Source: a virus (Duplodnaviria > Caudoviricetes). Taken from it: a stretch of 63,259 bases of DNA. The translations under genes and the position numbers were made by a program. Location of the stretch: the IMG/VR virus record IMGVR_UViG_3300042112_000104, positions 1 through 63,259 of that record; one strand, 5' to 3'. Below are positions 1-63,259 of the stretch, piece by piece. A model generated the notes under the pieces. The model was given only the letters and a program-made list of their open reading frames with translations, did not search any database and was not told where the DNA came from. Every line of letters begins with the position of its first letter. Position 1 is the first letter of the stretch.

Positions 1-236
1 TCCCAATTGCTCCATAAAGGGCTGTTGCTGGCAGTTCAGCGTTTTCATCGCCAACGGCATATGCTCCAGCAACATCTCTAGAAAATTGAGATGGAGAAAC
101 TACAGGCACAAAAGGACTTAATCCTTCAAGAGCAGATGTAATCTTTGCCTGCCTTGGATTGAATGTGTATCCAGACGTTTCTCTAGACATTTGCGCTGCC
201 ATAATTAAGCCCCTCCGTAAGTTAAGTTAGATGCGG
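1..236. repeat. Terminal direct repeat (copy 1); circular/permuted assembly overlap
   Basis: 1-236 is identical to 63024-63259 except A128 vs G63151; it falls inside coding sequence. Confidence 0.95.
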
Positions 237-936
237 GGATATTAAAGCGATTGCTTCTGGCATTTGTTCCGCCAGCATCGCGATTTGCAGCGGCAACAAG
301 TGCGGCGGGGGCGACATTGCTAGGACTCATGTATGGACTAGCTCCAGCCAGCGCTCCTCCGCCAGCGCCACCAACATTAGAAAGCGCTTGCAGCCTTGCG
401 GAATTTATGTCGAATCCACCACCGACATTGCCCATTCCTTGCGTTGCCAACGCAAATCGCTGACCAGCCGCCGCATCTGAGGCTACTTGCGCCGTATTCA
501 ATGCGCTAAGTCTATTGCTTGCGCGTTGAATAGACGCATTTTGAGACGTTGCTGCAGCTTGGTTATCCGCATCAATTGCTGCTTGGCGCTTTCTTGCCTC
601 TTCCGCTCTTGCCGCCGCTGCTTGTTGTTCTGCGAGTTGAGCCTGAAGAGCCTTGATGGCATTTTCGTTAGCCCTTTGTTGTTCAGGAGATGTTCCGCCG
701 ACAACGGTAACTGTTGGTCGCGGCGGATTGGCAATGTTGCTTATTGCCCTTCCAACGCCACCAAATGCATTTCCAATAGCGCGTCCAGCGGAGCTAACCG
801 CTCCTGTAACGCCCTTCCAAGCGCTACTGATTGCTTTGCCAAGGCTCCATCCGCCCAAAAGCAATAGCCACTCAGGACGGTTTGGAGAAAAAGCCAAACA
901 GACAGTGTTGATTATAAAATCAAACAAGCTGTCCAT
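205..936 (-). CDS. Gly/Ala/Gln-rich putative internal virion (ejection) protein, paralog 3
   Basis: Shares GGGFDIN and C-terminal LTYGGA with two neighbours; ATG follows the upstream stop (TAATATG) with GGAGG upstream. Confidence 0.65.
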   Translation of the reverse strand: MDSLFDFIINTVCLAFSPNRPEWLLLLGGWSLGKAISSAWKGVTGAVSSAGRAIGNAFGGVGRAISNIANPPRPTVTVVGGTSPEQQRANENAIKALQAQLAEQQAAAARAEEARKRQAAIDADNQAAATSQNASIQRASNRLSALNTAQVASDAAAGQRFALATQGMGNVGGGFDINSARLQALSNVGGAGGGALAGASPYMSPSNVAPAALVAAANRDAGGTNARSNRFNIPASNLTYGGA

Positions 937-937
937 A

Positions 938-1468
938 TTATGCCCCTCCGAATGTCAGGTTTGATGCTTGTGGCAAACTAAAGCGGTTTTGTGGCGCATT
1001 AGTTCCGCCTGCTTGCATATTTGCAGCAATCATGGCGGGAGAAACGCCAGTAGCAGCGCCTCCTCCTGCGGCAGGGCCAGCGGCATACGGCAAAGCGCCA
1101 GCAGCGCCAGCACCAGCAACATTGCCAAGCGCTTGCATCTTAGCGGCATTGATATCAAAGCCTCCGCCTCCGCCGCCAAGCCCAGAAGTTGCCATGCTTT
1201 GACGTTGTGCAGCCTGAGCGTCTTGCAGTTGTTGAGACGATTGAAGTCCGCTTAGCGAGCGTTGCGCTTGCTGAACAGATCCAAGTTGCTGACTGCGAGC
1301 CTGCTCGTCTTCCGCCTGAATTTTCATCTGGCGCTGGCGTTCTGCTTCGGCTCTTGCAGCGGCAGCAGCAGCCTCGGCTTGCTGTGCCTGCATTTGGCGC
1401 AACATAGCGCTATTATCGGGTGCGCTAGGCATCCGAATTTGTGGTCTTCTTCGTCCTCCTCCGCCCAT
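938..1468 (-). CDS. Gly/Ala/Gln-rich putative internal virion protein, paralog 2
   Basis: MGGGG start, coiled-coil-like Q/A-rich core, GGGFDIN, C-terminal LTFGGA. Confidence 0.7.
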   Translation of the reverse strand: MGGGGRRRPQIRMPSAPDNSAMLRQMQAQQAEAAAAAARAEAERQRQMKIQAEDEQARSQQLGSVQQAQRSLSGLQSSQQLQDAQAAQRQSMATSGLGGGGGGFDINAAKMQALGNVAGAGAAGALPYAAGPAAGGGAATGVSPAMIAANMQAGGTNAPQNRFSLPQASNLTFGGA

Positions 1469-1469
1469 A

Positions 1470-2006
1470 TTATGCTCCTCCGAATGTTAGTTTTTCAGCG
1501 TTTGGCAAAGTAAACACATTCGTCCTCTGAGTGGTTCCACCAGTGCCAGTATTAAGAGATTCAGCCGTTGTCAGCGCGGGATTAATTAGCGCTGGATTTG
1601 CAGCCAAGTTAGCAGCCGTTGAGGGCAGGGTTGTTGACGCAGCGCCAAGGTTTGCCAAAGCGGCATTCCTTGAAGCATTAATGTCAAATCCGCCTCCAGT
1701 TGCAGCCGTTCCCGCTGCTTCTTGCTCTTGTTTATACCTGTTAAGCGCAGCTTGATCGGCAAGATACTGAGATTCTTGCATTCTGCTAAGCGTATCAGCC
1801 GCGCTTTGTGTTGATTGCTGCATCTTTTGTTCAGCAGAACGGTTTTCCGCCGCAATTGCAGCTTCACGCTGTGCTCTTTCCGCCGCCGCTGCGGCTTCCC
1901 TAGCAGCAGCAATTTGTTGCTGCATCATTTGTTGCATGATTGCCGCTGAGTTGTCAGCAGGCATTTTATAAGTGATGTTTCCACCACCTCCAAATAGTCC
2001 GCCCAT
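1470..2006 (-). CDS. Gly/Ala/Gln-rich putative internal virion protein, paralog 1
   Basis: MGGLFGGGG start, GGAGG SD 8 nt upstream, GGGFDIN, C-terminal LTFGGA. Confidence 0.7.
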   Translation of the reverse strand: MGGLFGGGGNITYKMPADNSAAIMQQMMQQQIAAAREAAAAAERAQREAAIAAENRSAEQKMQQSTQSAADTLSRMQESQYLADQAALNRYKQEQEAAGTAATGGGFDINASRNAALANLGAASTTLPSTAANLAANPALINPALTTAESLNTGTGGTTQRTNVFTLPNAEKLTFGGA

Positions 2007-2072
2007 AGTTTTTTCCTCCGTTAATTGTTTGTTGTTATGCTTTCTGGGGGGTTAACCCAAGAAAATTGTCAG

Positions 2073-2987
2073 TTATGCCGTCATCTGTGTAAGCCCATAC
2101 ATGGTTCGATCAAATCCGCTTCCGAATCCAGAACTTCCGCCTGTTTTAGACCTAAAAATAGGGCCGTTTACAGCGCCATCAAGGCCACCGAAAATTCCGC
2201 CAAAAAGTGCCCCATATCCAGAGCCTGTAGGGCCACCCAAAGATCCGCCCGTCCATCCCTCAGATCCGCCAATGCTGATCCCTTTAAGGGTTCTATCAAT
2301 CCAAGGAGTTCCTGTTTTGACGGTTCCAAGGCTTTTTAGGGCCATAGGAACAACAGCACCCATAGCTCCAGAGGCCATACTTCCGCCCCCTCCACCCAAG
2401 TTCTTCATCATGCCTGTCATCCCGCCTGCAGATCCTGCTGCTGCTGCACCTGAAGCACCAGAAGCAGCGCCCTTGCCCCCCCCTCCCATTAGCCCCCCAA
2501 GAATGTTTCCGCTCCCGCCAGATCCACCTCCTCCCATCATTGACATCGCTGCAGGAATTGCAGCAGACAGAATGTCAGTTCCAGCACCCATAGCGGCAGT
2601 TCCGACAGCTTCCCTGTCGTCGCTGGCTATTTGGTAGTTCGCTGGATCGTCAGGCAAGAAATCGAATCCATTCTGTTCTTTCCTGCTTTGTGATTGCATC
2701 GAATTCCACTGTGCCGCTGCAGATGCTTGTTTTTGAGAAGTAATAGCGCGAGCGAATCTTTCGGAAGACGGGTTGCTCAGCGCTTCTTGTGCAAGTGAAA
2801 GCAACGCTTCCGTTCTTCTGTCAGATTCGGGCTTTCCGAAAAGCTGTCCCTGAGACATCAAATTGGCCGCATAATTCTGTTGCGCTGCCCTTTGAGATCC
2901 TGCCATAGGAGCGGGAATGTTATTGGCGCGGTAGTCCGCCGCCGTTGGAAGCGTTGCTTTTTGAACAGTTTGGTTTGATCCGCCCAT
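2073..2987 (-). CDS. Gly-rich putative ejection/pilot protein with glycine-zipper-like C-terminus
   Basis: MGGS start, GxxxG-rich hydrophobic segments, position after tail genes. Confidence 0.6.
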   Translation of the reverse strand: MGGSNQTVQKATLPTAADYRANNIPAPMAGSQRAAQQNYAANLMSQGQLFGKPESDRRTEALLSLAQEALSNPSSERFARAITSQKQASAAAQWNSMQSQSRKEQNGFDFLPDDPANYQIASDDREAVGTAAMGAGTDILSAAIPAAMSMMGGGGSGGSGNILGGLMGGGGKGAASGASGAAAAGSAGGMTGMMKNLGGGGGSMASGAMGAVVPMALKSLGTVKTGTPWIDRTLKGISIGGSEGWTGGSLGGPTGSGYGALFGGIFGGLDGAVNGPIFRSKTGGSSGFGSGFDRTMYGLTQMTA

Positions 2988-2990
2988 ATA

Positions 2991-3842
2991 TTAATCCTCT
3001 TGGAGTTGTTTAGAGTCCCAATGAATTGGCATAACGCCCAAATCCTCCATCACAATGTCTTCATAAGGAACTGATTCAGAAATATTTGTAATTGTTCCAT
3101 TCAGTTTGGGGCAATAAACGTATTTTGGCCCACGCCTATCAATGCAATTCACGCAAACTGGATAGTAATCTGAATTCATTGATTTATCTGGATTCCCAAT
3201 CCATTTGCCGCCTCGTTTAACATAACGATTGGAATCTGGCGTGATGCCATTTTCTTCCATGTAGGAAAAAACGTCTTCATCAGTCCAATCGCGCAAAGGA
3301 TACAAAGAAACAGGCGATCCTTCGGCATATCGTATGTCCATAGCCAAAGGAATTGGCCCTTTGATTGTGTCTACATCGCTGCTTTTTGTTCCAATATATG
3401 CAGCATCCCAAGGCCAACTAAAAAAACCAACTGGCCTTTTAAGATAATCGTCTAAAGCACAAAGAAATCTTTCTCCCTTTTTTGGCCTTTCGGTTCCTTG
3501 CGCTATTACCATGCAGGCTTTACCCCATTGCTGATACTTCAAAAAATCAAATCTAGGCTCTCCAGTTTCTGTGTCAGGCCCATGTAACACAGTAATTTTA
3601 GAAGCAGGATAGTCATACACTTCTAAATCCCATTGTTTGATTAAATCGTCTGAGTAAGCGTATCGCTGGCGCAATTTAGGCTCTCGGTATTGCACTACTG
3701 GCAAATCAAGTTTGCAAACATATCGAATAAAATGCAACAGAACGGTGCTGTCTTTTCCTCCTGACCAAAGGACAACAGACTTCGGCCAGCGCTTGTTCCA
3801 TTTAAGCACTTTCTCAAAAGTATTGTCCAATAGGTCTTTCAT
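2991..3842 (-). CDS. PAPS-reductase-family (PP-loop) protein
   Basis: SGGKDS PP-loop, YPLRDWTDEDVFSY motif typical of the family, C-terminal CVNC...C. Confidence 0.8.
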   Translation of the reverse strand: MKDLLDNTFEKVLKWNKRWPKSVVLWSGGKDSTVLLHFIRYVCKLDLPVVQYREPKLRQRYAYSDDLIKQWDLEVYDYPASKITVLHGPDTETGEPRFDFLKYQQWGKACMVIAQGTERPKKGERFLCALDDYLKRPVGFFSWPWDAAYIGTKSSDVDTIKGPIPLAMDIRYAEGSPVSLYPLRDWTDEDVFSYMEENGITPDSNRYVKRGGKWIGNPDKSMNSDYYPVCVNCIDRRGPKYVYCPKLNGTITNISESVPYEDIVMEDLGVMPIHWDSKQLQED

Positions 3843-4675
3843 TAGAATGCAATTGCTCCAGCGGTTAATCCTGCTCCAGCTAGTCCTCCCAACATCCCTA
3901 TGCCTGCAGCGCTTTGTGCATTTCTAGCTGCTGCATTTTGGACGGCACCCTGATAAAGCATTTGTTGATAAGCCTGTTGATTTGCGCGATTTGCCTGCGA
4001 AAGGCTTAACAAGTCTCCAATGCCCGTATTGGCAAAATCAGCAGCGGTCATTCCCAATCCTTGTGCGGCACCCAGCAATCCCGCCTGCCATCTTCCCATA
4101 GCCTCTTGATTCGCCACTTCTGCCGCTTGTTTTCCTGCCATCAAAGCGCCCGGATCCAATCCGCCCGTTGGTGCCCCATATGCATCCAGATAGCTCTGTT
4201 GCGCGGCAATGTTTCCAAGTTCAAAGTCTCTTCCTGCCTGCGTTGCCATGTCAAACAGCGCCGATCTTCCGATAGTGCTATCAGGATCGATTCCTGTGGC
4301 GGAAATTGCTGGGATTCCCTTTGTCTTGGCCCACTCTTCCATTTGTTGCTTCCACGCCTCGCGGGAAGTTGCAGCCTGAAGCCTTTGCGGAACCTCTTGC
4401 CGCATTTTTGCTGCTTCTGGGCTGGCAAGCGCCTCATACTTTCTGGATCTTGCTAAATTTGCCATGCCAAGTTCGCCAGCCTCGCGAGAAACTTGATTCG
4501 GGCTAAACTCCTGCATTTGGGGAGTTATGTTTGAAGCGAGCTTCAGCATATCAGCTTGGTTTTTCAGAAACATCAGTCCGATCTGATTCTTCTGACCAAG
4601 AAGGGCCGCTTCCATGTCCATAGAAGGGCGCTTGATATAGTCGCCCGGATTAACTGTTGCTGGTGATCCGCCCAT
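3842..4675 (-). CDS. Putative internal virion/DNA pilot protein
   Basis: MGGS start, helical A/Q-rich body, hydrophobic Gly-rich C-terminal tail (GIGMLGGLAGAGLTAGAIAF). Confidence 0.6.
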   Translation of the reverse strand: MGGSPATVNPGDYIKRPSMDMEAALLGQKNQIGLMFLKNQADMLKLASNITPQMQEFSPNQVSREAGELGMANLARSRKYEALASPEAAKMRQEVPQRLQAATSREAWKQQMEEWAKTKGIPAISATGIDPDSTIGRSALFDMATQAGRDFELGNIAAQQSYLDAYGAPTGGLDPGALMAGKQAAEVANQEAMGRWQAGLLGAAQGLGMTAADFANTGIGDLLSLSQANRANQQAYQQMLYQGAVQNAAARNAQSAAGIGMLGGLAGAGLTAGAIAF

Positions 4676-4679
4676 ATAA

Positions 4680-5072
4680 TTACTCCTTCGGTGCTTTAAT
4701 TTCGTAGATTTCTCTGTTAAGTGGAGTAAGACCTATTTTGGTCATTATCTCGTTTGAAAAATTTGGTCTTCCTTCTTCTGTCGGCACACCGACATAAGCA
4801 ATAGATCCAGAAACTTGAACAAATGTGACCAGATCGTTTATAACACGATAAACATCGCGAGGATTTGTATGCTTTGGGTGAAAGGCTGGATAAACTGTTG
4901 GAATATAAACCCAATCTGAGTAGCCGATCAGATTGCCATCGCGGTAATGACCTAAGACGTTGATGTTCGGATGCTCATGGATTTCATGGTTGAATTCTTG
5001 CGCGAAATCAACGGCTTCAAGGAATTCGTTGGTTCCGTGTCTGAGTAGTTTGTAATCTATGCGTTTATTCAT
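4680..5072 (-). CDS. Hypothetical protein, possibly GNAT-fold (positional analogue of T7 gp13)
   Basis: About 130 aa alpha/beta pattern ending in IMTKIGL (GNAT motif-B-like), located between tail and ejection genes; start chosen at MNKRID. Confidence 0.4.
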   Translation of the reverse strand: MNKRIDYKLLRHGTNEFLEAVDFAQEFNHEIHEHPNINVLGHYRDGNLIGYSDWVYIPTVYPAFHPKHTNPRDVYRVINDLVTFVQVSGSIAYVGVPTEEGRPNFSNEIMTKIGLTPLNREIYEIKAPKE

Positions 5073-5073
5073 G

Positions 5074-5319
5074 TTATGCTCTCCCCACAAAGACCTCATT
5101 TTTGGTGGTATATCCAGCGAATTTTGCCGCCTGCTCCTGAATAACTTTCACCCTGTCTGTAAAGCTGCCACACACGGCGCAAGGCAGACATTCGGGATCC
5201 TTGTATGCGGTAAACGGGATAGAGGAATACAACGGAACCATTGCCGTGTCCGAAAACGGGCTGATGAACTTGTTGGGGAAGTTCGTAACGGGAACAGAAG
5301 CCTGTGAAATATTGGGCAT
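5074..5319 (-). CDS. Small hypothetical structural-region protein (CLPCAVC)
   Basis: ATG right after the upstream stop; fills the gap in the operon. Confidence 0.5.
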   Translation of the reverse strand: MPNISQASVPVTNFPNKFISPFSDTAMVPLYSSIPFTAYKDPECLPCAVCGSFTDRVKVIQEQAAKFAGYTTKNEVFVGRA

Positions 5320-5320
5320 T

Positions 5321-7447
5321 TTAGCAGGGGTTCGATATTTTATACTGAACAGCGGCGGCATTGGCCGCTTGAAGGGCCAAAATGCCAGCCTGCTCTTCTG
5401 CGTGAGCGTAGGAAATGAAAGAAAGAAATGATGCGGAAGCTGTAGCCGATATGGACGGGAATCCAACGCAGGGCAGCGTGACCGTCTTGTAGACCTTGGC
5501 AAAAAACGTCTTATTTTCGCCCAGAGGCCCGTCTAGTGGGCTTGGAAGAATGTCCAGTTTTAGAGAGTCTCCATTTTCTCCAACAACACAGGAAAGCGTT
5601 TCGTTGGCGTTAGGATTGCCAACAGATTTTTCGCTCCACGGGTCTTGGAAGATCCTGACAATTTCAACGCCAAGTTCTCCGCACCATTCGATAAGCATGG
5701 AAAACGCCTTGTCTATATCTGCCGTTAATGGGCTTTCGCAAGTTTCGTAGCGGACATTCCTAGTGGCGCTTTCCGTGACAAGCCTCCTATATTGGGTATT
5801 AAGGAACCCCAATTCATCGATTTCTGATTCAAAAGGCGTATTCTGATACTGATGCCTTTCGCTGATTGCCATTACTCGACGGTCTAAAACCTTTTGGTAT
5901 GCCCCTTTGCTCCCGCGAAAACTTGCCCTCACGTCAACCGTTCCTCCGATTTCCTTGCATTCAATTTCGGCGTAAACGAATTGCTTCAAATCCATACCAT
6001 CACCAAGCTGGGCGGTTTCAATCTGGCTATAAATGCGGTTATAGAATCGCGTTGTGCTTCCGTCTTGATTAATTCGTAGATACGAGTCGGTTCGCTCTGG
6101 CATGAAAGACTCCCACAGGTGGTTATAGGAGCCATCATTTGTCGCGGTGTAATCCAGCGAGAAGTGAAAGCAGCGAGGTTGCCCGTCTACCACTCCTGTT
6201 GTCCATTCTACGGGCCTTGTGCCCTCCCAGACTCCGCACCACGCAGGGTTTCTGGCCTGACCCCACTCAGAGGCAGCGGCATAGTCCAAAACCATTGTGG
6301 CCGAATTTACAGGCTCTAGATATGGAACAGAATAGAGCAAATAGTTTTCAAACGAAGAGGCGCAAATTTGGCTTTGGTTTCCCGTCATGTAGCGTTTGGT
6401 TCGCGCCATTTCCACGTCCTTATACAAAACCTGTGACGAGAGATAGCTCGCGGCAGCAACGTCAGCCGCAACCAACCCGCCTTGCGAATACCACCACATT
6501 TGACCAGCTTGGAAAGCGATGCTTTTGCCTGCAATGCAACCAACGGTAGGATAAAGCGTATTCTGGAAGTTCGCTGTGGATGCCCAAGCGGAACGATCTA
6601 GAATTCCTGAAGCCAAAGAAAATGTAGATCTGTCAGTGAAAACAATCAGGCGGGTGTCGGTGTTTTGTCCTACATACGAAACAAGCCCTGTAACTGGCCT
6701 TGAAAAGCTGAAATCGCCGCGACCAGCGCCAGATGTTCGCTCAAGCCAACTTGTCGGGTCGCCAAGATCAGAAGCCAAAACAAGATTGTTGTCCGCGATC
6801 CACATTCTATTCCCAGAAAACGCCATCCAAGTTCCCACGGGAATTTTGTCACTTTGGACACCAGTTTTGTTAGATCCATCCCAATACGCAGGAGCAGAAA
6901 TACCGTCCTGAATCATCACAATACGATGCGATGGCGTGACCGTTGTATCGCCTCCAGTTGATGTTGTGGCTGATCGTGTTCCCAAAGCGAAAATGCACTG
7001 GCTGGCATCCTCGTCCATTTTTATCCCAGCAAGCCTGTATTCTTCCCAATCTTTGGGTTGCTCAAGAGGGAACGGCGCAAAATAGACGTTCCCGCTAACC
7101 GCAAATACCATGTATGTGAGTTCATCTTTGGCAACTCCGCTTCCGTTCACGTCAAAGATTTGCCTCGGAACGGTAATAAGTTGACCGTTCACTGTTTTCT
7201 TTTCCGCTGCCTGAAACTGTTTATTTGCGGCAAAGAATATTCCGCCCTGCAAATTCCCCGGCGGCAAAGACAGGCGCATCGCATAGCCGGGTCGCGTTTG
7301 GGCAATGCCGCCGCGCACCGTGATATTAACGCCCCATTTTAATTGGTTTTCTGGAAGCGCCCACGCATTTCTGACGCTATTGACGCCCTGAACCCAACCA
7401 GCAGTGCTCTTGGTAAGCCTGCCTGCGTTGATTTGGTCGGACTTCAT
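5321..7447 (-). CDS. Putative tail nozzle/stabilisation protein (T7 gp12 / P22 gp10-like position)
   Basis: 708 aa, beta-rich propeller-like sequence; follows the putative adaptor and precedes ejection genes. Confidence 0.6.
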   Translation of the reverse strand: MKSDQINAGRLTKSTAGWVQGVNSVRNAWALPENQLKWGVNITVRGGIAQTRPGYAMRLSLPPGNLQGGIFFAANKQFQAAEKKTVNGQLITVPRQIFDVNGSGVAKDELTYMVFAVSGNVYFAPFPLEQPKDWEEYRLAGIKMDEDASQCIFALGTRSATTSTGGDTTVTPSHRIVMIQDGISAPAYWDGSNKTGVQSDKIPVGTWMAFSGNRMWIADNNLVLASDLGDPTSWLERTSGAGRGDFSFSRPVTGLVSYVGQNTDTRLIVFTDRSTFSLASGILDRSAWASTANFQNTLYPTVGCIAGKSIAFQAGQMWWYSQGGLVAADVAAASYLSSQVLYKDVEMARTKRYMTGNQSQICASSFENYLLYSVPYLEPVNSATMVLDYAAASEWGQARNPAWCGVWEGTRPVEWTTGVVDGQPRCFHFSLDYTATNDGSYNHLWESFMPERTDSYLRINQDGSTTRFYNRIYSQIETAQLGDGMDLKQFVYAEIECKEIGGTVDVRASFRGSKGAYQKVLDRRVMAISERHQYQNTPFESEIDELGFLNTQYRRLVTESATRNVRYETCESPLTADIDKAFSMLIEWCGELGVEIVRIFQDPWSEKSVGNPNANETLSCVVGENGDSLKLDILPSPLDGPLGENKTFFAKVYKTVTLPCVGFPSISATASASFLSFISYAHAEEQAGILALQAANAAAVQYKISNPC

Positions 7448-10400
7448 CGCATAATCACGTCAGAGCCATCCCCGTAAACTATATTGTTGATTTGGGGGGT
7501 AGCCATTGCGTGTCCGTCAATGCTCTCTTGTTGGTTTTTCAGGTAAGCTATTGCGATAGTCCAATAGCGTTGCGCCTGTTCTGCAAAGTCTTTGTCTTCC
7601 AAGTCTACAGCGTGAAGCGCTGCAAGAATTGCCCGTTCATTCTCCAAAGGAATGAAGTCATACAAAGATTCAATCGTCGGATGCTTGATCCGATAAATAA
7701 CCCTTGCCCAAGCGCAAGGACTCCCAAGACGAATCCTTCTGTATTGAGGGTTAACATCAGCAGGATGATATTGACCGATAAGGGTCATGTCATTGCTTCG
7801 CCCGTAATCATAGGCATACAGCGAAACAAATCCGTCCGTTTTTGGTTTTTCAATTTGTTGAACCGATTTAACCAAAGTAGGAGGCTGAATCGAATCAATG
7901 ATGAACGTGCTGTCCGCTGTGTTTCCCGCTGTTTGGTATGAAATGCGGCCAACTGTTGAGGCAAGGTTCCGCGCCTGAGCCTCGGTTTGATACAGTTCAA
8001 ACTCGTCAGAATCCAACTTTCTGACGTAGTAATTCGCCCCCGCAACCAGAGGATTAGGAAGAGAATCCCCGTCTCTCGGACGAACCGTGATGGCTTGTCC
8101 TGTCGAGTAAAGCGATGCCGATTCCACAATTTTAGTGGAGGGAACCGCTGTTACCGTCCTATCCAAGTCGAGGCTAAGCTGCCCCGTGCCCGGAGTGGTG
8201 ATCGTTACCAAGTTGTTGTTGGAATACACCTTGATATCGTCACCAAAAATCTTGATCGTGTAATTTGTAGCGGCCTGAAGTGGCGCTGGAAGAGTTCCAG
8301 AAGTGGAAAATCTGACAATTTCGCCGTCTTGAAGAAATTGAACGCTGTTCGGATTGATCCTGTTTTCAAACGGAGACGGTGTAGCAGATACGCGCAGTGC
8401 ATAATATGCCTGACCAGTTCCAAATGCAGTTACGTTAATCAGACCTGTTGACCCGCCAGCATTTGCCGCTGGTTGAGAATTGTAAATACGCGCAGTTTCG
8501 TTGCCTGCATCAATGTTTAAGAAAAATTGAGTTGTGCCCTTGTCGATTGCTGGAGTTGTGCTCGGAAGATTGTAGTCAGAAGCAAAATAAATTCCCTGAC
8601 CAGTGGTTAATCCATCAAAGTCTCCAACCCATCGATTTGTAAATCCAACCGCGAATGCGCGGGAAATAAGCACATAAAACTGTCCCGTTCCAACGCTTGT
8701 AATATTTACGGGGCTATAATCGACGTTGGTAATTGTGAAGCTGGAGGAAGAAAACGGTTGCTCGGCGCGGTATGAAGCGCCCTGAGTAATCGGACTAGGA
8801 AATGTTCCCGTTGTGGTAAACGAAACAAAAACGCCAGTAGACGGTGTAAAGGTGATTGTCGGACTTCCAGTGTATCCAGTGCCTTTTGTTACCACGTTAA
8901 CCCTGACAAGCTGTCCATTGGAAACCGTAGCAGTAGCTGTAGCGCCAGTTCCGCCGCCGCCGCTAATTGTTACGGCGGGAGCTTGCGTATAGTTGGATCC
9001 GCCGTTTGTTACTTCAATATAGTCCAAAAATGATGTAGTGATTGAACAAGTTCCAGCCGCATTGCTTCCGCCGCCGCCAGTAAATGTGAGCCTAGGAGGA
9101 ATGACATACCCTTCGCCGGGGCTGTTAATGATCAAGCCATTGACTACATTCGACGTATTGTTGATGGTCGCAGATATGATGGCACCAGAGCCAACAGCCT
9201 GCAGCGTGATGCCTGTAATTCCGCCATTGATATCTAAGCCGTTGATAGTGGCTTTTGCGCCCTTGCCAGCTTTAGCAATGCTCAAATCGGTAATTGTGAC
9301 AGTAGCATTCGGCTGGTAACCGCTGCCGGGGCTAACAACGCCAATCGATGCAACGCGACCACCCGTTACTGTAATATTGAAAGTCGCCTGAGTGGTAAAA
9401 GTGCTGTCGATTTCAATGCCAACTTGGTTTTGGACGTATCCAGCACCTCCAGTGTCATCAACCGTTACTGTTGGGGCAGAGGTATAACCAGACCCCGGAG
9501 CGGTCACGTTGACGCCAGTAATAATTCCTGACGGAACCCCTTTTGCTTGCGCTCCAGATCCTGAAGGGTTCGGTAGAGAAACGCCTTCGGCCAGAATGTT
9601 ACTTTGCGTTCCAATGGCAACAGTTGCTGGAATCAGTTTTACAAGAGAATTCGTTCCACTTCCTGAAGTGATCAAATTAATCGGATTTGTGTCGTTCAGC
9701 GCGTCAGATGACGTTGGATGAATCGTGACGGTTGTCGAGTTGACGGCTCTGACGTAGTAATTCGTTCCAGCCACAAGAGGCTGAGGCAAAATTCCTCCGT
9801 TGGTAGTTGCCTGAACCTGATCTCCCGTTGTGAAACCATGCGGCACAGCAAATGTCATCTTGGTTTGTGGGGCGATTGGCTTTTGCAAATCCACGTTTAT
9901 GGCAGACGTAGATCCCGTTGTGTAAATCGGGTTCGTATTGTTTGTCGCATCTGCAATTGAATCGAAAATCTGCAAATTTGTCGGGGTGATCAGATTTGCA
10001 AAATATGTCACCTTAGATTTCAGGGGAGACGGCAAAATGTTGCCGGGGAAATTGATTGGATTAGCTGTATCAAGAGCGATTGCGGGAGTTGCCGACAACG
10101 AAAGTGCCGTGACCACGCGACTTGGTTTTTTGTCTAACAGCCTCAGTGAGGAAACCCCCACAATGCTCTGAAGGTTTATCGGGTAATTGCCAGCCTGAGC
10201 GTTCAGAGGATCTTCATACAGTTGAACCAGTGTTGGGCTGACAACGCCAACGTAATAAATTTGACCGTCTTTAAGGGGAGGAGGAACCACTCCGCCGATA
10301 GGCGAAATAATCACTGACTGACCAGAATCCAATGTGTGCGGAGTTGCCGTCTGGAACAATCCAAGCGGAGAAATTGCCGCATCTCTCGTTCTTACCGTCA

Positions 10401-10929
10401 CGTCAGGCGGCAGAATGGTTCCTAGGGGGAAATCTTCTGGGCTATAAATCGGGACGTATAATCCGTCAACCCCTTGCCCGTCAGGGGTCTGGCTTCTCAG
10501 TGTGGCGTTATATTGATCAGTTCCAAGGACGCGCAGTTGTTTGCCTGCATCATTTGACACTTCGGCAATTGCGATAAGCTGCGATGGCTGGATGATGTCC
10601 ATCATCGTTGCCACAAAGCCACGATCATCCCATGCCCAAGGAACGGAGCTATACATCCCGCCCTTATTTACGTGATATTGGAAAAGCCTGTTTCGGAAAT
10701 ACAGCGGACTGCCATCAGTATTAACGGCAAGAGGAGTTTCAATGCCCCTTGGAAGCGTCACCGTGCATCGATCCCATCCAGTGCAGATATCGACCTCAGC
10801 CGTTGAATGCGTCCAGTGACCAGACTCCATTAGGGTCTGGATCGACTGAGTCAGTTTCCGAAAAACCTTGGTTTTGTCAGTAGTCCCAAGGATTTCTGCT
10901 GCCTCGTCAAAGATTTGCGAGACAAACAT
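7444..10929 (-). CDS. Putative head-tail adaptor/tail protein with long internal beta-repeat insert
   Basis: Repeats LPxPLxxxxxYYV, HGFTTGDQV-like and GSGYTxAPTV-like between helical N- and C-termini. Confidence 0.6.
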   Translation of the reverse strand: MFVSQIFDEAAEILGTTDKTKVFRKLTQSIQTLMESGHWTHSTAEVDICTGWDRCTVTLPRGIETPLAVNTDGSPLYFRNRLFQYHVNKGGMYSSVPWAWDDRGFVATMMDIIQPSQLIAIAEVSNDAGKQLRVLGTDQYNATLRSQTPDGQGVDGLYVPIYSPEDFPLGTILPPDVTVRTRDAAISPLGLFQTATPHTLDSGQSVIISPIGGVVPPPLKDGQIYYVGVVSPTLVQLYEDPLNAQAGNYPINLQSIVGVSSLRLLDKKPSRVVTALSLSATPAIALDTANPINFPGNILPSPLKSKVTYFANLITPTNLQIFDSIADATNNTNPIYTTGSTSAINVDLQKPIAPQTKMTFAVPHGFTTGDQVQATTNGGILPQPLVAGTNYYVRAVNSTTVTIHPTSSDALNDTNPINLITSGSGTNSLVKLIPATVAIGTQSNILAEGVSLPNPSGSGAQAKGVPSGIITGVNVTAPGSGYTSAPTVTVDDTGGAGYVQNQVGIEIDSTFTTQATFNITVTGGRVASIGVVSPGSGYQPNATVTITDLSIAKAGKGAKATINGLDINGGITGITLQAVGSGAIISATINNTSNVVNGLIINSPGEGYVIPPRLTFTGGGGSNAAGTCSITTSFLDYIEVTNGGSNYTQAPAVTISGGGGTGATATATVSNGQLVRVNVVTKGTGYTGSPTITFTPSTGVFVSFTTTGTFPSPITQGASYRAEQPFSSSSFTITNVDYSPVNITSVGTGQFYVLISRAFAVGFTNRWVGDFDGLTTGQGIYFASDYNLPSTTPAIDKGTTQFFLNIDAGNETARIYNSQPAANAGGSTGLINVTAFGTGQAYYALRVSATPSPFENRINPNSVQFLQDGEIVRFSTSGTLPAPLQAATNYTIKIFGDDIKVYSNNNLVTITTPGTGQLSLDLDRTVTAVPSTKIVESASLYSTGQAITVRPRDGDSLPNPLVAGANYYVRKLDSDEFELYQTEAQARNLASTVGRISYQTAGNTADSTFIIDSIQPPTLVKSVQQIEKPKTDGFVSLYAYDYGRSNDMTLIGQYHPADVNPQYRRIRLGSPCAWARVIYRIKHPTIESLYDFIPLENERAILAALHAVDLEDKDFAEQAQRYWTIAIAYLKNQQESIDGHAMATPQINNIVYGDGSDVIMR

Positions 10930-10934
10930 GGCGG

Positions 10935-11252
10935 CTACATCGCTCCACGTTGATTTAGCTCAGCGGCAAACGCTTCCAGATCGGCATCGGAAGGTGCTCC
11001 TGCAGGCATTGGGGGCGCTCCAGCAGCCATTTCTGGTGCCATTGCGCCTGCTCCGCCAGAAGCGGCTTCAACCTCTAGAGCGAGAGCGTCTAGGGCTGTT
11101 GCAAGCTGAACAACGATGTTGTGGATCTCCATGAAAGCGTTTTTCGGGACGCTCACCATGACGGTTCCAGCGTCAGCGGAAGCGGCAGGCATAGGTGCTC
11201 CTTCTGGCATTGGCGGCATGGGAGCCATATTCGGGGTATTTGGTTTAGCCAT
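10935..11252 (-). CDS. Hypothetical Pro/Met/Ala-rich protein
   Basis: Start taken at MAKPNT immediately after the upstream stop. Confidence 0.55.
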   Translation of the reverse strand: MAKPNTPNMAPMPPMPEGAPMPAASADAGTVMVSVPKNAFMEIHNIVVQLATALDALALEVEAASGGAGAMAPEMAAGAPPMPAGAPSDADLEAFAAELNQRGAM

Positions 11253-11253
11253 A

Positions 11254-11670
11254 TTAATCTTCTTCCTCTTCTTCAGACTCTTCGTCTTCAGTTTCGTTTT
11301 CTGCTTCGGCAAGGCCGCTTTCAATCGCGTCCTCGTCATCCATTTCTTCTTCAGTTTCTTCTGAAAGATCTTCTTCAGGCTTAATGCCGCAAATACAAAG
11401 TTCGACGGAATAGCGCTTCTCTGTTCCGTTATCGGTTTTCACAGATTCAGTTTTTTCCATGACCTTCTTGTAGCGGATCATAGCGGTTCCCTCAGAAGGC
11501 ATATCTTTCAAGCCTTTCGCGTTCTCAAAATAAAGAGACGGGTAGTAAACTTTGCTTTCGCTGGATTCATTTGACCATGAAGCCAATGCCCGATCCATCT
11601 TCTTTGGGAGATCTTCTCCAAGGCTTACAAAGCCTTCGGGAAGGGGTATTTCTGATTTTTCGTATGGCAT
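11254..11670 (-). CDS. Hypothetical protein with very acidic C-terminal tail
   Basis: ORF tiles the operon; E/D-rich tail. Confidence 0.65.
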   Translation of the reverse strand: MPYEKSEIPLPEGFVSLGEDLPKKMDRALASWSNESSESKVYYPSLYFENAKGLKDMPSEGTAMIRYKKVMEKTESVKTDNGTEKRYSVELCICGIKPEEDLSEETEEEMDDEDAIESGLAEAENETEDEESEEEEED

Positions 11671-11674
11671 AATT

Positions 11675-12520
11675 TTAGTTTGCTTTGACGTGCTGCCAAT
11701 ATGCTCTCCAAATTGTTAATCCTGAGTTGCCAGCATTTGTATTTGGCTGGAAATATCCAGCGTCCCACGCTTGAAATGCGCCAACAGCAGACGATGTTGG
11801 CCCACCTGTAAGCGTAGCGTTTGTATTGTTTGTTGGCTGGTTCCAATTTTGTGAGTGCCAAAGTTCTATTACGCCATTAGTTCCTTTGTGCTTGATTAAA
11901 ATGTTGAATTTTTGAAAAACATCTCCAATAACAACCCATTCGCCGTTAGTCGCGCTTGTGCCATTGTGAGCAATCAACCTAGCTCGGTTTGTTATAATGG
12001 CTGGGCCGCCAAAACTTTGAATTTCTAAACCAACGGCTTTGTTTGTTGGATATTCAGCAATATTTGAAGATGCGCCAAAAGTATATCCTCCTATAACGGT
12101 TCTCCAGACAGATCCAGTATTGGTCAGCCTAACTATTCCGTCCAAGTTCATATAGAAATGCATTTCGTCCGTCCAATCGGTTCCCGTCCCTGCGGTTCCC
12201 ATAGCATTTACCGCTTCCACCATGCGAACTAATCCTCTTGCATTTGTAGTCGTTCCATCTATTCCAAAACTAATCACGCTATTTGTTCCAGCGGCCACCG
12301 TGTTTACTCCCTGAACAAAATTTTCCAATGTTCCCGCTCCTACGGGAAACACAAAACTAATTTCAGCGCCAGCTTCGTTGGTTGCTATATTGTTGGCTGC
12401 AATAAAATTAGTTGGTCGCTGGACAACTCCGTTAGAGTTAACCATGACTCCCGTCAGCCCCTGAGCAAATGCAGAGACTGACGTGATCAATAGTGCAATA
12501 AGTGAATTTTTAAGGATCAT
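11675..12520 (-). CDS. Beta-rich (lectin-like?) protein with Sec-type signal peptide
   Basis: MILKNSLIALLITSVSAFA-Q signal-like N-terminus; N/T/G-rich beta sequence. Confidence 0.6.
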   Translation of the reverse strand: MILKNSLIALLITSVSAFAQGLTGVMVNSNGVVQRPTNFIAANNIATNEAGAEISFVFPVGAGTLENFVQGVNTVAAGTNSVISFGIDGTTTNARGLVRMVEAVNAMGTAGTGTDWTDEMHFYMNLDGIVRLTNTGSVWRTVIGGYTFGASSNIAEYPTNKAVGLEIQSFGGPAIITNRARLIAHNGTSATNGEWVVIGDVFQKFNILIKHKGTNGVIELWHSQNWNQPTNNTNATLTGGPTSSAVGAFQAWDAGYFQPNTNAGNSGLTIWRAYWQHVKAN

Positions 12521-15500
12521 ATGCTGCTAGTGGTTTCCATGATCCGCTGGCGCGAACATAGATTGTGGTTGAGTGATCGCCGTCAGACCTGATGAATATT
12601 GATCCTGTCGGAGCAGCGGTAGAAGGAACGCCAGTTCCATGAAGAATTTGACCGGCGCCAAGCTGAATAGATCCACGGGTAAGCGCCATAGCAATGTCCT
12701 TTGTCAGCGTAAGTTCCGAAAAGCTAGAAATGGTATTAAACTCATTGTCGAACGCTTCACCAGCAGTTCCGGGTGTGGTTATGGTAATTCCTGAAATAGT
12801 AAACGTGTTTTGCGTTGCGTTAGATACAGTCCTCACTCCATCAATTGTCGGAGTGCTGTTACTGTCGCTTACGTAAATCAAGCATCCGTTATAGAAGCCA
12901 TGATTAGCGCTAGTAACTAGCGCGTCTCCACCAGATGCTGCAATAGCCGTTATCTTCTGTGACGGCTTCGCGGGACAAAGTGGCAACGCTCCTCTGTCGC
13001 TAGACGAATAAATTTCGCTCAGCATAAAGCGACCAAGCCAATCTTTCCAGTGATTAAAATTCTGGACGTAAAGATCAAGAAACGCTCTTCCGCCGCCCCT
13101 CATAAATCGTATTTTGCTAATAGGAAGAGAATTGTCACCCGCTGAATATGGTGCAAGCGGATTTGATCGAACATTGATTGAGTTATTATCTTGCGCCGAC
13201 ATACTTATGTCGAATTCAAGTCCCAACACGTTGACCTTGCCCTGACAAATTTGATTAATCAGGCTTCGATTTTCCCAGCCGTAAATGAACCGATACCATC
13301 CATTTGCCATCGGCATGAAATCAACAATATGATGCCGCAGACGAACATCTGAACCGCTCGTAAAGCCGTTTCTGTATGGGGTTCCCCTGTTCGGGCCATC
13401 AAAAACGAGACAGTTTCCTTCTTGCCCAGCAATCAAATAGTCAAAATTGTTAATCCAGTTATCTTTAACGCTCATGTGATAATAACTGAGCGTTGGGGAA
13501 ACGGGGTTATACAGAATAATTGCCGACTTTGTCGGATGCTTGTCAATTACAGCATACGTTCCTGAGAACGTAATTGAGCGAAACGGATATTTGAATGTGT
13601 TTGGCGTAACATCCGTTGCAAAAAACGATCCATAAACCTCTCCGCCCGTGTTTGAATCACTTATCCATATGTTTTGCCCCTCGGTAACCCCGTGATTGTT
13701 GCAAGTAATCACAACGGCAGCAGGGCCGCTATTCAAATTGCCTTGAACCAAAGATGTCGCGAATTTGCGTTGTGACAGGTTTCTTGCTACAATATCAAAT
13801 TTGTTATTTGTAATGGTGGCATTATCTACGCCAACAAATATACAAGTGCCTACGTGCAACTGCGTTTCATATTGGAAGGTATTGTTGGAAACTATACTTC
13901 CTTCTTGTCTTAGAAATATTCCATTTGTTCCATCCCATGGGTTTTGGCCGGGGTTGTTGTATTTGTTCAGATTTAGATATGTAGTGAACACATTTCCAGT
14001 AACAACCGTGCTGCCCTTCATTCCAGCACTTCCTTCGTCCTGCAAGTCCATCAACCAAGATGAGTTTAGAACAATATTGTCATTGAATGTCCCGCGAACG
14101 CGCTTATTTCTAAATGTTGGAGCGTCATTGTGATATGGATACGGAGGGTTTGCGCCAGCCGCCCTAACTACTGGTTCGCTCGCAAAAGTGCATCCAGTAA
14201 CGGTGCAAGTATTTTCTTTGCACGTCCAACGCGAGTCTACCAAATTGATTGGGATAAGAACAAAGGTTTGGTTGATGACATCTCCAGCGTTTAGGGGCTG
14301 ATACGCTTTTTCATATGATTGCCCAACCCACCACTGCGACTCATCAAGCCTTTTAAGAAGCAAAGTTGTGCCATTAGTGCCTACTTGGGCTGCTGTTAAA
14401 TTTTGCTGTGCTTCATAGACTCCCGCGAATTCGGAATTAGGCCAAGTATACCTTTGAATCCAAACAACATCTCCTGCTTTGATATCATTCAAATTTGGAG
14501 GGCCAAACGCTTGTCCGTTAAGCGTTATGGTCACGTTTTGTCCGATAGCAGGCTGAACATAGCCGGGTGTTCCGTCACACCTACACATCATTGCTTCTCC
14601 ACCAAGCTCAGAAATTAAAACTTCAATAGCATAATTCTTGAATGTGCAGCCGTCGAATGTTGTGTTGATAGCGCACACATAGTTAAATCCATCTTTGGGG
14701 CCGTTTACATCGTTCGGAATAATTCCATCTCGGCATCCCTCTCCATAACAGTTGATAAACTTTGCCTGACGAACCCATTGACTCAGGTTGACGGTTTGTC
14801 CTGATGCTTCTGGATATCCTGTAAGTGCTGGATCAGTTGATCCGTAAAGAATGCACGATGCGTGTGGATATAAAAATTCACAGTTTGTCCATTCCGCAAT
14901 TTCAATCTTTCCGTATGTATCCCGTTGATAGCCGGGGCCGGGGAAAATATTTCTGATGTATCCAAAATATTGACAATTTACAAATTGGCAGTTCCTGAAA
15001 GCTACAAGCTCAATCCTGTCGGAACTAACTGGATACATATTAAAAGCCCAAGCGGTATACCAATTGCTTCTCCTTTGATCGTCCCATTCAATGCGGAGAT
15101 CTTCTAAAATCAAACGATTAAGGCGCGAGTTAACATGAATCATCCCGCCGCAATTCGGGCTGTTTGTATTCGTCCCAAATATAGTTGCCCCATTTCCGCG
15201 AATAGTAAGTTTTGTGTCTACCGTTCCATTTCTTATTTCAAGACAGTTCGACCCCTGCGCTGAGCCGGGGTATTTGGCCGTAGAAGCCTTGAATTGATCA
15301 ACCCAATAAGTTTTAGGCTCAAACTCAACAACGGAAATGCCTTTTGTCACTGCATAGTCCAAAGCAGCCTGAAGGGCGGCACTGTCTTCATATCCCCAAT
15401 AAACTCGCTTGTTGCTCACGTTGGCTTGAGAAGTAACATTAAGCCTGACTTGCGTTGTTGAAACAACTTGAACAATCGTTCCGCGCAAGTTTTGGCGTTC

Positions 15501-16610
15501 TGGAATATACGTGTTTGCATTTCCTGCTCCGCGAACTTCCATGATCAATCCAAGATCGGCTGCAGTGAAGTTTGCTCCAGCAACGGTTACCAAATCACTT
15601 CCGCTGCTCATTGCAGCAGTATTTGCCTGTTTAAAACTTCCTTTAGCTCCGAAATCTTCAACTTTGATACTATCCGCAAATCGGTCTTCCAAATATCTCG
15701 GAGTGGTAGTTCCCTGCGTTGTAATTGGGCCAATCGACAAAGATGGCAAACTTTGCCACACAGCAGGCGCTCCATTTGGGGGCGCTGTTAAGACCTGTTG
15801 AATTGGGCCACCCGGTAGCGGCGGCAATTCTTTAGGAATAGTGCCCCAAATAGGAGGAGCATTTAGTCCAGCAGACGTGAGATACTTGGTGCCCGGCAGC
15901 GGATCTGCTGGCAACTGCGTGAACGCCTGCCAGAGCACCGTTCCGTTTAGTGATGTAAGTTGATACAGACCAGACGGAGGAATTGCTGGAACGGTTAGCT
16001 TTGTTGCCAATTGTGCAAGCAAGTATGCCAGCCAAGCGCCGACAGTTTGTGTCTGACTGCTGCCCGTGGGAGTTGCGTCACTCTGGGTAACGTCCTGAAT
16101 TACTCCGGGGGGTTGATATCCTAAATTAACAATTGTGATAGCCGCTCCATTTGCTGGAGGAGTTGTAAATACGATGTTAACTGGAACTGTATTGGAAATA
16201 GTATAAGCCGTGGGAGGCTGCACAACCCCATTGAGGTAGACCAAGTAGCTCGACCTAAGAGTGTTTGTGCTTGGAGGAAGTGAAAACGTATTAAGGGCAC
16301 CCGTTCCTGCGTATGACCAATACTGAAACGGAGAATACTGACCGACAGTATTCTGGAAAATCCGCATCAGATAGCACAGGAGTCCTTCTCCTTGTTCTCG
16401 CGGAATAGTAGGAACCTCGGCGGGGCTTTGTGTCGGGTCGCACGGAATATCCCAAACAACGCGACCACCAGAAACCGTTTTAGTAATCTCTCCGTAGAGA
16501 GCGTTGACAAGATTGTCGATTAGGGAAGGAACACTTTCATGCTGAACCGTTGGATAAGGCGTGTCAGGGCAGCATGAAGATTTGTAAATGTTGTTGTCGT
16601 TGCAAGACAT
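12510..16610 (-). CDS. Tail fibre/tailspike with parallel beta-helix (putative depolymerase)
   Basis: 1366 aa; VEDFGAKG...DSAALQAALD tailspike neck motif, Asn-rich beta-helix-like rungs, C-terminal APTGSIFIRSDG. Confidence 0.8.
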   Translation of the reverse strand: MSCNDNNIYKSSCCPDTPYPTVQHESVPSLIDNLVNALYGEITKTVSGGRVVWDIPCDPTQSPAEVPTIPREQGEGLLCYLMRIFQNTVGQYSPFQYWSYAGTGALNTFSLPPSTNTLRSSYLVYLNGVVQPPTAYTISNTVPVNIVFTTPPANGAAITIVNLGYQPPGVIQDVTQSDATPTGSSQTQTVGAWLAYLLAQLATKLTVPAIPPSGLYQLTSLNGTVLWQAFTQLPADPLPGTKYLTSAGLNAPPIWGTIPKELPPLPGGPIQQVLTAPPNGAPAVWQSLPSLSIGPITTQGTTTPRYLEDRFADSIKVEDFGAKGSFKQANTAAMSSGSDLVTVAGANFTAADLGLIMEVRGAGNANTYIPERQNLRGTIVQVVSTTQVRLNVTSQANVSNKRVYWGYEDSAALQAALDYAVTKGISVVEFEPKTYWVDQFKASTAKYPGSAQGSNCLEIRNGTVDTKLTIRGNGATIFGTNTNSPNCGGMIHVNSRLNRLILEDLRIEWDDQRRSNWYTAWAFNMYPVSSDRIELVAFRNCQFVNCQYFGYIRNIFPGPGYQRDTYGKIEIAEWTNCEFLYPHASCILYGSTDPALTGYPEASGQTVNLSQWVRQAKFINCYGEGCRDGIIPNDVNGPKDGFNYVCAINTTFDGCTFKNYAIEVLISELGGEAMMCRCDGTPGYVQPAIGQNVTITLNGQAFGPPNLNDIKAGDVVWIQRYTWPNSEFAGVYEAQQNLTAAQVGTNGTTLLLKRLDESQWWVGQSYEKAYQPLNAGDVINQTFVLIPINLVDSRWTCKENTCTVTGCTFASEPVVRAAGANPPYPYHNDAPTFRNKRVRGTFNDNIVLNSSWLMDLQDEGSAGMKGSTVVTGNVFTTYLNLNKYNNPGQNPWDGTNGIFLRQEGSIVSNNTFQYETQLHVGTCIFVGVDNATITNNKFDIVARNLSQRKFATSLVQGNLNSGPAAVVITCNNHGVTEGQNIWISDSNTGGEVYGSFFATDVTPNTFKYPFRSITFSGTYAVIDKHPTKSAIILYNPVSPTLSYYHMSVKDNWINNFDYLIAGQEGNCLVFDGPNRGTPYRNGFTSGSDVRLRHHIVDFMPMANGWYRFIYGWENRSLINQICQGKVNVLGLEFDISMSAQDNNSINVRSNPLAPYSAGDNSLPISKIRFMRGGGRAFLDLYVQNFNHWKDWLGRFMLSEIYSSSDRGALPLCPAKPSQKITAIAASGGDALVTSANHGFYNGCLIYVSDSNSTPTIDGVRTVSNATQNTFTISGITITTPGTAGEAFDNEFNTISSFSELTLTKDIAMALTRGSIQLGAGQILHGTGVPSTAAPTGSIFIRSDGDHSTTIYVRASGSWKPLAAYDP

Positions 16611-16624
16611 ATGATTGATCCTCG

Positions 16625-17185
16625 TTAGGCGTTTTCTACAAGCAAGTATGGAATGGTTTTCTGTCCGTAGCGATCCATTTCTCCGTAGACCAGATTAATA
16701 AATGCAGCCCATTGGGACGGGTAGATCGTTTGGCACCCGGCAGATGACGTGGAGTTATAAGACCCCTTATGGATGTTAATCGCGATCCCAACGCCATCGT
16801 AGTAGCTATCCGTCTTGGCGTTGTATCGCTTCACTGGCAAAGTTTCGCCCTGCGTAGCAGGGCGCAGGGCAGGATATCCAGCACCTCTGGATATTCCGTG
16901 CCTGCCCTTTTTATAACGGTGAACTCCCGCCTTCAGCGTAGCAATGGCGGGTTTCAGCCGTGATGGGTCGGTATTGGCATTGAATGATGCATACGCCTGA
17001 GGCGACAGGATAAAAATCCCGTCATCATAAATACCAATATCGTTGCGATTTCTCTTCCCCATCGAATTTTTGTAATACCCCCTGATCCCCACTAGGGCGA
17101 CCTGATCGATCACGCCAGCCTTCTTCAGAAGCCTTTCGGTTTCTTTGCGGCTTTGCAGCGGTTTGGATGGGGGCACAATCTTCAT
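16625..17185 (-). CDS. Putative endolysin, YkuD/L,D-transpeptidase-like fold
   Basis: INIHKG...SSAGCQ matches the HxG...SxGC catalytic motif; directly downstream of a holin-like gene. Confidence 0.65.
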   Translation of the reverse strand: MKIVPPSKPLQSRKETERLLKKAGVIDQVALVGIRGYYKNSMGKRNRNDIGIYDDGIFILSPQAYASFNANTDPSRLKPAIATLKAGVHRYKKGRHGISRGAGYPALRPATQGETLPVKRYNAKTDSYYDGVGIAINIHKGSYNSTSSAGCQTIYPSQWAAFINLVYGEMDRYGQKTIPYLLVENA

Positions 17186-17361
17186 TTATTGCCCTTGCGA
17201 ATCACATTGATCAAGCCGACGAGAGCGAGGCCAGCGGCAATGATTTGGTTCTGCAATTCAGGCTCAAGGCGCAAGCCGGCAGCCGTAGTGAGAAGGATAA
17301 TTCCTCTCCACGTAGAATTTTCGGTCAAACGCTCCAGAACAGTGCTGAGTAGGTTTTTCAT
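17182..17361 (-). CDS. Putative holin (59 aa, not in ORF track)
   Basis: Translated by hand: MKNLLSTVLERLTENSTWRGIILLTTAAGLRLEPELQNQIIAAGLALVGLINVIRKGNK; two hydrophobic segments, basic tail, ATGA overlaps on both sides. Confidence 0.7.
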   Translation of the reverse strand: MKNLLSTVLERLTENSTWRGIILLTTAAGLRLEPELQNQIIAAGLALVGLINVIRKGNK

Positions 17362-17579
17362 TTTGATGATGTTGGTTTTGGTTGTTGTTTGCTCCAGAGG
17401 TAGTCAATTGCCCCTGAGACATTCGGTGTAAAAACAAGTTTCAGTTCAAGTCTGCCAAGTTTTCCAGAGTTTTCCCCTGCTGGGGGAACAGGAATGCTTA
17501 CGCAGGACGTTAAGAAGAGGGTAATTATGATTGCAAGAACTACGCAGATCAAAAGTGAAGCTGCTGTTTTTGGTTTCAC
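17358..17579 (-). CDS. Small lipoprotein, possible spanin-type lysis accessory
   Basis: Hydrophobic N-terminus with lipobox LTSC, in lysis cassette. Confidence 0.5.
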   Translation of the reverse strand: MKPKTAASLLICVVLAIIITLFLTSCVSIPVPPAGENSGKLGRLELKLVFTPNVSGAIDYLWSKQQPKPTSSK

Positions 17580-17869
17580 GTTCCAGACAAGCGCCTTTCT
17601 ACTCGCTCCATCAGCGCCGTGTTTAAACTGATGGTTTTGTGTGCTGTATTGATGACCTCAAGCATATCCTTATTGGCGATCTTGAGATGATCGATGAAAT
17701 CTGCGGCCTGTTCGTCCATTCTTTTTTGAAGAGCATCAATCCTTCCAGTGAAGTATTTAAACAGCCAAAAAGCAGAAAATAATCCGACAACAATCAGGGC
17801 TACAAACAACCACTTGTCACTCTGATGCGCGGCTAGATTAACGGTTTCAATTACTGCTTGAGGGTTCAT
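17576..17869 (-). CDS. Membrane protein (one TM plus coiled coil), lysis cassette
   Basis: WLFVALIVVGLFSAFWLF followed by heptad-like helix. Confidence 0.6.
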   Translation of the reverse strand: MNPQAVIETVNLAAHQSDKWLFVALIVVGLFSAFWLFKYFTGRIDALQKRMDEQAADFIDHLKIANKDMLEVINTAHKTISLNTALMERVERRLSGT

Positions 17870-17874
17870 AAATG

Positions 17875-18249
17875 CTACGAATTAAGAATTGTCAGCGCTT
17901 CTTGGACTGTTTCTTGAAAAGTGTAATCAGGGGCGTCCCAAGTCAGCCTGTCAGCTTGGTCAACCGCATATTCCATTAGGATTGAATTAATCCACGCTCT
18001 GATTGAATTTACTTTTGGAGACGTTTTACCCGCTGCGGTCAGCTTTCCTTCAAGGTCTAGAAGAGTCAGGAGCCTGAGCGATGTAAATCCATTATAAACA
18101 AGCCATTCTTCAGCGCCCATGCCATAATACTCATCTTCTTGGCCTGTTGGTTCGCCCTGAGCGTTATAAAATACCTTCAGATACCCCGTCTTTTGCTGAC
18201 CAGACTGAGGATCTGTGTAGGTATAGCTTTCTATTTTGTATGTGTCGCT
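17875..18249 (-). CDS. Hypothetical, possible tail-fibre assembly chaperone
   Basis: Small acidic ORF directly after a fibre-like gene; exact start uncertain (track gives 18264). Confidence 0.45.
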   Translation of the reverse strand, partial: SDTYKIESYTYTDPQSGQQKTGYLKVFYNAQGEPTGQEDEYYGMGAEEWLVYNGFTSLRLLTLLDLEGKLTAAGKTSPKVNSIRAWINSILMEYAVDQADRLTWDAPDYTFQETVQEALTILNS

Positions 18250-19529
18250 CATGTTCTTGTCCAAAATATATTTGCGTAATGCCTAACAGCAGTAGGTGCC
18301 GTTGTGTGGCTTGGCACAATCACATAAAACGCATATTCGTTAGTAGTGTTCACGGCAATGCTCAACCCAGAATTTTGATAAGAAGACTGTGCAGAGGCAT
18401 AATTCAGACCAGTAAATCCGAAGCTAGTAAATGTTGCAGTGGTTTTGTTATAAATTCCGATTGTAGCAGTTGTTGCATGGCCTGCTCCAACAGTTCCACC
18501 CACCGAAATAGTCGCATTTGCTGCAACAATTGTCCCTGCGTAGGGGAATCGAAATCCGCGCTCAGTAGCTGAAACGGCGGCAACAGCATCGTGCGGATAG
18601 CCGAAATAGTATGTTTGCCCTCCAAGCGCTGGATTCAATCCAGTGGCATGATGTCCTCCAATAGTTGCTGGAGCATTTACGTTACTTGCCGTAGGTGTGA
18701 CGTTTCTCCAAAGAGATCCATCATATCGCAAAATCTGACCCAAAACAGCGCCAGTAATCAAAACGTCATGTAGCTCATCTAGTTCATACCCATTTTGAAC
18801 TTTGACGTAGGCAATGCCGTTTCCTGCGTTGGATCGCTCTACAACTCCAAGAAATACGCTATGAGCAGGGGCAACGGGCTTGGTTTTTTGATATGCGCCG
18901 TTGGTTCCCAAATAGATCGGATCTCCATCATTGAATGGAGAACCTAAATTAAGCTGATCCATCGAACCATACAGGGTAATAGTTCCCTGCGCTCCAGCGG
19001 CCAAGCTAGTGTCATTAATAAATCCTAGAGTGGTTGCTGAAGTGGCATCAGTAGTATTGTCAGCCCGTTTGACCGAAAGTTTGTTCCCCGTGGAACCGAA
19101 TGCATAAACAACAGTTCCGCGAGTCAGAGTTACTGAATCTGCGTTGACTACTGTAGCGATCAGATTGTCTGCATTGCCTGTTCCTCCTGCTACAGCGGCC
19201 TGAACAAACGCTGTTGTAGCAAGCTGGAGCGTGTTTGTTCCTAGTGGAGCAGTGGCGGCTGTTGGTGTGCCCGTCAGATTAACAGACGATTTGATCGTCG
19301 GAGACGGATACAACCCTGAAAGATCTCCTCCCGCTGTTCCAGACGGCGCTGTGCCATTTGTGGCGATGTAATTTAGGGCATAAAGCACTAAATGACGAAA
19401 GTCAGACGTGCTCAAGATTGGAGGCTGAATGTCTAACGCGCCCGGCCCACCAATGTTGTTCAACAACTCCAACACCAACTGCTGGTATTGTGACGTGCTT
19501 AAATTAGGGGGTATTGGAGAATACGGCAT
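18249..19529 (-). CDS. Fibre/decoration-like structural protein
   Basis: LTGTPTAATA...TLQLATTAFVQ fibre motif and ELDELHDV...GQILRYDG motif; immediately after capsid gene. Confidence 0.65.
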   Translation of the reverse strand: MPYSPIPPNLSTSQYQQLVLELLNNIGGPGALDIQPPILSTSDFRHLVLYALNYIATNGTAPSGTAGGDLSGLYPSPTIKSSVNLTGTPTAATAPLGTNTLQLATTAFVQAAVAGGTGNADNLIATVVNADSVTLTRGTVVYAFGSTGNKLSVKRADNTTDATSATTLGFINDTSLAAGAQGTITLYGSMDQLNLGSPFNDGDPIYLGTNGAYQKTKPVAPAHSVFLGVVERSNAGNGIAYVKVQNGYELDELHDVLITGAVLGQILRYDGSLWRNVTPTASNVNAPATIGGHHATGLNPALGGQTYYFGYPHDAVAAVSATERGFRFPYAGTIVAANATISVGGTVGAGHATTATIGIYNKTTATFTSFGFTGLNYASAQSSYQNSGLSIAVNTTNEYAFYVIVPSHTTAPTAVRHYANIFWTRT

Positions 19530-19561
19530 GGCCCTTGTTTTTCTTGGATTTCACCTGATAG

Positions 19562-19590
19562 GGCGGGGGAACGATTGCTCGCCCCCCGCC
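19562..19590 (-). terminator. GC-rich hairpin after major capsid gene (no clear U-tract)
   Basis: GGCGGGGG...CCCCCGCC inverted repeat about 20 nt after the stop. Confidence 0.45.
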
Positions 19591-19610
19591 GTGATCAAGT
19601 GACTTCCAGA

Positions 19611-20819
19611 TTAGAGGCCAGTGGTGCTGGTCGAGCAGGGAAGCGGCAGACCGTCAAACGGGCAGCGCTTATACACGATAGCACAGACGTTCTGCGGACG
19701 AATCGGCTGAATCGCACGGCTGATTTGGTAGATGTGCTGACCAAAGTCGCCATACAGGTTGCAGTCGTTGTCGCGGAAGTAAGTCCACTCCAGTTCACCC
19801 ATCGCAAGCTGCGGGGCAAACTTGAAGGTTCCTTCACCAGTGTAGCTCTCAGGCACCAGACGCTTGAACGCCTCACCAGCGATCACGAACATGACCTCAT
19901 ACGGGGCGCTGACCCATGCCGGGTTACGGCGCTGGGCAAAGCCATTGGTCACAGCCGTGCTGATGATCGGGTTCACAAGCACCAGATTGCCAGAACCATC
20001 GAATCCAGTGGCGCGGAGGGGCTGTTGGTCGATACCAAAAGCGAACCCACGGTAGCCCATGAATTGATAGCCAGAGATGCTCTCTTCACCCAAGCGGAAG
20101 GAGCCAGCCGACAGGTAGTTCAGATCTTCTTTGACATCCGCATCGTTACGGAAGTTTTCGATCTGGTCAGCGGACGCCATAACTTGGAAGAACTCGCCAT
20201 CGCGGGTAGCGAAAGGCTCAGCGAGCATTTCCTCACGCATGAACGTGCCGATCTTGTAGAGCGACTTGAAGTTCATGGGGCCATCAGGCAGAACGGGCGC
20301 AAACAGGGTATTAATCTGCTGCATATCGCCAGTAAGGTTCTGCGAGAAGGTCTGAGTGCTGTTAACGGTGAATTTAATGCCGCACTGTTTCAGATACTGA
20401 TAGCGAATATCGGCATTAATGATCTGCAGGATGGTCTTCTCAAGGGAGACTTGCGCCTGCAAATAGCTGCCTTTAAACGCAGTGCGAGCTTGTTTCACGC
20501 AAACGCGAGGGCCAGCGCCACGGAGGGTCTGAAGCTGGAATTGGTATTCCGTGCTGCCGACCTGATCGGGGGTTGCGCCAACGCCGCAAAGCGTAGTGTC
20601 GTTAACGAATTCGGGTGAAGCCAAGGAGGCTGCAGGAACCGCCATTTCTTCGACAACGGAGCGGACAACGTCAGAGACGTTGGGAAGCGTTCCACCATCG
20701 ATGGAGTTAATATAGGGTGATTTGCGCGCAAGAACGCGACCAATCTGCCCAATGATGCGATTGACATCCTTGGAGGCGAAATTTTGGATCGTCGCCAAGG
20801 GAATACATTCATTAGCCAT
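19611..20819 (-). CDS. Major capsid protein
   Basis: 402 aa, C-ending codon bias suggesting high expression, own upstream promoter/leader and downstream hairpin, downstream of portal and scaffold. Confidence 0.75.
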   Translation of the reverse strand: MANECIPLATIQNFASKDVNRIIGQIGRVLARKSPYINSIDGGTLPNVSDVVRSVVEEMAVPAASLASPEFVNDTTLCGVGATPDQVGSTEYQFQLQTLRGAGPRVCVKQARTAFKGSYLQAQVSLEKTILQIINADIRYQYLKQCGIKFTVNSTQTFSQNLTGDMQQINTLFAPVLPDGPMNFKSLYKIGTFMREEMLAEPFATRDGEFFQVMASADQIENFRNDADVKEDLNYLSAGSFRLGEESISGYQFMGYRGFAFGIDQQPLRATGFDGSGNLVLVNPIISTAVTNGFAQRRNPAWVSAPYEVMFVIAGEAFKRLVPESYTGEGTFKFAPQLAMGELEWTYFRDNDCNLYGDFGQHIYQISRAIQPIRPQNVCAIVYKRCPFDGLPLPCSTSTTGL

Positions 20820-21030
20820 AGTTTTAGGATTTTTTGGTTTTAAGGTTTTGCCCCTAAAGCCGTCCCAAAACTCTTCGGGGCGACATTAGAAGCGGAATTC
20901 CCACGGGTGCGGGAAAGTTGCTTTTTCAGTCGCACCCGGCACGTTGGTGCATTGTTTTCGGCCTGTCTCGCAACGCTGGTGACCGTTGCTGGTCGCTGCT
21001 ATACGGAAGCAGTATCCCGATCTGTCGCAA

Positions 21031-21059
21031 CACCTACAAGTTTGCCTCGTTTTTGTCAA
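21031..21059 (-). promoter_or_regulatory. Putative promoter for capsid gene
   Basis: TTGACA, 17 bp spacer, weak -10 (TAGGTG), A-tract upstream. Confidence 0.4.
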
Positions 21060-21774
21060 GCGCCTTTTTTATGGCCGAATCTATGGGGGCAAAATCCCCA
21101 TCTATAGAATAGTGGGCGTCTTCATATCGGACAATTGAATCAGGAAGCGGAGGGTGCGTCTCTTGGATAACGGGATGATTTAAGCCAGCGGCTATCCAAA
21201 ACGGTGCAGATTGATTTCCGATAAATATGGAGCTTCCTTCGATCAGTTGCGCCAATTCTAGAAGATTGTTTACGGCCAAACAGTTCACGTTCCCAAAGCG
21301 CGAGATAAAGTCGCCCCTTTCATCGTAAAGACCCACAAATATGATTTCTCTTCGGTATTTCTCAACGATTTGCGCCCAAGGAAATGAGTCGTTTCGATAC
21401 CTGTGCGACCTACAGCACATAATTCTTCCGTTTGTGCGGTTGTCTGGAGGCACATCAAGCCACCTGAACGTGCTCGGATCGTCAATTCCAAGCGTTTTTG
21501 CCTGCATCCCAATGATTGGATATTGACCCCAATATTTTCGGAACCCCGTTACATCGTAATCGATGTTTTCAGGATGTTTTTCGTATGTGACTGAGTGGAT
21601 ATACGGCTGGATTTCCAGCAGAGGCTTCAATGAGTCATATTTGAAGCCTTCCATCAGCAAATGCGGCTGATGGTTGTGGTCAGTAATGACAAGATCCCCT
21701 CCGCCAAGCGCTCTCATGCTTGGCAAGAAGGCAATAACGTCTCCTATGTGCCCCGAATGAAGGAATCTGCTCAT
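21034..21774 (-). CDS. Glycosyltransferase, GT-B/GT9 (heptosyltransferase)-like
   Basis: HSGHIGDVI N-terminal motif and LLELAQLIEGSSIFIGNQSAPFWIAAGL motif. Confidence 0.75.
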   Translation of the reverse strand: MSRFLHSGHIGDVIAFLPSMRALGGGDLVITDHNHQPHLLMEGFKYDSLKPLLEIQPYIHSVTYEKHPENIDYDVTGFRKYWGQYPIIGMQAKTLGIDDPSTFRWLDVPPDNRTNGRIMCCRSHRYRNDSFPWAQIVEKYRREIIFVGLYDERGDFISRFGNVNCLAVNNLLELAQLIEGSSIFIGNQSAPFWIAAGLNHPVIQETHPPLPDSIVRYEDAHYSIDGDFAPIDSAIKKALDKNEANL

Positions 21775-21788
21775 TGATGAAGGTCATT

Positions 21789-22376
21789 TTATTTCAGGCA
21801 TTCAAGCATTGATGCAGACTTTGAGCTTTCCCGTGTTTTTTTTGCGTGAAACACAAGCGGAATTATTTCATCAAGTCCTGCCGACACGTTCAGAACGTCT
21901 GACTCGTTTCTTGCTACTCCGTTTTCGTCTAGAGGCTCTGCAATGAACTTTGCCAATGCTGCTGCACAGTGCTGCTGCGTTGCGAAAAACAAGTATGCAG
22001 GCTCTCCTTCGATACAAAGAAGTGTGGCACCCTTTTCTTTTTCTTCCGCAAGACTTGCTGGAAGGTTCAAATTAACAACATCGTAGTCACACATCCACCC
22101 GCCCCCTGCAGCGTGTAAAGCGCACCACCTTCTATATCGTGCCGCAACCTTGGAATACTCGTCTCCTGTGTTGGCTCCAAGAATGCGAGCAAGTTCGACA
22201 AGTTTTTTCGTCAGCTTGAAGTAGAAGTTGCTGTTTTTGGCATGAGATCCGTTAAGCATGACAGCTTCCCAGCCATGTTTTTCCCAAGATGCCTTCCAAG
22301 CATTGGCGCAAGCGAATTGCTCTTCTTGCGGGAATGCCTGCAATGACTCGTAGTATGCGTAAATCTTTTTTTTCAT
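21789..22376 (-). CDS. Putative GT-A glycosyltransferase (GT32/DxD sugar-binding-like)
   Basis: SWEKHGWE and RWCALHAAGGGWMCDYD resemble the R..L...GG...DxD motif. Confidence 0.6.
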   Translation of the reverse strand: MKKKIYAYYESLQAFPQEEQFACANAWKASWEKHGWEAVMLNGSHAKNSNFYFKLTKKLVELARILGANTGDEYSKVAARYRRWCALHAAGGGWMCDYDVVNLNLPASLAEEKEKGATLLCIEGEPAYLFFATQQHCAAALAKFIAEPLDENGVARNESDVLNVSAGLDEIIPLVFHAKKTRESSKSASMLECLK

Positions 22377-23518
22377 CCGTAGATTTTATAGCCAACGTGA
22401 TAAACAGGCAGTCCAAGATCTATGTGAGCCTGATGTCCTGCGTCTTTTGCTCTGAGGCAGAAAGAAACGTCTTCTCCCCGTTCGGCATCAAACTCCCTGA
22501 AATAATCGTAATCATAGTCTGGAGTATTGACCTTTAACGAATCTCCGAATTTCTCGCGGATGGCAGAAAACACGTTTCTGTGAATAAGCAGGCATCCTGT
22601 GGCTACCCAATCAACAGCGACAACAGCGTCTTCGCTGTTTTGGACGCGAGAGGCCAGTTCTCGGTTTGAACACATAAGAAGCCCGTTCTCTTGCCGCCCA
22701 AAATAAGCGCCACCGACAAGTGTTTTGCCGCTTCCGATAAGCCTGTGGAGAACATGGCGCTGAAGGGCCACTTCGGTTTTGTTTCGGGACGGCGGCACCC
22801 AATAACGCATCCAATTCGGTCTGCCAATGCACGGGACGATATCGTCATCGATCATTAGAAGGTATTTGGCATCCGTCTCTAAAAACTTAGCTGCCATACG
22901 GTTCCTTGAGTGACCAATTTTTGCGTCTCCAAGACACATCTCAAAGCGCAGCTTGTCTTTACCGAAATCCAAGGCCATAGCCATGCAAGCCTGCATGGTA
23001 AGCCCGTTATGCGGCCCCTTGTGGAAGCAGCATCCCAGCATGATATCGCGGCCCGTGAATTCGCACCGATAAGACGGCGCTCCCTCAGGGGATCTGGATT
23101 CTATGATGGGATTTTTGAAGTCAGGATCAGAAACAGGTTCTGGCGCTGGCTCAACTTTAGACAAAGCCTTTTCTTTCTTTGGTTTTTCAGGCTTTGCTGG
23201 CTTGGACGATGTTTTGATCTGAACCTGTCGGACGGGCTTTTCAGCCTTCGGCGGTTCTTCGATTGGCTTGGCCTCTTTTTCCGTTGGAATCTGAGCCTTC
23301 TCATCAAATCGCGTCAAATCGCGATTGGTTGGAGGGACATACGGTTGTTTTAGCTCAACGGAGGGTTGCCCCGGTCTTGCAAACGGATCTACAGAATCCA
23401 AGGCATTGAGTGTGATTTTTTCGTCGGGACTTACGCGAATATTAGACATGATTTTATTTAGTTTATCCTGAAGAAACGCTTTCGTTTCTTTCAATGTATT
23501 TATGGTGATGCCCATCAC
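22373..23518 (-). CDS. GT-A (GT2-like) glycosyltransferase with Pro/Lys/Glu-rich N-terminal extension
   Basis: SRNRMA...YLLMIDDD (DxD), TGCLLIHRNVF, GEDVSFC and terminal H motifs. Confidence 0.75.
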   Translation of the reverse strand: MMGITINTLKETKAFLQDKLNKIMSNIRVSPDEKITLNALDSVDPFARPGQPSVELKQPYVPPTNRDLTRFDEKAQIPTEKEAKPIEEPPKAEKPVRQVQIKTSSKPAKPEKPKKEKALSKVEPAPEPVSDPDFKNPIIESRSPEGAPSYRCEFTGRDIMLGCCFHKGPHNGLTMQACMAMALDFGKDKLRFEMCLGDAKIGHSRNRMAAKFLETDAKYLLMIDDDIVPCIGRPNWMRYWVPPSRNKTEVALQRHVLHRLIGSGKTLVGGAYFGRQENGLLMCSNRELASRVQNSEDAVVAVDWVATGCLLIHRNVFSAIREKFGDSLKVNTPDYDYDYFREFDAERGEDVSFCLRAKDAGHQAHIDLGLPVYHVGYKIYG

Positions 23519-24795
23519 GCACCAGCCTCATCAAGCCCCATATCAATGGCATCACTTGCCGACATTTTGATTCTGTCGCTCAAGCTGCTACCCTTGCTCG
23601 CATTAGATCCAGTAACGGTGCTGCGGGGCATACGTGAAGCCCCTTTGATCTTGCTGTTCTCGTCGTTGAGCTTTTTGAGTTGAGCCTCAAGCCGTTGACG
23701 GGCCTGTTGTTCAATTTGAAGTTGCTCAACCAGAACGTGAGAAAATACGGCGGCTGCTGCAACTTCAGCGCGTTCCTGAGACGTTGTGGGCCAAAGGGCG
23801 GATTCAAATTTGTCCGCCAAGTCAGCCACCTTCGCATTGTGCTTTTCAATGGCCGCTCGCTCTTCTGGAGTCGCCGTTGGATTCGGCTCATAAAACCGCG
23901 CCCACGGGATCTCTTTGGTCACATTGTCAATGTGCTTATAAATCTGGGAACGCTCGTTTTCATACCAGTGCAGATTGGCTTCTCCGCGCTTAACCATGAA
24001 TTGCTCAATGTTGTTAGCGGCCTGTTCCAGTTCGGTTTGTTGTGCGGTTTTGAGTTTGTGAATTTCTTTCAACCCGTCCTTCAACACTTCCGCATCAAGC
24101 ATCGGCAATTTGTCGATTGCGTTAGCTTTCCACCAGTTCTGATCAATCTTGTCTGGGCCACCAGCCTTCTCAATTGACGCGATTACTTCATCTGAAGCGC
24201 CGTGCTTACGCAAAAGACCATAAATCGTATCTTTTGCGCTGTTGATTGGCTTGTCGTATCTGGCTTGGAATTCTGAGTCGTTCTTGAGATCAAAAATCTG
24301 CCTGAACTTTTTGAGATCTTCGTAGTCTTGCGGGATTTGTTGCTGGCCCGATTCGACCTGTTGAAGCCTTTGGCGCAATGCCTCGGCTTCTTGCGCCTGA
24401 CGCTTGTAAATAGACGCAGTTTCCTGAAGTTTTTTCCAGTTATTGCGATTGGCCTCTGAGAGGTTTCTCGGTTGCTCAATAGAAGCAATTTCTGGATCAA
24501 TTTCGGTTACTTCTGCGGCTTGTGGCGCTGTAGGCTGTTGTGCTAATGGCTGTTCAAGCGCTGCCTTTACATCTGCCGTCGATACTGGCTCAGGAGCTTC
24601 TGGCGCTTGTTCAGGCTCAATGGAGCCTTCTGTCTCTTTAACAGCTTCATCCAGCAGCGAATCAATCGCTGCATCGGTATCATCGCTGATCCTGTCGGCA
24701 TCCAGTGACGGATTTCCAAAAGAAGCTGCTGCTGTTGGTTCTGGAACAGTATTGTCTTGTTCCTGTGTCGGTTCTGTATCGATGTCAGTTGTCAT
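23515..24795 (-). CDS. Putative capsid scaffolding protein
   Basis: Acidic disordered N-terminus, long coiled coils, between portal and capsid. Confidence 0.55.
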   Translation of the reverse strand: MTTDIDTEPTQEQDNTVPEPTAAASFGNPSLDADRISDDTDAAIDSLLDEAVKETEGSIEPEQAPEAPEPVSTADVKAALEQPLAQQPTAPQAAEVTEIDPEIASIEQPRNLSEANRNNWKKLQETASIYKRQAQEAEALRQRLQQVESGQQQIPQDYEDLKKFRQIFDLKNDSEFQARYDKPINSAKDTIYGLLRKHGASDEVIASIEKAGGPDKIDQNWWKANAIDKLPMLDAEVLKDGLKEIHKLKTAQQTELEQAANNIEQFMVKRGEANLHWYENERSQIYKHIDNVTKEIPWARFYEPNPTATPEERAAIEKHNAKVADLADKFESALWPTTSQERAEVAAAAVFSHVLVEQLQIEQQARQRLEAQLKKLNDENSKIKGASRMPRSTVTGSNASKGSSLSDRIKMSASDAIDMGLDEAGA

Positions 24796-24800
24796 AGATT

Positions 24801-25058
24801 TTATTTATTTCGCATGGATTTTGCGCCACGGCATTTCCATTTTTTCCTAGAAAGATTGTTTGGCGAATTGGGATCGTCTTTCCAATCGCCCTTTATTTTG
24901 AGCGAGCGAGCACAATAGGCATCACCCTTCTTTGTGCCGGGTCGAATGCGGTCTTTGCCATCTTTGGCCTTTCCAGCCTGACCATACTTTACCGTGCGGG
25001 TTCTCCCCGTTGCCTTATTGGTCACGATTTTGGTGAAACGCTTTTTGATGGTAGCCAT
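24801..25058 (-). CDS. Small highly basic phage protein
   Basis: KYGQAG...YCARS...SPNNLSRKKWKC; start at MATIKK. Confidence 0.65.
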   Translation of the reverse strand: MATIKKRFTKIVTNKATGRTRTVKYGQAGKAKDGKDRIRPGTKKGDAYCARSLKIKGDWKDDPNSPNNLSRKKWKCRGAKSMRNK

Positions 25059-25068
25059 AAATTTCTTG

Positions 25069-25308
25069 CTACATTTCTGCAAACTTGCCGCTCGACGGAT
25101 CAAAGTTTTGCACAGGGTCTGCCAACATTTCTTGAACGTCTTTGACTGCTTTTTCATAGCCTTCCTTGTATTTTGCTTCTAGCGCCACGGTTTCAATGGT
25201 TTTTCCATTGCAAAGAGGGATGCGAGACAGCAAGACCTGAAGCAATTTGCCTCCAGATCGTTTATGATAGTCTCGGAACAATGCTATGTCGGATTCTTCC
25301 CAATTCAT
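25069..25308 (-). CDS. Hypothetical protein
   Basis: MNWEES start overlapping the upstream stop. Confidence 0.55.
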   Translation of the reverse strand: MNWEESDIALFRDYHKRSGGKLLQVLLSRIPLCNGKTIETVALEAKYKEGYEKAVKDVQEMLADPVQNFDPSSGKFAEM

Positions 25309-25916
25309 TTTATGTATTGTTTTAGTATTAGTATGCGGTCTTCGTTCGGAAGGCTTGGCAAGTGTAGGGCAAAGTCTCCTTGTTGCCAAGAAGCCAGCCT
25401 GCAGTTTGGGTAGTCATATGCGCCAGCATGATATGAATTAAGTTCGCGCTGCGGAACATAGTGAACGATCCCCGCATACGGGTATGCGGAAGAAAAATGT
25501 TGGAGAGCCTGCTGTTCTCCATTGGGCCTGTCTCCAAATAGAGTTTTCCCATGAGTCCTGCAGGCATAGAAATACGCTTTTGACCAAGGAGTGTTTCTGA
25601 TCAGAATTACTCCTGCATTTAGCCCGTTTACGTCCGCCGTGAGAAAAACATCCGCCGCTGGATTCTCGTCCAGAATCCAAGTTATTGGCTTCGGATTGGT
25701 TATCAGCACATCGGCATCCAGCCAAAGGACTGACGTATAATCCTTTTCTAGATATTGGCTGATGAAGTTTAATTTTTCCCACAGACTATTCTCCTGATCT
25801 ACAACAACGGCATCTTGATGCCATCCGTGTTGTTCCGCGAATCGAACATGGCTGGGTATGGTTAGATCGGCAACAGCCTGCATATTTTCAGAATACAGGC
25901 TGATGACGGCTCTCAT
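25305..25916 (-). CDS. Glycosyltransferase, GT34 (GMA12/MNN10)-like
   Basis: WEKL...VLWLDADVLITN...GLNAGVILIRNT.WS...EQQAL...GDFALHLP. Confidence 0.8.
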   Translation of the reverse strand: MRAVISLYSENMQAVADLTIPSHVRFAEQHGWHQDAVVVDQENSLWEKLNFISQYLEKDYTSVLWLDADVLITNPKPITWILDENPAADVFLTADVNGLNAGVILIRNTPWSKAYFYACRTHGKTLFGDRPNGEQQALQHFSSAYPYAGIVHYVPQRELNSYHAGAYDYPNCRLASWQQGDFALHLPSLPNEDRILILKQYIK

Positions 25917-26200
25917 TTTTTCATTCCCTTAGTCAAAACGGCGCGGTCAGCCTTCTCTTGGCGGACATCTCGGAAGTTCGGCTTGCCCTCGCGCATTTGT
26001 TTGCGCGATTTTTTGATGTTCGGCATAGATTCGTCCCACGCTTTTTCAAAATCGGCTTCGTAGTCGATTTTTTTGATGGGTTCCATCTTCCGCATCTTTG
26101 GCATAGCCATCATTTTCTTTTTTTCCATTAGCATATAGCCGCCCTTGCCAGTGCGCTTGGACGGAGGTGCTCCTTTGGATGCTTTCATTTCATTTTTCAT
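25913..26200 (-). CDS. Small Lys/Met-rich protein
   Basis: ORF tiles between portal and GT34-like gene. Confidence 0.55.
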   Translation of the reverse strand: MKNEMKASKGAPPSKRTGKGGYMLMEKKKMMAMPKMRKMEPIKKIDYEADFEKAWDESMPNIKKSRKQMREGKPNFRDVRQEKADRAVLTKGMKK

Positions 26201-26204
26201 GTTT

Positions 26205-28628
26205 TTACGCTGCTGTTGGAGGTTTAGGAGGGGTTGCTACTGTATTTACAACCCCCATTTGTGACGGCATTTCTTCGGAAGCGAGTTTGTTCACTTCTTT
26301 GACCTGTGCCGCTGAAACTCGTCTGCCTGAAGGCGCTCCGCCTGTTGCAACTGCCGCCGCTGGTTGCAGTTCAGGAGGGATCGGCACATTCTGGCCCTTT
26401 GTAAGGTGATCAAACGCCTGTTTGACTGCTTGCTTCATCTGAGCGATTAGCTGCGGATTCGCCTGCTTCATTTCTGCCTGCTGCAAGTGCGTGTTGAAGT
26501 GGTTCAACGCGCTCATAAACGGCTGGATCATCTCAGGCGGCAAGCTGCCGGGGGGCGCTTGCGCGATAATCGGGAAAAGTTTTTCCGCCATCGTTGTCAA
26601 ATGGACAACATCGTTGTCGCGAGGCGAAACTGGCACTTCCTGACCAGCAACTATGCTTTGTAGCTCAATAACTTGCTGTCTGGTTGCCTCAATCGCCAGT
26701 GCTTCCACCTGATCCTTCGGAAGAATTACCGAATTGGCGATAGATTCACCAACTTTTCGGCTCCAATCCAGTTTGATCAGTTCGTCCTGATTGATTGAAG
26801 GATTTCCCGTGTAGCGCTGGATCAAAAGATCCAAAACAGCCTCTTCTTGGGCCAAAGTATCAGGCAAAAGTTCTTCTGCCGCTGAATGCGCCATGAGCAA
26901 AATGTCGCTTGGCGGCAAATTGCGATCCATCATGTTCAAACAGCAGGAAATTGCGTCCTCATCCAAGTGTTCTGGCACTTCAAAAGGCACCAAAAATGAC
27001 GGGAGATCCATCGTTGACTTCTCAAACGCTGAGACAACGTCTTTTTTCGCCCAAACGGCATTCGGAGACTGCAATCGGGCCAAATCCAGTGCGGTTTTTA
27101 GCTCCGCTGCCGCTTTGACGTGCTCAGGATGACAAATTCCGCGCTGCATACGCTGCACAGCCTTGGAATATTGCTTCACCCAGCGCATCAAGATGCCTTC
27201 GCGGATCTGTCCTTCGATTGCGGCGATACGATTGACCTCGCTTGCCGTCTTTGCGCGGGTATCGCGGCCCAATGCTTCGCCCGGCAGGAACGCTCCGATC
27301 TGAATTTCGGCCAATCCTGAGATAAATTGGTCTAGCCTGATGAAATCTTCGACATCAGACGGCAGATTTTGCGCCACTACATCATATCCTTCTGCCACAT
27401 AGGCTATAGGATGCATGACGGTAAGCGGAGGAACGCCTGCCTTGGCATTCGGCCCCTTCTTGAGGAGCAAAAGACCGCGCAGATACGTGTTATCCACCAC
27501 CAAGTTACGGGCCTTATCGACAGCAATGTGCGTGTTGTAGAGATCCCTACCCGCTCCACGCGATGACATCAGCGATCCTGAGCCAATTTCGATGGCGAAC
27601 AGTGCGATACAGTCGCTCATTCGGTCATAGCGGTCTAGCTGTGTGCAAATTTCAGAGCCTGACTTGTCGCTCATCAAGAATCTGGAGATTTTTCCAGTGG
27701 GTTCTTTGACGAGGATCTCTCCCAACTCTACATACTTGGCATCGCTCTCATATGATGCGCCATAAGACCCTTCACGAATCCAATCCTCATAGCGTCTGGC
27801 ATCATCATCCGTATCCAGCGAGCGACCAATCGGCACTGCGTTGTTGATGGCCTCGACAAGGTTGTCGATATGCCAGCCTGCCAGCGCGGAAAGTTCTGGA
27901 TCTTCCAGCAATGGCAACAGTTCGGAAACTTGGTATCGACGTTTTCTGGCCCAAATCGGCGTTGCATCTGCCTCCTGAGGGGTTTCCACGCTGAAAAACG
28001 TGAAGTCTTGCCGCAAAAACTCTGGCTTCCAATCGCGCAAATCGTCCCAACACATCGCCGTGAAGCCGAAAGTGGTATTTTCATGCACAATCTGCGCGAC
28101 CAAATCATCATGGCCCTTCCATGCCCTGATAGCTTTCGTGATTTCCTCGCGGAAAATCTTGGTTTTCTGTTCCGAATCAACGCCTTCTTTCGGATATTTC
28201 GTATATGTCAGCGTAGGAGTTTGTTCGATAACCTGACGGAACGGCGGCTGGATTCGGCCAACCATCGTTGAAAGAAATCCTGTCGGCCTGTTGCTCCGCC
28301 AGCTTTGCCCCATGCTCTCCAGTTTTTTCTGCTGATACGGCGGCTCATTGTTCAGCTTCTTCTGGATCAACTGATTCTTGCGGTTTCGCTCGGCATTTTG
28401 CTGCTTCAGACGTTTGTATGCGCTGTAGGCTTGCTGCGTATCACGGAAAACCCTGCGAACCTTCAGGTTCTTCGGATTTACAATGTCGCTGGAAGCATTC
28501 GGGCCTGCATCGCTGATTTGAAGTCCAAGAATCTTCGGCTTGTCGGTTGCGTCTGCTATTCGCGCTGCCTCGTTCGCATACGTGTCTGTAATTTCGGGAG
28601 GAAGCGGTTTGGATGATCTCGTTGCCAT
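26205..28628 (-). CDS. Portal protein (putative)
   Basis: About 807 aa, helical, KTASEV motif, Q/P-rich tail, downstream of terminase; start at MATRSS. Confidence 0.7.
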   Translation of the reverse strand: MATRSSKPLPPEITDTYANEAARIADATDKPKILGLQISDAGPNASSDIVNPKNLKVRRVFRDTQQAYSAYKRLKQQNAERNRKNQLIQKKLNNEPPYQQKKLESMGQSWRSNRPTGFLSTMVGRIQPPFRQVIEQTPTLTYTKYPKEGVDSEQKTKIFREEITKAIRAWKGHDDLVAQIVHENTTFGFTAMCWDDLRDWKPEFLRQDFTFFSVETPQEADATPIWARKRRYQVSELLPLLEDPELSALAGWHIDNLVEAINNAVPIGRSLDTDDDARRYEDWIREGSYGASYESDAKYVELGEILVKEPTGKISRFLMSDKSGSEICTQLDRYDRMSDCIALFAIEIGSGSLMSSRGAGRDLYNTHIAVDKARNLVVDNTYLRGLLLLKKGPNAKAGVPPLTVMHPIAYVAEGYDVVAQNLPSDVEDFIRLDQFISGLAEIQIGAFLPGEALGRDTRAKTASEVNRIAAIEGQIREGILMRWVKQYSKAVQRMQRGICHPEHVKAAAELKTALDLARLQSPNAVWAKKDVVSAFEKSTMDLPSFLVPFEVPEHLDEDAISCCLNMMDRNLPPSDILLMAHSAAEELLPDTLAQEEAVLDLLIQRYTGNPSINQDELIKLDWSRKVGESIANSVILPKDQVEALAIEATRQQVIELQSIVAGQEVPVSPRDNDVVHLTTMAEKLFPIIAQAPPGSLPPEMIQPFMSALNHFNTHLQQAEMKQANPQLIAQMKQAVKQAFDHLTKGQNVPIPPELQPAAAVATGGAPSGRRVSAAQVKEVNKLASEEMPSQMGVVNTVATPPKPPTAA

Positions 28629-28639
28629 TTTAGTAGATT

Positions 28640-29221
28640 TTAGTAGTCGTTTAACCAGCAATGGGGATGCAAGTCCGCTGGCCTTGTGAAGTGGCTCCTG
28701 TCAAAGAAAACGGCAGTTCTATTGTCATGCCTCAACTGCCTGCACCCTCCAAGAGCTTTGGTTGTTTGCGTATCGCGAGCCTGTCTTAGACTCGTTGAAA
28801 GTCGATCTGCGGCAATAATGCATGATTTACATCCTGACTTCCATGCCACGTTGTTTGGACACGTCTTGCATATTTTCGCCCTTTGTTCTGCCAAATCATT
28901 GGAAACCAGCAGATGCTGCGTTCTGGATCCTGCCAAAGTCCTCGCCCATGTCGTTATGTCCTGCAGCAATTCGCTCGCTTTTGATGGAGCCATAACGCTG
29001 GTAATAGCGACCATGTCAACTCCATGACAGTGATTCGGGTAGTTGCTGCAAAGGAATGAATTTACATCTCCCTCGACATCTCCAAGCGGCAAGTGATTTT
29101 CCGCCCTGTAATTCGTCACCGTCTCGTAAAGCTGATCCAATGTAATGGCATCAAGTTTGACATCGCCTTCGTAGTAATGCCATCCACCGGGCGGCGTAAA
29201 TCCCCAGATTGGTTTTGCCAT
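28640..29221 (-). CDS. Cys-rich hypothetical (possible metal-binding) protein
   Basis: RAKICKTCP, CKSC, GGC, HCWL; start at MAKPIWG. Confidence 0.6.
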   Translation of the reverse strand: MAKPIWGFTPPGGWHYYEGDVKLDAITLDQLYETVTNYRAENHLPLGDVEGDVNSFLCSNYPNHCHGVDMVAITSVMAPSKASELLQDITTWARTLAGSRTQHLLVSNDLAEQRAKICKTCPNNVAWKSGCKSCIIAADRLSTSLRQARDTQTTKALGGCRQLRHDNRTAVFFDRSHFTRPADLHPHCWLNDY

Positions 29222-29255
29222 AATATTCGACGGGGGGTTCTGGGCTTCTTGGGGG

Positions 29256-29867
29256 TTATCCGTTGAGGAAGCTGGAGACAATTCCTCCGCGCTTTTGCTT
29301 TTGAATAACAAACTCAATAAACGCTTCCACACGATCTTCAAATCTATAGGTCTGATCCATCTTGGTGCCAATCTTATAATTGTAGTTTGTATCGACCAGC
29401 CTGCAAAGACAAACCGTATGCTGCGGGAAGTTTTGCTCAAGCCACTCAGGCACCTTTACATGATGCGGGGCGGGACTGTCTTTCTGCCACATACTAAACG
29501 TGATCTTATGATCAGGGTTGTAGCGACTCGGCCAAATCATGCCCTCATACAGTTCCCAGCTTGGGACGGTCACCACCAAATACCCGTTAGGCTTTAAGAC
29601 CTTGAGCCATTGTTCCATCGCGGCCTTGGGATCGTGCATATGCTCCAAGCACTGGCTGGCATGGACATAATCGAATGTTTCCTCAAAATAATCGGCCAGC
29701 CTGTTCGCGTCTCCATCCTGAACGTCGAACCCTCGCGCCCCTTCTACGGCAATCAAATCGTCGCCAGCGCCCACGTCAATCCCGCTCCCACTGAATACCG
29801 TCTTCCAAAATTCGGATTCCTTCGGATCTTCAAACCTTCGGAGCATTGCTTTGCTGGATTCGCGCAT
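29256..29867 (-). CDS. Class I SAM-dependent methyltransferase (small-molecule/sugar type)
   Basis: GIDVGAG motif I, FDYVHASQCLEH, VLKPNGYL; no DNA-MTase DPPY/PC motif. Confidence 0.85.
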   Translation of the reverse strand: MRESSKAMLRRFEDPKESEFWKTVFSGSGIDVGAGDDLIAVEGARGFDVQDGDANRLADYFEETFDYVHASQCLEHMHDPKAAMEQWLKVLKPNGYLVVTVPSWELYEGMIWPSRYNPDHKITFSMWQKDSPAPHHVKVPEWLEQNFPQHTVCLCRLVDTNYNYKIGTKMDQTYRFEDRVEAFIEFVIQKQKRGGIVSSFLNG

Positions 29868-29880
29868 AACCGTTTGTATC

Positions 29881-31719
29881 TCACTCGCTAAAGTCTACAA
29901 ACTCCAAATTGTCAACAATAGTTTCTATCGGCTTCTCCATCGGCTCTGGCTTCGGATCGGTCATTGTCGGAACCGCCCCGCCCCTTTGGCGCATCAAATA
30001 GACCAATAAAGACAGGGAGTCCAATGCGTCAGGGCTATTCTGCCTTGTCCGCTTTACAAAGTCCGCCTTGCTCTCTACCCGCACCAATCCCTTCCCTTGC
30101 TGCTTATATCGACGCGATATGGCCTGCTTGACTACGTCCTCGTTCCTGAAACTCGGCGCAATCTTCAGGAACTCAAACTCCAGATACTTCGCCAGCCCGA
30201 AAATCAGTTCGGTCACCACTCCGCTGTATAACTCGTTCGCCTTCTGGCTATCGTCGCCAAGTATACGGGTTTCTGTCGCCGCCCAGCTATAATTCACCCC
30301 CATGACTTCCGATCCAAAAAGGCTACATAAAGAATCGTGGATACCAGCGCCGTTGCCCGTCCGATCCACGCAAAGCCAGTTCGGCCCGATCCGCATCTGC
30401 TTGCAGAACTTGATGATCGCCGTTGTCTGCTCAAGTGTCGCCTTCTTCGGGAAGCTGATCTGCCCATCCAACTGGAGGACAATCTTCGGCTTCTTGAACT
30501 CAATGAACTTCCCATCCCTAGGCGTCCACCCATCGCACAGCCCGAATCGCCCGTGCGAGCACAGCACCTGATCGTTTCCCTCCAAGGCCAAGTCAAATGC
30601 CGCCAGCGGCACCACTGGCCCAATGAACCGCACGTTCCCAATGGAATTGTCCATCATAGCAGGCGTTATGATCGCCATGCTGATGCCCTCCTGCGGGAAG
30701 AAGCCTCGCGCCATCGTGTAGTATTCCGCCGTCTTGCCTCGCGCCTCGTAGGCCATGTAGCCCTCGTAGGTCTGGAAGCCGGGGAACACAGTCCGCCTCT
30801 GCGTCACGTTCTCGCACCGTGCCGCATCCAGCCTCAATACGTGCCACCCGTCCCTGCTTTTCCACTCAAAGTCCTCCTCACAATCCACGCTCATCCACCC
30901 GCGCTCAGGCTCGCACCGTTTCCCGAATTCACTCGTCCTGTCCTTCGGGTTCGACGCTCCGAAAATCTTAATGCGTCCTTTTGCGCCGTCAGTGTCCGCC
31001 GCCGACAAGATGTTCTGCAATCCTTCCCATACGCCAGCGGGAACTTCCTCCGCCTCGTCCAGCACTACATGGGTTCGGCTCATAAGCCCCCATTTCGGAT
31101 GCGGCTTCCCTGCCCTTGGCGCTGGATGGAATCCTCTCAGCGTTCCCGTTCCGCTATCGCCCTTCGGCACTGCAACCAAGTGGATCCCATTCTTGTCATC
31201 GTCGTTCGCCTGAATCGACTTCACCAGTTCCTCGCCGCCCTCATACTCTGGCTTCACCAGCGCCGTCCTATAAAATGTCTTAATCGCCGCAAATACGTTC
31301 CGCTGTGCGTGAGCCTCCGTCAGCGAAACCACTTTAATACACGTATAATAAGGATCACGCATCCAATCCAATAGGAACCATGCCGCCGCATTGAACGTCT
31401 TGCCCATCGCTCCCGCCCCCTGAATCAGCAGTTTGTCATGCTCAAACAGGCATCTCCACGTATCCCGTGCCGACATCGGACGCCAATCGTAAACCGTGTT
31501 CCCCCACAGGATCGTCGCCGCCGCCTCAAACTGATCTTTGTCCAATAAGTCCTGCACATACTGCAGCACTATCGACTTCGCCATGTCCTCATCAATCGCC
31601 TTCGGCATCGTTCCGCCAACCGCCGCCTTCTTCAGAATATGCGCTGCCGCATACAATATGCCCTTATATTCATCGCGCTCAGCCTCTGCACGAATCTCGT
31701 TCGCCAGCGCCAGCGCCAT
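29881..31719 (-). CDS. terL: Terminase large subunit
   Basis: Walker A GAGAMGKT, Walker B VVLDEAEE, ASNP, RNase-H AAFDLA and SPDALD; start uncertain. Confidence 0.85.
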   Translation of the reverse strand: MALALANEIRAEAERDEYKGILYAAAHILKKAAVGGTMPKAIDEDMAKSIVLQYVQDLLDKDQFEAAATILWGNTVYDWRPMSARDTWRCLFEHDKLLIQGAGAMGKTFNAAAWFLLDWMRDPYYTCIKVVSLTEAHAQRNVFAAIKTFYRTALVKPEYEGGEELVKSIQANDDDKNGIHLVAVPKGDSGTGTLRGFHPAPRAGKPHPKWGLMSRTHVVLDEAEEVPAGVWEGLQNILSAADTDGAKGRIKIFGASNPKDRTSEFGKRCEPERGWMSVDCEEDFEWKSRDGWHVLRLDAARCENVTQRRTVFPGFQTYEGYMAYEARGKTAEYYTMARGFFPQEGISMAIITPAMMDNSIGNVRFIGPVVPLAAFDLALEGNDQVLCSHGRFGLCDGWTPRDGKFIEFKKPKIVLQLDGQISFPKKATLEQTTAIIKFCKQMRIGPNWLCVDRTGNGAGIHDSLCSLFGSEVMGVNYSWAATETRILGDDSQKANELYSGVVTELIFGLAKYLEFEFLKIAPSFRNEDVVKQAISRRYKQQGKGLVRVESKADFVKRTRQNSPDALDSLSLLVYLMRQRGGAVPTMTDPKPEPMEKPIETIVDNLEFVDFSE

Positions 31720-31738
31720 GTTAAGGCTCTTCCTGATC

Positions 31739-32065
31739 TTAGTTCTTTCCATGCAGCAACACTGGCTCCAGTATCCAATCCAAATAAGCAGGCGTTTGTT
31801 CTCCTGAGTAACATCCTTCGATGTTGAAGCTGAAGAACTCCTCAGCCTCATCCTCGCTCATCCCCTGACGCATAAGTATCTTTATGCACTTGTCGCGATG
31901 GTAGATCGCAATCGGCTTGTTGAATTGCCTCGCCACTCCGACGAAAGCCTCTTCAAAGCCGTCAGCCAAGATGATCGGCTCATCCACGTCCATCAGTTCT
32001 CCTAGCTTCTTCAGAAGCTGCTTCTTAGTCCTGCACGTCATATGATCCTTTATTAAGAGTTTCAC
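31739..32065 (-). CDS. Phage hypothetical protein
   Basis: LADGFEEAFVG...MSEDEAEEFFSFNIEG...GEQTP pattern that I recall from aquatic phage proteins. Confidence 0.6.
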   Translation of the reverse strand: MKLLIKDHMTCRTKKQLLKKLGELMDVDEPIILADGFEEAFVGVARQFNKPIAIYHRDKCIKILMRQGMSEDEAEEFFSFNIEGCYSGEQTPAYLDWILEPVLLHGKN

Positions 32066-32229
32066 CTGTTAAAGTTTTCCGCTACTCCGTTTAACATAAC
32101 TTCCGTTGTGTATACTGAACGCTCGTTTGGTTTACATTTCCACCCGAATCCCAAGCCACAGCATCCTTGCCTTGTCATCATACGCTGCCTCAGGTCGCGT
32201 TCCTGTGCATCCTATCAGTGCCAGCGCTA

Positions 32230-32424
32230 TCATTGCCGCACAGGCTGACCACACATAGGACATAGGCTCAGGTCTATATTGCTCTGTTTCGTTTGTTTCG
32301 ATTGGTGCCACTTGTCCGCAACCCTAGCTGTCAGCGCCATCAACGCACAACAGGCCACTATTCCCAGCAGGAACATAATGGGCGTTATTGTCGGGCCTCG
32401 CATCCTGATCAGCTTACTTCTCAT
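32230..32424 (-). CDS. Small membrane protein with C-terminal CPMCG
   Basis: Hydrophobic segment IMFLLGIVACCALMAL. Confidence 0.45.
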   Translation of the reverse strand: MRSKLIRMRGPTITPIMFLLGIVACCALMALTARVADKWHQSKQTKQSNIDLSLCPMCGQPVRQ

Positions 32425-32707
32425 GCTTCTCCTCTTTGTTCGCGCTCACCTTCCACCACTTGCCAAGCGGACAGTATTCCGTAGCCATCGCGCTCTTGAT
32501 CTCCATGTTGCAGCCACAGACGAGACATCTGCCCATGCCGCCATAGCCTGTCTGATCGTAGTGCTCACAGTAGCGGCAGAAGTCCAAGCGCTTCTCTATG
32601 TCCGCCACTGAGGCGCGAGGCATCCCTGCAGCGACGAACACAGCGGCAGACTTGAAGAAGTTCTTCGCCATCTGTGCCACTGTCGGCTTGGGATGCTGCT
32701 TGCTCAT
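32414..32707 (-). CDS. Cys-rich small protein (DUF6171-like)
   Basis: RLDFCRYC...CLVCGC...K...CPLGKW. Confidence 0.65.
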   Translation of the reverse strand: MSKQHPKPTVAQMAKNFFKSAAVFVAAGMPRASVADIEKRLDFCRYCEHYDQTGYGGMGRCLVCGCNMEIKSAMATEYCPLGKWWKVSANKEEKHEK

Positions 32708-33069
32708 TTGACGTAATATGCTGACGTTGGCGGATGGTAGATGGCCCTTGCTCTCAGCGACTGCTCCGCAACCTGTGTCGGATTGTTCGTGTAGGCTCGC
32801 GTCCTGTAGCTGCCCCAATTGTCATAGCTCCAAAGCTGGTTCTGCCCTGACGGATACAGATAGACGCAGAACGCATGGCCTCGCGGCTTCGGATCGTTCC
32901 ACGTTGTGATCAGCACTTCGCTCCAGACGTTGTATTTCCTCAGCCCTTCGCGGAAGGCGATTGCTGTCGGCAGGCAGGCGTTGATCTCCTTCTCCATCCA
33001 AGCCTCAGGGTTCTTCGGTGTGCTGACGCAGGATGTCAGCATGATCATAAGCGGCAATAATAGCTTCAT
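32704..33069 (-). CDS. Lipoprotein with possible Cys-His-Asp triad
   Basis: Lipobox LTSC; NACLP, GHAFC, WSYD. Confidence 0.55.
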   Translation of the reverse strand: MKLLLPLMIMLTSCVSTPKNPEAWMEKEINACLPTAIAFREGLRKYNVWSEVLITTWNDPKPRGHAFCVYLYPSGQNQLWSYDNWGSYRTRAYTNNPTQVAEQSLRARAIYHPPTSAYYVK

Positions 33070-33341
33070 TTGAGTGGTTGCATTGCCATCACGTCATCGT
33101 AGTGGCTCTGTGCTTTTAGTTCGTCTAGCTCCTTCTTCACAGCGATGAAAGCATCAACTGCGGCCTGAGTCTTGCGCGTATGCCATTCCAGCAGGCGCTT
33201 GGCTTCCCTAAGATCGTTGAAGACATCATTGCGTTGCTGCTCCATGCGCTCAGCGTGTTCAGTCATGCGGATGATCTGGCGTCCAACGGGCGAGCCTACG
33301 AGGTTCTTCCGCATCACGTCTGTCTCAGGCGTCATGCTCAT
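33066..33341 (-). CDS. Hypothetical coiled-coil protein
   Basis: ATGA-coupled; TPET motif shared with neighbour. Confidence 0.55.
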   Translation of the reverse strand: MSMTPETDVMRKNLVGSPVGRQIIRMTEHAERMEQQRNDVFNDLREAKRLLEWHTRKTQAAVDAFIAVKKELDELKAQSHYDDVMAMQPLK

Positions 33342-33619
33342 TTGCTCTCTCCCTTCAGCCGATCAAACTCGGCAATGTCTGCTCGGATTTGCTCCATTTG
33401 CCTCTCATAGCGTTCGTAGCCATTTCCCCAAGTGCCAAGCTCGGCGAGAGATTCGTGCGCGTAGTCGATTAACCTCTCCGCGCACTCGCGCCATTGGTCG
33501 CGTTCGCGTTCCATCCGCGCCATCTCATCGAAAATATTAATCTTCCCCTGCTGCCAGCGTTCGACGGCTTCACAGGTTTCGGGCGTGTCACTCTCGTAGT
33601 TTCTAAGCGTATCGCTCAT
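33338..33619 (-). CDS. Hypothetical coiled-coil protein
   Basis: SDTPET...ARMERERD; ATGA-coupled. Confidence 0.55.
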   Translation of the reverse strand: MSDTLRNYESDTPETCEAVERWQQGKINIFDEMARMERERDQWRECAERLIDYAHESLAELGTWGNGYERYERQMEQIRADIAEFDRLKGESK

Positions 33620-33969
33620 GGCCGCTCTTCCTTCTCCAGAAGGCGCTGGTAGAGGATCGCTGCCTTCTCAAACTGCAGCCAGCCGTCCTCAGCGCATTTG
33701 CCTGCTACGTGGAAGAACGTCCTGCAGCAAGTCATCGCATCCTTGAGCCTGAGCTTCAGGTCATAGACTTCCAGTGTCAGGGCCAGTTCCCTGTCGGCAC
33801 AGCGCTCTAGGGCGTTCTGGAGCTTGGCTATCTCTGGGGGTGAACCAGCACCAAGGGCGCTTCCCTCCCCACAAGGGTTACGTTTACTTTTCTCAGTGAT
33901 GGTTCGTTTCTTCTTGGTATTCATGGCTTTATTCATATGGGGCTTTATTGATAGATGATTCCATTCCAC
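33616..33969 (-). CDS. Hypothetical protein (start uncertain)
   Basis: ORF coupled to the downstream gene. Confidence 0.45.
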   Translation of the reverse strand: MEWNHLSIKPHMNKAMNTKKKRTITEKSKRNPCGEGSALGAGSPPEIAKLQNALERCADRELALTLEVYDLKLRLKDAMTCCRTFFHVAGKCAEDGWLQFEKAAILYQRLLEKEERP

Positions 33970-34002
33970 TATACATTACTTATCTTGTATTTAGTTATGG
34001 AG

Positions 34003-34227
34003 CTATTTCCTGCGTAAGTGCTTGGTTTTGCGCTCATTGTGTTTCCTGATGTATTTCTCAATTTCAGCCATGTCGGCGCTGGCCTGAGCAAAGCCGTCTG
34101 GGGTGTCGGGATAGCTGGATTCGTAGCGGGGTAGCGGCTCTCCACGGGTCAGCCTGTTGCCGACGATGCCAAAGTCAGTGTGGATCTCAAGCCTGCCGTC
34201 ATTCCTGACTAGCTTCAGCTTTGTCAT
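34003..34227 (-). CDS. Hypothetical protein
   Basis: GGAGG SD upstream; overlaps end of terS. Confidence 0.55.
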   Translation of the reverse strand: MTKLKLVRNDGRLEIHTDFGIVGNRLTRGEPLPRYESSYPDTPDGFAQASADMAEIEKYIRKHNERKTKHLRRK

Positions 34228-34693
34228 TATCCTCCTTTATAAGCGCATATTCGCCATCGATGACTTCCGCATCCACTAACTCAGGATGCTCGTCGCGGGA
34301 TGGCGTATTGAAGGTTAGCGTCAGCTTCTGCTCGCCTGTATGCTCATGCTCAATCCGATCACCGTAGCGTTTCGGTGCGAGCTTGCTGGAAATCCATTTG
34401 AGGGCATCAACCCTGAGCCTTCCGATCTGTGCGTCATGGGCGGAGAAGGCTTCATCGAAGATCATATCGAAGTATGTGTCGGCCTGCTCGTCTCGCGCCT
34501 GTGCGTATTGGGTGCGAAACTCTGGGTGCTTTTTAAGCCAACGGAGGACGGTGACCTTGTCAGGGAAGTCTTCATCACGGCAGATGGAGCGTAGGGATTC
34601 ACCGAGAGATATGCGCTCACAGATGGCGTTGGCGATGAATTCGGAGTAGAGAGATGGTCTTCCGATAGGCTTTGCCAATTGTTTGTTCTTCAT
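34199..34693 (-). CDS. terS: Terminase small subunit (Sf6-like HTH)
   Basis: GRPSLYS...ICERISLGESLRSIC...P...TVLRWL...FRTQYAQAR...KLAPKRYGD. Confidence 0.85.
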   Translation of the reverse strand: MKNKQLAKPIGRPSLYSEFIANAICERISLGESLRSICRDEDFPDKVTVLRWLKKHPEFRTQYAQARDEQADTYFDMIFDEAFSAHDAQIGRLRVDALKWISSKLAPKRYGDRIEHEHTGEQKLTLTFNTPSRDEHPELVDAEVIDGEYALIKEDNDKAEASQE

Positions 34694-34711
34694 GGTGTTG
34701 TGACTTCAATA

Positions 34712-34739
34712 TTGACAGGGTTTAGGCAGATGGTATAAT
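34712..34739 (+). promoter_or_regulatory. Consensus sigma70 promoter on the antisense (+) strand
   Basis: TTGACA-16 bp-TATAAT with extended -10 TG, in a 75-bp intergenic gap. Confidence 0.7.
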
Positions 34740-34772
34740 CAAACAGGTGTTTGAAAGTGATTCGACTATTAT

Positions 34773-35153
34773 TTAGGTGCGGATGTCGATGATGGTTTCT
34801 TCTTCCAAGCGCGTTTTGACTTTTTCTTGGACGAATTGAAGTTCGACGCTTTGCGGATCATCGTTCGGGATGAGTTTGGCATAGCGGAGTTGGTCGATGA
34901 GTGGTTTGCAACCTCCTGCAAAATTGTCCAAGTCGAGGACATTGCACGATCTCCTCGTAATGCACACGATAGCGCGAGAGCGGCCTTTTTCTTTTCTTTG
35001 AGTAGGTGTGACCAGTGTTTGCCCAAGAGTTGATTGAGAGACGGTGTGAGGTATCCCGTGAGGATTATTCGCAGGCGCGGCGGCAGTTGGGCGGGAATAC
35101 GATCCATCAGGGAGTTGGTGGTATCCGAGTTTGCGGAGATCATCGAAGGTCAT
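34773..35153 (-). CDS. RusA-like Holliday junction resolvase
   Basis: DLDN...K.LID.L....LIPNDD catalytic motif; ATGA-coupled start MTFDDL. Confidence 0.65.
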   Translation of the reverse strand: MTFDDLRKLGYHQLPDGSYSRPTAAAPANNPHGIPHTVSQSTLGQTLVTPTQRKEKGRSRAIVCITRRSCNVLDLDNFAGGCKPLIDQLRYAKLIPNDDPQSVELQFVQEKVKTRLEEETIIDIRT

Positions 35154-36025
35154 TTGATTGTTGTCAGGTGCATACCATAATTGTTTACGGCGCCGGTGCG
35201 AACAAATTGTGCGTAGTGCGGGACGCGATTGAGTTTGTTGCGTTTGAATCTTTTGTAATCGACGTAGTGGTGGAGTCGATTGAAGCGCCAAGTGATTTCG
35301 GAGACATCAGGGTGCATGGCCTTGAGCATTTCGGATTTTGGGCCTGTGCCTTCATGGGCATAGAATGCGTCTGTGTTGCCGCCTTTGAGGGTTTGGGTGG
35401 TGGCCTTTTCTTGCAGGAAGGCGTTGAACTGGCAAGTGACGTAGCCGTCCTTGAGGGCGCGGAGGGAAAGGTCGGTGTCCTCGTTGTAGCGTCCTCGCCA
35501 GCGATATGGCAGGGCGTTGTGGATGAGGAGGCAGGAGTATATGCGTGTATTTAGGACGAATGCGGGGAGTGGTTCCTTGGCCTTGGCGAAGAAATCGTAG
35601 TTGAAGCCAGCGATAGCGATGTTGGTGTAGCGGTCTACGAAGTCCTCAGCGGCGGCGAAGATAGCTCCATCGGTGACTTTGACCATGAGGTTACGGTTGA
35701 GGCGATTAAACGAGGCGATGTTATCGTCCATGACCCAATGGCGTTGGTAGCCGTGGAGGGCGGCGGAGTCCCATGCGAAGTTCCGTGCTGGCCCCGGGCC
35801 GAGCGGTTTGGAGCGGCCATGCTCATCGCACGTCTCATACTGCTCATGGTATTGCGGCGGCAGCGTCAGGATCTTGGCGGGATCTATTACGCTGGCATAA
35901 AGGTCATACTCATCCTTTTCCACGATGATGTGGTATGGGACGTTCAGGGCTTCCAGTGCTTTGCTGGTCAGGCGCGAGTCAGCGCGGCCTTTTGACACAA
36001 TGTAGATCGGATAGCGCGGGTTCAT
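35150..36025 (-). CDS. GT-A glycosyltransferase of the phage TET-associated/GREB1-like type (candidate DNA-base modifier)
   Basis: YPIYIVSKGR, ARNFAWD, HWVMDDN, YSCLLI, NEDTDL, KGGNT motifs. Confidence 0.7.
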   Translation of the reverse strand: MNPRYPIYIVSKGRADSRLTSKALEALNVPYHIIVEKDEYDLYASVIDPAKILTLPPQYHEQYETCDEHGRSKPLGPGPARNFAWDSAALHGYQRHWVMDDNIASFNRLNRNLMVKVTDGAIFAAAEDFVDRYTNIAIAGFNYDFFAKAKEPLPAFVLNTRIYSCLLIHNALPYRWRGRYNEDTDLSLRALKDGYVTCQFNAFLQEKATTQTLKGGNTDAFYAHEGTGPKSEMLKAMHPDVSEITWRFNRLHHYVDYKRFKRNKLNRVPHYAQFVRTGAVNNYGMHLTTIK

Positions 36026-36300
36026 TGCGCTGCCTCAGGAGATTCCTGAGTGTAGCGCAAGTGAGATGCACGGCGATGATCCATCGCAGGGAACCAGAGT
36101 GCGCGTTGTTTGGGGGTGATGGTTTGGCCCATGCGGCGAGCGAATTCTTTCACGTCTTCCTCATTGCGGAAGCGCACGTTTATCACGCGATATGGGCGGA
36201 GATCCTCCATGACGAATTCAGGCATATCCTGCCATTCTTCCTGCCACAGGGACGGGACATCAAGGAGTGTCGGGTTCTGTTCTGGGCTGAGCTTCTTCAT
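36022..36300 (-). CDS. Small protein coupled to the glycosyltransferase
   Basis: EWQDMPEF...VRFRNEEDVKEF...WFP; ATGA overlap with GT gene. Confidence 0.65.
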   Translation of the reverse strand: MKKLSPEQNPTLLDVPSLWQEEWQDMPEFVMEDLRPYRVINVRFRNEEDVKEFARRMGQTITPKQRALWFPAMDHRRASHLRYTQESPEAAQ

Positions 36301-36436
36301 CGATGATCAGGGGCTTGGGTTCTTTGCAGAATTCATCGAAGGCAAGATCGGCGGCGAGGTCGCACGGGTTGCAATCGCCGTAGAGTTTGCCGTGAATGCA
36401 GAATTCTGACGTTGGGATGGGTTCTTTATCGTCCAT
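36260..36436 (-). CDS. Small hypothetical (58 aa, not in ORF track)
   Basis: MDDKEPIPTSEFCIHG...CNPCDLAAD, translated by hand. Confidence 0.4.
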   Translation of the reverse strand: MDDKEPIPTSEFCIHGKLYGDCNPCDLAADLAFDEFCKEPKPLIIDEEAQPRTEPDTP

Positions 36437-36525
36437 TATAGTTCGATTGAGTTGGTATAAGCAGCAGCGCTTACGCAGTCACTTGCTGTTTCGGCGCTGC
36501 TGCTCCATACATACCAAATTACGTC

Positions 36526-37059
36526 CTAGAACGGAATGTCATCGTCAGCCAATTCCTCTTCATCCTTGGACGCTGCCTTAGATGACATGGCCTTGGCTTT
36601 CGCGGCATCAGCTTTCGACGGTGCTTTAGCAGGCGCTGCGGTGGTTTGATACTGACCGTCTTCTTCCTTCATGCGGGACAGGATGCGGTCTGCAACCTCC
36701 TGCTTGGCTTTGTCGGTCAGCCGATTGAGCCACTTGGCTTTGATGCGCTGCTCGCCGTTCCATTCTTCAGCTTCAGTCACGATGATGACTTCAATCCCTG
36801 CGAACGAGTCGAGGTCATCCCAATCGCCGTCCCAATCGAAAGCCTTGATGAGGGCTTCAACGGTGCGGGGCTTGGCTTTCTCGCTGAGGTAACCGCGCCA
36901 GACGATTTCTTTGCGATGCTGGTCGCCTTCTTCCGTAACGATGCACGGGATGCGAATGTATGGCGTCCCTGATGGCGTTTCATCAAGCCATCCATTGGGT
37001 GGGCGTTTGACGGTGCAGAGGAACTTACCCTCTTGATCGATGTATTTATTATTGCTCAT
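36526..37059 (-). CDS. Single-stranded DNA-binding protein (DUF669-like)
   Basis: OB-like core and canonical acidic SSB tail DDDIPF. Confidence 0.75.
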   Translation of the reverse strand: MSNNKYIDQEGKFLCTVKRPPNGWLDETPSGTPYIRIPCIVTEEGDQHRKEIVWRGYLSEKAKPRTVEALIKAFDWDGDWDDLDSFAGIEVIIVTEAEEWNGEQRIKAKWLNRLTDKAKQEVADRILSRMKEEDGQYQTTAAPAKAPSKADAAKAKAMSSKAASKDEEELADDDIPF

Positions 37060-37067
37060 ATCGTGCT

Positions 37068-37349
37068 TTATTCTTCAAACGGGTTGCTGTCTTGAGCCAC
37101 TGCAGCGGGTGTTGGTGCTGCGGCGGCGGGTTTCGGTGCGTAGGTCACGCCAGAGACGTGGCCGGGGGGCCAATCCTGAGTGTTGAGCAGCACTGCAATC
37201 TTCTGCAATTCGCTGCTGATGTATTTATACCAAGCATGGCACTGTTCGTGTTCCATCTTGAGTTCGCCCTTGAATTCCTCAGGCTGAGTCCTGCGCTTGG
37301 CAGTCTTCACCATGAAGATCAATTTGCTGGGTTTGGGTTGTTTGGGCAT
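37068..37349 (-). CDS. Hypothetical protein with acidic NPFEE tail
   Basis: ORF tiles the operon. Confidence 0.55.
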   Translation of the reverse strand: MPKQPKPSKLIFMVKTAKRRTQPEEFKGELKMEHEQCHAWYKYISSELQKIAVLLNTQDWPPGHVSGVTYAPKPAAAAPTPAAVAQDSNPFEE

Positions 37350-37350
37350 A

Positions 37351-37509
37351 TTATTTGGATTTCTTGGGTGCGAAGACGAGTTTGCGCTCAGAGAACTTTC
37401 CAGTTTTGTTCTTCATTGCTTTGAACGTCTTGGCGTCCACCGTTGACTTGGATTTCGGGCGAGATGTTCCCGCTTTCTTCCGCTTGTTGATGTTTTCGTA
37501 TAGGCTCAT
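37351..37509 (-). CDS. Small basic protein
   Basis: MSLYENINKRKKAGTSRPKSKST, overlapping the tail of the upstream ORF in another frame. Confidence 0.6.
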   Translation of the reverse strand: MSLYENINKRKKAGTSRPKSKSTVDAKTFKAMKNKTGKFSERKLVFAPKKSK

Positions 37510-38152
37510 GCTTGGGTTTTTTATTGGAGAAGTTCTCCAGTAGCGCGAAGGGCGAGCGACCATAAGCAGCCAAATAGTCATCGGTATCGATGACGAGGCC
37601 CAGCTTATCTGCCGTGTCTTCACTCCACACTACCTTGGCGAACTTCAGGTTATGGATTGTGATCAGGTGATCATGCTTGCCGCCACAGGACGCCTGCAGG
37701 ACAAGGTTCTTTGGGATCTGCCCTAGCCGATTGACCCAAAAGGGTAGCGACTTGGTAAATGCCCAAAAGTGTATGTCTGGATTCTCCATGACGAAGAGGA
37801 GCCAGCCATCGAAATATGTCTGAGAGAAGAAGTCTCCTGCAGTGTGAATGCGGCAGCGCTTCATCTTCTTGGGCTTGGCGCGAGACAGGATTGAACAGAC
37901 CTGATGCGGAGTCTTGCCTTTGACCGCTTCAAAGTTTGTCCAGAGGCGCTCACGCACTGAGGGATAGCGCTCAGTCACGGCGGAGTAGCAGCGGAATTCC
38001 TGCTTGGGGCCGTTCCATACTTTGCCCGTGCGACGATCAGCGATGGCAAGACACTTCTCAGCGCCGGGGCAAGTTGTGCCGCTAGGCAGCGACCATGAAT
38101 AAGCGTCAGGATCGAATACGTAGCGATTTACTTTGGTGAATGCAGGGATCAT
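37388..38152 (-). CDS. GP88-family (radical-SAM-like) protein
   Basis: SWSLP...TCPGA..C...CY, RIHTAGDF, FWAFTKS motifs. Confidence 0.7.
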   Translation of the reverse strand: MIPAFTKVNRYVFDPDAYSWSLPSGTTCPGAEKCLAIADRRTGKVWNGPKQEFRCYSAVTERYPSVRERLWTNFEAVKGKTPHQVCSILSRAKPKKMKRCRIHTAGDFFSQTYFDGWLLFVMENPDIHFWAFTKSLPFWVNRLGQIPKNLVLQASCGGKHDHLITIHNLKFAKVVWSEDTADKLGLVIDTDDYLAAYGRSPFALLENFSNKKPKHEPIRKHQQAEESGNISPEIQVNGGRQDVQSNEEQNWKVL

Positions 38153-38343
38153 CGGCCAATGCTAAACGTCATGCTGGTGTTATACGTGGGCATAACGGGG
38201 AGATTGTTTTGCAAGTTTTGCTGATGGAACACAAACTTTGTTATATGTGCGAAGTGAAAGTAGTCCATGACAACCCACTGGCTTCCCATAAGGCAGCGTA
38301 TTTCGCGGTCATCGTAGGCATCATCGATCACGTCAGAAGTCAT
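38149..38343 (-). CDS. Hypothetical protein
   Basis: Coupled overlaps at both ends. Confidence 0.45.
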   Translation of the reverse strand: MTSDVIDDAYDDREIRCLMGSQWVVMDYFHFAHITKFVFHQQNLQNNLPVMPTYNTSMTFSIGR

Positions 38344-38911
38344 ATCGGTAGTTTTGGCGCTCGTCTACAGAATAAATCGTCTCCTGCAGCATGAGTTTTG
38401 GGATCGGTTGAGCGTCAATGATGTAGGACGAATCTTCAAATATAACGCGATTATTGGGCTGTATTATCATGCGCCCGTTGTCCAATCGGCACCATATGAA
38501 CGTCTTGTCCTGCTCAGGAGCATCGCTCCAGCCATCGTTCATATGCGTTGTGCTGAACATATACTCGCCAGTATAGATGCCTGACTTGGTCTTGGCCTTG
38601 ATCTTCATGCCAGACAGGACGGGATCCTCTAGCGTGACAAAGTCATAGCTGTAGCAATTCCAAGCCTGAGCATCATCGATGTTCCAAGCGAAGGCTGGCT
38701 CGCGCTGGAAGGCAATCGCGTTTGGCGGGATGTTGCGATACATCATGCCGCCGAGACGGAAGATGACGTTGATGCCCCAAGCGCGGCCCGGTATAGCCGT
38801 GATGCCTACCCACATTGCCTCTTGCCATCCGATTGTTTTCTCATGCGTGAAGTTGGTGTCCACGATGATGTATCGGTGCGATGGGATGGATCCTATTTTG
38901 CAATAACGCAT
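38333..38911 (-). CDS. Phage hypothetical protein
   Basis: 192 aa ORF; LDNGR...QPNNRV motif. Confidence 0.6.
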   Translation of the reverse strand: MRYCKIGSIPSHRYIIVDTNFTHEKTIGWQEAMWVGITAIPGRAWGINVIFRLGGMMYRNIPPNAIAFQREPAFAWNIDDAQAWNCYSYDFVTLEDPVLSGMKIKAKTKSGIYTGEYMFSTTHMNDGWSDAPEQDKTFIWCRLDNGRMIIQPNNRVIFEDSSYIIDAQPIPKLMLQETIYSVDERQNYRYDF

Positions 38912-39234
38912 TGTTTTGGCTTCTTATAATTCAGCGCGTCCTGCAGCAGTCTGCAGATAAGCCTGATCGTGTTGTTGTTGGGTTCATCACCAGCGATGCT
39001 TTGGGCCTCGACTAGCGCCTGCGTGACGAGTTCTTCCGTCCTGTGCTTGCTGCGAGACAGAATCTTGAGCAGACCATCGGCAGCGTCAGCCTCGCGCCAA
39101 TCAAGCGCACAGCAGACGATCTCATGCCACTCGCCGTCTACGAGCACAGACCATGACGTGCGCCTGCAATCTTCTTCACTGTCATCTTGGGATTTCAGGG
39201 GGAAACCGTAGTAGCTTCCATCGTAGTTGTTCAT
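38893..39234 (-). CDS. Hypothetical protein
   Basis: ORF tiles the operon. Confidence 0.5.
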   Translation of the reverse strand: MNNYDGSYYGFPLKSQDDSEEDCRRTSWSVLVDGEWHEIVCCALDWREADAADGLLKILSRSKHRTEELVTQALVEAQSIAGDEPNNNTIRLICRLLQDALNYKKPKQCVIAK

Positions 39235-39236
39235 AT

Positions 39237-39947
39237 TTATTTATAATGGATTGTTGTAGAGAACTGGTGGAGGCGACGAAGAATCGGTTCTCCGCGATCC
39301 TCCGAAAGCATTTGCCTAAATGACTTGCCGTCCGAGTTGCTAGTCGCAATCGTCGGCTTCTTGTGGGACGTTCTGTATTCCAGAATGTCAAATAGCTCTA
39401 ACTCAGCGCGTTCTGTGAACTTCTGTTTGCCCAGATCATCAAGCAACAGAATGCTGCAGGACTTGCATTCCTTCATCACATATTCGGCTATATTGCGCTC
39501 TTCAGCGCGGGAGTGCCATTGATCGGCGGCAAATTTCGCAAGCTGAGTTGCTGTCACGCCATAGCAGCGCCTGCCTGCGAGCATCTCGCGTTTGATCAGC
39601 ATCCATGCAGCGCGTGACTTTCCTTTGCCTGCAGGGCCGACAAGGATCAATCCCTGAGGGCCAAACTGCCAGCTATCGACGGCTTGCACATATGGAGCGT
39701 AGATGCGAGCAGGATCGGTGTCCTGATACAGCGGAGGACACATCGAAGTGAACGCCATAAGGCGACTTGCAGCTTCATCTTTCTCCTGCTGCTCCTCGTA
39801 GCGCTTCTGCTCTTTCTCCGCGCATTCGTCGCACAGATTGTTGAAGCGGAGCTTGCGACCACCGATCACATAAACCTCGCTTTCAAACGGCTGGAAGCAT
39901 TCGCTGCAAGCCAGCGTTTCAGTTTCCTTGCTCTTGTCACCAATCAT
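39237..39947 (-). CDS. DnaC/IstB-like AAA+ helicase loader
   Basis: N-terminal CxxC...CxxC, Walker A GPAGKGKS, Walker B LLLDDLG, TIATSN; follows initiator. Confidence 0.85.
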   Translation of the reverse strand: MIGDKSKETETLACSECFQPFESEVYVIGGRKLRFNNLCDECAEKEQKRYEEQQEKDEAASRLMAFTSMCPPLYQDTDPARIYAPYVQAVDSWQFGPQGLILVGPAGKGKSRAAWMLIKREMLAGRRCYGVTATQLAKFAADQWHSRAEERNIAEYVMKECKSCSILLLDDLGKQKFTERAELELFDILEYRTSHKKPTIATSNSDGKSFRQMLSEDRGEPILRRLHQFSTTIHYK

Positions 39948-40656
39948 ATTCGGAATCCTTAGAGGGTTTGTCTTTCTTGGGGGATGCCTTGCCGTAGGCA
40001 GGCTGCATTGGACTACCATCCGCCGCCCACTTTGTCTTCACCCGATTAAGCACAGATTGCCATTTATGGATCGGACGGTGGTTCCAATCGATCCAGCCAG
40101 AGCCTTCCATTTCATCGAACCAATCCCGTGCCTTCCACTCAGCGAGGCCAATACGCTCAGCATAAGCCAGAACGTCTTCCAGCGTAGGCCACTCCCGTCC
40201 TCTCTCTACTGCTAATATTGAAGATGAAGATGAAGAGTTGCCTTTGGGTTCCAAGCTAGATGCCAAGGGTGGTTCGCCTTTGGTTGCCGTTTGCTTGGCT
40301 TTCTTGCGAGCTTTAGCGCTGGCGAGGCCACCTTGGCGGCTCTTTTCCATGAATATTTCCCGCTCGCGCTTTAACGCATCTAATTTGTCATGCACCAGAA
40401 CATCACCCAACATCGAACCAGAATCCAAGGGTGGTTGAAACATGGTTGCAACCGATTGGGCAAGGGTGGTTGAAGCCCCCTTGCCGATCAAACGGGCCAA
40501 TTTATCAGGATCCCGTGGAATGCTGCCGTGCTGCCAGCAGTAGGAAAGCAGCCTGATATAGGCTCCCTCCTCCTCCAGCGTCATCAGGCTCACGCGCTGC
40601 GACCCCAGCCAATCGGAGGGATAGAACATGAATGCGGGGGCTTTATTCTTGGACAT
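39937..40656 (-). CDS. Replication initiator, DUF1376/YdaU family
   Basis: PAFMFYPSDWL...MTLEEEGAYIRLL..CW...GSIP; Ser-rich linker; adjacent loader. Confidence 0.8.
   Translation of the reverse strand: MSKNKAPAFMFYPSDWLGSQRVSLMTLEEEGAYIRLLSYCWQHGSIPRDPDKLARLIGKGASTTLAQSVATMFQPPLDSGSMLGDVLVHDKLDALKREREIFMEKSRQGGLASAKARKKAKQTATKGEPPLASSLEPKGNSSSSSSILAVERGREWPTLEDVLAYAERIGLAEWKARDWFDEMEGSGWIDWNHRPIHKWQSVLNRVKTKWAADGSPMQPAYGKASPKKDKPSKDSEYDW
40264..40474. repeat. Iteron-like repeats CAAGGGTGGTT (putative origin)
   Basis: Copies at 40264-40274, 40426-40439 and 40461-40474 inside the initiator gene. Confidence 0.55.
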
Positions 40657-40966
40657 GGCGCTGGCCCTTGTAGACGGCGATTACGGCTGCATGGGAGCGT
40701 TTCCTGCGGGAGTTGGTGAAGCCAACGCGCACGATGATGCCCTGTTTGACGGCGGCGAGGATTCTCGCGCCCATTGCGTTGTGGTGGTGCGGAGGGTCGC
40801 CAGTGAAGTCTCTCACGTCCTCAGCAGTGAATTCTGACCCGCTGGATGCCATCGAAGCGATGACTCCATCAGCGGCCAGAACCCATTCGTTCGGAGTGTT
40901 GTCAGTGACCCGTGCAGCGCCTTCATCGCGAAGTCGCCGCCCTTCTGAATTGTCGTGTTTATTCAT
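40643..40966 (-). CDS. Hypothetical (winged-helix-like) protein
   Basis: FTAEDVR...PPHHHNAMGA; AATAAATAC upstream of ATG. Confidence 0.6.
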   Translation of the reverse strand: MNKHDNSEGRRLRDEGAARVTDNTPNEWVLAADGVIASMASSGSEFTAEDVRDFTGDPPHHHNAMGARILAAVKQGIIVRVGFTNSRRKRSHAAVIAVYKGQRHVQE

Positions 40967-40970
40967 GTAT

Positions 40971-41987
40971 TTATTTCAGGGTTTTGATCTTGGTTTCGGT
41001 CATGCGGACGGTGCCCTGCTTGAACTTGGCGTCCAAGCTGGATGGTGTATATCCACGTTTATCCGCCCACTGGCGGAATGTTTTGCCATCAATCTCGCCG
41101 CCAAACAAGTCAATAATGTCGTTTATTGACGCGCCCGTTGTCTCCGCCGCCTCAGCAATCGCCTCAGCAGTGAAGTATTCGCTGCCTTTGGTGGTGCTGA
41201 TCTTCCAGCCAGCGACATCGATGCCTTGCGACATCAGGTCTTTGGCTTTGTCTTTGGCGAAGTCCCACAATTCCTTTTTGAAGATGTTCGCCATCTTCAG
41301 GAATTGCCCCAAGCGCTCAGGACTGCTGGCGACTTGCTCGCGTAGTTGATCAAGACTCGTCTCGACGCTCTCGACAACGGCGAGAGAATCTGACGCAGGC
41401 TTCACAATTGCAGGACAGGTATTCCGCAACGCGCACCATCCGCAATAGTCGCATGGTGTTGGCCGCTTATTCGGATCATTATAAGCCGATATGACGGCAC
41501 CCACGATGGCCTTGGCTTCATCGTGCGTGAAGTCATGGACGATTTGCGTCTGCGAATCGCAGAACAGCAGTATGCACGTCCAGTTGTCCACGAAGTATGC
41601 CTCCATGTTGCCCAGCGCATACGCTGCCATTTGCTCCATGTAGTTCCTGATCTGGCCCGTCTTGAGATCCAAAGACATTTTGATCTTTGGAATGCGAGCG
41701 TCCTCAGTGCCTACGTGATCGATGCCACTCGTCTTAACCTTGAGTTGTTCTTCATCAACTATGACATCAGCGTTGACGCAGTAGGCCAGCGTTGTTTCGA
41801 TGGCCCACTGCACGGCTTTCTTGTCGGCATCCGCGAGGCCATCAAGCAACGCTATATTGCCTGATATGGCCGCACGGAATGCCTCATCCATCTTTGTCCC
41901 GCGCTGTGCCGCTGGAGACGAACCTCCAGACGGCTGATAACAAGCGCAGGCAGCGAGCTTTGGAAGCGCTGAGTGTCGCAGGCTCAC
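40971..41987 (-). CDS. PD-(D/E)xK (Cas4/RecE-like) exonuclease
   Basis: RGT, GTED, DLKTG, QMAAYA and C-terminal CDYCGWC...C cluster. Confidence 0.75.
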   Translation of the reverse strand: MSLRHSALPKLAACACYQPSGGSSPAAQRGTKMDEAFRAAISGNIALLDGLADADKKAVQWAIETTLAYCVNADVIVDEEQLKVKTSGIDHVGTEDARIPKIKMSLDLKTGQIRNYMEQMAAYALGNMEAYFVDNWTCILLFCDSQTQIVHDFTHDEAKAIVGAVISAYNDPNKRPTPCDYCGWCALRNTCPAIVKPASDSLAVVESVETSLDQLREQVASSPERLGQFLKMANIFKKELWDFAKDKAKDLMSQGIDVAGWKISTTKGSEYFTAEAIAEAAETTGASINDIIDLFGGEIDGKTFRQWADKRGYTPSSLDAKFKQGTVRMTETKIKTLK

Positions 41988-42784
41988 GATTTGGTGATGG
42001 CGATGATGAACTTGTCAGGGTGAGCCAGAATGCGCTCGCGGTAGGAGCCTTCTGGAACGTCTTTCCACGTCATGCCATCGGAGATGATTCCTTTGGAGAC
42101 GAGGAATGCCGTGGCCTTGTCGCCGTGCTCATCGATCTGCTTCTCGACGGACGCATACCACGGCGAGTCCTCGACAATCTCCGCCTCGACAACCTCAGCC
42201 TCAACCTCGACGGGAGTGGATGTCACCTTGATCTCGACGGGCTTGGCTTTCGGCTCTGGCGCTGGCTCTTGGCGGCTGGCGGCTGCAGCGGCAGGAGCGG
42301 CGAAGTCTCCTACCTCCTCAGGGGTATACAAGCCCTGCAGGACGGCGGGGAACACAGCGCGGACTCCCTCGCTGAGAACACGGGCGCGGAGCATCTGGCG
42401 CGGGTATTTGTTCCAGTTGTCTTTGCCAGCTATGCCAGCGGCCTTGGCGCGTTTCATATCCCAATCGACGCGCAGAGATCCGCCCTGCGGGTGCGAGAAG
42501 GTCGCGCTGACTTTCTCGTCGGTGTGCTCATGCCACTCGACCTTGCCGCCTGCCTGCTGGAAGCGAGCCAGCATGGCATCGGCGCGGAGGGATGCCTTGC
42601 CTTGGATGATGTGATATTCGGCGGCAACGCTGCCGGGGTGCTTGCCTTCCGCCGCTGCTACGATCATCAGGGCCAGCGCTTGATCGACGGTCTTAACGCC
42701 AAACAGGCTGCTCTTGACGATTGCTGATGCCATCCGCTCCATGTCAGAGATCGACGGCTGTTGGGTGACTAGTTCTTTGCTCAT
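41984..42784 (-). CDS. RecT-like single-strand annealing recombinase
   Basis: YHIIQGKA...NWNKYPRQMLRAR...GLYTPEE; paired with exonuclease. Confidence 0.75.
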   Translation of the reverse strand: MSKELVTQQPSISDMERMASAIVKSSLFGVKTVDQALALMIVAAAEGKHPGSVAAEYHIIQGKASLRADAMLARFQQAGGKVEWHEHTDEKVSATFSHPQGGSLRVDWDMKRAKAAGIAGKDNWNKYPRQMLRARVLSEGVRAVFPAVLQGLYTPEEVGDFAAPAAAAASRQEPAPEPKAKPVEIKVTSTPVEVEAEVVEAEIVEDSPWYASVEKQIDEHGDKATAFLVSKGIISDGMTWKDVPEGSYRERILAHPDKFIIAITKS

Positions 42785-42788
42785 GTAT

Positions 42789-43109
42789 TTATTTGGTTTC
42801 GGTGTTGGTGTTGGAAAATGCTGGACTGAGTTTAGGCGCGACTGCCTTGAGGGTCTTGCGGCCCTTGGGGTAATACTCGCACGGATACTGCATCATCCAG
42901 CGGCTGGTTTTGTCATACTGAATAATGCGGTTCGCGATTGCGAAGCGCGTTATATCAGCGGTATTGCGAAGGGCGAATGTCTTCATCAGGCGCTGACGAT
43001 GTTTCTCAATCGTCTTCATGCTGATGTCGAGGTCATCCGCCATTTCCTTGTTGGTGCGGCCAAGCGCAATCGCTGCTGCGACTTGGCGCATCCTGTTGGT
43101 CATGGTCAT
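42789..43109 (-). CDS. LuxR/NarL-type HTH transcription regulator (no receiver domain)
   Basis: MTNR...GRTNKEMADDLDISMKTIEKHRQRLM. Confidence 0.85.
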   Translation of the reverse strand: MTMTNRMRQVAAAIALGRTNKEMADDLDISMKTIEKHRQRLMKTFALRNTADITRFAIANRIIQYDKTSRWMMQYPCEYYPKGRKTLKAVAPKLSPAFSNTNTETK

Positions 43110-43240
43110 TGATGTATTAATGGTGCGAGGGGCAGAACCGTCAGCCGTCCTGCCCCTCGCTGTTCTATGTTGGTTTTTGCGTAGTGGTGCTGACGAGAGT
43201 CATGGTGCTAGATGGCGCGGAGGCTCTTGCCCTTGCACGT

Positions 43241-43495
43241 CTAAGCCTTGACCATAGTGGCGAGCACTTCACGGCAGCGCTCCTCAAACTGGTCGAGGAA
43301 TTCTTTGCGGCAGCGGCCCTTGATCCACCACTTGCCGCACTCGTCAGCCAGCTTGAGAGCGAGCTTCTTGGAGTATGCGCGGTTGGTGACGCCACTGCTT
43401 TTCGATGCGCGGGTTTTCTTCCCGCCCGTTTTGACAGCAGGCTTGCTGCTGGTGACTATGCTGCGATGAATCGCTGCTGAATCTCCGAATGTCAT
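43241..43495 (-). CDS. Basic early protein (internal in-frame start of the 43241-44008 ORF)
   Basis: Own promoter (43547-43575) and CATACATAC leader motif before ATG 43495. Confidence 0.55.
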   Translation of the reverse strand: MTFGDSAAIHRSIVTSSKPAVKTGGKKTRASKSSGVTNRAYSKKLALKLADECGKWWIKGRCRKEFLDQFEERCREVLATMVKA

Positions 43496-43972
43496 AGTAG
43501 GTATGTATGTATGGTTGATGTTGATGCTCTTTGATTGAGCATGGGTAATATAGCCCACCCCCATTTTGCGGTCAAGATTTATTTTTTGGGGGGTGGGGGG
43601 ATCTACCCGCCAAGCCCTGCGGACATGGGATCCCAGACGGGGGCGGACGCAGTCATGGATTACCCCATCGCGAACGGCCAAGGCATGGCCCCGTATGGTC
43701 ACGTAAAAGGCTCCATGAGGGTGGTTCTGGACGAACTTGCCTAGGGTGCCGCTGCGGCAGACTTGGACGAAGCTGTAGCCCACTTCACGGGCCACCTGTT
43801 GGGCCACCCTGCGGAACGGGACGCCCTTGCGGTCTTTCCTGCCCACTGCCTTCATGGCGGCATGGCAGCGGCTGTAGGGCAGACCCGTGACGGCGGCTAG
43901 GGCGATGACGGTGCAGTCTCGCCGCTCGCTGACGCCCTCCCTGAGGCTTGCCGTGTTGTTGTAGGTGTCCAT
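43241..43972 (-). CDS. Early protein with DC...HA...D (papain/C39-like) motif, reading through into the downstream gene
   Basis: RRDCTVIALA...GHALAVRDGVIHD; no stop before 43241. Confidence 0.55.
   Translation of the reverse strand: MDTYNNTASLREGVSERRDCTVIALAAVTGLPYSRCHAAMKAVGRKDRKGVPFRRVAQQVAREVGYSFVQVCRSGTLGKFVQNHPHGAFYVTIRGHALAVRDGVIHDCVRPRLGSHVRRAWRVDPPTPQKINLDRKMGVGYITHAQSKSININHTYIPTMTFGDSAAIHRSIVTSSKPAVKTGGKKTRASKSSGVTNRAYSKKLALKLADECGKWWIKGRCRKEFLDQFEERCREVLATMVKA
43547..43575 (-). promoter_or_regulatory. Early promoter P4
   Basis: TTGACC-17 bp-TATATT with upstream A-tract. Confidence 0.75.
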
Positions 43973-44018
43973 CTGAGGATCCCCATGCGGGGGCTTGCGC
44001 CCCCGCACAGGGTGCTGG

Positions 44019-44762
44019 TCAGTTGTTGACGAAGTGCTGGCTCAGATCCCAGAGCTTCTGGTTGAACTGCACGTCCGCTGACGGCGACGAGATGCGGCGG
44101 ATGCCGTGATAGCGGCTACCGCGAGAAACCGTCTCCTGAACGCGATTGAAGACGCTCCACAGGTCGTTGCGGACATCCTCCTCGCGGCGGACAACGCCAA
44201 GCGCGTTGAGTTGATCCTCCGTAGGCTCATCCCAGCGGAGCTTGGCGGCTTCCATGACGAAGGTCATCTCCACCAGCGGATGGAGTTTGACGCTACGCAT
44301 GGCCTTGATGCTCTCCAGCATTTCGGGTGCGCGTTGCGCGATGGTGTGAACGGCTTCATGCGCTGCCTCGACGTTGGCCTGACGATGGATCAGGCGCGTC
44401 TGGAACAGCGAGGAGCCAGCGATGATGCCGTTGCTGCAGACGAAACGGAAGAAGCCAAGCGCGATACGCAGCGAGGATTTTCCGTCATGGCTGTTGATGA
44501 TGACGATCTCAGGCTGACCCTCAACTCCAGCGGCAGGCATGATATCGTTGTGGCGGAGGCGGACAACGTGCTTTTGGAATCCGCGAGTCTCCGCGCTGTT
44601 GGCGCGGCAAACCTCGACGCTGCGCGGAACGAATCCATGCGGCTCAAGGTAGCTGATGATGTCGCGAGTCGATACGAATCCGTATTTGTCGCTTGTGGTC
44701 TTAGCTGCATGACTCGCCTCAACGGGAGTCAGCGCCGTGTTGTAGTCTAGGTTACTGATCAT
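44019..44762 (-). CDS. DUF932/DUF945-family protein
   Basis: KHVVRLR...IINSHDG...GFFRFVCSNG...DLWSVFNRVQE. Confidence 0.8.
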   Translation of the reverse strand: MISNLDYNTALTPVEASHAAKTTSDKYGFVSTRDIISYLEPHGFVPRSVEVCRANSAETRGFQKHVVRLRHNDIMPAAGVEGQPEIVIINSHDGKSSLRIALGFFRFVCSNGIIAGSSLFQTRLIHRQANVEAAHEAVHTIAQRAPEMLESIKAMRSVKLHPLVEMTFVMEAAKLRWDEPTEDQLNALGVVRREEDVRNDLWSVFNRVQETVSRGSRYHGIRRISSPSADVQFNQKLWDLSQHFVNN

Positions 44763-44811
44763 GGTGTGTATGTATGGTTAGTTGTTAAGTGTCCCTTAAT
44801 GGAACATGGGT

Positions 44812-44840
44812 AGTATTGCCCATGCTGGTCTGACGCACAA
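44812..44840 (-). promoter_or_regulatory. Early promoter P3
   Basis: TTGTGC-17 bp-AATACT, A-tracts upstream, CATGGG-N8-CCCATG palindrome over -10. Confidence 0.65.
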
Positions 44841-44860
44841 GGGTTTTTTCAAACTTTTTT

Positions 44861-45070
44861 TCAGGCCCATTTTACTCTGTTAAATGCCTCGGAAGGCTGC
44901 TTTTTGCTGGCCTCTCGACGCATCTTGTCTTCCAGAATTTCCAGATCCCGCATGATGCCGATTGCGCGGCCAATTGGGATGCGGATTTCGTCCATGCCGT
45001 TTTTTTGAGCAGCGCGAATTTGCACTGCGAGCAAAGGACGCACAGCATTTATGACATACTTTGCGTTCAT
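44861..45070 (-). CDS. Hypothetical early protein
   Basis: ATGA-coupled. Confidence 0.5.
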   Translation of the reverse strand: MNAKYVINAVRPLLAVQIRAAQKNGMDEIRIPIGRAIGIMRDLEILEDKMRREASKKQPSEAFNRVKWA

Positions 45071-45354
45071 TGATTTTCAAACAGCGAGAGGATCGGGCTT
45101 TGTTCAATCTCGGAGTAATCCATCCCCTCAATGATGTTGGATGATGCGGCGATCTCCGCATCACGAATCCAATCCTCCAGCGATTGGTGGTTGAGGCGGC
45201 ACACGTTGACGTTGCACCCCATTTGGTAGCCAGTGACTTTTTCAAGGAAGTAAAAGTAACCGTCTCCATTTCCGTGGATGACGAGGCCAGTGTGTTCAAT
45301 GGCCTTGTTGATGCGATTAATCGTGAGCATTGGCATCCCCCTTGATTCCAGCAC
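45067..45354 (-). CDS. Hypothetical early protein (start probably MLTINR)
   Basis: GDGYFYF motif; coupled to neighbours. Confidence 0.55.
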   Translation of the reverse strand: MLESRGMPMLTINRINKAIEHTGLVIHGNGDGYFYFLEKVTGYQMGCNVNVCRLNHQSLEDWIRDAEIAASSNIIEGMDYSEIEQSPILSLFENQ

Positions 45355-45547
45355 AGCCTATGTGCTCAAGCTGCTCGCGGCAGACGTTTTCAAAGTATCC
45401 CCGCACGTCTGCCATGATGCCATTCGGCCCCCTGCAGATAATGCCCGTATTAGGGCCAAGTGCCGTCCCGTAGTTCAGCACCCAAGCCTCTGGATTCACG
45501 TCGAGCGTGAAGTTGATTTTAACCCGAATTGATTTTGGTCTTTTCAT
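45317..45547 (-). CDS. Hypothetical early protein
   Basis: AATACATAC immediately before ATG. Confidence 0.55.
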   Translation of the reverse strand: MKRPKSIRVKINFTLDVNPEAWVLNYGTALGPNTGIICRGPNGIMADVRGYFENVCREQLEHIGCAGIKGDANAHD

Positions 45548-45616
45548 GTATGTATTGGTTTGTGGCTCGCCATTGGCGCTCCATGCCGCCCTGCGCTTGG
45601 CAGGGCGGGAGGAACG

Positions 45617-46243
45617 TCAGCGGCTGTGCATCGTTTCGTAGTAGCAAGCGTAGTCCTCGGCGGTAGGTGTGCCGCCCCAATCTTTGCGGTCATCGCATTC
45701 CTCGTAGCCCATCTCGTATTCGGCTTTTTCGGCCAGCGTCAGGTCGGTGATGCGCTCGCCCTCGTAAGCGCCAGCCATGTAGAAGTGCGGGTTTTTGCTG
45801 CGGCCATAGTAGGCATCAGAATGACCCCTGTCCCAAGGACTGCCGTGACCGCGATCCATGCGCCTGCGGGTGATCTCGGCGCGGCCAGCGCTGGAGGCAT
45901 ACAACGCCTTGCGCTTGGCATCTAGCTCCGCCTGCACGTCAATGCGCTCGCACGGGTAGGCAATCTTGCCGTCGAACTCCATTTGGCTTTTTTCAAACGG
46001 GGTTTGGAACGAGGCTTCAACTTCCTGCCAATCGGACGGGAATTCTTTGAAGCTGATGTTGTTTGAGCAACGCGCAGCGATATAGGCCACTGCGTCCTGA
46101 ATGCGTTGCAGGCCCGTGACGATGTATTCGTTGCCGCTCTTGAACTTCCAGTAAGCGTTGCCGTTGATGAAGCGCCCGTCTTGATCGTGCGCTCCGTAGT
46201 TTTCGATGATTTGAGTTTGGATGTAGAACGTAGGTGTATTCAT
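45617..46243 (-). CDS. Two-domain early hypothetical protein
   Basis: TQIIENYGAHD...YWKFKSG N-domain plus HGSPWDRG.SDAYYGR...KDWG C-domain; start after promoter P2. Confidence 0.65.
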   Translation of the reverse strand: MNTPTFYIQTQIIENYGAHDQDGRFINGNAYWKFKSGNEYIVTGLQRIQDAVAYIAARCSNNISFKEFPSDWQEVEASFQTPFEKSQMEFDGKIAYPCERIDVQAELDAKRKALYASSAGRAEITRRRMDRGHGSPWDRGHSDAYYGRSKNPHFYMAGAYEGERITDLTLAEKAEYEMGYEECDDRKDWGGTPTAEDYACYYETMHSR

Positions 46244-46277
46244 TGATGTATGTATGGTTGAGGTTTGAGTTAATGCT

Positions 46278-46577
46278 CTATTGAGCGTGATCAATATGGG
46301 GAGTTTCCCCCATGCCGTCAAGCGGTTTTTTTGGGGCGATATAGCGCCACATGAAGCCAATGGTTTCCCCGCCCTCCACGATGGTTTCAAAGACATGGTT
46401 GGGGCTTGGGGGCTTGCCAATAGGCGTCAGGACGATCTCTGTGCCGCCACAGGACGGGCGGGTGCTGACTAGGCACTCAGAGCCTTCCGACAGCTTCAGG
46501 CGCTTCCTGAAGGCTTTGGGAACCGTTACTTGGCCCTTGGTGCTGAACTTCACCTTCTTGAGGGGGAGGGGCTTCAT
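46278..46577 (-). CDS. AbrB/MazE/SpoVT-family DNA-binding protein
   Basis: KFSTKGQVTVPKAFRKRLKLSEG. Confidence 0.8.
   Translation of the reverse strand: MKPLPLKKVKFSTKGQVTVPKAFRKRLKLSEGSECLVSTRPSCGGTEIVLTPIGKPPSPNHVFETIVEGGETIGFMWRYIAPKKPLDGMGETPHIDHAQ
46293..46321 (-). promoter_or_regulatory. Early promoter P2
   Basis: TTGACG-17 bp-CATATT, upstream A-tract. Confidence 0.7.
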
Positions 46578-47143
46578 TTAGCCCCTCCTTTCATTTTGCG
46601 GGTCGGCCACTGGTTGAAGACTTTGCCCAAGCAGGACACGTTCAGGATCTGCTGCGTCCTCCACTGCTCCGTGCCGCTTGCCTTTTCAACGGTCAGGATG
46701 CTGTAGTCCCACAGGTGACCGACAACGCTGGCACTGACCACGCCTTCGCCAACTTTGGCAGTCAGCTTGGCAACGTATGCGTCAAACGATGCGCCAGCGT
46801 CCTTGCGGACTTGCTCAATCGCACGGGCATAACGCGCTTCGCTGATGCGAACCAACTCAGGAGCACCATAGGGACGGCATCCAAACTCGTTTTTATTGGA
46901 CGCTTCGGTGATGTTCTGGATCTGCGCGCGGAAGTTCAGCTTGTAGACGTAGGAAGCGCGACTGTCGCGCATACCATTCGGGCGAGGAGCAGCCTTGTTG
47001 ATGTCATAACCGTGCTCAGCGAGCAGCGGCTTGATTGTGTTCTCGACGTAGTTGATGAACGCTTTTTCAGCGCGATCAACGCACTCGGTTTTCTGCGGCT
47101 CAATGGCAGCGGCTATCGGGTTGGTATGTATTGATGTATTCAT
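46574..47143 (-). CDS. First early gene, hypothetical
   Basis: Directly downstream of promoter P1. Confidence 0.65.
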   Translation of the reverse strand: MNTSIHTNPIAAAIEPQKTECVDRAEKAFINYVENTIKPLLAEHGYDINKAAPRPNGMRDSRASYVYKLNFRAQIQNITEASNKNEFGCRPYGAPELVRISEARYARAIEQVRKDAGASFDAYVAKLTAKVGEGVVSASVVGHLWDYSILTVEKASGTEQWRTQQILNVSCLGKVFNQWPTRKMKGGAK

Positions 47144-47151
47144 CAGGTAGG

Positions 47152-47180
47152 AGTATTGCCCATCTCCTGCCTGCGGTCAA
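47152..47180 (-). promoter_or_regulatory. Early promoter P1
   Basis: TTGACC-17 bp-AATACT, A-tract upstream, just after a terminator. Confidence 0.7.
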
Positions 47181-47227
47181 TAGCCTTTTTTAAGGAAATT
47201 TTACTCTGTTAAATGCCCCTTTGGGGC

Positions 47228-47261
47228 AAAAAAGTGGGGGAGAGACTTTCGCCTCTCCCCC
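47228..47261 (-). terminator. Rho-independent terminator ending late transcription
   Basis: GGGGGAGAG-GCGAAAGT-CTCTCCCCC followed by ACTTTTTT on the minus strand. Confidence 0.85.
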
Positions 47262-47300
47262 TTGCACCTCACCAGTGCATTATGCCCATCTTGCCCGTGC

Positions 47301-47582
47301 CTAGTTAGCGTCTGGCTGGACTACTTGCAAGTCTGGATTTGCAGTCTCCTCGCTCGGCTGCTGAGCCTGCTCGTCAGGTTGCTCTGCGGCGTCTTTCGTA
47401 GTCAGCTTCTCAAGCAACGCCACAGCGACCATCAAGCGCATGGAATGCAGCTTGGTCTGCAGCAGAATGTCTTGAAAGACTGCTTCGGGGGTAACTTCGT
47501 CCATGTTGATTTGACTCAGAACGGATTGGACAAGTTCGTCTGGAGTCTTGGGCTGCTCGTTTGTTTGGTTTTCTTCGCTCAT
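47301..47582 (-). CDS. Acidic hypothetical protein
   Basis: ATGA-coupled. Confidence 0.55.
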   Translation of the reverse strand: MSEENQTNEQPKTPDELVQSVLSQINMDEVTPEAVFQDILLQTKLHSMRLMVAVALLEKLTTKDAAEQPDEQAQQPSEETANPDLQVVQPDAN

Positions 47583-47848
47583 TGGTTTTCTTCCTGAGAA
47601 GTTTCTGCATCAATGACCTGAGAAGACTCGACATCAATAATTTCTTCGGGTCTTGATTGGCCTGCTGCCGCAATGCCTTCTTTCATCATTGCCAAAGCGT
47701 GTTCGCGCAATTTCTTGTTTCTCTCTTGTGCCTCAAAAAACTCTTTACGCATTCCTTCTTGGAATGTTTGAAGTTCTTCTTCAGAAGGAAGAGAAGGAGG
47801 CGGAATTTCTTCCAGAGGCATTTGTTGGAATGGGATTTCTTCGTTCAT
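47579..47848 (-). CDS. Acidic hypothetical protein
   Basis: A-rich leader, coupled to downstream gene. Confidence 0.55.
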   Translation of the reverse strand: MNEEIPFQQMPLEEIPPPSLPSEEELQTFQEGMRKEFFEAQERNKKLREHALAMMKEGIAAAGQSRPEEIIDVESSQVIDAETSQEENQ

Positions 47849-47859
47849 AGTTTTAATAG

Positions 47860-48123
47860 TTATTTTTCTAGGGATTCTCTTTCAACAAGCATTGCCGTAG
47901 CAATTTCATACGCTCGTTTAGCCAGTGTTTCTGGCGCATAGTTGTCTTTGAAAAATCCAGCGAGAAGACCCTGCATTGCCATGCCTGCGAGCCAATCACG
48001 AATAGCCATGCCGCTGTTCGGCCTAATGGCAGGGATCTTCCCGTCTCCCGCGAATGCGTTGACGGGGAATGCTGGATGGTTGTTAAGGCGAGCCATATCT
48101 ATTGATGTAGTTGATGCGTTCAT
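47860..48123 (-). CDS. Phage hypothetical protein
   Basis: PAFP...GMAIRDWLAGMAMQG...AYEIA.AML pattern. Confidence 0.65.
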   Translation of the reverse strand: MNASTTSIDMARLNNHPAFPVNAFAGDGKIPAIRPNSGMAIRDWLAGMAMQGLLAGFFKDNYAPETLAKRAYEIATAMLVERESLEK

Positions 48124-48177
48124 AAATTTATTTATAGGATTGGACGCTACGCAATGTGTGTTGCTCCTGCAAGGAAA

Positions 48178-48251
48178 TAGCGGGGAGAGGATTTGAACCT
48201 CTGACCTCTTGGTTATGGGCCAAGCGAGCTACCTGACTGCTCCACCCCGCA
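48178..48251 (-). tRNA. tRNA-Met(CAU), initiator-like but atypical; CCA not encoded
   Basis: Full cloverleaf TGCGGGG TG GAGC AGTCAGGTA GCTC G CTTGG CCCATAA CCAAG AGGTC AGAGG TTCAAAT CCTCT CCCCGCT A. Confidence 0.9.
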
Positions 48252-48257
48252 AAGTTG

Positions 48258-48413
48258 TTATTTAGCGCGTTTTGCTGCAGCCTTCTTCGCCCTAGCCTTG
48301 CGCTGAACAGAATAAGCAATGGCTAACGCCTGCTTCTTGGGCTTGCCAGCCTTTAGTTCGGCCTTGAGGTTTCGGGTGAAGCAGTTCTGCGAGGCGCATT
48401 TTCGGATAGGCAT
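48258..48413 (-). CDS. Small basic protein (51 aa, not in ORF track)
   Basis: MPIRKCASQNCFTRNLKAELKAGKPKKQALAIAYSVQRKARAKKAAAKRAK, translated by hand. Confidence 0.7.
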   Translation of the reverse strand: MPIRKCASQNCFTRNLKAELKAGKPKKQALAIAYSVQRKARAKKAAAKRAK

Positions 48414-48414
48414 T

Positions 48415-48597
48415 TTAGACCTCCACTCCTACGGCTTCTGCCAGTTTGTTGATGTTACCGTTGTCCAATTCAAACGCTAGTTTGATTACTTCGGACTCAT
48501 CGGTTGTTTTCGGATCGTAGTAGATCTCGCCGCCAACGTAGGGAACGGCTTCCCAGCCTTCTGGGCGCTCGTCCCATTCTGAAAGAAGGATGTCCAT
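48415..48597 (-). CDS. Small acidic hypothetical protein
   Basis: TAATG-coupled to the giant gene. Confidence 0.5.
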   Translation of the reverse strand: MDILLSEWDERPEGWEAVPYVGGEIYYDPKTTDESEVIKLAFELDNGNINKLAEAVGVEV

Positions 48598-51500
48598 TAA
48601 GGTATGATAAGGGGCGGATTGGGGGTTTTCAACATCGAACCTATGATATCGTTGTCGTTCACGGGTCTACCCTCTTTGAGGTTTTGTGACAAGGTCGGAT
48701 GTTGTTTCGCGTAGTTCGGGAACAGGCTGGGCAAGTAAACGGGCGTTTTAATCAGGAAGTTGTTCCCGTTGGCTGGGCCAAGCATCATCCACGGATACGA
48801 GGGATGGACTTTGAACTTCGGATTCTTGAGGAGGGTATCACGCATTTTCCGCTCAGAAGCTGACATTGCCGCCTCTTGTTTCGGGTCTTTGCCAAAATAT
48901 AGCGCAAACGCATCGGGATTTGTCGAAAGCTGAATGACGGCAACTGCCTGACCAACTTTGGAGTTAATCATGTCCTCACTGTCCTGCAGCGCCTTAACCA
49001 CATTGGGCAACTGCGGAAGCCCTGATACCTTCTCCATCGCGGCCCCTCGCGCCGTAAACGAGTATCCCATGAACTCCTGCATGAAGTTCTTGTTGGCTCC
49101 CAAGGCGAGCAGGCGCTTAAACCACGCCTTATTCTTGTTGGCGTTGTAAATCTGCTTGGCCTTGTCCTCGGCTTTTTTCAGGAACTCTGGGGTGTCTCTA
49201 GCGATCCAATTCTTAACGGGTGTAAGCGATTCATTGTATTTAATGATGGCCTTGTCCGTTGGCGTGTTTTTCGGAGGTGGAATAGGGGGCAGACCCTTCT
49301 CACGGCGCTTCCTGTTAAGCGCTCCGCGCTTGATTGCCTCCTTGATCTTGTCCGCCTTCAAGTTGCCTAGCTCCAAAGCAACGTGAGCCATCTCTACTAC
49401 CCAAGGTTCCAATTTGTTTGCCTTATTAAAGGCGTCCATTTCTTGGATATATTCCGTTCCGAAAGCAATATTAGACCTATGGGCATGGTCTTCCATGATC
49501 TGAACGATGTGGTAGCCGTCATCAACGCTTGTCGCCATACGGTTTTTGACCGCTGTGACTTGGTTCTGACCAAGATTCCCCCATACAACCTTGTATTCTT
49601 TGCCGTCAGGCCCAATCACTGTTTCCTGATTCGATATAAGCCAAGGATGCATCGGGCCACCCATGTCTTTGCCAAGCGTATGGTGCCTATCAGCTTGTAG
49701 CATTCCTGCCCTTTTGCCGCTGATAGTGCTGATGTCTTTGACCTCAGGCTCTACAACGCGAGTCGGATCCATCTTAGCCAAGATGACATTGCCGTCAGTG
49801 TCTTCTAGGCCAACATAATAGAATCCGCGCTGAGGAGTTTTCTTCGGCAGTTTGACCCGTCCTTCTTGGGCAACGGTAAAGTCAGCAACGGGAGGATTCT
49901 TGCGCTTGGGAAGAAACTGCGTGAAGCCAGTAATCTCGGCTGCATTAACAAAGCCCTTCTCAAGGTTATTGCCCTCAACATCTATGGGCTTGTCGAATTC
50001 AACCTCATAAAACAAGCGCGATACGTTCTCAGGAAGGTTCACCGTTTTCGGAACGATTTCTGCAATGCCCGTGAGGGTTCCAGAAGCGTCTTGGTTCATT
50101 TTTGTGGCTGCAATTTTGTAGCCCTCAACGTCAGGAACATAAGTTTGTGGCGCGGTTCTCCACGTTTGCCCCTCATTCAGTTCGACCAAATTCTCTAGCG
50201 CTCTCGTCTCTTCGTCATTTTTCGCTACGGCTTCGCCCTCATACTGGAACCCAATGCGCTCCAATGTGTCTTGAATCGTCTCGCCCTCTTCCATTAGGGG
50301 ATTCGGCTCATCGGGAATACGGCGCGATATAAATCCTGCTGGGGTTTCCGTCACTTCATTGAACTCAGGATTCAGCATTTCTTCAATTGCTGCTGCCTCG
50401 TCACGGTCTGCCTGTTCCTGCGTCTTGCCCATCGTGCGCTGATAGAGCAGATCCATCGTCTCTGGTTGGATGTCTACAAAGTCAGACATGACCTGAGCGG
50501 CATTCAGAACATCGTTATTGGCCGAATAGCCGGGGTTGTAGCCCTCTGGGAACGTGCCTGCAGGAGGATGCACGGCAGACATCACATTGGATATATCGAC
50601 TAATATATCGTCAATTGGGCGCTGCATCCCGTTCGGGAAGTTTTCTTTCAGCACCATAAACGGATCAACCCGCTTGCCGCTACGCTTGTCTAAAGCGCCA
50701 ACTTCAGGAAGCGATGCCGCCAAATCCGAAAACAAATCCATCATGTAGCTCATCGCCGTCTTGTTCAGTTCAATGGACTTGGTTAGTTCCGCCGCCCTTT
50801 CTTCTGCGTCTGGCACTGGAATCTCTCCACGGTTCAGGCGCTCCAAAAAGCGTGTATATTGGCGCTGCAAGACAAACGGCTCAAAATCGTCTAAAATCCT
50901 TCGGGCTATGGTGGTCAGGTGAAAAGACCTGTCCAGATTGCCCAAAACCGCTGCAGGAACCCCCGTGAGAGGCACATTGACCAAGTCTAAGGCTCCCTCC
51001 TCAAATCGATCTTTGCGCCGTAGAACGTCATCCTCAGGCAAATTAGGATCCCTTTCGTAGCGCCTGCTCGGCATGAATTCTGGCTGCTGGCCCCTGCGGG
51101 GATCGTTTTCGTCCGTAAGGCGATCAATCGAATCGACCCATTCAATCCACTGCTGCTCGCCGTAACGGCTCTTCATCAGGCTGACGATGGCTTCCTTATT
51201 ATAGCCATATTCGATGGCCTTGGTGCCGTTGGCAAAGTTGATTACCCATTGGGTATTCAGGGCATCATCAAGGAGGCGCTCACTAGACGGCAGACGATCA
51301 AAGTATGCTGGTGTCGCCTCTTGGCGCATCTGCTCGTTTTCTATCTGGTCTTCTAGGCTGGGGATTAGTGACTCAAACCCGTTGATTCGGAGCGTATTTT
51401 CCCAAGCCCCAGCCTGATACTTCGGATTGTCTGTTCCGACAATTGGCGCTTCCAGCGCTTCAAATTGCGCCATCGGAAGACTGTTGTCTTCAAACATCTT

Positions 51501-54500
51501 TTGTAGCTCAGCCTGAGCCTGCTCAAATGTCTTGAACGAGCCGGGGAACAGCAGCTTGGAATCTGCAGAAGAGTCTCCCTCAAAATACAATTCAGGCGAG
51601 AATGCTCCGCGCCCGTCTGGCCCCGGCACGATGCGGATTCGCGCAAGCCAGCTTCCCTTCTTCTTATTCAATTCGCCGTCAAAGCGGACAAACGTAGCAG
51701 GCTCGCGTTGCGGCATGAATTGCGGCTGGCCCTCTTGCTCTACGCGACTAATAACGCTAGGCGATAGATCGATCTTCCACATTGGAACCAATCCCTCAAC
51801 TAGCTTTTTTTGGAAATCTAAAGCCTCTTCAACCGTTTTGAAGCGAGGACTAATCGGCTTGGTATTGTCCTCCATGCTCACCCAAAATTCTTTTTCTGTT
51901 TTGTTCCACTCGCTGCGTAGTCTGGTATCAGTTGCCTGCATACCATATTCTGGAACCCTGAGAAATGTGTCGGCAACCTTGGCCCCATAGGGCTTCATAT
52001 ATTTGCCGATATCGGATGGCTGAACGATATCGTAATAGCCCTTCATGCCTTCGCCACCAATCGTAAGATCTGCTTCAGATATGCTTTGTTCGCTTCCAGT
52101 TGCGGAAGAAGTTATTTGCTGGGCGATCTTGTTCCCCACAATCTCTTTCAATTTAACTTCTGCGGGGCGCTTTCCTTCTGCGGCCTCTCCACGAACCTGT
52201 TCTAGAATGTCTTTTATGCGACCCTCTCCAGCAAGAACGGTTCCATCACTTTGACGAACTCGCGCCGTTCCAATTACACCGGGCGTTTGCAAAACTTCTA
52301 CGTCTTCCCCTTCTGTAACATTCTGATCGTAAATAGGATCACCCTTGTAAAAGAAAACGTCTATTCCGTCTTCTCCATTTTTATAGTATCTGATGTTGTC
52401 AATAATTTGACGCATCATGTCTTGGTATCTTTGGACTTGTGTGACTCCTTTTGTCCATCCAATCCACTCAACCCCGTTTTGAGCAATAGGTTTTGACGGA
52501 ATAGCCATCATCGCTTGCACCGCTTCGGGGCTGGTAGGCCCATAAGCAACTTTATAACGCTCAAAGCGTTCGACTGCCGCATCGAATTCGTTTCTGCGGA
52601 TGGCTTCATCAGAGCTTACAGCCTTTTCTAATATTCGCTTAAACAACTGCAAACCCCAATCGCGCTTAAACGGCATATCGGGTATGCCAGCGAAATCGCC
52701 ATCTTCGGCCTCTTGCCTATTTACCGCAGTGTCAATTAAATTGGATGCCATTTCACCGATAGTAATCGGCACTTGTGTAAGCGGGTCGATTGCTTCGGTT
52801 TGGTCGGCCAGCATTTTTTTCAATGCAGACTTCAATGCAGATGCCTCCATTGCATCGGCTTCTATCCTTGCATCGTGATAAGGCGCATTTCTATCCATCA
52901 GCGGATATGCGCTGATATCGCGTTCAACTTCCTCAATGGTTTTCTTTGCGGCCTCTCCGCTTTGCTTTGCAAGCAACGCAACGTAGATTTCTTCCAAACG
53001 CCACCTATTTAAAGTGTCAATTAGTTTGGCAGGATCTTCTTCGCGCCAGCCATAGTCCCGCCCCTTTTGTGATCTGTCCGATTGGAACTCTTCAATCATT
53101 ATGCCCAAGCGGCCATTCTCATCATAACGATATTTATATCTGACATGGGCCAAATAACCCGGGGTTCGCCTATAGTGTCCTGATCTAAATTCTTTTAGCG
53201 GCTTGCCTTCGCGATTTGGGCGCGGAGTCATGGTTAGAACGGTTTCGTAATAACCGTCTCCTCCAGCAAGCGTCAGTTCCATTGTATTGTATTGCTGCCC
53301 ACCATCAACTGTCAGCAACTCAGGACGGTTTCCGCGAATGTGTTCCAGCAAAAGGTCTTTACTGATTTTCCCTCCGCCTTGAGAGGCCAGCTTATTGATG
53401 ACGTTTATTGCATCAGAGAAAATCACTTCATCTTCCCTGACTTTGTTCGGTGAATTCCAAGCGACTCGCACCGTAGCGTCTTCAGACTCTCTGGCCCGTG
53501 CTGCAGCTTCTGCCACAGCCTTTTGATCAGCGGGGACTCTAGCAATCACAGAAGTCTTTTGCTTGCCGTCAATGGTAGCAGTCTCCGTGACAATATATTC
53601 GCCAAGCATTGCTTTTGCTTGTTCTGGAGTTACGAACTTGCCCTGAATCTTGCTATTTAGCGTTCTTTCAAGCTGACTGTAGAACCCTTGTTCGCTTGTC
53701 GGCTCTTTCATTTCCCTGCGGGGCATAAATGTCGGAAGGCTGTTCGTGTTTACAGCATCTGCAAGCGCTGGCGTGATCGGGAATATCCACCCTTCGTCGG
53801 CGTCGAGATAGTCAATGTTTTTACGCTTCTGCGCTTCGCCCACGGCTTTTTCAAGCGTCTTGTATTCTGCTACAGCGCGATCAGGGGCGGTTGGATCCAT
53901 TGGGTCTTGAGGATCTTTCATGCCCAAATAAACCAACTCTCCAGTGCCTTGATCCTGTGGCTTGGGAACCTGAAACGGAAACACTTTGCTGCCGTATTTC
54001 TTCAGGAATTTGTTAACTTCATTTACGGCAATCTCATCATAATAAGGCTTGAACTTCAGACCTCCGAAAAACGTAGATCCGCGCTTTGGTTTGATGGTGT
54101 CGCTAATTCCCTCTTTGCCCTTGCGGACAATTTCATCGGCCATTTCCTTCGGAATAATTTTGTCAAGAGCCTTGCCCTTAAAATCAAAACGTCCCATGCC
54201 GGGCGACATCTCGCTAAAAATGATCTCTTTGGTATTTGGATCGACAGTCAAATAGGCATATATCCCGCTGGAAGGATACAGCAAAACCTCCATCTGCCCT
54301 GCATCGTTGACCGATCTATATTCCACCTTTTCCAAGGGAACCAAATCGCGCCAGCGTTTGGCCTGCGTTTTGCCGCCTGACCAATAAACATACTTGTGTC
54401 CGCTTTTAACTGCATCAACGATTTGATTTTTGATCAAAGCCAAGCCCCACTCGCGGCTTTGGCTGAATGGAGCCTCAGGAGGAGCTTCGGCATTTTTTGG

Positions 54501-57500
54501 TATTTTATCTCCAGCTTCTACGCGCAACTTGATCTGCGGCTTTGGAAGTCCGCTGGTGTCCAAAACCCCGCCCTTCATTTGCAGTTTGGTGCCAGATTGT
54601 TTGGATGACTGTATGGCAAGAGAAGCGGCCAACTTTGGATCGGTGCCATATGCCTCCATATAATCGTCCAAGTATTGTTCGGCATCTTCGCGACGATCAA
54701 AATCGCGTTTTAAAGCAATATCAGGGCCACCATCAACATTCAGAATCACTTGGTAGGATTGCAAATACTCGCGGTAGCCAATGGGATTACCACGGCTATC
54801 TTTTTGGCGAGCGGCTTGGTTCCTGTCGCTCTGCATTTCATGGATATGGCTGATGTCAACCAAGTGGCTGGATCCTGTTCCTCCATACATATCCATTGCA
54901 ATTTTGGGTGAAGCAAACCACCACTGACGGTATGCCGCATAAAAATCCGCTTCTTGCGGAGTGATTGCTCCCGCCTTAACTGCAGGCCCAAGACTGTCTA
55001 ACGGAATAGACTCTCCTTCTTTTTTATAAGACTCAGGAGCTTCTGGCCCGTAAAAATGCGTTGCTATGGCCTTTCCGATTTCTGGAATGGTTCGTAGTGT
55101 CGGATCAACAATTTGCCGATCACCAACGCGCATATGCGCTATGTAATACGGATAGCCTTCGTAATGCGTCTCGCGATATTCCAAACCTTCGGCGCGACCC
55201 CTGTTACTAAGCTGAAAATCTAGCTGCTTCTCTTTGTTCAAACTGCGAGCTACGCGCTCGGCTTCGGCTCTGGTTTTATATCTTGTGACGGGATCGGCAG
55301 TGTGCGGGTAGAATTTAGCGCCCTTCTTAAATACAATCTCGTATGCTCCTTCAAGTGTGACTTTTTCTTTCGGAACTTTTCTTACGCTATACTCAACCAC
55401 TTCAAGGTTCGGACGAATCTGCAGGATTTTCTCCCTGTAGTTCGTGTCGCCGGGGATTCTATATCCAGCATCACCGTATTTTGTTTGCGGGACATCCTGA
55501 AATCCTCCAATGGCCTGCGGCCAGAACCCGCGCATCCCGAAATAGTTGTTGATGTTGTAAAGGCGCTGTGTCGGGTCTTTGACCATCCCGTTAATCCGCC
55601 AATGCGTCTGTGACCGTTTTTCTTCTGCAGAAATCATGTAATCCATCTCTAGGAGATTGATTTCGCTTTCATCCATAGCGCGGTCACGATTACGAACAGC
55701 CTCATCAAGTTTTCTCATGGCCTTAGCTGCGGCGAGATCTTTGTCTTTTGCCGCCTCTAGTTCCCTGCTGGCAGCTTCTCGCTCGGCTATGTATTCGTCA
55801 TTTATGCGTTGAAAATCACGATCAGCAATTCGATCACGCTTGTCTTGTAGTTGATGCGCCCTTTCGTCTGCTGCCTCAGCAGTCAATCGCGACCAACGCT
55901 CTGCTTCTTCAACGCCAAAGTCATCGATAGCCTGAAGAGCCTTTAAGACGGCATATTTATCAATATTCCACCCAGCATCAGCCAGTTCTCCTAGAACCTC
56001 GCTCTTGATCACGCTGCTCGGCTGGCGGATTCGGGCTTTTTTCAATGCTGCCTGCGCTTCTTGTTCTGAAAGATAATATTGGAAGCGAGAAACATTGATG
56101 TCTGGAGTCCAGATATTTCCAGACTCATCATAAATTCCCCACGATCCGTTGTTGGGATCTTGTTTAACAGTATAGTTCCCAAGAAGATCAGGAATCCGAT
56201 TGCGAGCTTCTGTCTCAAGATTCAGGTAGCGGTCATACAAGGCATCAAGTTTCTGCGTGAATCGCTTCCCAGCAGGAGAAATATTCTTCCAAGAAATGGC
56301 TCGCTCGCCAGATTCTTGACCACCAAGAATGCTTAGCATGAACTTCACGTTATTCTGACGGAGATACTCCATCAGATCAGCTTTGTTTACGTTCTTGCCA
56401 TCAGTGCTTAGCGTATCGATTGCCTCGTTGATTTTACTCCATTCAATTTCGGCAGGCTTAATGCCATTCTGCGGGTTATTAATGATGGCCCTGACCTGTT
56501 CGACTGTTGCTGATTTACCCTGAATCTTTTCATCCAGCGTTCCCTCAAGCCTGCTGCTGAAGCCGGGGTAAACACGCTCATCAATCGTTAGCTCTCTCCT
56601 TGGACGCATGGGCATGAACGCAGCAGCCTCTCGGAGATCTCGGAGAGATTGCAATTCGTTTACGTATTCAGGCCCATATGCCTCGCCAAAAGCGTCTCCC
56701 ATTGCCGCCTCTTCATCTTCTAGAACGCGCAAACGATCACGCTGTTCGGAAGTCATACGGAATCCTTGTTCTTCCACCGCTTCAGGCTGACGAATTCCGC
56801 CCTCACGGCGAGGCATGAAGTTGGCCTTTGCCAATCCGTAGGCCACAGGCATTTTGGGAAGAGATGTCGGAGCAATTTGCGCTATATGATCAATGCGGAC
56901 AGACATGATCGTCCTGTCCATGTTTAAATCGCGAGGATCTCCTTTTCGGCGGGGAACCTTGGTTCTGTCTGGGTTTACGCCCTCCGTAGCAGTGTCAAAT
57001 AGGTTCAAAAAGTCGTTGAAGACGTTGCGCTTCATTGCCGCGACTTGCGGATCTGCATCAAGCAATCTTGCTTGTGGGCTGGCGACCTGACCACTTTCCG
57101 TGTATCCACTGCCGGGCAATCCCTGTTGCCAGTTATAAAGATATTTCTGCGTGAATTCGTTCCAGAATTGTTCTTTGCTGCCCTTCCAAGGCATCAAACG
57201 TGCAGGCATCCTGTCGCCCCATGCATGGAGCTTATCAAACATCCGTCCAACCGAAATGGCAGTGAACAGGAAGTTGCCAGCCTTGGACATCATCAACCCA
57301 ATCGGCACCAGATCATAATACTTCGGAGAAAACGCCTCATATTCGCCCTTCTCATTCATCATCGCGGCATAATTAATGAGATACCGCGAGCCATCGTTGC
57401 GAACCAACGCATCGTTGATGTTCAAAATAACGTCTTTGATGCTTTTCGGCAGAATGGTTTCTGGAAGACTTTTAATGGCCTCGACCTGTAATGGACTGAG

Positions 57501-60500
57501 GGTTCCGCGATAGGTTTCTCCGCCCTCCTTGGTCGGATCAAAACGATTGGGAGCACCATAATCGGGGGTGTCTAAAGCCTCGCGAATGATCTTGTTTCGC
57601 TGCTTGAGTATTTTCTTAGCCTCTTTTGGCTGATGGAACCTAGGCGTTACCCCGTCTGGCTGCATTGCAACCTGACGGGCAACAACAACTTTGCTTCCTA
57701 CGGGGATGCCCTGAATATTGATCTCTGCAGCCAAAGGCCCGTATCCATTGCGTTGCTGTGGGCCAGCATCTGTGATGTCCCAAGAGCCTTCATACACCAT
57801 TGGCCCTGTGAGGACTTGCGGAGAGCCAATGGCGCTGCCATCTGGGCCTATAATTTGCGCCTGAACCTCAGTAACTGGCAGCGGACTGTAAGTTCCGAAT
57901 GTTTCTAAAAGGGCTTTATTCCTGACCAGTTCTGACCGTGTAATTTTAGGAGCCTGCTTGCCTTTTACTGCAGGACTAAGCTGCCCCTGAAGGTCAATCA
58001 TTGCCTCAAGGGCTTCTCTTGCGAGTAATTGAACTTCTGGAGTAAATCGCGCTCCGCTGTTGTCCGAAATAATGTCCTGTGCGTCAGGGATGTTGAGAAG
58101 CCTCTTCATGTCTGAGAGCTTCTTGGAAAGCGTCTCAAATTTTGCGCGTTTGAAGGCGAGCGTTGCTTTGTCAAAAAGCACTTGAACAACGGGAGGAGGA
58201 TTTTTGCCGAAAATCCTGCTCATGCTGTCAGCAGCTAGATCCGCTGTGATCTCTTCACGCAACTTGGCAGCAGCTTCCTTTTGATTTATGACGATTTGAC
58301 CAGTTTGCGGATCTCGTAGAATTTCGTTGGTCACTGGATCGCGCTGTGCCACAGAAGCCAAAAAGAATTCGGGATTAACCGCTGTGCCTGCGTAAACATT
58401 AACATATAGGTCTGCCAACTCTGCTTCGGTTAGTCCCTCGCCAACTTCCGCTACAACCTGACCATCGGCATTGCGGATCTCTTCTTTGAACAAGATCCTA
58501 TAAGGCTCAGCCATTAGCTGCTGATATTCTGGTATTTTGCTCAGATGGTGTCCCGCTTCATGCCGCAATGCCGTCAACGGATCCTGACCATTGTTGATTC
58601 TTCGGATGACGGCATCGGTGTTAACCACCATCGTCGGTTTAGCATCGTCCATGACGATCTTAGGCCCACGGAACTTTGGGATTCCGCCATACATGACGGT
58701 ATCATCTATGGTTCCATCATAGAATCCGTCCTGCTCAGCATAGGCACTGATAACATCTTCACTTTCGTTCGGATATTTGGCCCGTAAATGATCTTTGATC
58801 TGTTGTGTGCTGAGCAATCGAATGCCGACATTGTTTTGCCCACGAACAAACCCACCATTAGCCAAGCTATGAATTCCAGCTAGGGTCAGAAGATACTGCC
58901 GTCCAAATTCGTTGCGCGTTTGGACGTTGGCTCGCTTCATTCTTTCAAGAGCCTTCTGGTTGTTCGCCAAAACTTGCTGAGTCGCTGCGATAATTTGCGG
59001 GTTATTTGTGGCTTGGGCGGCTTCATATGCCCTCGCCGCTTGATCAGTGCGCTGCTGCTGGTTGTTGATGACAACTTGCCAATCTGTCATGGCATCTACG
59101 TTACCTCGGTCAACAGGACTCAGGTCTTGGTAGGCTTTCCAAGCCTCAACATCTTCTTTGCGTCTCCGCCGTGCATCGTAAACGGGATCGTCCATCCCGA
59201 ATGCTTTGTTCATCAATCGGGTTTGTGTGCGTCCCAAGCTAGACCAAAGCACTCCCTGCCCCATCATTGCCGCCATTTCCTCGGCGTCTTGAGAGTCCGC
59301 AATGCCAACAGCCAAGCCAACCAAAGTAGGCTCCACGCCTGCCCTGATATACTCCCTAGTGTTGTCGATAATGCTGTCGAGGCGCTTTCCGCCTGATGCT
59401 GTGAGCCTATCGCTTAATCCGCCCTTTATTGGAGTGACGCGAATTGGCTCGCCGCCTTCCGCTCGCGGGGCACCCCTGCCAGCCTGACGGTCACGGCGGA
59501 GCTTTGACATCGTTTCAAACGTCCCTGCCTGACCACCCGCCGAAAGGCGCTTCGCTTCGTAGTAGTTTCGGATAAATTCGGGCGTCGATTTGAGCATCCG
59601 CGCTCCAATCAATCCGCCAATAACGCCAAGCGGCGAGTCTGGCTCTAGTCCATAGCCAATGCCAGCGCCTGCAATATATGGAGAAACTTGCCTGACCTTC
59701 TTGAAGAATTCGCTTCGATCAATGGCCTCTTGCGCTTTTTTAAGCGATTCATCAACGGCAACAGCGGTCTTTTCTCTTTTCGTAACCCGCTGACTTTTTT
59801 CAAAATTGGCTTGCTGCTTAGACTTCAATTTTGCCGCATCTTCAGCAAGAAGGCGATTCACTTCGTCAGGAGTCTTTCCTCTGAATCGGAGATAACTCGC
59901 CACTTTTGGAGTGGCATATGAACCCAATTTCAAAAGGTTCATGCCGTAGCCGACAGCATCCAAACCAAACCCTTCTGGCAGCAAAATCTCGCCAGCGGTC
60001 ATAATATCTGGATCCATCTCAGGAATGAGCTTTTTGGCCTCTGCAACTCCCTCAAGGGCACCAATCGTCATTGCCTCAAGATCGCTTTGTCTCGCCTCTA
60101 TGGCCTGTTCGCGGGTAAATCCATTTTCCCGCATATAGTCTTCAACGGTTCCAATAGTAGAGGTTGCCGCTGCATTGACCGCTGGAGCTAAAAACTCCAG
60201 ATATCGATGGTATGCCGTGGGATTGACCGATTCAAAATCGTATGCCGCTCCTTCAAAATTCTTGCGAGCCTTCCAGCGCTCAAAACTCGTATCATAACCG
60301 TTCAAGCCAATACCCTCGCTGAGCAAATCCCATCCCTCAATGCCGCCAGCGCCCATTTTCTGACCAATTTTGGCAAGCTGGTATGGAAGATCTACAGCAG
60401 GAGCAACAAAAGCCATCGGCGCTGCTTTGGTTCGCTCAATAACCCCTTGCTGGGTTTGTAAAATTTCAGCGCGTTGTTCTGGGGTATATTCTTCTAGAAC

Positions 60501-61406
60501 AAGGTCTAAATATTCCTTGCCAGTGAATTCAATTCCTCCACCAGTATATCCCGTTTGAGGGTAATACTCCCCGATTCTTTCAGTTACTCTTTCCCGTGCG
60601 CGAGGAGGCAACTGCGAATGAAGCTGCCATGCAAGATTGTAGTCTTTGCCAGTAATTTCACCAAGCGCTACATCTCTTGCAAATTTTGCAGTTCCTTTTC
60701 CAACGCCAACAAGCGTCTCGCCAAACATAACGGCCATGTCGATTGGGAATTTCCCAACGGCACCACCAAGATTAAGCCAATCCTTGGAATCTTTCGGAAC
60801 CTTCCACGCGCTGTTTTGGCGAATATAGTCGTAAACCTCGCGCTCCTGTTTGGCATTTAGAGGAATGTCTGGCCTGATTTTTACAGCCTCGGCAAGTTCT
60901 TCAACGCTTAACGAATCCCGCAAATCCATCATGTTGGAATCCATCTCAAACCCGCGCTGATCAGCGGCCAGCTTGAGGAAAATGTCCAATGGCTTTGTCG
61001 AAACCTCTTCTTTTGTCTCTTCTGGTTTCGGCTGGGTAATAATTTCGGGCGTTTTTGTCGGCTCTTCTTGCCTGAACGGAAGCATCCATGCTTTCCAATC
61101 CTGTGGCGGGGCGCTTATTTCCGCGCCTCGCGTCATTTGTTCTATTGTCGGCTTTCCGCCTTCAATCTTCGGAGGCTCTGGATTCGGCGGCAGGGCAGGC
61201 GCTGGTTCTGCTTTTGCGGCTTCTGTTAAAGGCTCTGGAACAGTTCCTTTTTCAGGAACAACGGCAGGCAACGCCATTTTCTCGCGCCTAAGAACCTCCT
61301 CCGCTTCGGCAAGGATATCAGATGCGGGAGTCAGGGCGGATTCGCCCTCTTTTTCTTTATTGAGAGCTTCTTCCGCCTCCCGCAAAATTTCTTCGGCGGT
61401 AGCCAT
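48597..61406 (-). CDS. Giant (4269 aa) polyvalent-type internal virion/ejection protein
   Basis: Last gene of the ejection cluster; HEAGH zincin motif at about aa 949; duplicated domain; six F-[ML]-P linkers. Confidence 0.75.
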   Translation of the reverse strand: MATAEEILREAEEALNKEKEGESALTPASDILAEAEEVLRREKMALPAVVPEKGTVPEPLTEAAKAEPAPALPPNPEPPKIEGGKPTIEQMTRGAEISAPPQDWKAWMLPFRQEEPTKTPEIITQPKPEETKEEVSTKPLDIFLKLAADQRGFEMDSNMMDLRDSLSVEELAEAVKIRPDIPLNAKQEREVYDYIRQNSAWKVPKDSKDWLNLGGAVGKFPIDMAVMFGETLVGVGKGTAKFARDVALGEITGKDYNLAWQLHSQLPPRARERVTERIGEYYPQTGYTGGGIEFTGKEYLDLVLEEYTPEQRAEILQTQQGVIERTKAAPMAFVAPAVDLPYQLAKIGQKMGAGGIEGWDLLSEGIGLNGYDTSFERWKARKNFEGAAYDFESVNPTAYHRYLEFLAPAVNAAATSTIGTVEDYMRENGFTREQAIEARQSDLEAMTIGALEGVAEAKKLIPEMDPDIMTAGEILLPEGFGLDAVGYGMNLLKLGSYATPKVASYLRFRGKTPDEVNRLLAEDAAKLKSKQQANFEKSQRVTKREKTAVAVDESLKKAQEAIDRSEFFKKVRQVSPYIAGAGIGYGLEPDSPLGVIGGLIGARMLKSTPEFIRNYYEAKRLSAGGQAGTFETMSKLRRDRQAGRGAPRAEGGEPIRVTPIKGGLSDRLTASGGKRLDSIIDNTREYIRAGVEPTLVGLAVGIADSQDAEEMAAMMGQGVLWSSLGRTQTRLMNKAFGMDDPVYDARRRRKEDVEAWKAYQDLSPVDRGNVDAMTDWQVVINNQQQRTDQAARAYEAAQATNNPQIIAATQQVLANNQKALERMKRANVQTRNEFGRQYLLTLAGIHSLANGGFVRGQNNVGIRLLSTQQIKDHLRAKYPNESEDVISAYAEQDGFYDGTIDDTVMYGGIPKFRGPKIVMDDAKPTMVVNTDAVIRRINNGQDPLTALRHEAGHHLSKIPEYQQLMAEPYRILFKEEIRNADGQVVAEVGEGLTEAELADLYVNVYAGTAVNPEFFLASVAQRDPVTNEILRDPQTGQIVINQKEAAAKLREEITADLAADSMSRIFGKNPPPVVQVLFDKATLAFKRAKFETLSKKLSDMKRLLNIPDAQDIISDNSGARFTPEVQLLAREALEAMIDLQGQLSPAVKGKQAPKITRSELVRNKALLETFGTYSPLPVTEVQAQIIGPDGSAIGSPQVLTGPMVYEGSWDITDAGPQQRNGYGPLAAEINIQGIPVGSKVVVARQVAMQPDGVTPRFHQPKEAKKILKQRNKIIREALDTPDYGAPNRFDPTKEGGETYRGTLSPLQVEAIKSLPETILPKSIKDVILNINDALVRNDGSRYLINYAAMMNEKGEYEAFSPKYYDLVPIGLMMSKAGNFLFTAISVGRMFDKLHAWGDRMPARLMPWKGSKEQFWNEFTQKYLYNWQQGLPGSGYTESGQVASPQARLLDADPQVAAMKRNVFNDFLNLFDTATEGVNPDRTKVPRRKGDPRDLNMDRTIMSVRIDHIAQIAPTSLPKMPVAYGLAKANFMPRREGGIRQPEAVEEQGFRMTSEQRDRLRVLEDEEAAMGDAFGEAYGPEYVNELQSLRDLREAAAFMPMRPRRELTIDERVYPGFSSRLEGTLDEKIQGKSATVEQVRAIINNPQNGIKPAEIEWSKINEAIDTLSTDGKNVNKADLMEYLRQNNVKFMLSILGGQESGERAISWKNISPAGKRFTQKLDALYDRYLNLETEARNRIPDLLGNYTVKQDPNNGSWGIYDESGNIWTPDINVSRFQYYLSEQEAQAALKKARIRQPSSVIKSEVLGELADAGWNIDKYAVLKALQAIDDFGVEEAERWSRLTAEAADERAHQLQDKRDRIADRDFQRINDEYIAEREAASRELEAAKDKDLAAAKAMRKLDEAVRNRDRAMDESEINLLEMDYMISAEEKRSQTHWRINGMVKDPTQRLYNINNYFGMRGFWPQAIGGFQDVPQTKYGDAGYRIPGDTNYREKILQIRPNLEVVEYSVRKVPKEKVTLEGAYEIVFKKGAKFYPHTADPVTRYKTRAEAERVARSLNKEKQLDFQLSNRGRAEGLEYRETHYEGYPYYIAHMRVGDRQIVDPTLRTIPEIGKAIATHFYGPEAPESYKKEGESIPLDSLGPAVKAGAITPQEADFYAAYRQWWFASPKIAMDMYGGTGSSHLVDISHIHEMQSDRNQAARQKDSRGNPIGYREYLQSYQVILNVDGGPDIALKRDFDRREDAEQYLDDYMEAYGTDPKLAASLAIQSSKQSGTKLQMKGGVLDTSGLPKPQIKLRVEAGDKIPKNAEAPPEAPFSQSREWGLALIKNQIVDAVKSGHKYVYWSGGKTQAKRWRDLVPLEKVEYRSVNDAGQMEVLLYPSSGIYAYLTVDPNTKEIIFSEMSPGMGRFDFKGKALDKIIPKEMADEIVRKGKEGISDTIKPKRGSTFFGGLKFKPYYDEIAVNEVNKFLKKYGSKVFPFQVPKPQDQGTGELVYLGMKDPQDPMDPTAPDRAVAEYKTLEKAVGEAQKRKNIDYLDADEGWIFPITPALADAVNTNSLPTFMPRREMKEPTSEQGFYSQLERTLNSKIQGKFVTPEQAKAMLGEYIVTETATIDGKQKTSVIARVPADQKAVAEAAARARESEDATVRVAWNSPNKVREDEVIFSDAINVINKLASQGGGKISKDLLLEHIRGNRPELLTVDGGQQYNTMELTLAGGDGYYETVLTMTPRPNREGKPLKEFRSGHYRRTPGYLAHVRYKYRYDENGRLGIMIEEFQSDRSQKGRDYGWREEDPAKLIDTLNRWRLEEIYVALLAKQSGEAAKKTIEEVERDISAYPLMDRNAPYHDARIEADAMEASALKSALKKMLADQTEAIDPLTQVPITIGEMASNLIDTAVNRQEAEDGDFAGIPDMPFKRDWGLQLFKRILEKAVSSDEAIRRNEFDAAVERFERYKVAYGPTSPEAVQAMMAIPSKPIAQNGVEWIGWTKGVTQVQRYQDMMRQIIDNIRYYKNGEDGIDVFFYKGDPIYDQNVTEGEDVEVLQTPGVIGTARVRQSDGTVLAGEGRIKDILEQVRGEAAEGKRPAEVKLKEIVGNKIAQQITSSATGSEQSISEADLTIGGEGMKGYYDIVQPSDIGKYMKPYGAKVADTFLRVPEYGMQATDTRLRSEWNKTEKEFWVSMEDNTKPISPRFKTVEEALDFQKKLVEGLVPMWKIDLSPSVISRVEQEGQPQFMPQREPATFVRFDGELNKKKGSWLARIRIVPGPDGRGAFSPELYFEGDSSADSKLLFPGSFKTFEQAQAELQKMFEDNSLPMAQFEALEAPIVGTDNPKYQAGAWENTLRINGFESLIPSLEDQIENEQMRQEATPAYFDRLPSSERLLDDALNTQWVINFANGTKAIEYGYNKEAIVSLMKSRYGEQQWIEWVDSIDRLTDENDPRRGQQPEFMPSRRYERDPNLPEDDVLRRKDRFEEGALDLVNVPLTGVPAAVLGNLDRSFHLTTIARRILDDFEPFVLQRQYTRFLERLNRGEIPVPDAEERAAELTKSIELNKTAMSYMMDLFSDLAASLPEVGALDKRSGKRVDPFMVLKENFPNGMQRPIDDILVDISNVMSAVHPPAGTFPEGYNPGYSANNDVLNAAQVMSDFVDIQPETMDLLYQRTMGKTQEQADRDEAAAIEEMLNPEFNEVTETPAGFISRRIPDEPNPLMEEGETIQDTLERIGFQYEGEAVAKNDEETRALENLVELNEGQTWRTAPQTYVPDVEGYKIAATKMNQDASGTLTGIAEIVPKTVNLPENVSRLFYEVEFDKPIDVEGNNLEKGFVNAAEITGFTQFLPKRKNPPVADFTVAQEGRVKLPKKTPQRGFYYVGLEDTDGNVILAKMDPTRVVEPEVKDISTISGKRAGMLQADRHHTLGKDMGGPMHPWLISNQETVIGPDGKEYKVVWGNLGQNQVTAVKNRMATSVDDGYHIVQIMEDHAHRSNIAFGTEYIQEMDAFNKANKLEPWVVEMAHVALELGNLKADKIKEAIKRGALNRKRREKGLPPIPPPKNTPTDKAIIKYNESLTPVKNWIARDTPEFLKKAEDKAKQIYNANKNKAWFKRLLALGANKNFMQEFMGYSFTARGAAMEKVSGLPQLPNVVKALQDSEDMINSKVGQAVAVIQLSTNPDAFALYFGKDPKQEAAMSASERKMRDTLLKNPKFKVHPSYPWMMLGPANGNNFLIKTPVYLPSLFPNYAKQHPTLSQNLKEGRPVNDNDIIGSMLKTPNPPLIIP

Positions 61407-61407
61407 G

Positions 61408-63225
61408 TTAATCTACAGCAATAGCGGATTCCATTTCTGCTTCCAGAGTTTTCTTCTGCTCCAAAAGCGTTTTTAGTTCGGAGAATTTCGTGTTGTATTC
61501 TTCAGTGCCCCTTGTGAGTCCTGTCATCTCGGAAACTTTCGCTCTAATTTGCGCCTCTACGTCTCCAAGAGGGTCTGGAGTTTTCAGGTCAATAGCCACC
61601 ATTTCGGGCCTTGCCCCAGATTGTTCGGCCAGCCTTTTATAAATCGACGTTAGCTGGTTCTGCCCCCGTTGACGCTCCATAAACAGTGATTTGCCCTGCT
61701 GAACAAAGTTTTTCCGCTGTGCTGGAGCAAGTCTTCCGCCGCTGAGCAATCGGTTATATTCGGCTCTGATGCGGTCAGGAACGCCTGCAGCATTCTGAGC
61801 GTTTGCAAACTCTTGTTCTCGGACAACGCTGCCGGGGTCGAGCAGCTTCATAAAGCTGAAGATCATCGCCAAGTCGCCAGCGCCTTCGCCACCTGATTCT
61901 GCCATCCTTGCGGCACTTTTGATGTTGGCCCAAGCATTTTGAACCACCATGTAGTCTTTAGACGCAGCAATAAACTCCTTGCGGAGCTTTTGTTCTGCAT
62001 CAGCGTCTGGGCCTGCGGTTGCCGTTGTTGTGGTTCGGGCTTTTTCCAGTTCAAGACGCGCCTTTTCTAGGGCCAATCGATCTGCCTCTGTTTGTGGTTC
62101 TTTCATCTTCGGAGGCATGACCTCCCAATATGTTTCGCCAGTTTCGTTATCGACGCGCTGCTCAACCACAGGGCGCTCGTAGTTTTCGGGCATTGGCATT
62201 TCGGCCACCTGACGCGCTGCCTCAAACGTGGGATACGCGCCCGGCTCAAATCCAGCGGGGAATTCGGTTGCGGGGGCTGGCATTTGCGCCAACGGGGCGG
62301 CAGACGCAGCGGCATTACGCTCCAAAGCGCTACCAAGAACAGCGCCACGCACTTGCTGCCGCAATTCCTGCATCTGTCGCTCAGTTTCTGAGGGAATGTA
62401 AGAGACATTTACGGGGGCGCTTAGATCGGTAAGCGGAAGTCCCATTGCGCCTGCAGGCATTGTTGGGGGAACGCCTCCTGCTTGAGCCACGCCATATTGA
62501 GCAGCGGCTTCTGGAGTAATCCTCATATCTTGAGGAGCAACAACATCGCCTGCGCGTCCAAAAATGTCTTCTGTGCCGACAGCGCCCGGCGTGAATACTG
62601 GAGGCGGAGTTAAATTAAACAGCGAACCGCCAGCGGGAACAGGAGCGGGAAGTCTTTCGTCAATCTCTTCTTCCTCAGGAAGCGGCTCTAGTTCGGGCAA
62701 TGGTTCAAGAGGAACGTCTTCTGGAGCGATATTGAGATTTGGATCAACAGGAGTTATCCCCTCGCCATCTCCCTGATCCATTGGTTGACGTGGAGGCTCA
62801 CCAACCATCCTGCGAGGCGGCTTTTTGTTTCCTCCAACTTCGCGCAGACGATTCGCGGCAGCTTCTCTCAAATAATTGATGCGAGCCTGAAGCGCTTCTG
62901 AAGAACGTGCAGATTTAATCGCTTCTATATCAAGATCCCTGCTGTGCTTTCTTTCTTCGGCTTCAAGGCCGCGCTGATACTCCATAACAGACCCATATCC
63001 CTGAAGTGCGCTCTGTCCTATATTCCCAATTGCTCCATAAAGGGCTGTTGCTGGCAGTTCAGCGTTTTCATCGCCAACGGCATATGCTCCAGCAACATCT
63101 CTAGAAAATTGAGATGGAGAAACTACAGGCACAAAAGGACTTAATCCTTCGAGAGCAGATGTAATCTTTGCCTGCCTTGGATTGAATGTGTATCCAGACG
63201 TTTCTCTAGACATTTGCGCTGCCAT
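61408..63225 (-). CDS. Putative DNA-transfer/ejection protein
   Basis: Pro/Glu-rich middle; C-terminal GDLAMIFSFMKLLDPGSVVREQEF motif that I associate with phage injection proteins. Confidence 0.65.
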   Translation of the reverse strand: MAAQMSRETSGYTFNPRQAKITSALEGLSPFVPVVSPSQFSRDVAGAYAVGDENAELPATALYGAIGNIGQSALQGYGSVMEYQRGLEAEERKHSRDLDIEAIKSARSSEALQARINYLREAAANRLREVGGNKKPPRRMVGEPPRQPMDQGDGEGITPVDPNLNIAPEDVPLEPLPELEPLPEEEEIDERLPAPVPAGGSLFNLTPPPVFTPGAVGTEDIFGRAGDVVAPQDMRITPEAAAQYGVAQAGGVPPTMPAGAMGLPLTDLSAPVNVSYIPSETERQMQELRQQVRGAVLGSALERNAAASAAPLAQMPAPATEFPAGFEPGAYPTFEAARQVAEMPMPENYERPVVEQRVDNETGETYWEVMPPKMKEPQTEADRLALEKARLELEKARTTTTATAGPDADAEQKLRKEFIAASKDYMVVQNAWANIKSAARMAESGGEGAGDLAMIFSFMKLLDPGSVVREQEFANAQNAAGVPDRIRAEYNRLLSGGRLAPAQRKNFVQQGKSLFMERQRGQNQLTSIYKRLAEQSGARPEMVAIDLKTPDPLGDVEAQIRAKVSEMTGLTRGTEEYNTKFSELKTLLEQKKTLEAEMESAIAVD

Positions 63226-63259
63226 AATTAAGCCCCTCCGTAAGTTAAGTTAGATGCGG
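63024..63259. repeat. Terminal direct repeat (copy 2)
   Basis: Matches 1-236; joins the 3' end of ORF 205-936 to the start of ORF 61408-63225. Confidence 0.95.

Follow-up and report, generated by a model that had tools for sequence, protein, structure and literature searches.

A PAPS-reductase-superfamily gene in a phage virion cassette and its relation to the C-terminal tail of a neighbouring protein

Genes called 'PAPS reductase' or cysH are among the auxiliary metabolic genes most often reported from viromes. A gene that invites this name is located at 2991..3842, on the minus strand, of a complete 63-kb phage genome (63,259 nt, referred to as the window), where it is enclosed by genes of the virion module, and the question raised by this locus is what such an enzyme contributes there. 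Its 283-aa product is recognised as a PP-loop protein of the PAPS-reductase superfamily from the open reading frame, a Pfam match and the predicted fold. A sequence-only reading had described an SGGKDS enzyme between two MGG genes, overlapping the upstream one by 1 nt and separated from the downstream one by 3 nt, and the coordinates confirm this: the upstream stop codon TAA (3844-3842) and the ATG of the PP-loop gene (3842-3840) merge into TAATG, and the downstream gene starts at 2987, leaving nt 2988-2990 between the two. The same reading set the gene far from those of DNA metabolism, and the recombination and replication genes are indeed found at about 39-43 kb.

The late cassette and its Bcep22-like counterparts

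The cassette is encoded on the minus strand and is described here in the direction of translation. A 708-aa protein (5321..7447), likely an internal virion protein and the counterpart of Bcep22 gp67, matches phrog_511 'internal virion protein' (E 1.3e-4) and occupies the position of gp67; it is 66-94% identical in 80 relatives, these being the 80 among the matches listed of roughly 210, with only 16-20% identity to the gp67 group. A 130-aa protein follows (4680..5072, counted from the conserved start; the reading frame could begin at 5099), modelled by AF2 with a pLDDT of 77.6. All top matches listed by Foldseek in the PDB are GNAT acetyltransferases, RimI 2cnm_A and 5isv_B included (E ~1e-4, TM ~0.6), and by sequence the protein matched neither Pfam, Bcep22 gp69 nor PDB sequences, the GNAT character being visible in the fold alone. 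Directly before the PP-loop gene lies an MGGS-start protein of 277 aa (3842..4675), by position the counterpart of Bcep22 gp70 and JC1 gp64. Downstream are a Gly-rich, MGGS-start protein of 304 aa (2073..2987), kept unchanged in relatives without the PP-loop gene, and three paralogous small proteins within 205..2006 (1470-2006, 938-1468 and 205-936) ending in ...LTFGGA or ...LTYGGA. Two of these three start with MGG, and they are conserved in the loci L002/L071, L072 and L076. Next on the circular map come a 605-aa protein (61408..63225), the N-terminus of which is repeated at window positions 2-202, and a giant protein of 4269 aa (48597..61406), located where Bcep22-like phages carry their DarB-like gene; the latter had zero Pfam matches at E <= 0.001, and a DarB-like character would follow from its position.

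MGG starts are found in 4 of the 72 predicted minus-strand genes, all within this run, while ~0.4 would be expected from a Gly frequency of 0.073. A codon-level Shine-Dalgarno artefact was rejected as the origin of the motif, the codons at 2987 reading ATGGGCGG and not GGAGG, as was an N-terminal ring closure of the lasso-peptide kind, since neither Asp nor Glu occupies positions 7-9 after the Gly. The presumed label 'ejection protein' for the MGG genes derives from their position and from mass spectrometry of the Bcep22-like counterparts in phage JC1.

This arrangement is the late cassette already annotated, and there functionally unexplained, in Bcep22-like podophages (Lessievirus, Gervaisevirus), which encode gp67 (internal virion protein), gp68, gp69 (acyl-CoA N-acyltransferase), gp70 (virion protein), gp73 ('PAPS reductase'), gp74 and gp75 (DarB-like). 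Gene order is common to both, and genome size is similar (63.3 kb for the window, 61-64 kb for the Bcep22-like phages). Each has a GNAT-fold gene, then a virion-module protein with a Gly/Ala-rich hydrophobic tail, a PAPS_reduct-superfamily gene directly after that tail, further virion proteins and a protein of >4000 aa. The window differs in its extra MGG/FGGA paralogs, in a giant protein without a recognisable domain, and in counterparts of gp70, gp69 and gp67 that share no significant sequence similarity with those of Bcep22; for the 277-aa protein and gp70, BLASTP similarity outside the tail was not significant. As for a published function of the gene in this virion cassette, the literature gave only a moron or sulfate-reduction reading, which is the one adopted for the homolog in the papers on JC1 and CSP3. 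Virion mass spectrometry of JC1, as given in the main text on that phage, detected 16 proteins, gp64, gp67, gp68 and gp69 among them, and the PAPS reductase gp65, which belongs to a different subfamily in another phage, is not one of the 16. The earlier suggestion that the enzyme may be injected is therefore disfavoured, and by analogy with gp65 the PP-loop enzyme is probably not packaged.

Motifs, fold and family of the PP-loop protein

The sole Pfam match of the window protein is PAPS_reduct (PF01507), with an E value of 1.1e-6 and 29.3 bits, above the gathering cut-off of 22.5. The SGGKDS motif comprises residues 27-32 (nt 3747-3764), and of the invariant Cys residues Cys128 is encoded at nt 3459-3461 and Cys230, Cys233 and Cys244 inside nt 3111-3155. 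Across 245 full-length family members S[GFS]GKDS is kept in 232 and each of the four Cys is present in 244, a retention which marks the family as a conserved nucleotide-using enzyme, not a relic. The AF2 model (pLDDT 89.3) was aligned by VIA-align with CysD 1zun_A (Z 12.5, rmsd 2.9, 160 aligned), APS reductase 4bwv_B (Z 12.1, rmsd 3.1, 166 aligned), FAD synthase 8ron_A (Z 12.1, rmsd 3.1, 161 aligned) and 7rge_A (Z 11.7), and against PDB sequences the family profile gave E 3.5e-18 for CysD 1zun_A and ~1e-8 for CysH. By Pfam score and shared fold, the protein is a member of the PAPS_reduct superfamily.

CysD, the APS/PAPS reductases (CysH) and the eukaryote-type FAD synthase are thus the closest in fold and profile, and the comparison also exposes what sets the window protein apart. 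The ECG[LI]H motif of CysH, which the sequence-only reading had not seen, is missing from it and from the whole family (0 of 245 full-length members). The NCBIfam models for CysH (NF002537; 18.6 bits, cut-off 154) and CysD (33.7 bits, cut-off 195) were not reached. The PP-loop is intact, ATP-type and CysD-like, at the place where E. coli CysH has FGIQAA. The window protein further departs from these enzymes in an additional beta-hairpin region, located around residues 82-118, and in its C-terminal module, CxxC...CPK, and its gene, unlike those of CysD and CysH, resides in a phage virion operon. Judged from these sequence features, namely the missing ECG[LI]H, the intact PP-loop and the four invariant Cys, the gene is not a CysH, and the earlier doubt about a cysH-type assignment is borne out. 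Nor did the scan of 56 window ORFs with Pfam and PHROGs match CysN, CysC, Dnd, Ssp or other sulfur-assimilation families, in agreement with the earlier statement that such partners were not recognisable.

Two subfamilies can be distinguished. The window enzyme has 283 aa and the pattern C128...C230xxC233...C244, while members of the Bcep22 subfamily have 242 aa and CC...CxxC, C128 aligning with the CC pair. A CC...CxxC-like Cys pattern, which that of the Bcep22 homolog resembles, is characteristic of Fe-S APS reductases, and DndC-type enzymes have a PP-loop and a Cys-ligated cluster in common. By hhalign the window subfamily and Bcep22 gp73 are related with a probability of 97.9% (E 5e-13, 19% identity over 171 columns), and the PP-loop genes of 80 Bcep22-like loci all score higher with the gp73-type than with the window-family model.

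Members of the family come almost exclusively from viral contigs. In a species-representative genome set, 1 true family member was found among the matches listed, located in the same cassette. Among 50,697 phage records, tblastn matched neither the window enzyme nor the distant member L064; a third member, L035, retrieved only remote PAPS reductases of Bacillus phages and one archaeal virus (24-28% identity). Every strong homolog examined shares the cassette context, so that the synteny survey turned up none of the unrelated contexts which the sequence-only reading had named as evidence against its view. Within the family, the fused member P0233 has a degenerate loop, SFSKKC, indicating that the motif can decay elsewhere, and the distant member P0168 carries an S74-like C-terminal domain of its own.

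The upstream tail and its alternation with Peptidase_S74

The last ~25 residues of the 277-aa protein form a Gly/Ala-rich hydrophobic tail (nt 3845-3919, ...NAQSAAGIGMLGGLAGAGLTAGAIAF), which stops exactly at the stop codon (...GLAGAGLTAGAIAF). The corresponding end of Bcep22 gp70 is ...AGLMGGLGTIAGAGIMAF (...GTIAGAGIMAF) and that of the Gervaise counterpart is ...GTIGGAALMVF. All 59 loci retrieved with the PP-loop gene as seed, at identities down to 31%, have an upstream reading frame with such an end, and so do all 49 gene-carrying loci seeded by the 708-aa gene. In a set of 110 loci, in which some contigs are present under two locus ids, the final residue of the upstream protein is I, V, L, F, Y or A throughout (110/110). 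Measured from the upstream stop to the start of the PP-loop gene, the distance is -1 nt in 77 loci of this set, -4 in 3, 0 to +3 in 20 and 17-40 in 10, so that spacing is <=3 nt in 100 of the 110.

Loss of the gene was followed in 52 loci with at least 2600 nt downstream of the 708-aa gene, drawn from 80 IMG/VR relatives listed of roughly 210. The PP-loop gene is present in 49 and absent in 3 (L072, L073 and L076), probably by a single event, and in these three the upstream protein is intact and ends in ...AMYFGGR or ...AMYFGGGKFK. These observations bear on two further claims of the sequence-only reading. A link to a virion protein stands, the presence of the gene being tied to a neighbouring protein of the virion module. 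The GGA-tail peptides proposed as substrates find no support: it is the hydrophobic ...AIAF-type tail, and not the FGGA tails, that comes and goes with the gene, and where the gene is absent the upstream protein itself has an FGG-type end.

The Bcep22 subfamily provides a second and larger comparison. Bcep22 and Gervaise have the tail plus the 'PAPS reductase', while Parlo, PEp14, SopranoGao, POI1126, PBC5 and Atu_ph08 have no PP-loop gene, and their homologs run past the tail (...GMGLMAF continuing as SSKDYKEDK, ...GGLIFK continuing as SDEDAKENK) into a Peptidase_S74 domain (PF13884; in Parlo E 5.8e-9, residues 326-375). Peptidase_S74, known as the C-terminal domain of endosialidases and tail fibres, is an intramolecular chaperone of folding and trimerisation that acts in cis by self-cleavage. 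In the gp70-like protein it comes straight after that same hydrophobic tail, and it and the PP-loop gene exclude each other, although it has an unrelated fold and does not use nucleotides. Genes of the gp73 type occur in 31 Ralstonia and 10 Burkholderia records and 2 others, and the 41 Ralstonia and Burkholderia records correspond in organism group and count to the gp70 homologs without an S74 part. In an unbiased, gp67-seeded sample of 80 IMG/VR loci listed of roughly 280, 67 were scorable; 45 have the tail with a PP-loop gene, 21 have a tail-S74 fusion without one, 1 lacks the two of them, and the combination of both occurs in 0.

On a gp67 tree of 66 rows this label needs 5 changes, of which well-supported branches force at least 2; shuffled labels need 17.9 on average, and none of 500 shuffles was as low as 5. 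Co-inheritance of neighbours can mimic functional coupling, and the switches on the tree could be recombinational exchanges of a gp70-plus-enzyme module and not independent replacements. The alternation is established for the Bcep22 subfamily; in the window's own subfamily the comparable observation is the 3-locus loss.

Proposed role of the enzyme and competing explanations

Since related phages carry either the gene or S74 at the tail, never both, the PP-loop gene would most likely serve the tail of its neighbour. Our preferred reading, held with roughly even confidence, is that it encodes an ATP-using PP-loop enzyme which is made late, stays out of the virion and acts in maturation or assembly of the C-terminal tail of the upstream protein. 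Observation covers the fold, the motif conservation, the translational coupling and the strict either/or relation with S74, and the chemistry on the tail is what we infer. The enzyme would belong to the CysD/APS-reductase/FAD-synthase branch, with a putative four-cysteine metal site (Fe-S or Zn), and would be made late, alongside the internal virion (ejection) proteins. On the substrate side would stand a Gly/Ala-rich hydrophobic tail of ~20 residues with a free, genetically encoded C-terminus. Because it is translated from an overlapping start codon, the enzyme would be synthesised beside the emerging tail. It may then bind the tail and most likely activate the terminal carboxylate as an acyl-adenylate, leading to a cap (amide or thiocarboxylate) or otherwise to a tail prepared or held for assembly. 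In this manner the enzyme would perform in trans the task for which sister phages have the S74 domain in cis, and it would stand outside sulfate assimilation.

In a more explicit and decidedly tentative version, the ejection protein would insert into membranes and have its free C-terminal carboxylate adenylated by the PP-loop enzyme, of the CysD/APS-reductase branch, giving an amide, a thiocarboxylate or a ligation, while the GNAT protein would acylate the N-terminal glycine. We know of no member of the PAPS_reduct branch that adenylates a protein carboxylate.

Complex prediction with the enzyme, residues 190-277 of the upstream protein and ATP (3 runs, 3 controls) returned a verdict of 'weak support', with a score of 0.56 (runs 0.57, 0.46 and 0.56) against 0.00 for the best of the 3 controls, 0.56 lying in a band which, according to the tool, is more often wrong than right absent a strong prior. 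At least 42% of contacts are common to the runs, with a partner pLDDT of at least 43. Of 80 solved complexes 58 attained this mark, as did 2 of 110 mismatched pairs, just 7 of the 80 and both mismatches doing so at 0.60 or under. The score bears equally on a modifying enzyme and on a holdase.

Such a holdase, a trans-acting assembly chaperone without covalent chemistry that binds the nascent tail, with ATP binding as no more than a switch, and stands in for S74 purely as an aid to folding or trimerisation, is an unlikely alternative. The either/or relation with a domain of precisely that role favours it, as do the tight translational coupling, the more polar end (...FGGR or ...FGGGKFK) that accompanies gene loss, and the complex score, which fits it equally. 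However, a catalytic-type PP-loop kept in 232 of 245 members and four Cys kept in 244 are unusual for a mere binding protein, and P0233 shows that the motif can decay elsewhere. An effect on the other end of the protein is improbable: here the enzyme, like the QueC-family proteins Cap9 and QatC, would join an adenylated small carboxylate to Gly2 of MGG(S) proteins after Met removal. Cap9 (type IV CBASS) and QatC do offer a precedent for a PP-loop adenylating enzyme with a protein terminus as substrate, both flanking proteins start with MGGS, and Cap9 (9nto_B) is a structural neighbour (Z 7.3, rmsd 3.8, 138 aligned; profile E 0.0019). According to PMC13279940, MGGS is also the motif of the CD-NTases modified by Cap9, and QatB has MGTS. 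Nonetheless, these belong to a different PP-loop family and to defence, while the window enzyme co-varies with a C-terminus and has a virion-assembly context; the Cap9 score lies well below that of CysD (Z 12.5), and CysD and APS reductase are much closer to it in fold than QueC. MG-start proteins are moreover unchanged in the three close relatives without the gene, and such starts occur without it in the S74-type phages PBC5 (MGKGSS) and Atu_ph08 (MGKGST) and in the S74-type loci L193, L201-L203, L217 and L235, while Bcep22 gp70 adjoins a PP-loop gene yet has no MG start. The GNAT protein of RimI-like fold directly upstream is a simpler candidate for the N-terminus.

A metabolic role, as a cysH- or cysD-like auxiliary or moron gene by which sulfate assimilation or some other metabolic step of the host is raised in the course of infection or lysogeny, appears highly improbable. 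It agrees with superfamily membership, with the interpretation in the JC1 and CSP3 papers, and with the homolog not having been detected in JC1 virions. Against it stand the missing ECG[LI]H (0/245), the low CysH (18.6 against 154) and CysD (33.7 against 195) scores and the lack of CysN among the 56 ORFs; in 100 of 110 loci the gene also lies inside a late virion operon and is translationally coupled to it, it is present or absent according to how a virion protein ends, and the family is almost confined to viral contigs, with the 1 true genome-set member among the matches listed in the same cassette. The least probable reading is a packaged and injected effector, for instance in anti-defence, or a DndC-like DNA-modifying enzyme. 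Its appeal comes from the neighbouring genes, for presumed ejection proteins and, further downstream, for a giant protein that is DarB-like in relatives, and from the PP-loop and Cys-ligated cluster common to DndC-type enzymes; yet the JC1 counterpart is missing from the virion proteins identified by mass spectrometry, Dnd and Ssp partners number 0 in the 56 ORFs scanned, and the giant gene is kept in S74-type sister phages without the PP-loop enzyme.

Together with the 41 cultured Burkholderia and Ralstonia phage records that carry the sister gene, the window gene represents a large group of PAPS-reductase calls which sit in a virion operon and follow the end of a virion protein, and these should not be counted as sulfur metabolism. 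The alternation with S74 provides a concrete, testable hypothesis for an enzyme without a known substrate, and may reveal a new way to finish the C-terminus of a membrane-active phage protein. If the explicit version is true, both ends of the protein would be capped for membrane entry, by a C-terminal protein modification system repeatedly swapped in evolution with the self-cleaving S74 chaperone domain. In Bcep22-like phages, which are therapeutic candidates, the function of the trio of GNAT, protein and enzyme thereby becomes experimentally approachable.

The PP-loop gene and its late cassette

At 63,259 bp, the window is a single complete virus record (CheckV completeness 100), with essentially all genes carried on the minus strand. 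Its PP-loop gene (2991..3842, minus strand) encodes 283 amino acids with SGGKDS at residues 27-32. The upstream gene (3842..4675, minus strand) stops in a TAA at 3844-3842, whose last base is also the first of the enzyme's ATG (3842-3840); on the other side, 3 nt separate the enzyme gene from the downstream gene, which begins at 2987. Both flanking genes begin with MGGS, and all four MGG starts among the 72 predicted genes lie inside this run, confirming the sequence-only reading of an SGGKDS enzyme set at this spacing between MGG neighbours.

From upstream to downstream, the minus-strand run first comprises a fibre-like protein of 1161 aa and a 708-aa protein that weakly matches "internal virion protein" (phrog_511, 1.3e-4). 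It continues with a 130/139-aa ORF of predicted GNAT fold, the 277-aa MGGS protein, the PP-loop enzyme, a 304-aa Gly-rich MGGS protein (2073-2987) and three small paralogous proteins (205-2006) with LTFGGA or LTYGGA ends, followed, past the record's overlapping ends, by a 605-aa protein (61408..63225) and a 4269-aa protein (48597-61406). No sequence-level family was found for the 130-aa ORF; its predicted fold (pLDDT 77.6) gives GNAT acetyltransferases for all Foldseek top matches listed, the N-alpha-acetyltransferase RimI among them.

This run is a Bcep22-like late cassette, an arrangement already annotated in Bcep22-like phages. In Bcep22 the annotation reads gp67 (internal virion protein), gp68, gp69 (acyl-CoA N-acyltransferase), gp70 (virion structural protein) and, further on, gp73 (phosphoadenosine phosphosulfate reductase), gp74 and gp75 (DarB-like), with Gervaise annotated alike. 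The C-terminus of gp70, ...AGLMGGLGTIAGAGIMAF, is matched in position by ...GIGMLGGLAGAGLTAGAIAF in the 277-aa window protein. gp73 (242 aa, with FSGGKDS and CC...CxxC) aligns to the window family in hhalign with 97.9% probability (E 5e-13, 19% identity), Cys128 facing the gp73 CC pair. In the JC1 paper, virion mass spectrometry detects gp64 (the gp70 homolog), gp67, gp68 and gp69, while the acetyltransferase gp63 and the PAPS reductase gp65 are not among the virion proteins detected, leaving the earlier suggestion of an injected enzyme unsupported. The same paper reads gp63 and gp65 as moron genes for host physiology, much the same interpretation appears in the CSP3 paper, and no functional proposal for this gene other than moron or host physiology was found in the literature searched.

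Several further features of the genome were recorded. Window bases 1-127 are repeated exactly at 63024-63150 and ORF 2..202 is again the N-terminus of the 605-aa gene, therefore the record ends overlap; the genome is circularly permuted or terminally redundant, the record being classed as linear in the collection. The 4269-aa ORF makes up a fifth of the genome, stands at the DarB-like position of Bcep22-like phages and has no Pfam match at E <= 0.001. A TET-associated glycosyltransferase gene (PF20691, 1.9e-37; phrog_842) and a GP88-family gene (PF17338, 1.5e-32), at 35150-36025 and 37388-38152, suggest by their family matches a cytosine hypermodification module. In 65 relatives' loci a ~93-aa PF03692 CxxCxxCC gene (putative Zn/Fe-chelating) occurs among the MGG genes (L021:8267-8548, L011:4352-4633 and L018:4913-5194; E about 1e-9 to 4e-10 in these three scanned), and none is found in the window (best tblastn E 1.1). 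At the position of the FGGA paralogs, small proteins of cultured relatives end ...SLIGGDQ (Parlo gp79) and ...SLFGGNS (SopranoGao gp08); taken with the LT(F/Y)GGA ends, an FGG-type C-terminal motif therefore seems common to internal proteins of the window and cultured relatives.

Fold, motifs and distribution of the enzyme

The enzyme matches PAPS_reduct in Pfam (E 1.1e-6, 29.3 bits against a cut-off of 22.5) and phrog_424 in PHROGs (2.7e-10), with NCBIfam CysD (33.7 against 195) and CysH (18.6 against 154) both far under their cut-offs. An AlphaFold2 model from 30 homologs (pLDDT 89.3, pTM 0.86), compared with about 48,000 PDB representatives, is nearest to CysD (1zun_A; Z 12.5, rmsd 2.9, 160 aligned), then moss APS reductase (4bwv_B, Z 12.1), human FAD synthase (8ron_A, Z 12.1) and PAPS reductase (7rge_A, Z 11.7). 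Lower matches are other PP-loop enzymes, namely TilS, NcsA (Z 9.4), GMP synthase, LarE (Z 9.1) and Cap9 (Z 7.3), and Foldseek is in accord. The family profile finds CysD with E 3.5e-18 and CysH with about 1e-8, and profile alignments place the family's S[FG]GKDS opposite SSSFGIQAAV in E. coli CysH. Across 245 full-length members, S[GFS]GKDS is kept in 232 and Cys128, Cys230, Cys233 and Cys244 in 244 each, with ECG[LI]H in none. Given a conserved PP-loop and four cysteines, a missing ECG[LI]H and a low CysH score, the protein is therefore a conserved PP-loop enzyme of ATP type whose metal site is made of four cysteines, and it is not a sulfonucleotide reductase such as CysH.

At E <= 0.001 the family numbers 217 proteins out of 399 candidates in the 90%-clustered set, many of them encoded on contigs of 60-64 kb, and 324 representatives in a 50%-clustered library. 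Searching 50,697 phage records by tblastn with the window enzyme and its relatives found no member of this subfamily in cultured phages. Among the matches listed from species-representative genomes there is one true member, L236, a MAG contig labelled Chthoniobacter flavus with the same cassette at 2971-6142, in which a 672-aa protein ending ...GGMVLGMTALAI overlaps the PP-loop gene and is followed by a CxxCxxCC-like ORF; the label hints at a Verrucomicrobiota host. Distant members include SET-domain fusions (P0153, P0161), TPR plus GT9 fusions (P0233, P0234; PP-loop degenerate in P0233) and an enzyme with its own S74-like C-terminal domain (P0168), anecdotal cases whose domain content may hint at protein-directed work. 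In P0186, a 670-aa representative, an intein containing a LAGLIDADG domain (PF14890, PF14528) precedes the matched PP-loop part, query residues 31-265 matching at residues 423-656.

The hydrophobic tail and the Peptidase_S74 domain

An enzyme-seeded search returned 65 IMG/VR loci, 59 of them strong, down to 31% identity. In all 59, the upstream ORF finishes at its stop codon with a hydrophobic stretch rich in Gly and Ala (...GMMGMLGGIGGGALTGVGLAL or ...GAGGAVAGAAIGAAIII, for example), which is kept although the protein bodies of the more distant relatives share only 14-45% identity with that of the window. Over 110 loci, with some contigs counted under two ids, the enzyme's start lies at -1 nt from the upstream stop in 77, at -4 in 3, at 0 to +3 in 20 and at 17-40 in 10; all 110 upstream proteins terminate in I, V, L, F, Y or A. 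The strong homologs examined, L236 included, occupy the same cassette. The sequence-only reading was right that the gene is not cysH and is linked to virion proteins; its presence follows the C-terminus of the upstream protein.

Seeding with the 708-aa gene sampled 80 IMG/VR loci of roughly 210 relatives (66-94% identity); 52 of these extend far enough downstream to be judged, and 49 of them carry the enzyme. The other three (L072, L073, L076), probably reflecting one evolutionary event of loss, retain all neighbour genes intact and their MGG starts; here the upstream protein ends ...QAGAMYFGGGKFK or ...QAGAMYFGGR and directly abuts the next gene. With a more polar tail end (...FGGR or ...FGGGKFK), the enzyme seems to become dispensable. 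GGA tails, earlier put forward as substrates, are unsupported, because the gene tracks the hydrophobic tail and an FGG-type end occurs where the gene is missing.

Peptidase_S74 is an intramolecular-chaperone self-cleavage domain. Six cultured phages that lack the enzyme (Parlo, PEp14, SopranoGao, POI1126, PBC5, Atu_ph08) have a gp70 homolog longer by 55-160 aa (386-437 aa versus 277 in Gervaise and 331 in Bcep22), in which the same tail runs straight into S74 (...GMGLMAF|SSKDYKEDK, ...GGLIFK|SDEDAKENK; in Parlo, PF13884 at E 5.8e-9 from residue 326). Records with a gp73-type gene number 31 for Ralstonia and 10 for Burkholderia, with two others besides, and those 41 records represent the same organism groups and counts in which the gp70 homolog stops before the S74 part.

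An unbiased sample, seeded by the gp67-like protein, held 80 IMG/VR loci of roughly 280 relatives, 67 of them scorable after setting aside 11 with no gp70-like ORF in reach and two (L207, L225) with too little downstream sequence. Tail plus enzyme is found in 45, the enzyme's ORF start lying beside the stop in 38, its first aligned residue at -1 to +12 nt in 6 and at +660 in one; S74 with no enzyme anywhere in the locus is found in 21, and both together in none of the 67. The single locus with neither, L221, may end in an undetected S74-like domain. In all 13 junctions displayed, from the 21 S74 loci, the tail abuts an S(S/D)(K/E) motif. When gp67-like proteins are placed on a quick maximum-likelihood tree (LG+G4, 66 rows, L221 left out), the PP/S74 label needs to change 5 times, at least 2 of these forced by well-supported branches, against a mean of 17.9 for shuffled labels, with 0/500 shuffles as low. 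The two states always swap as wholes, and the switches may reflect modules being exchanged and not separate inventions.

Target terminus and proposed role

A striking analogy would place the modification on the MGGS N-terminus. The QueC-family PP-loop enzyme Cap9 is described as putting deazaguanine on Gly2 of MGGS-bearing CD-NTases (PMC13279940; also PMC13639016), with QatB starting MGTS (PMC13279940), and the MGGS starts of the 3842-4675 and 2073-2987 proteins are the motif reported there for type IV CBASS CD-NTases. However, MG-starts persist in every enzyme-less relative examined, Bcep22 gp70 has no MG-start and yet is followed by the enzyme, and a RimI-like GNAT sits ahead of the MGGS protein; we therefore infer that the GNAT is the partner of the N-terminus and the PP-loop enzyme that of the C-terminal tail. 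A predicted complex joining the enzyme, upstream-protein residues 190-277 and ATP scored 0.56 (runs 0.57, 0.46, 0.56), rated "weak support", with the best of 3 controls at 0.00, contact agreement of at least 42% and partner pLDDT of at least 43. This mark is reached by 58/80 solved complexes and 2/110 mismatched pairs, and at 0.60 or under by only 7/80 solved complexes plus both mismatches; with the genomic prior, the model nudges the odds up but proves nothing.

PP-loop enzymes share an ATP-driven adenylation of an oxygen nucleophile. What is shown is the fold, the motifs, the coupling to the upstream gene and the mutual exclusion with S74, and the function as a whole is one we infer: the enzyme would meet the tail while it is being made and use ATP to adenylate an oxygen nucleophile, most simply the tail's free terminal carboxylate, to give an amide, a thiocarboxylate or a ligation product. 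For the thiocarboxylate route, the four cysteines could hold an Fe-S cluster, as in the NcsA and LarE-type sulfur insertases that are its structural neighbours. Alternatively, the enzyme would only hold the tail until assembly. The analysis adds a separate subfamily of the enzyme, found in an uncultured group of ~63-kb phages, natural cases of enzyme loss and a quantified, tree-checked mutual exclusion with Peptidase_S74; whether by modifying or by holding the tail, the enzyme would stand in, in trans, for the role of the S74 domain in cis.
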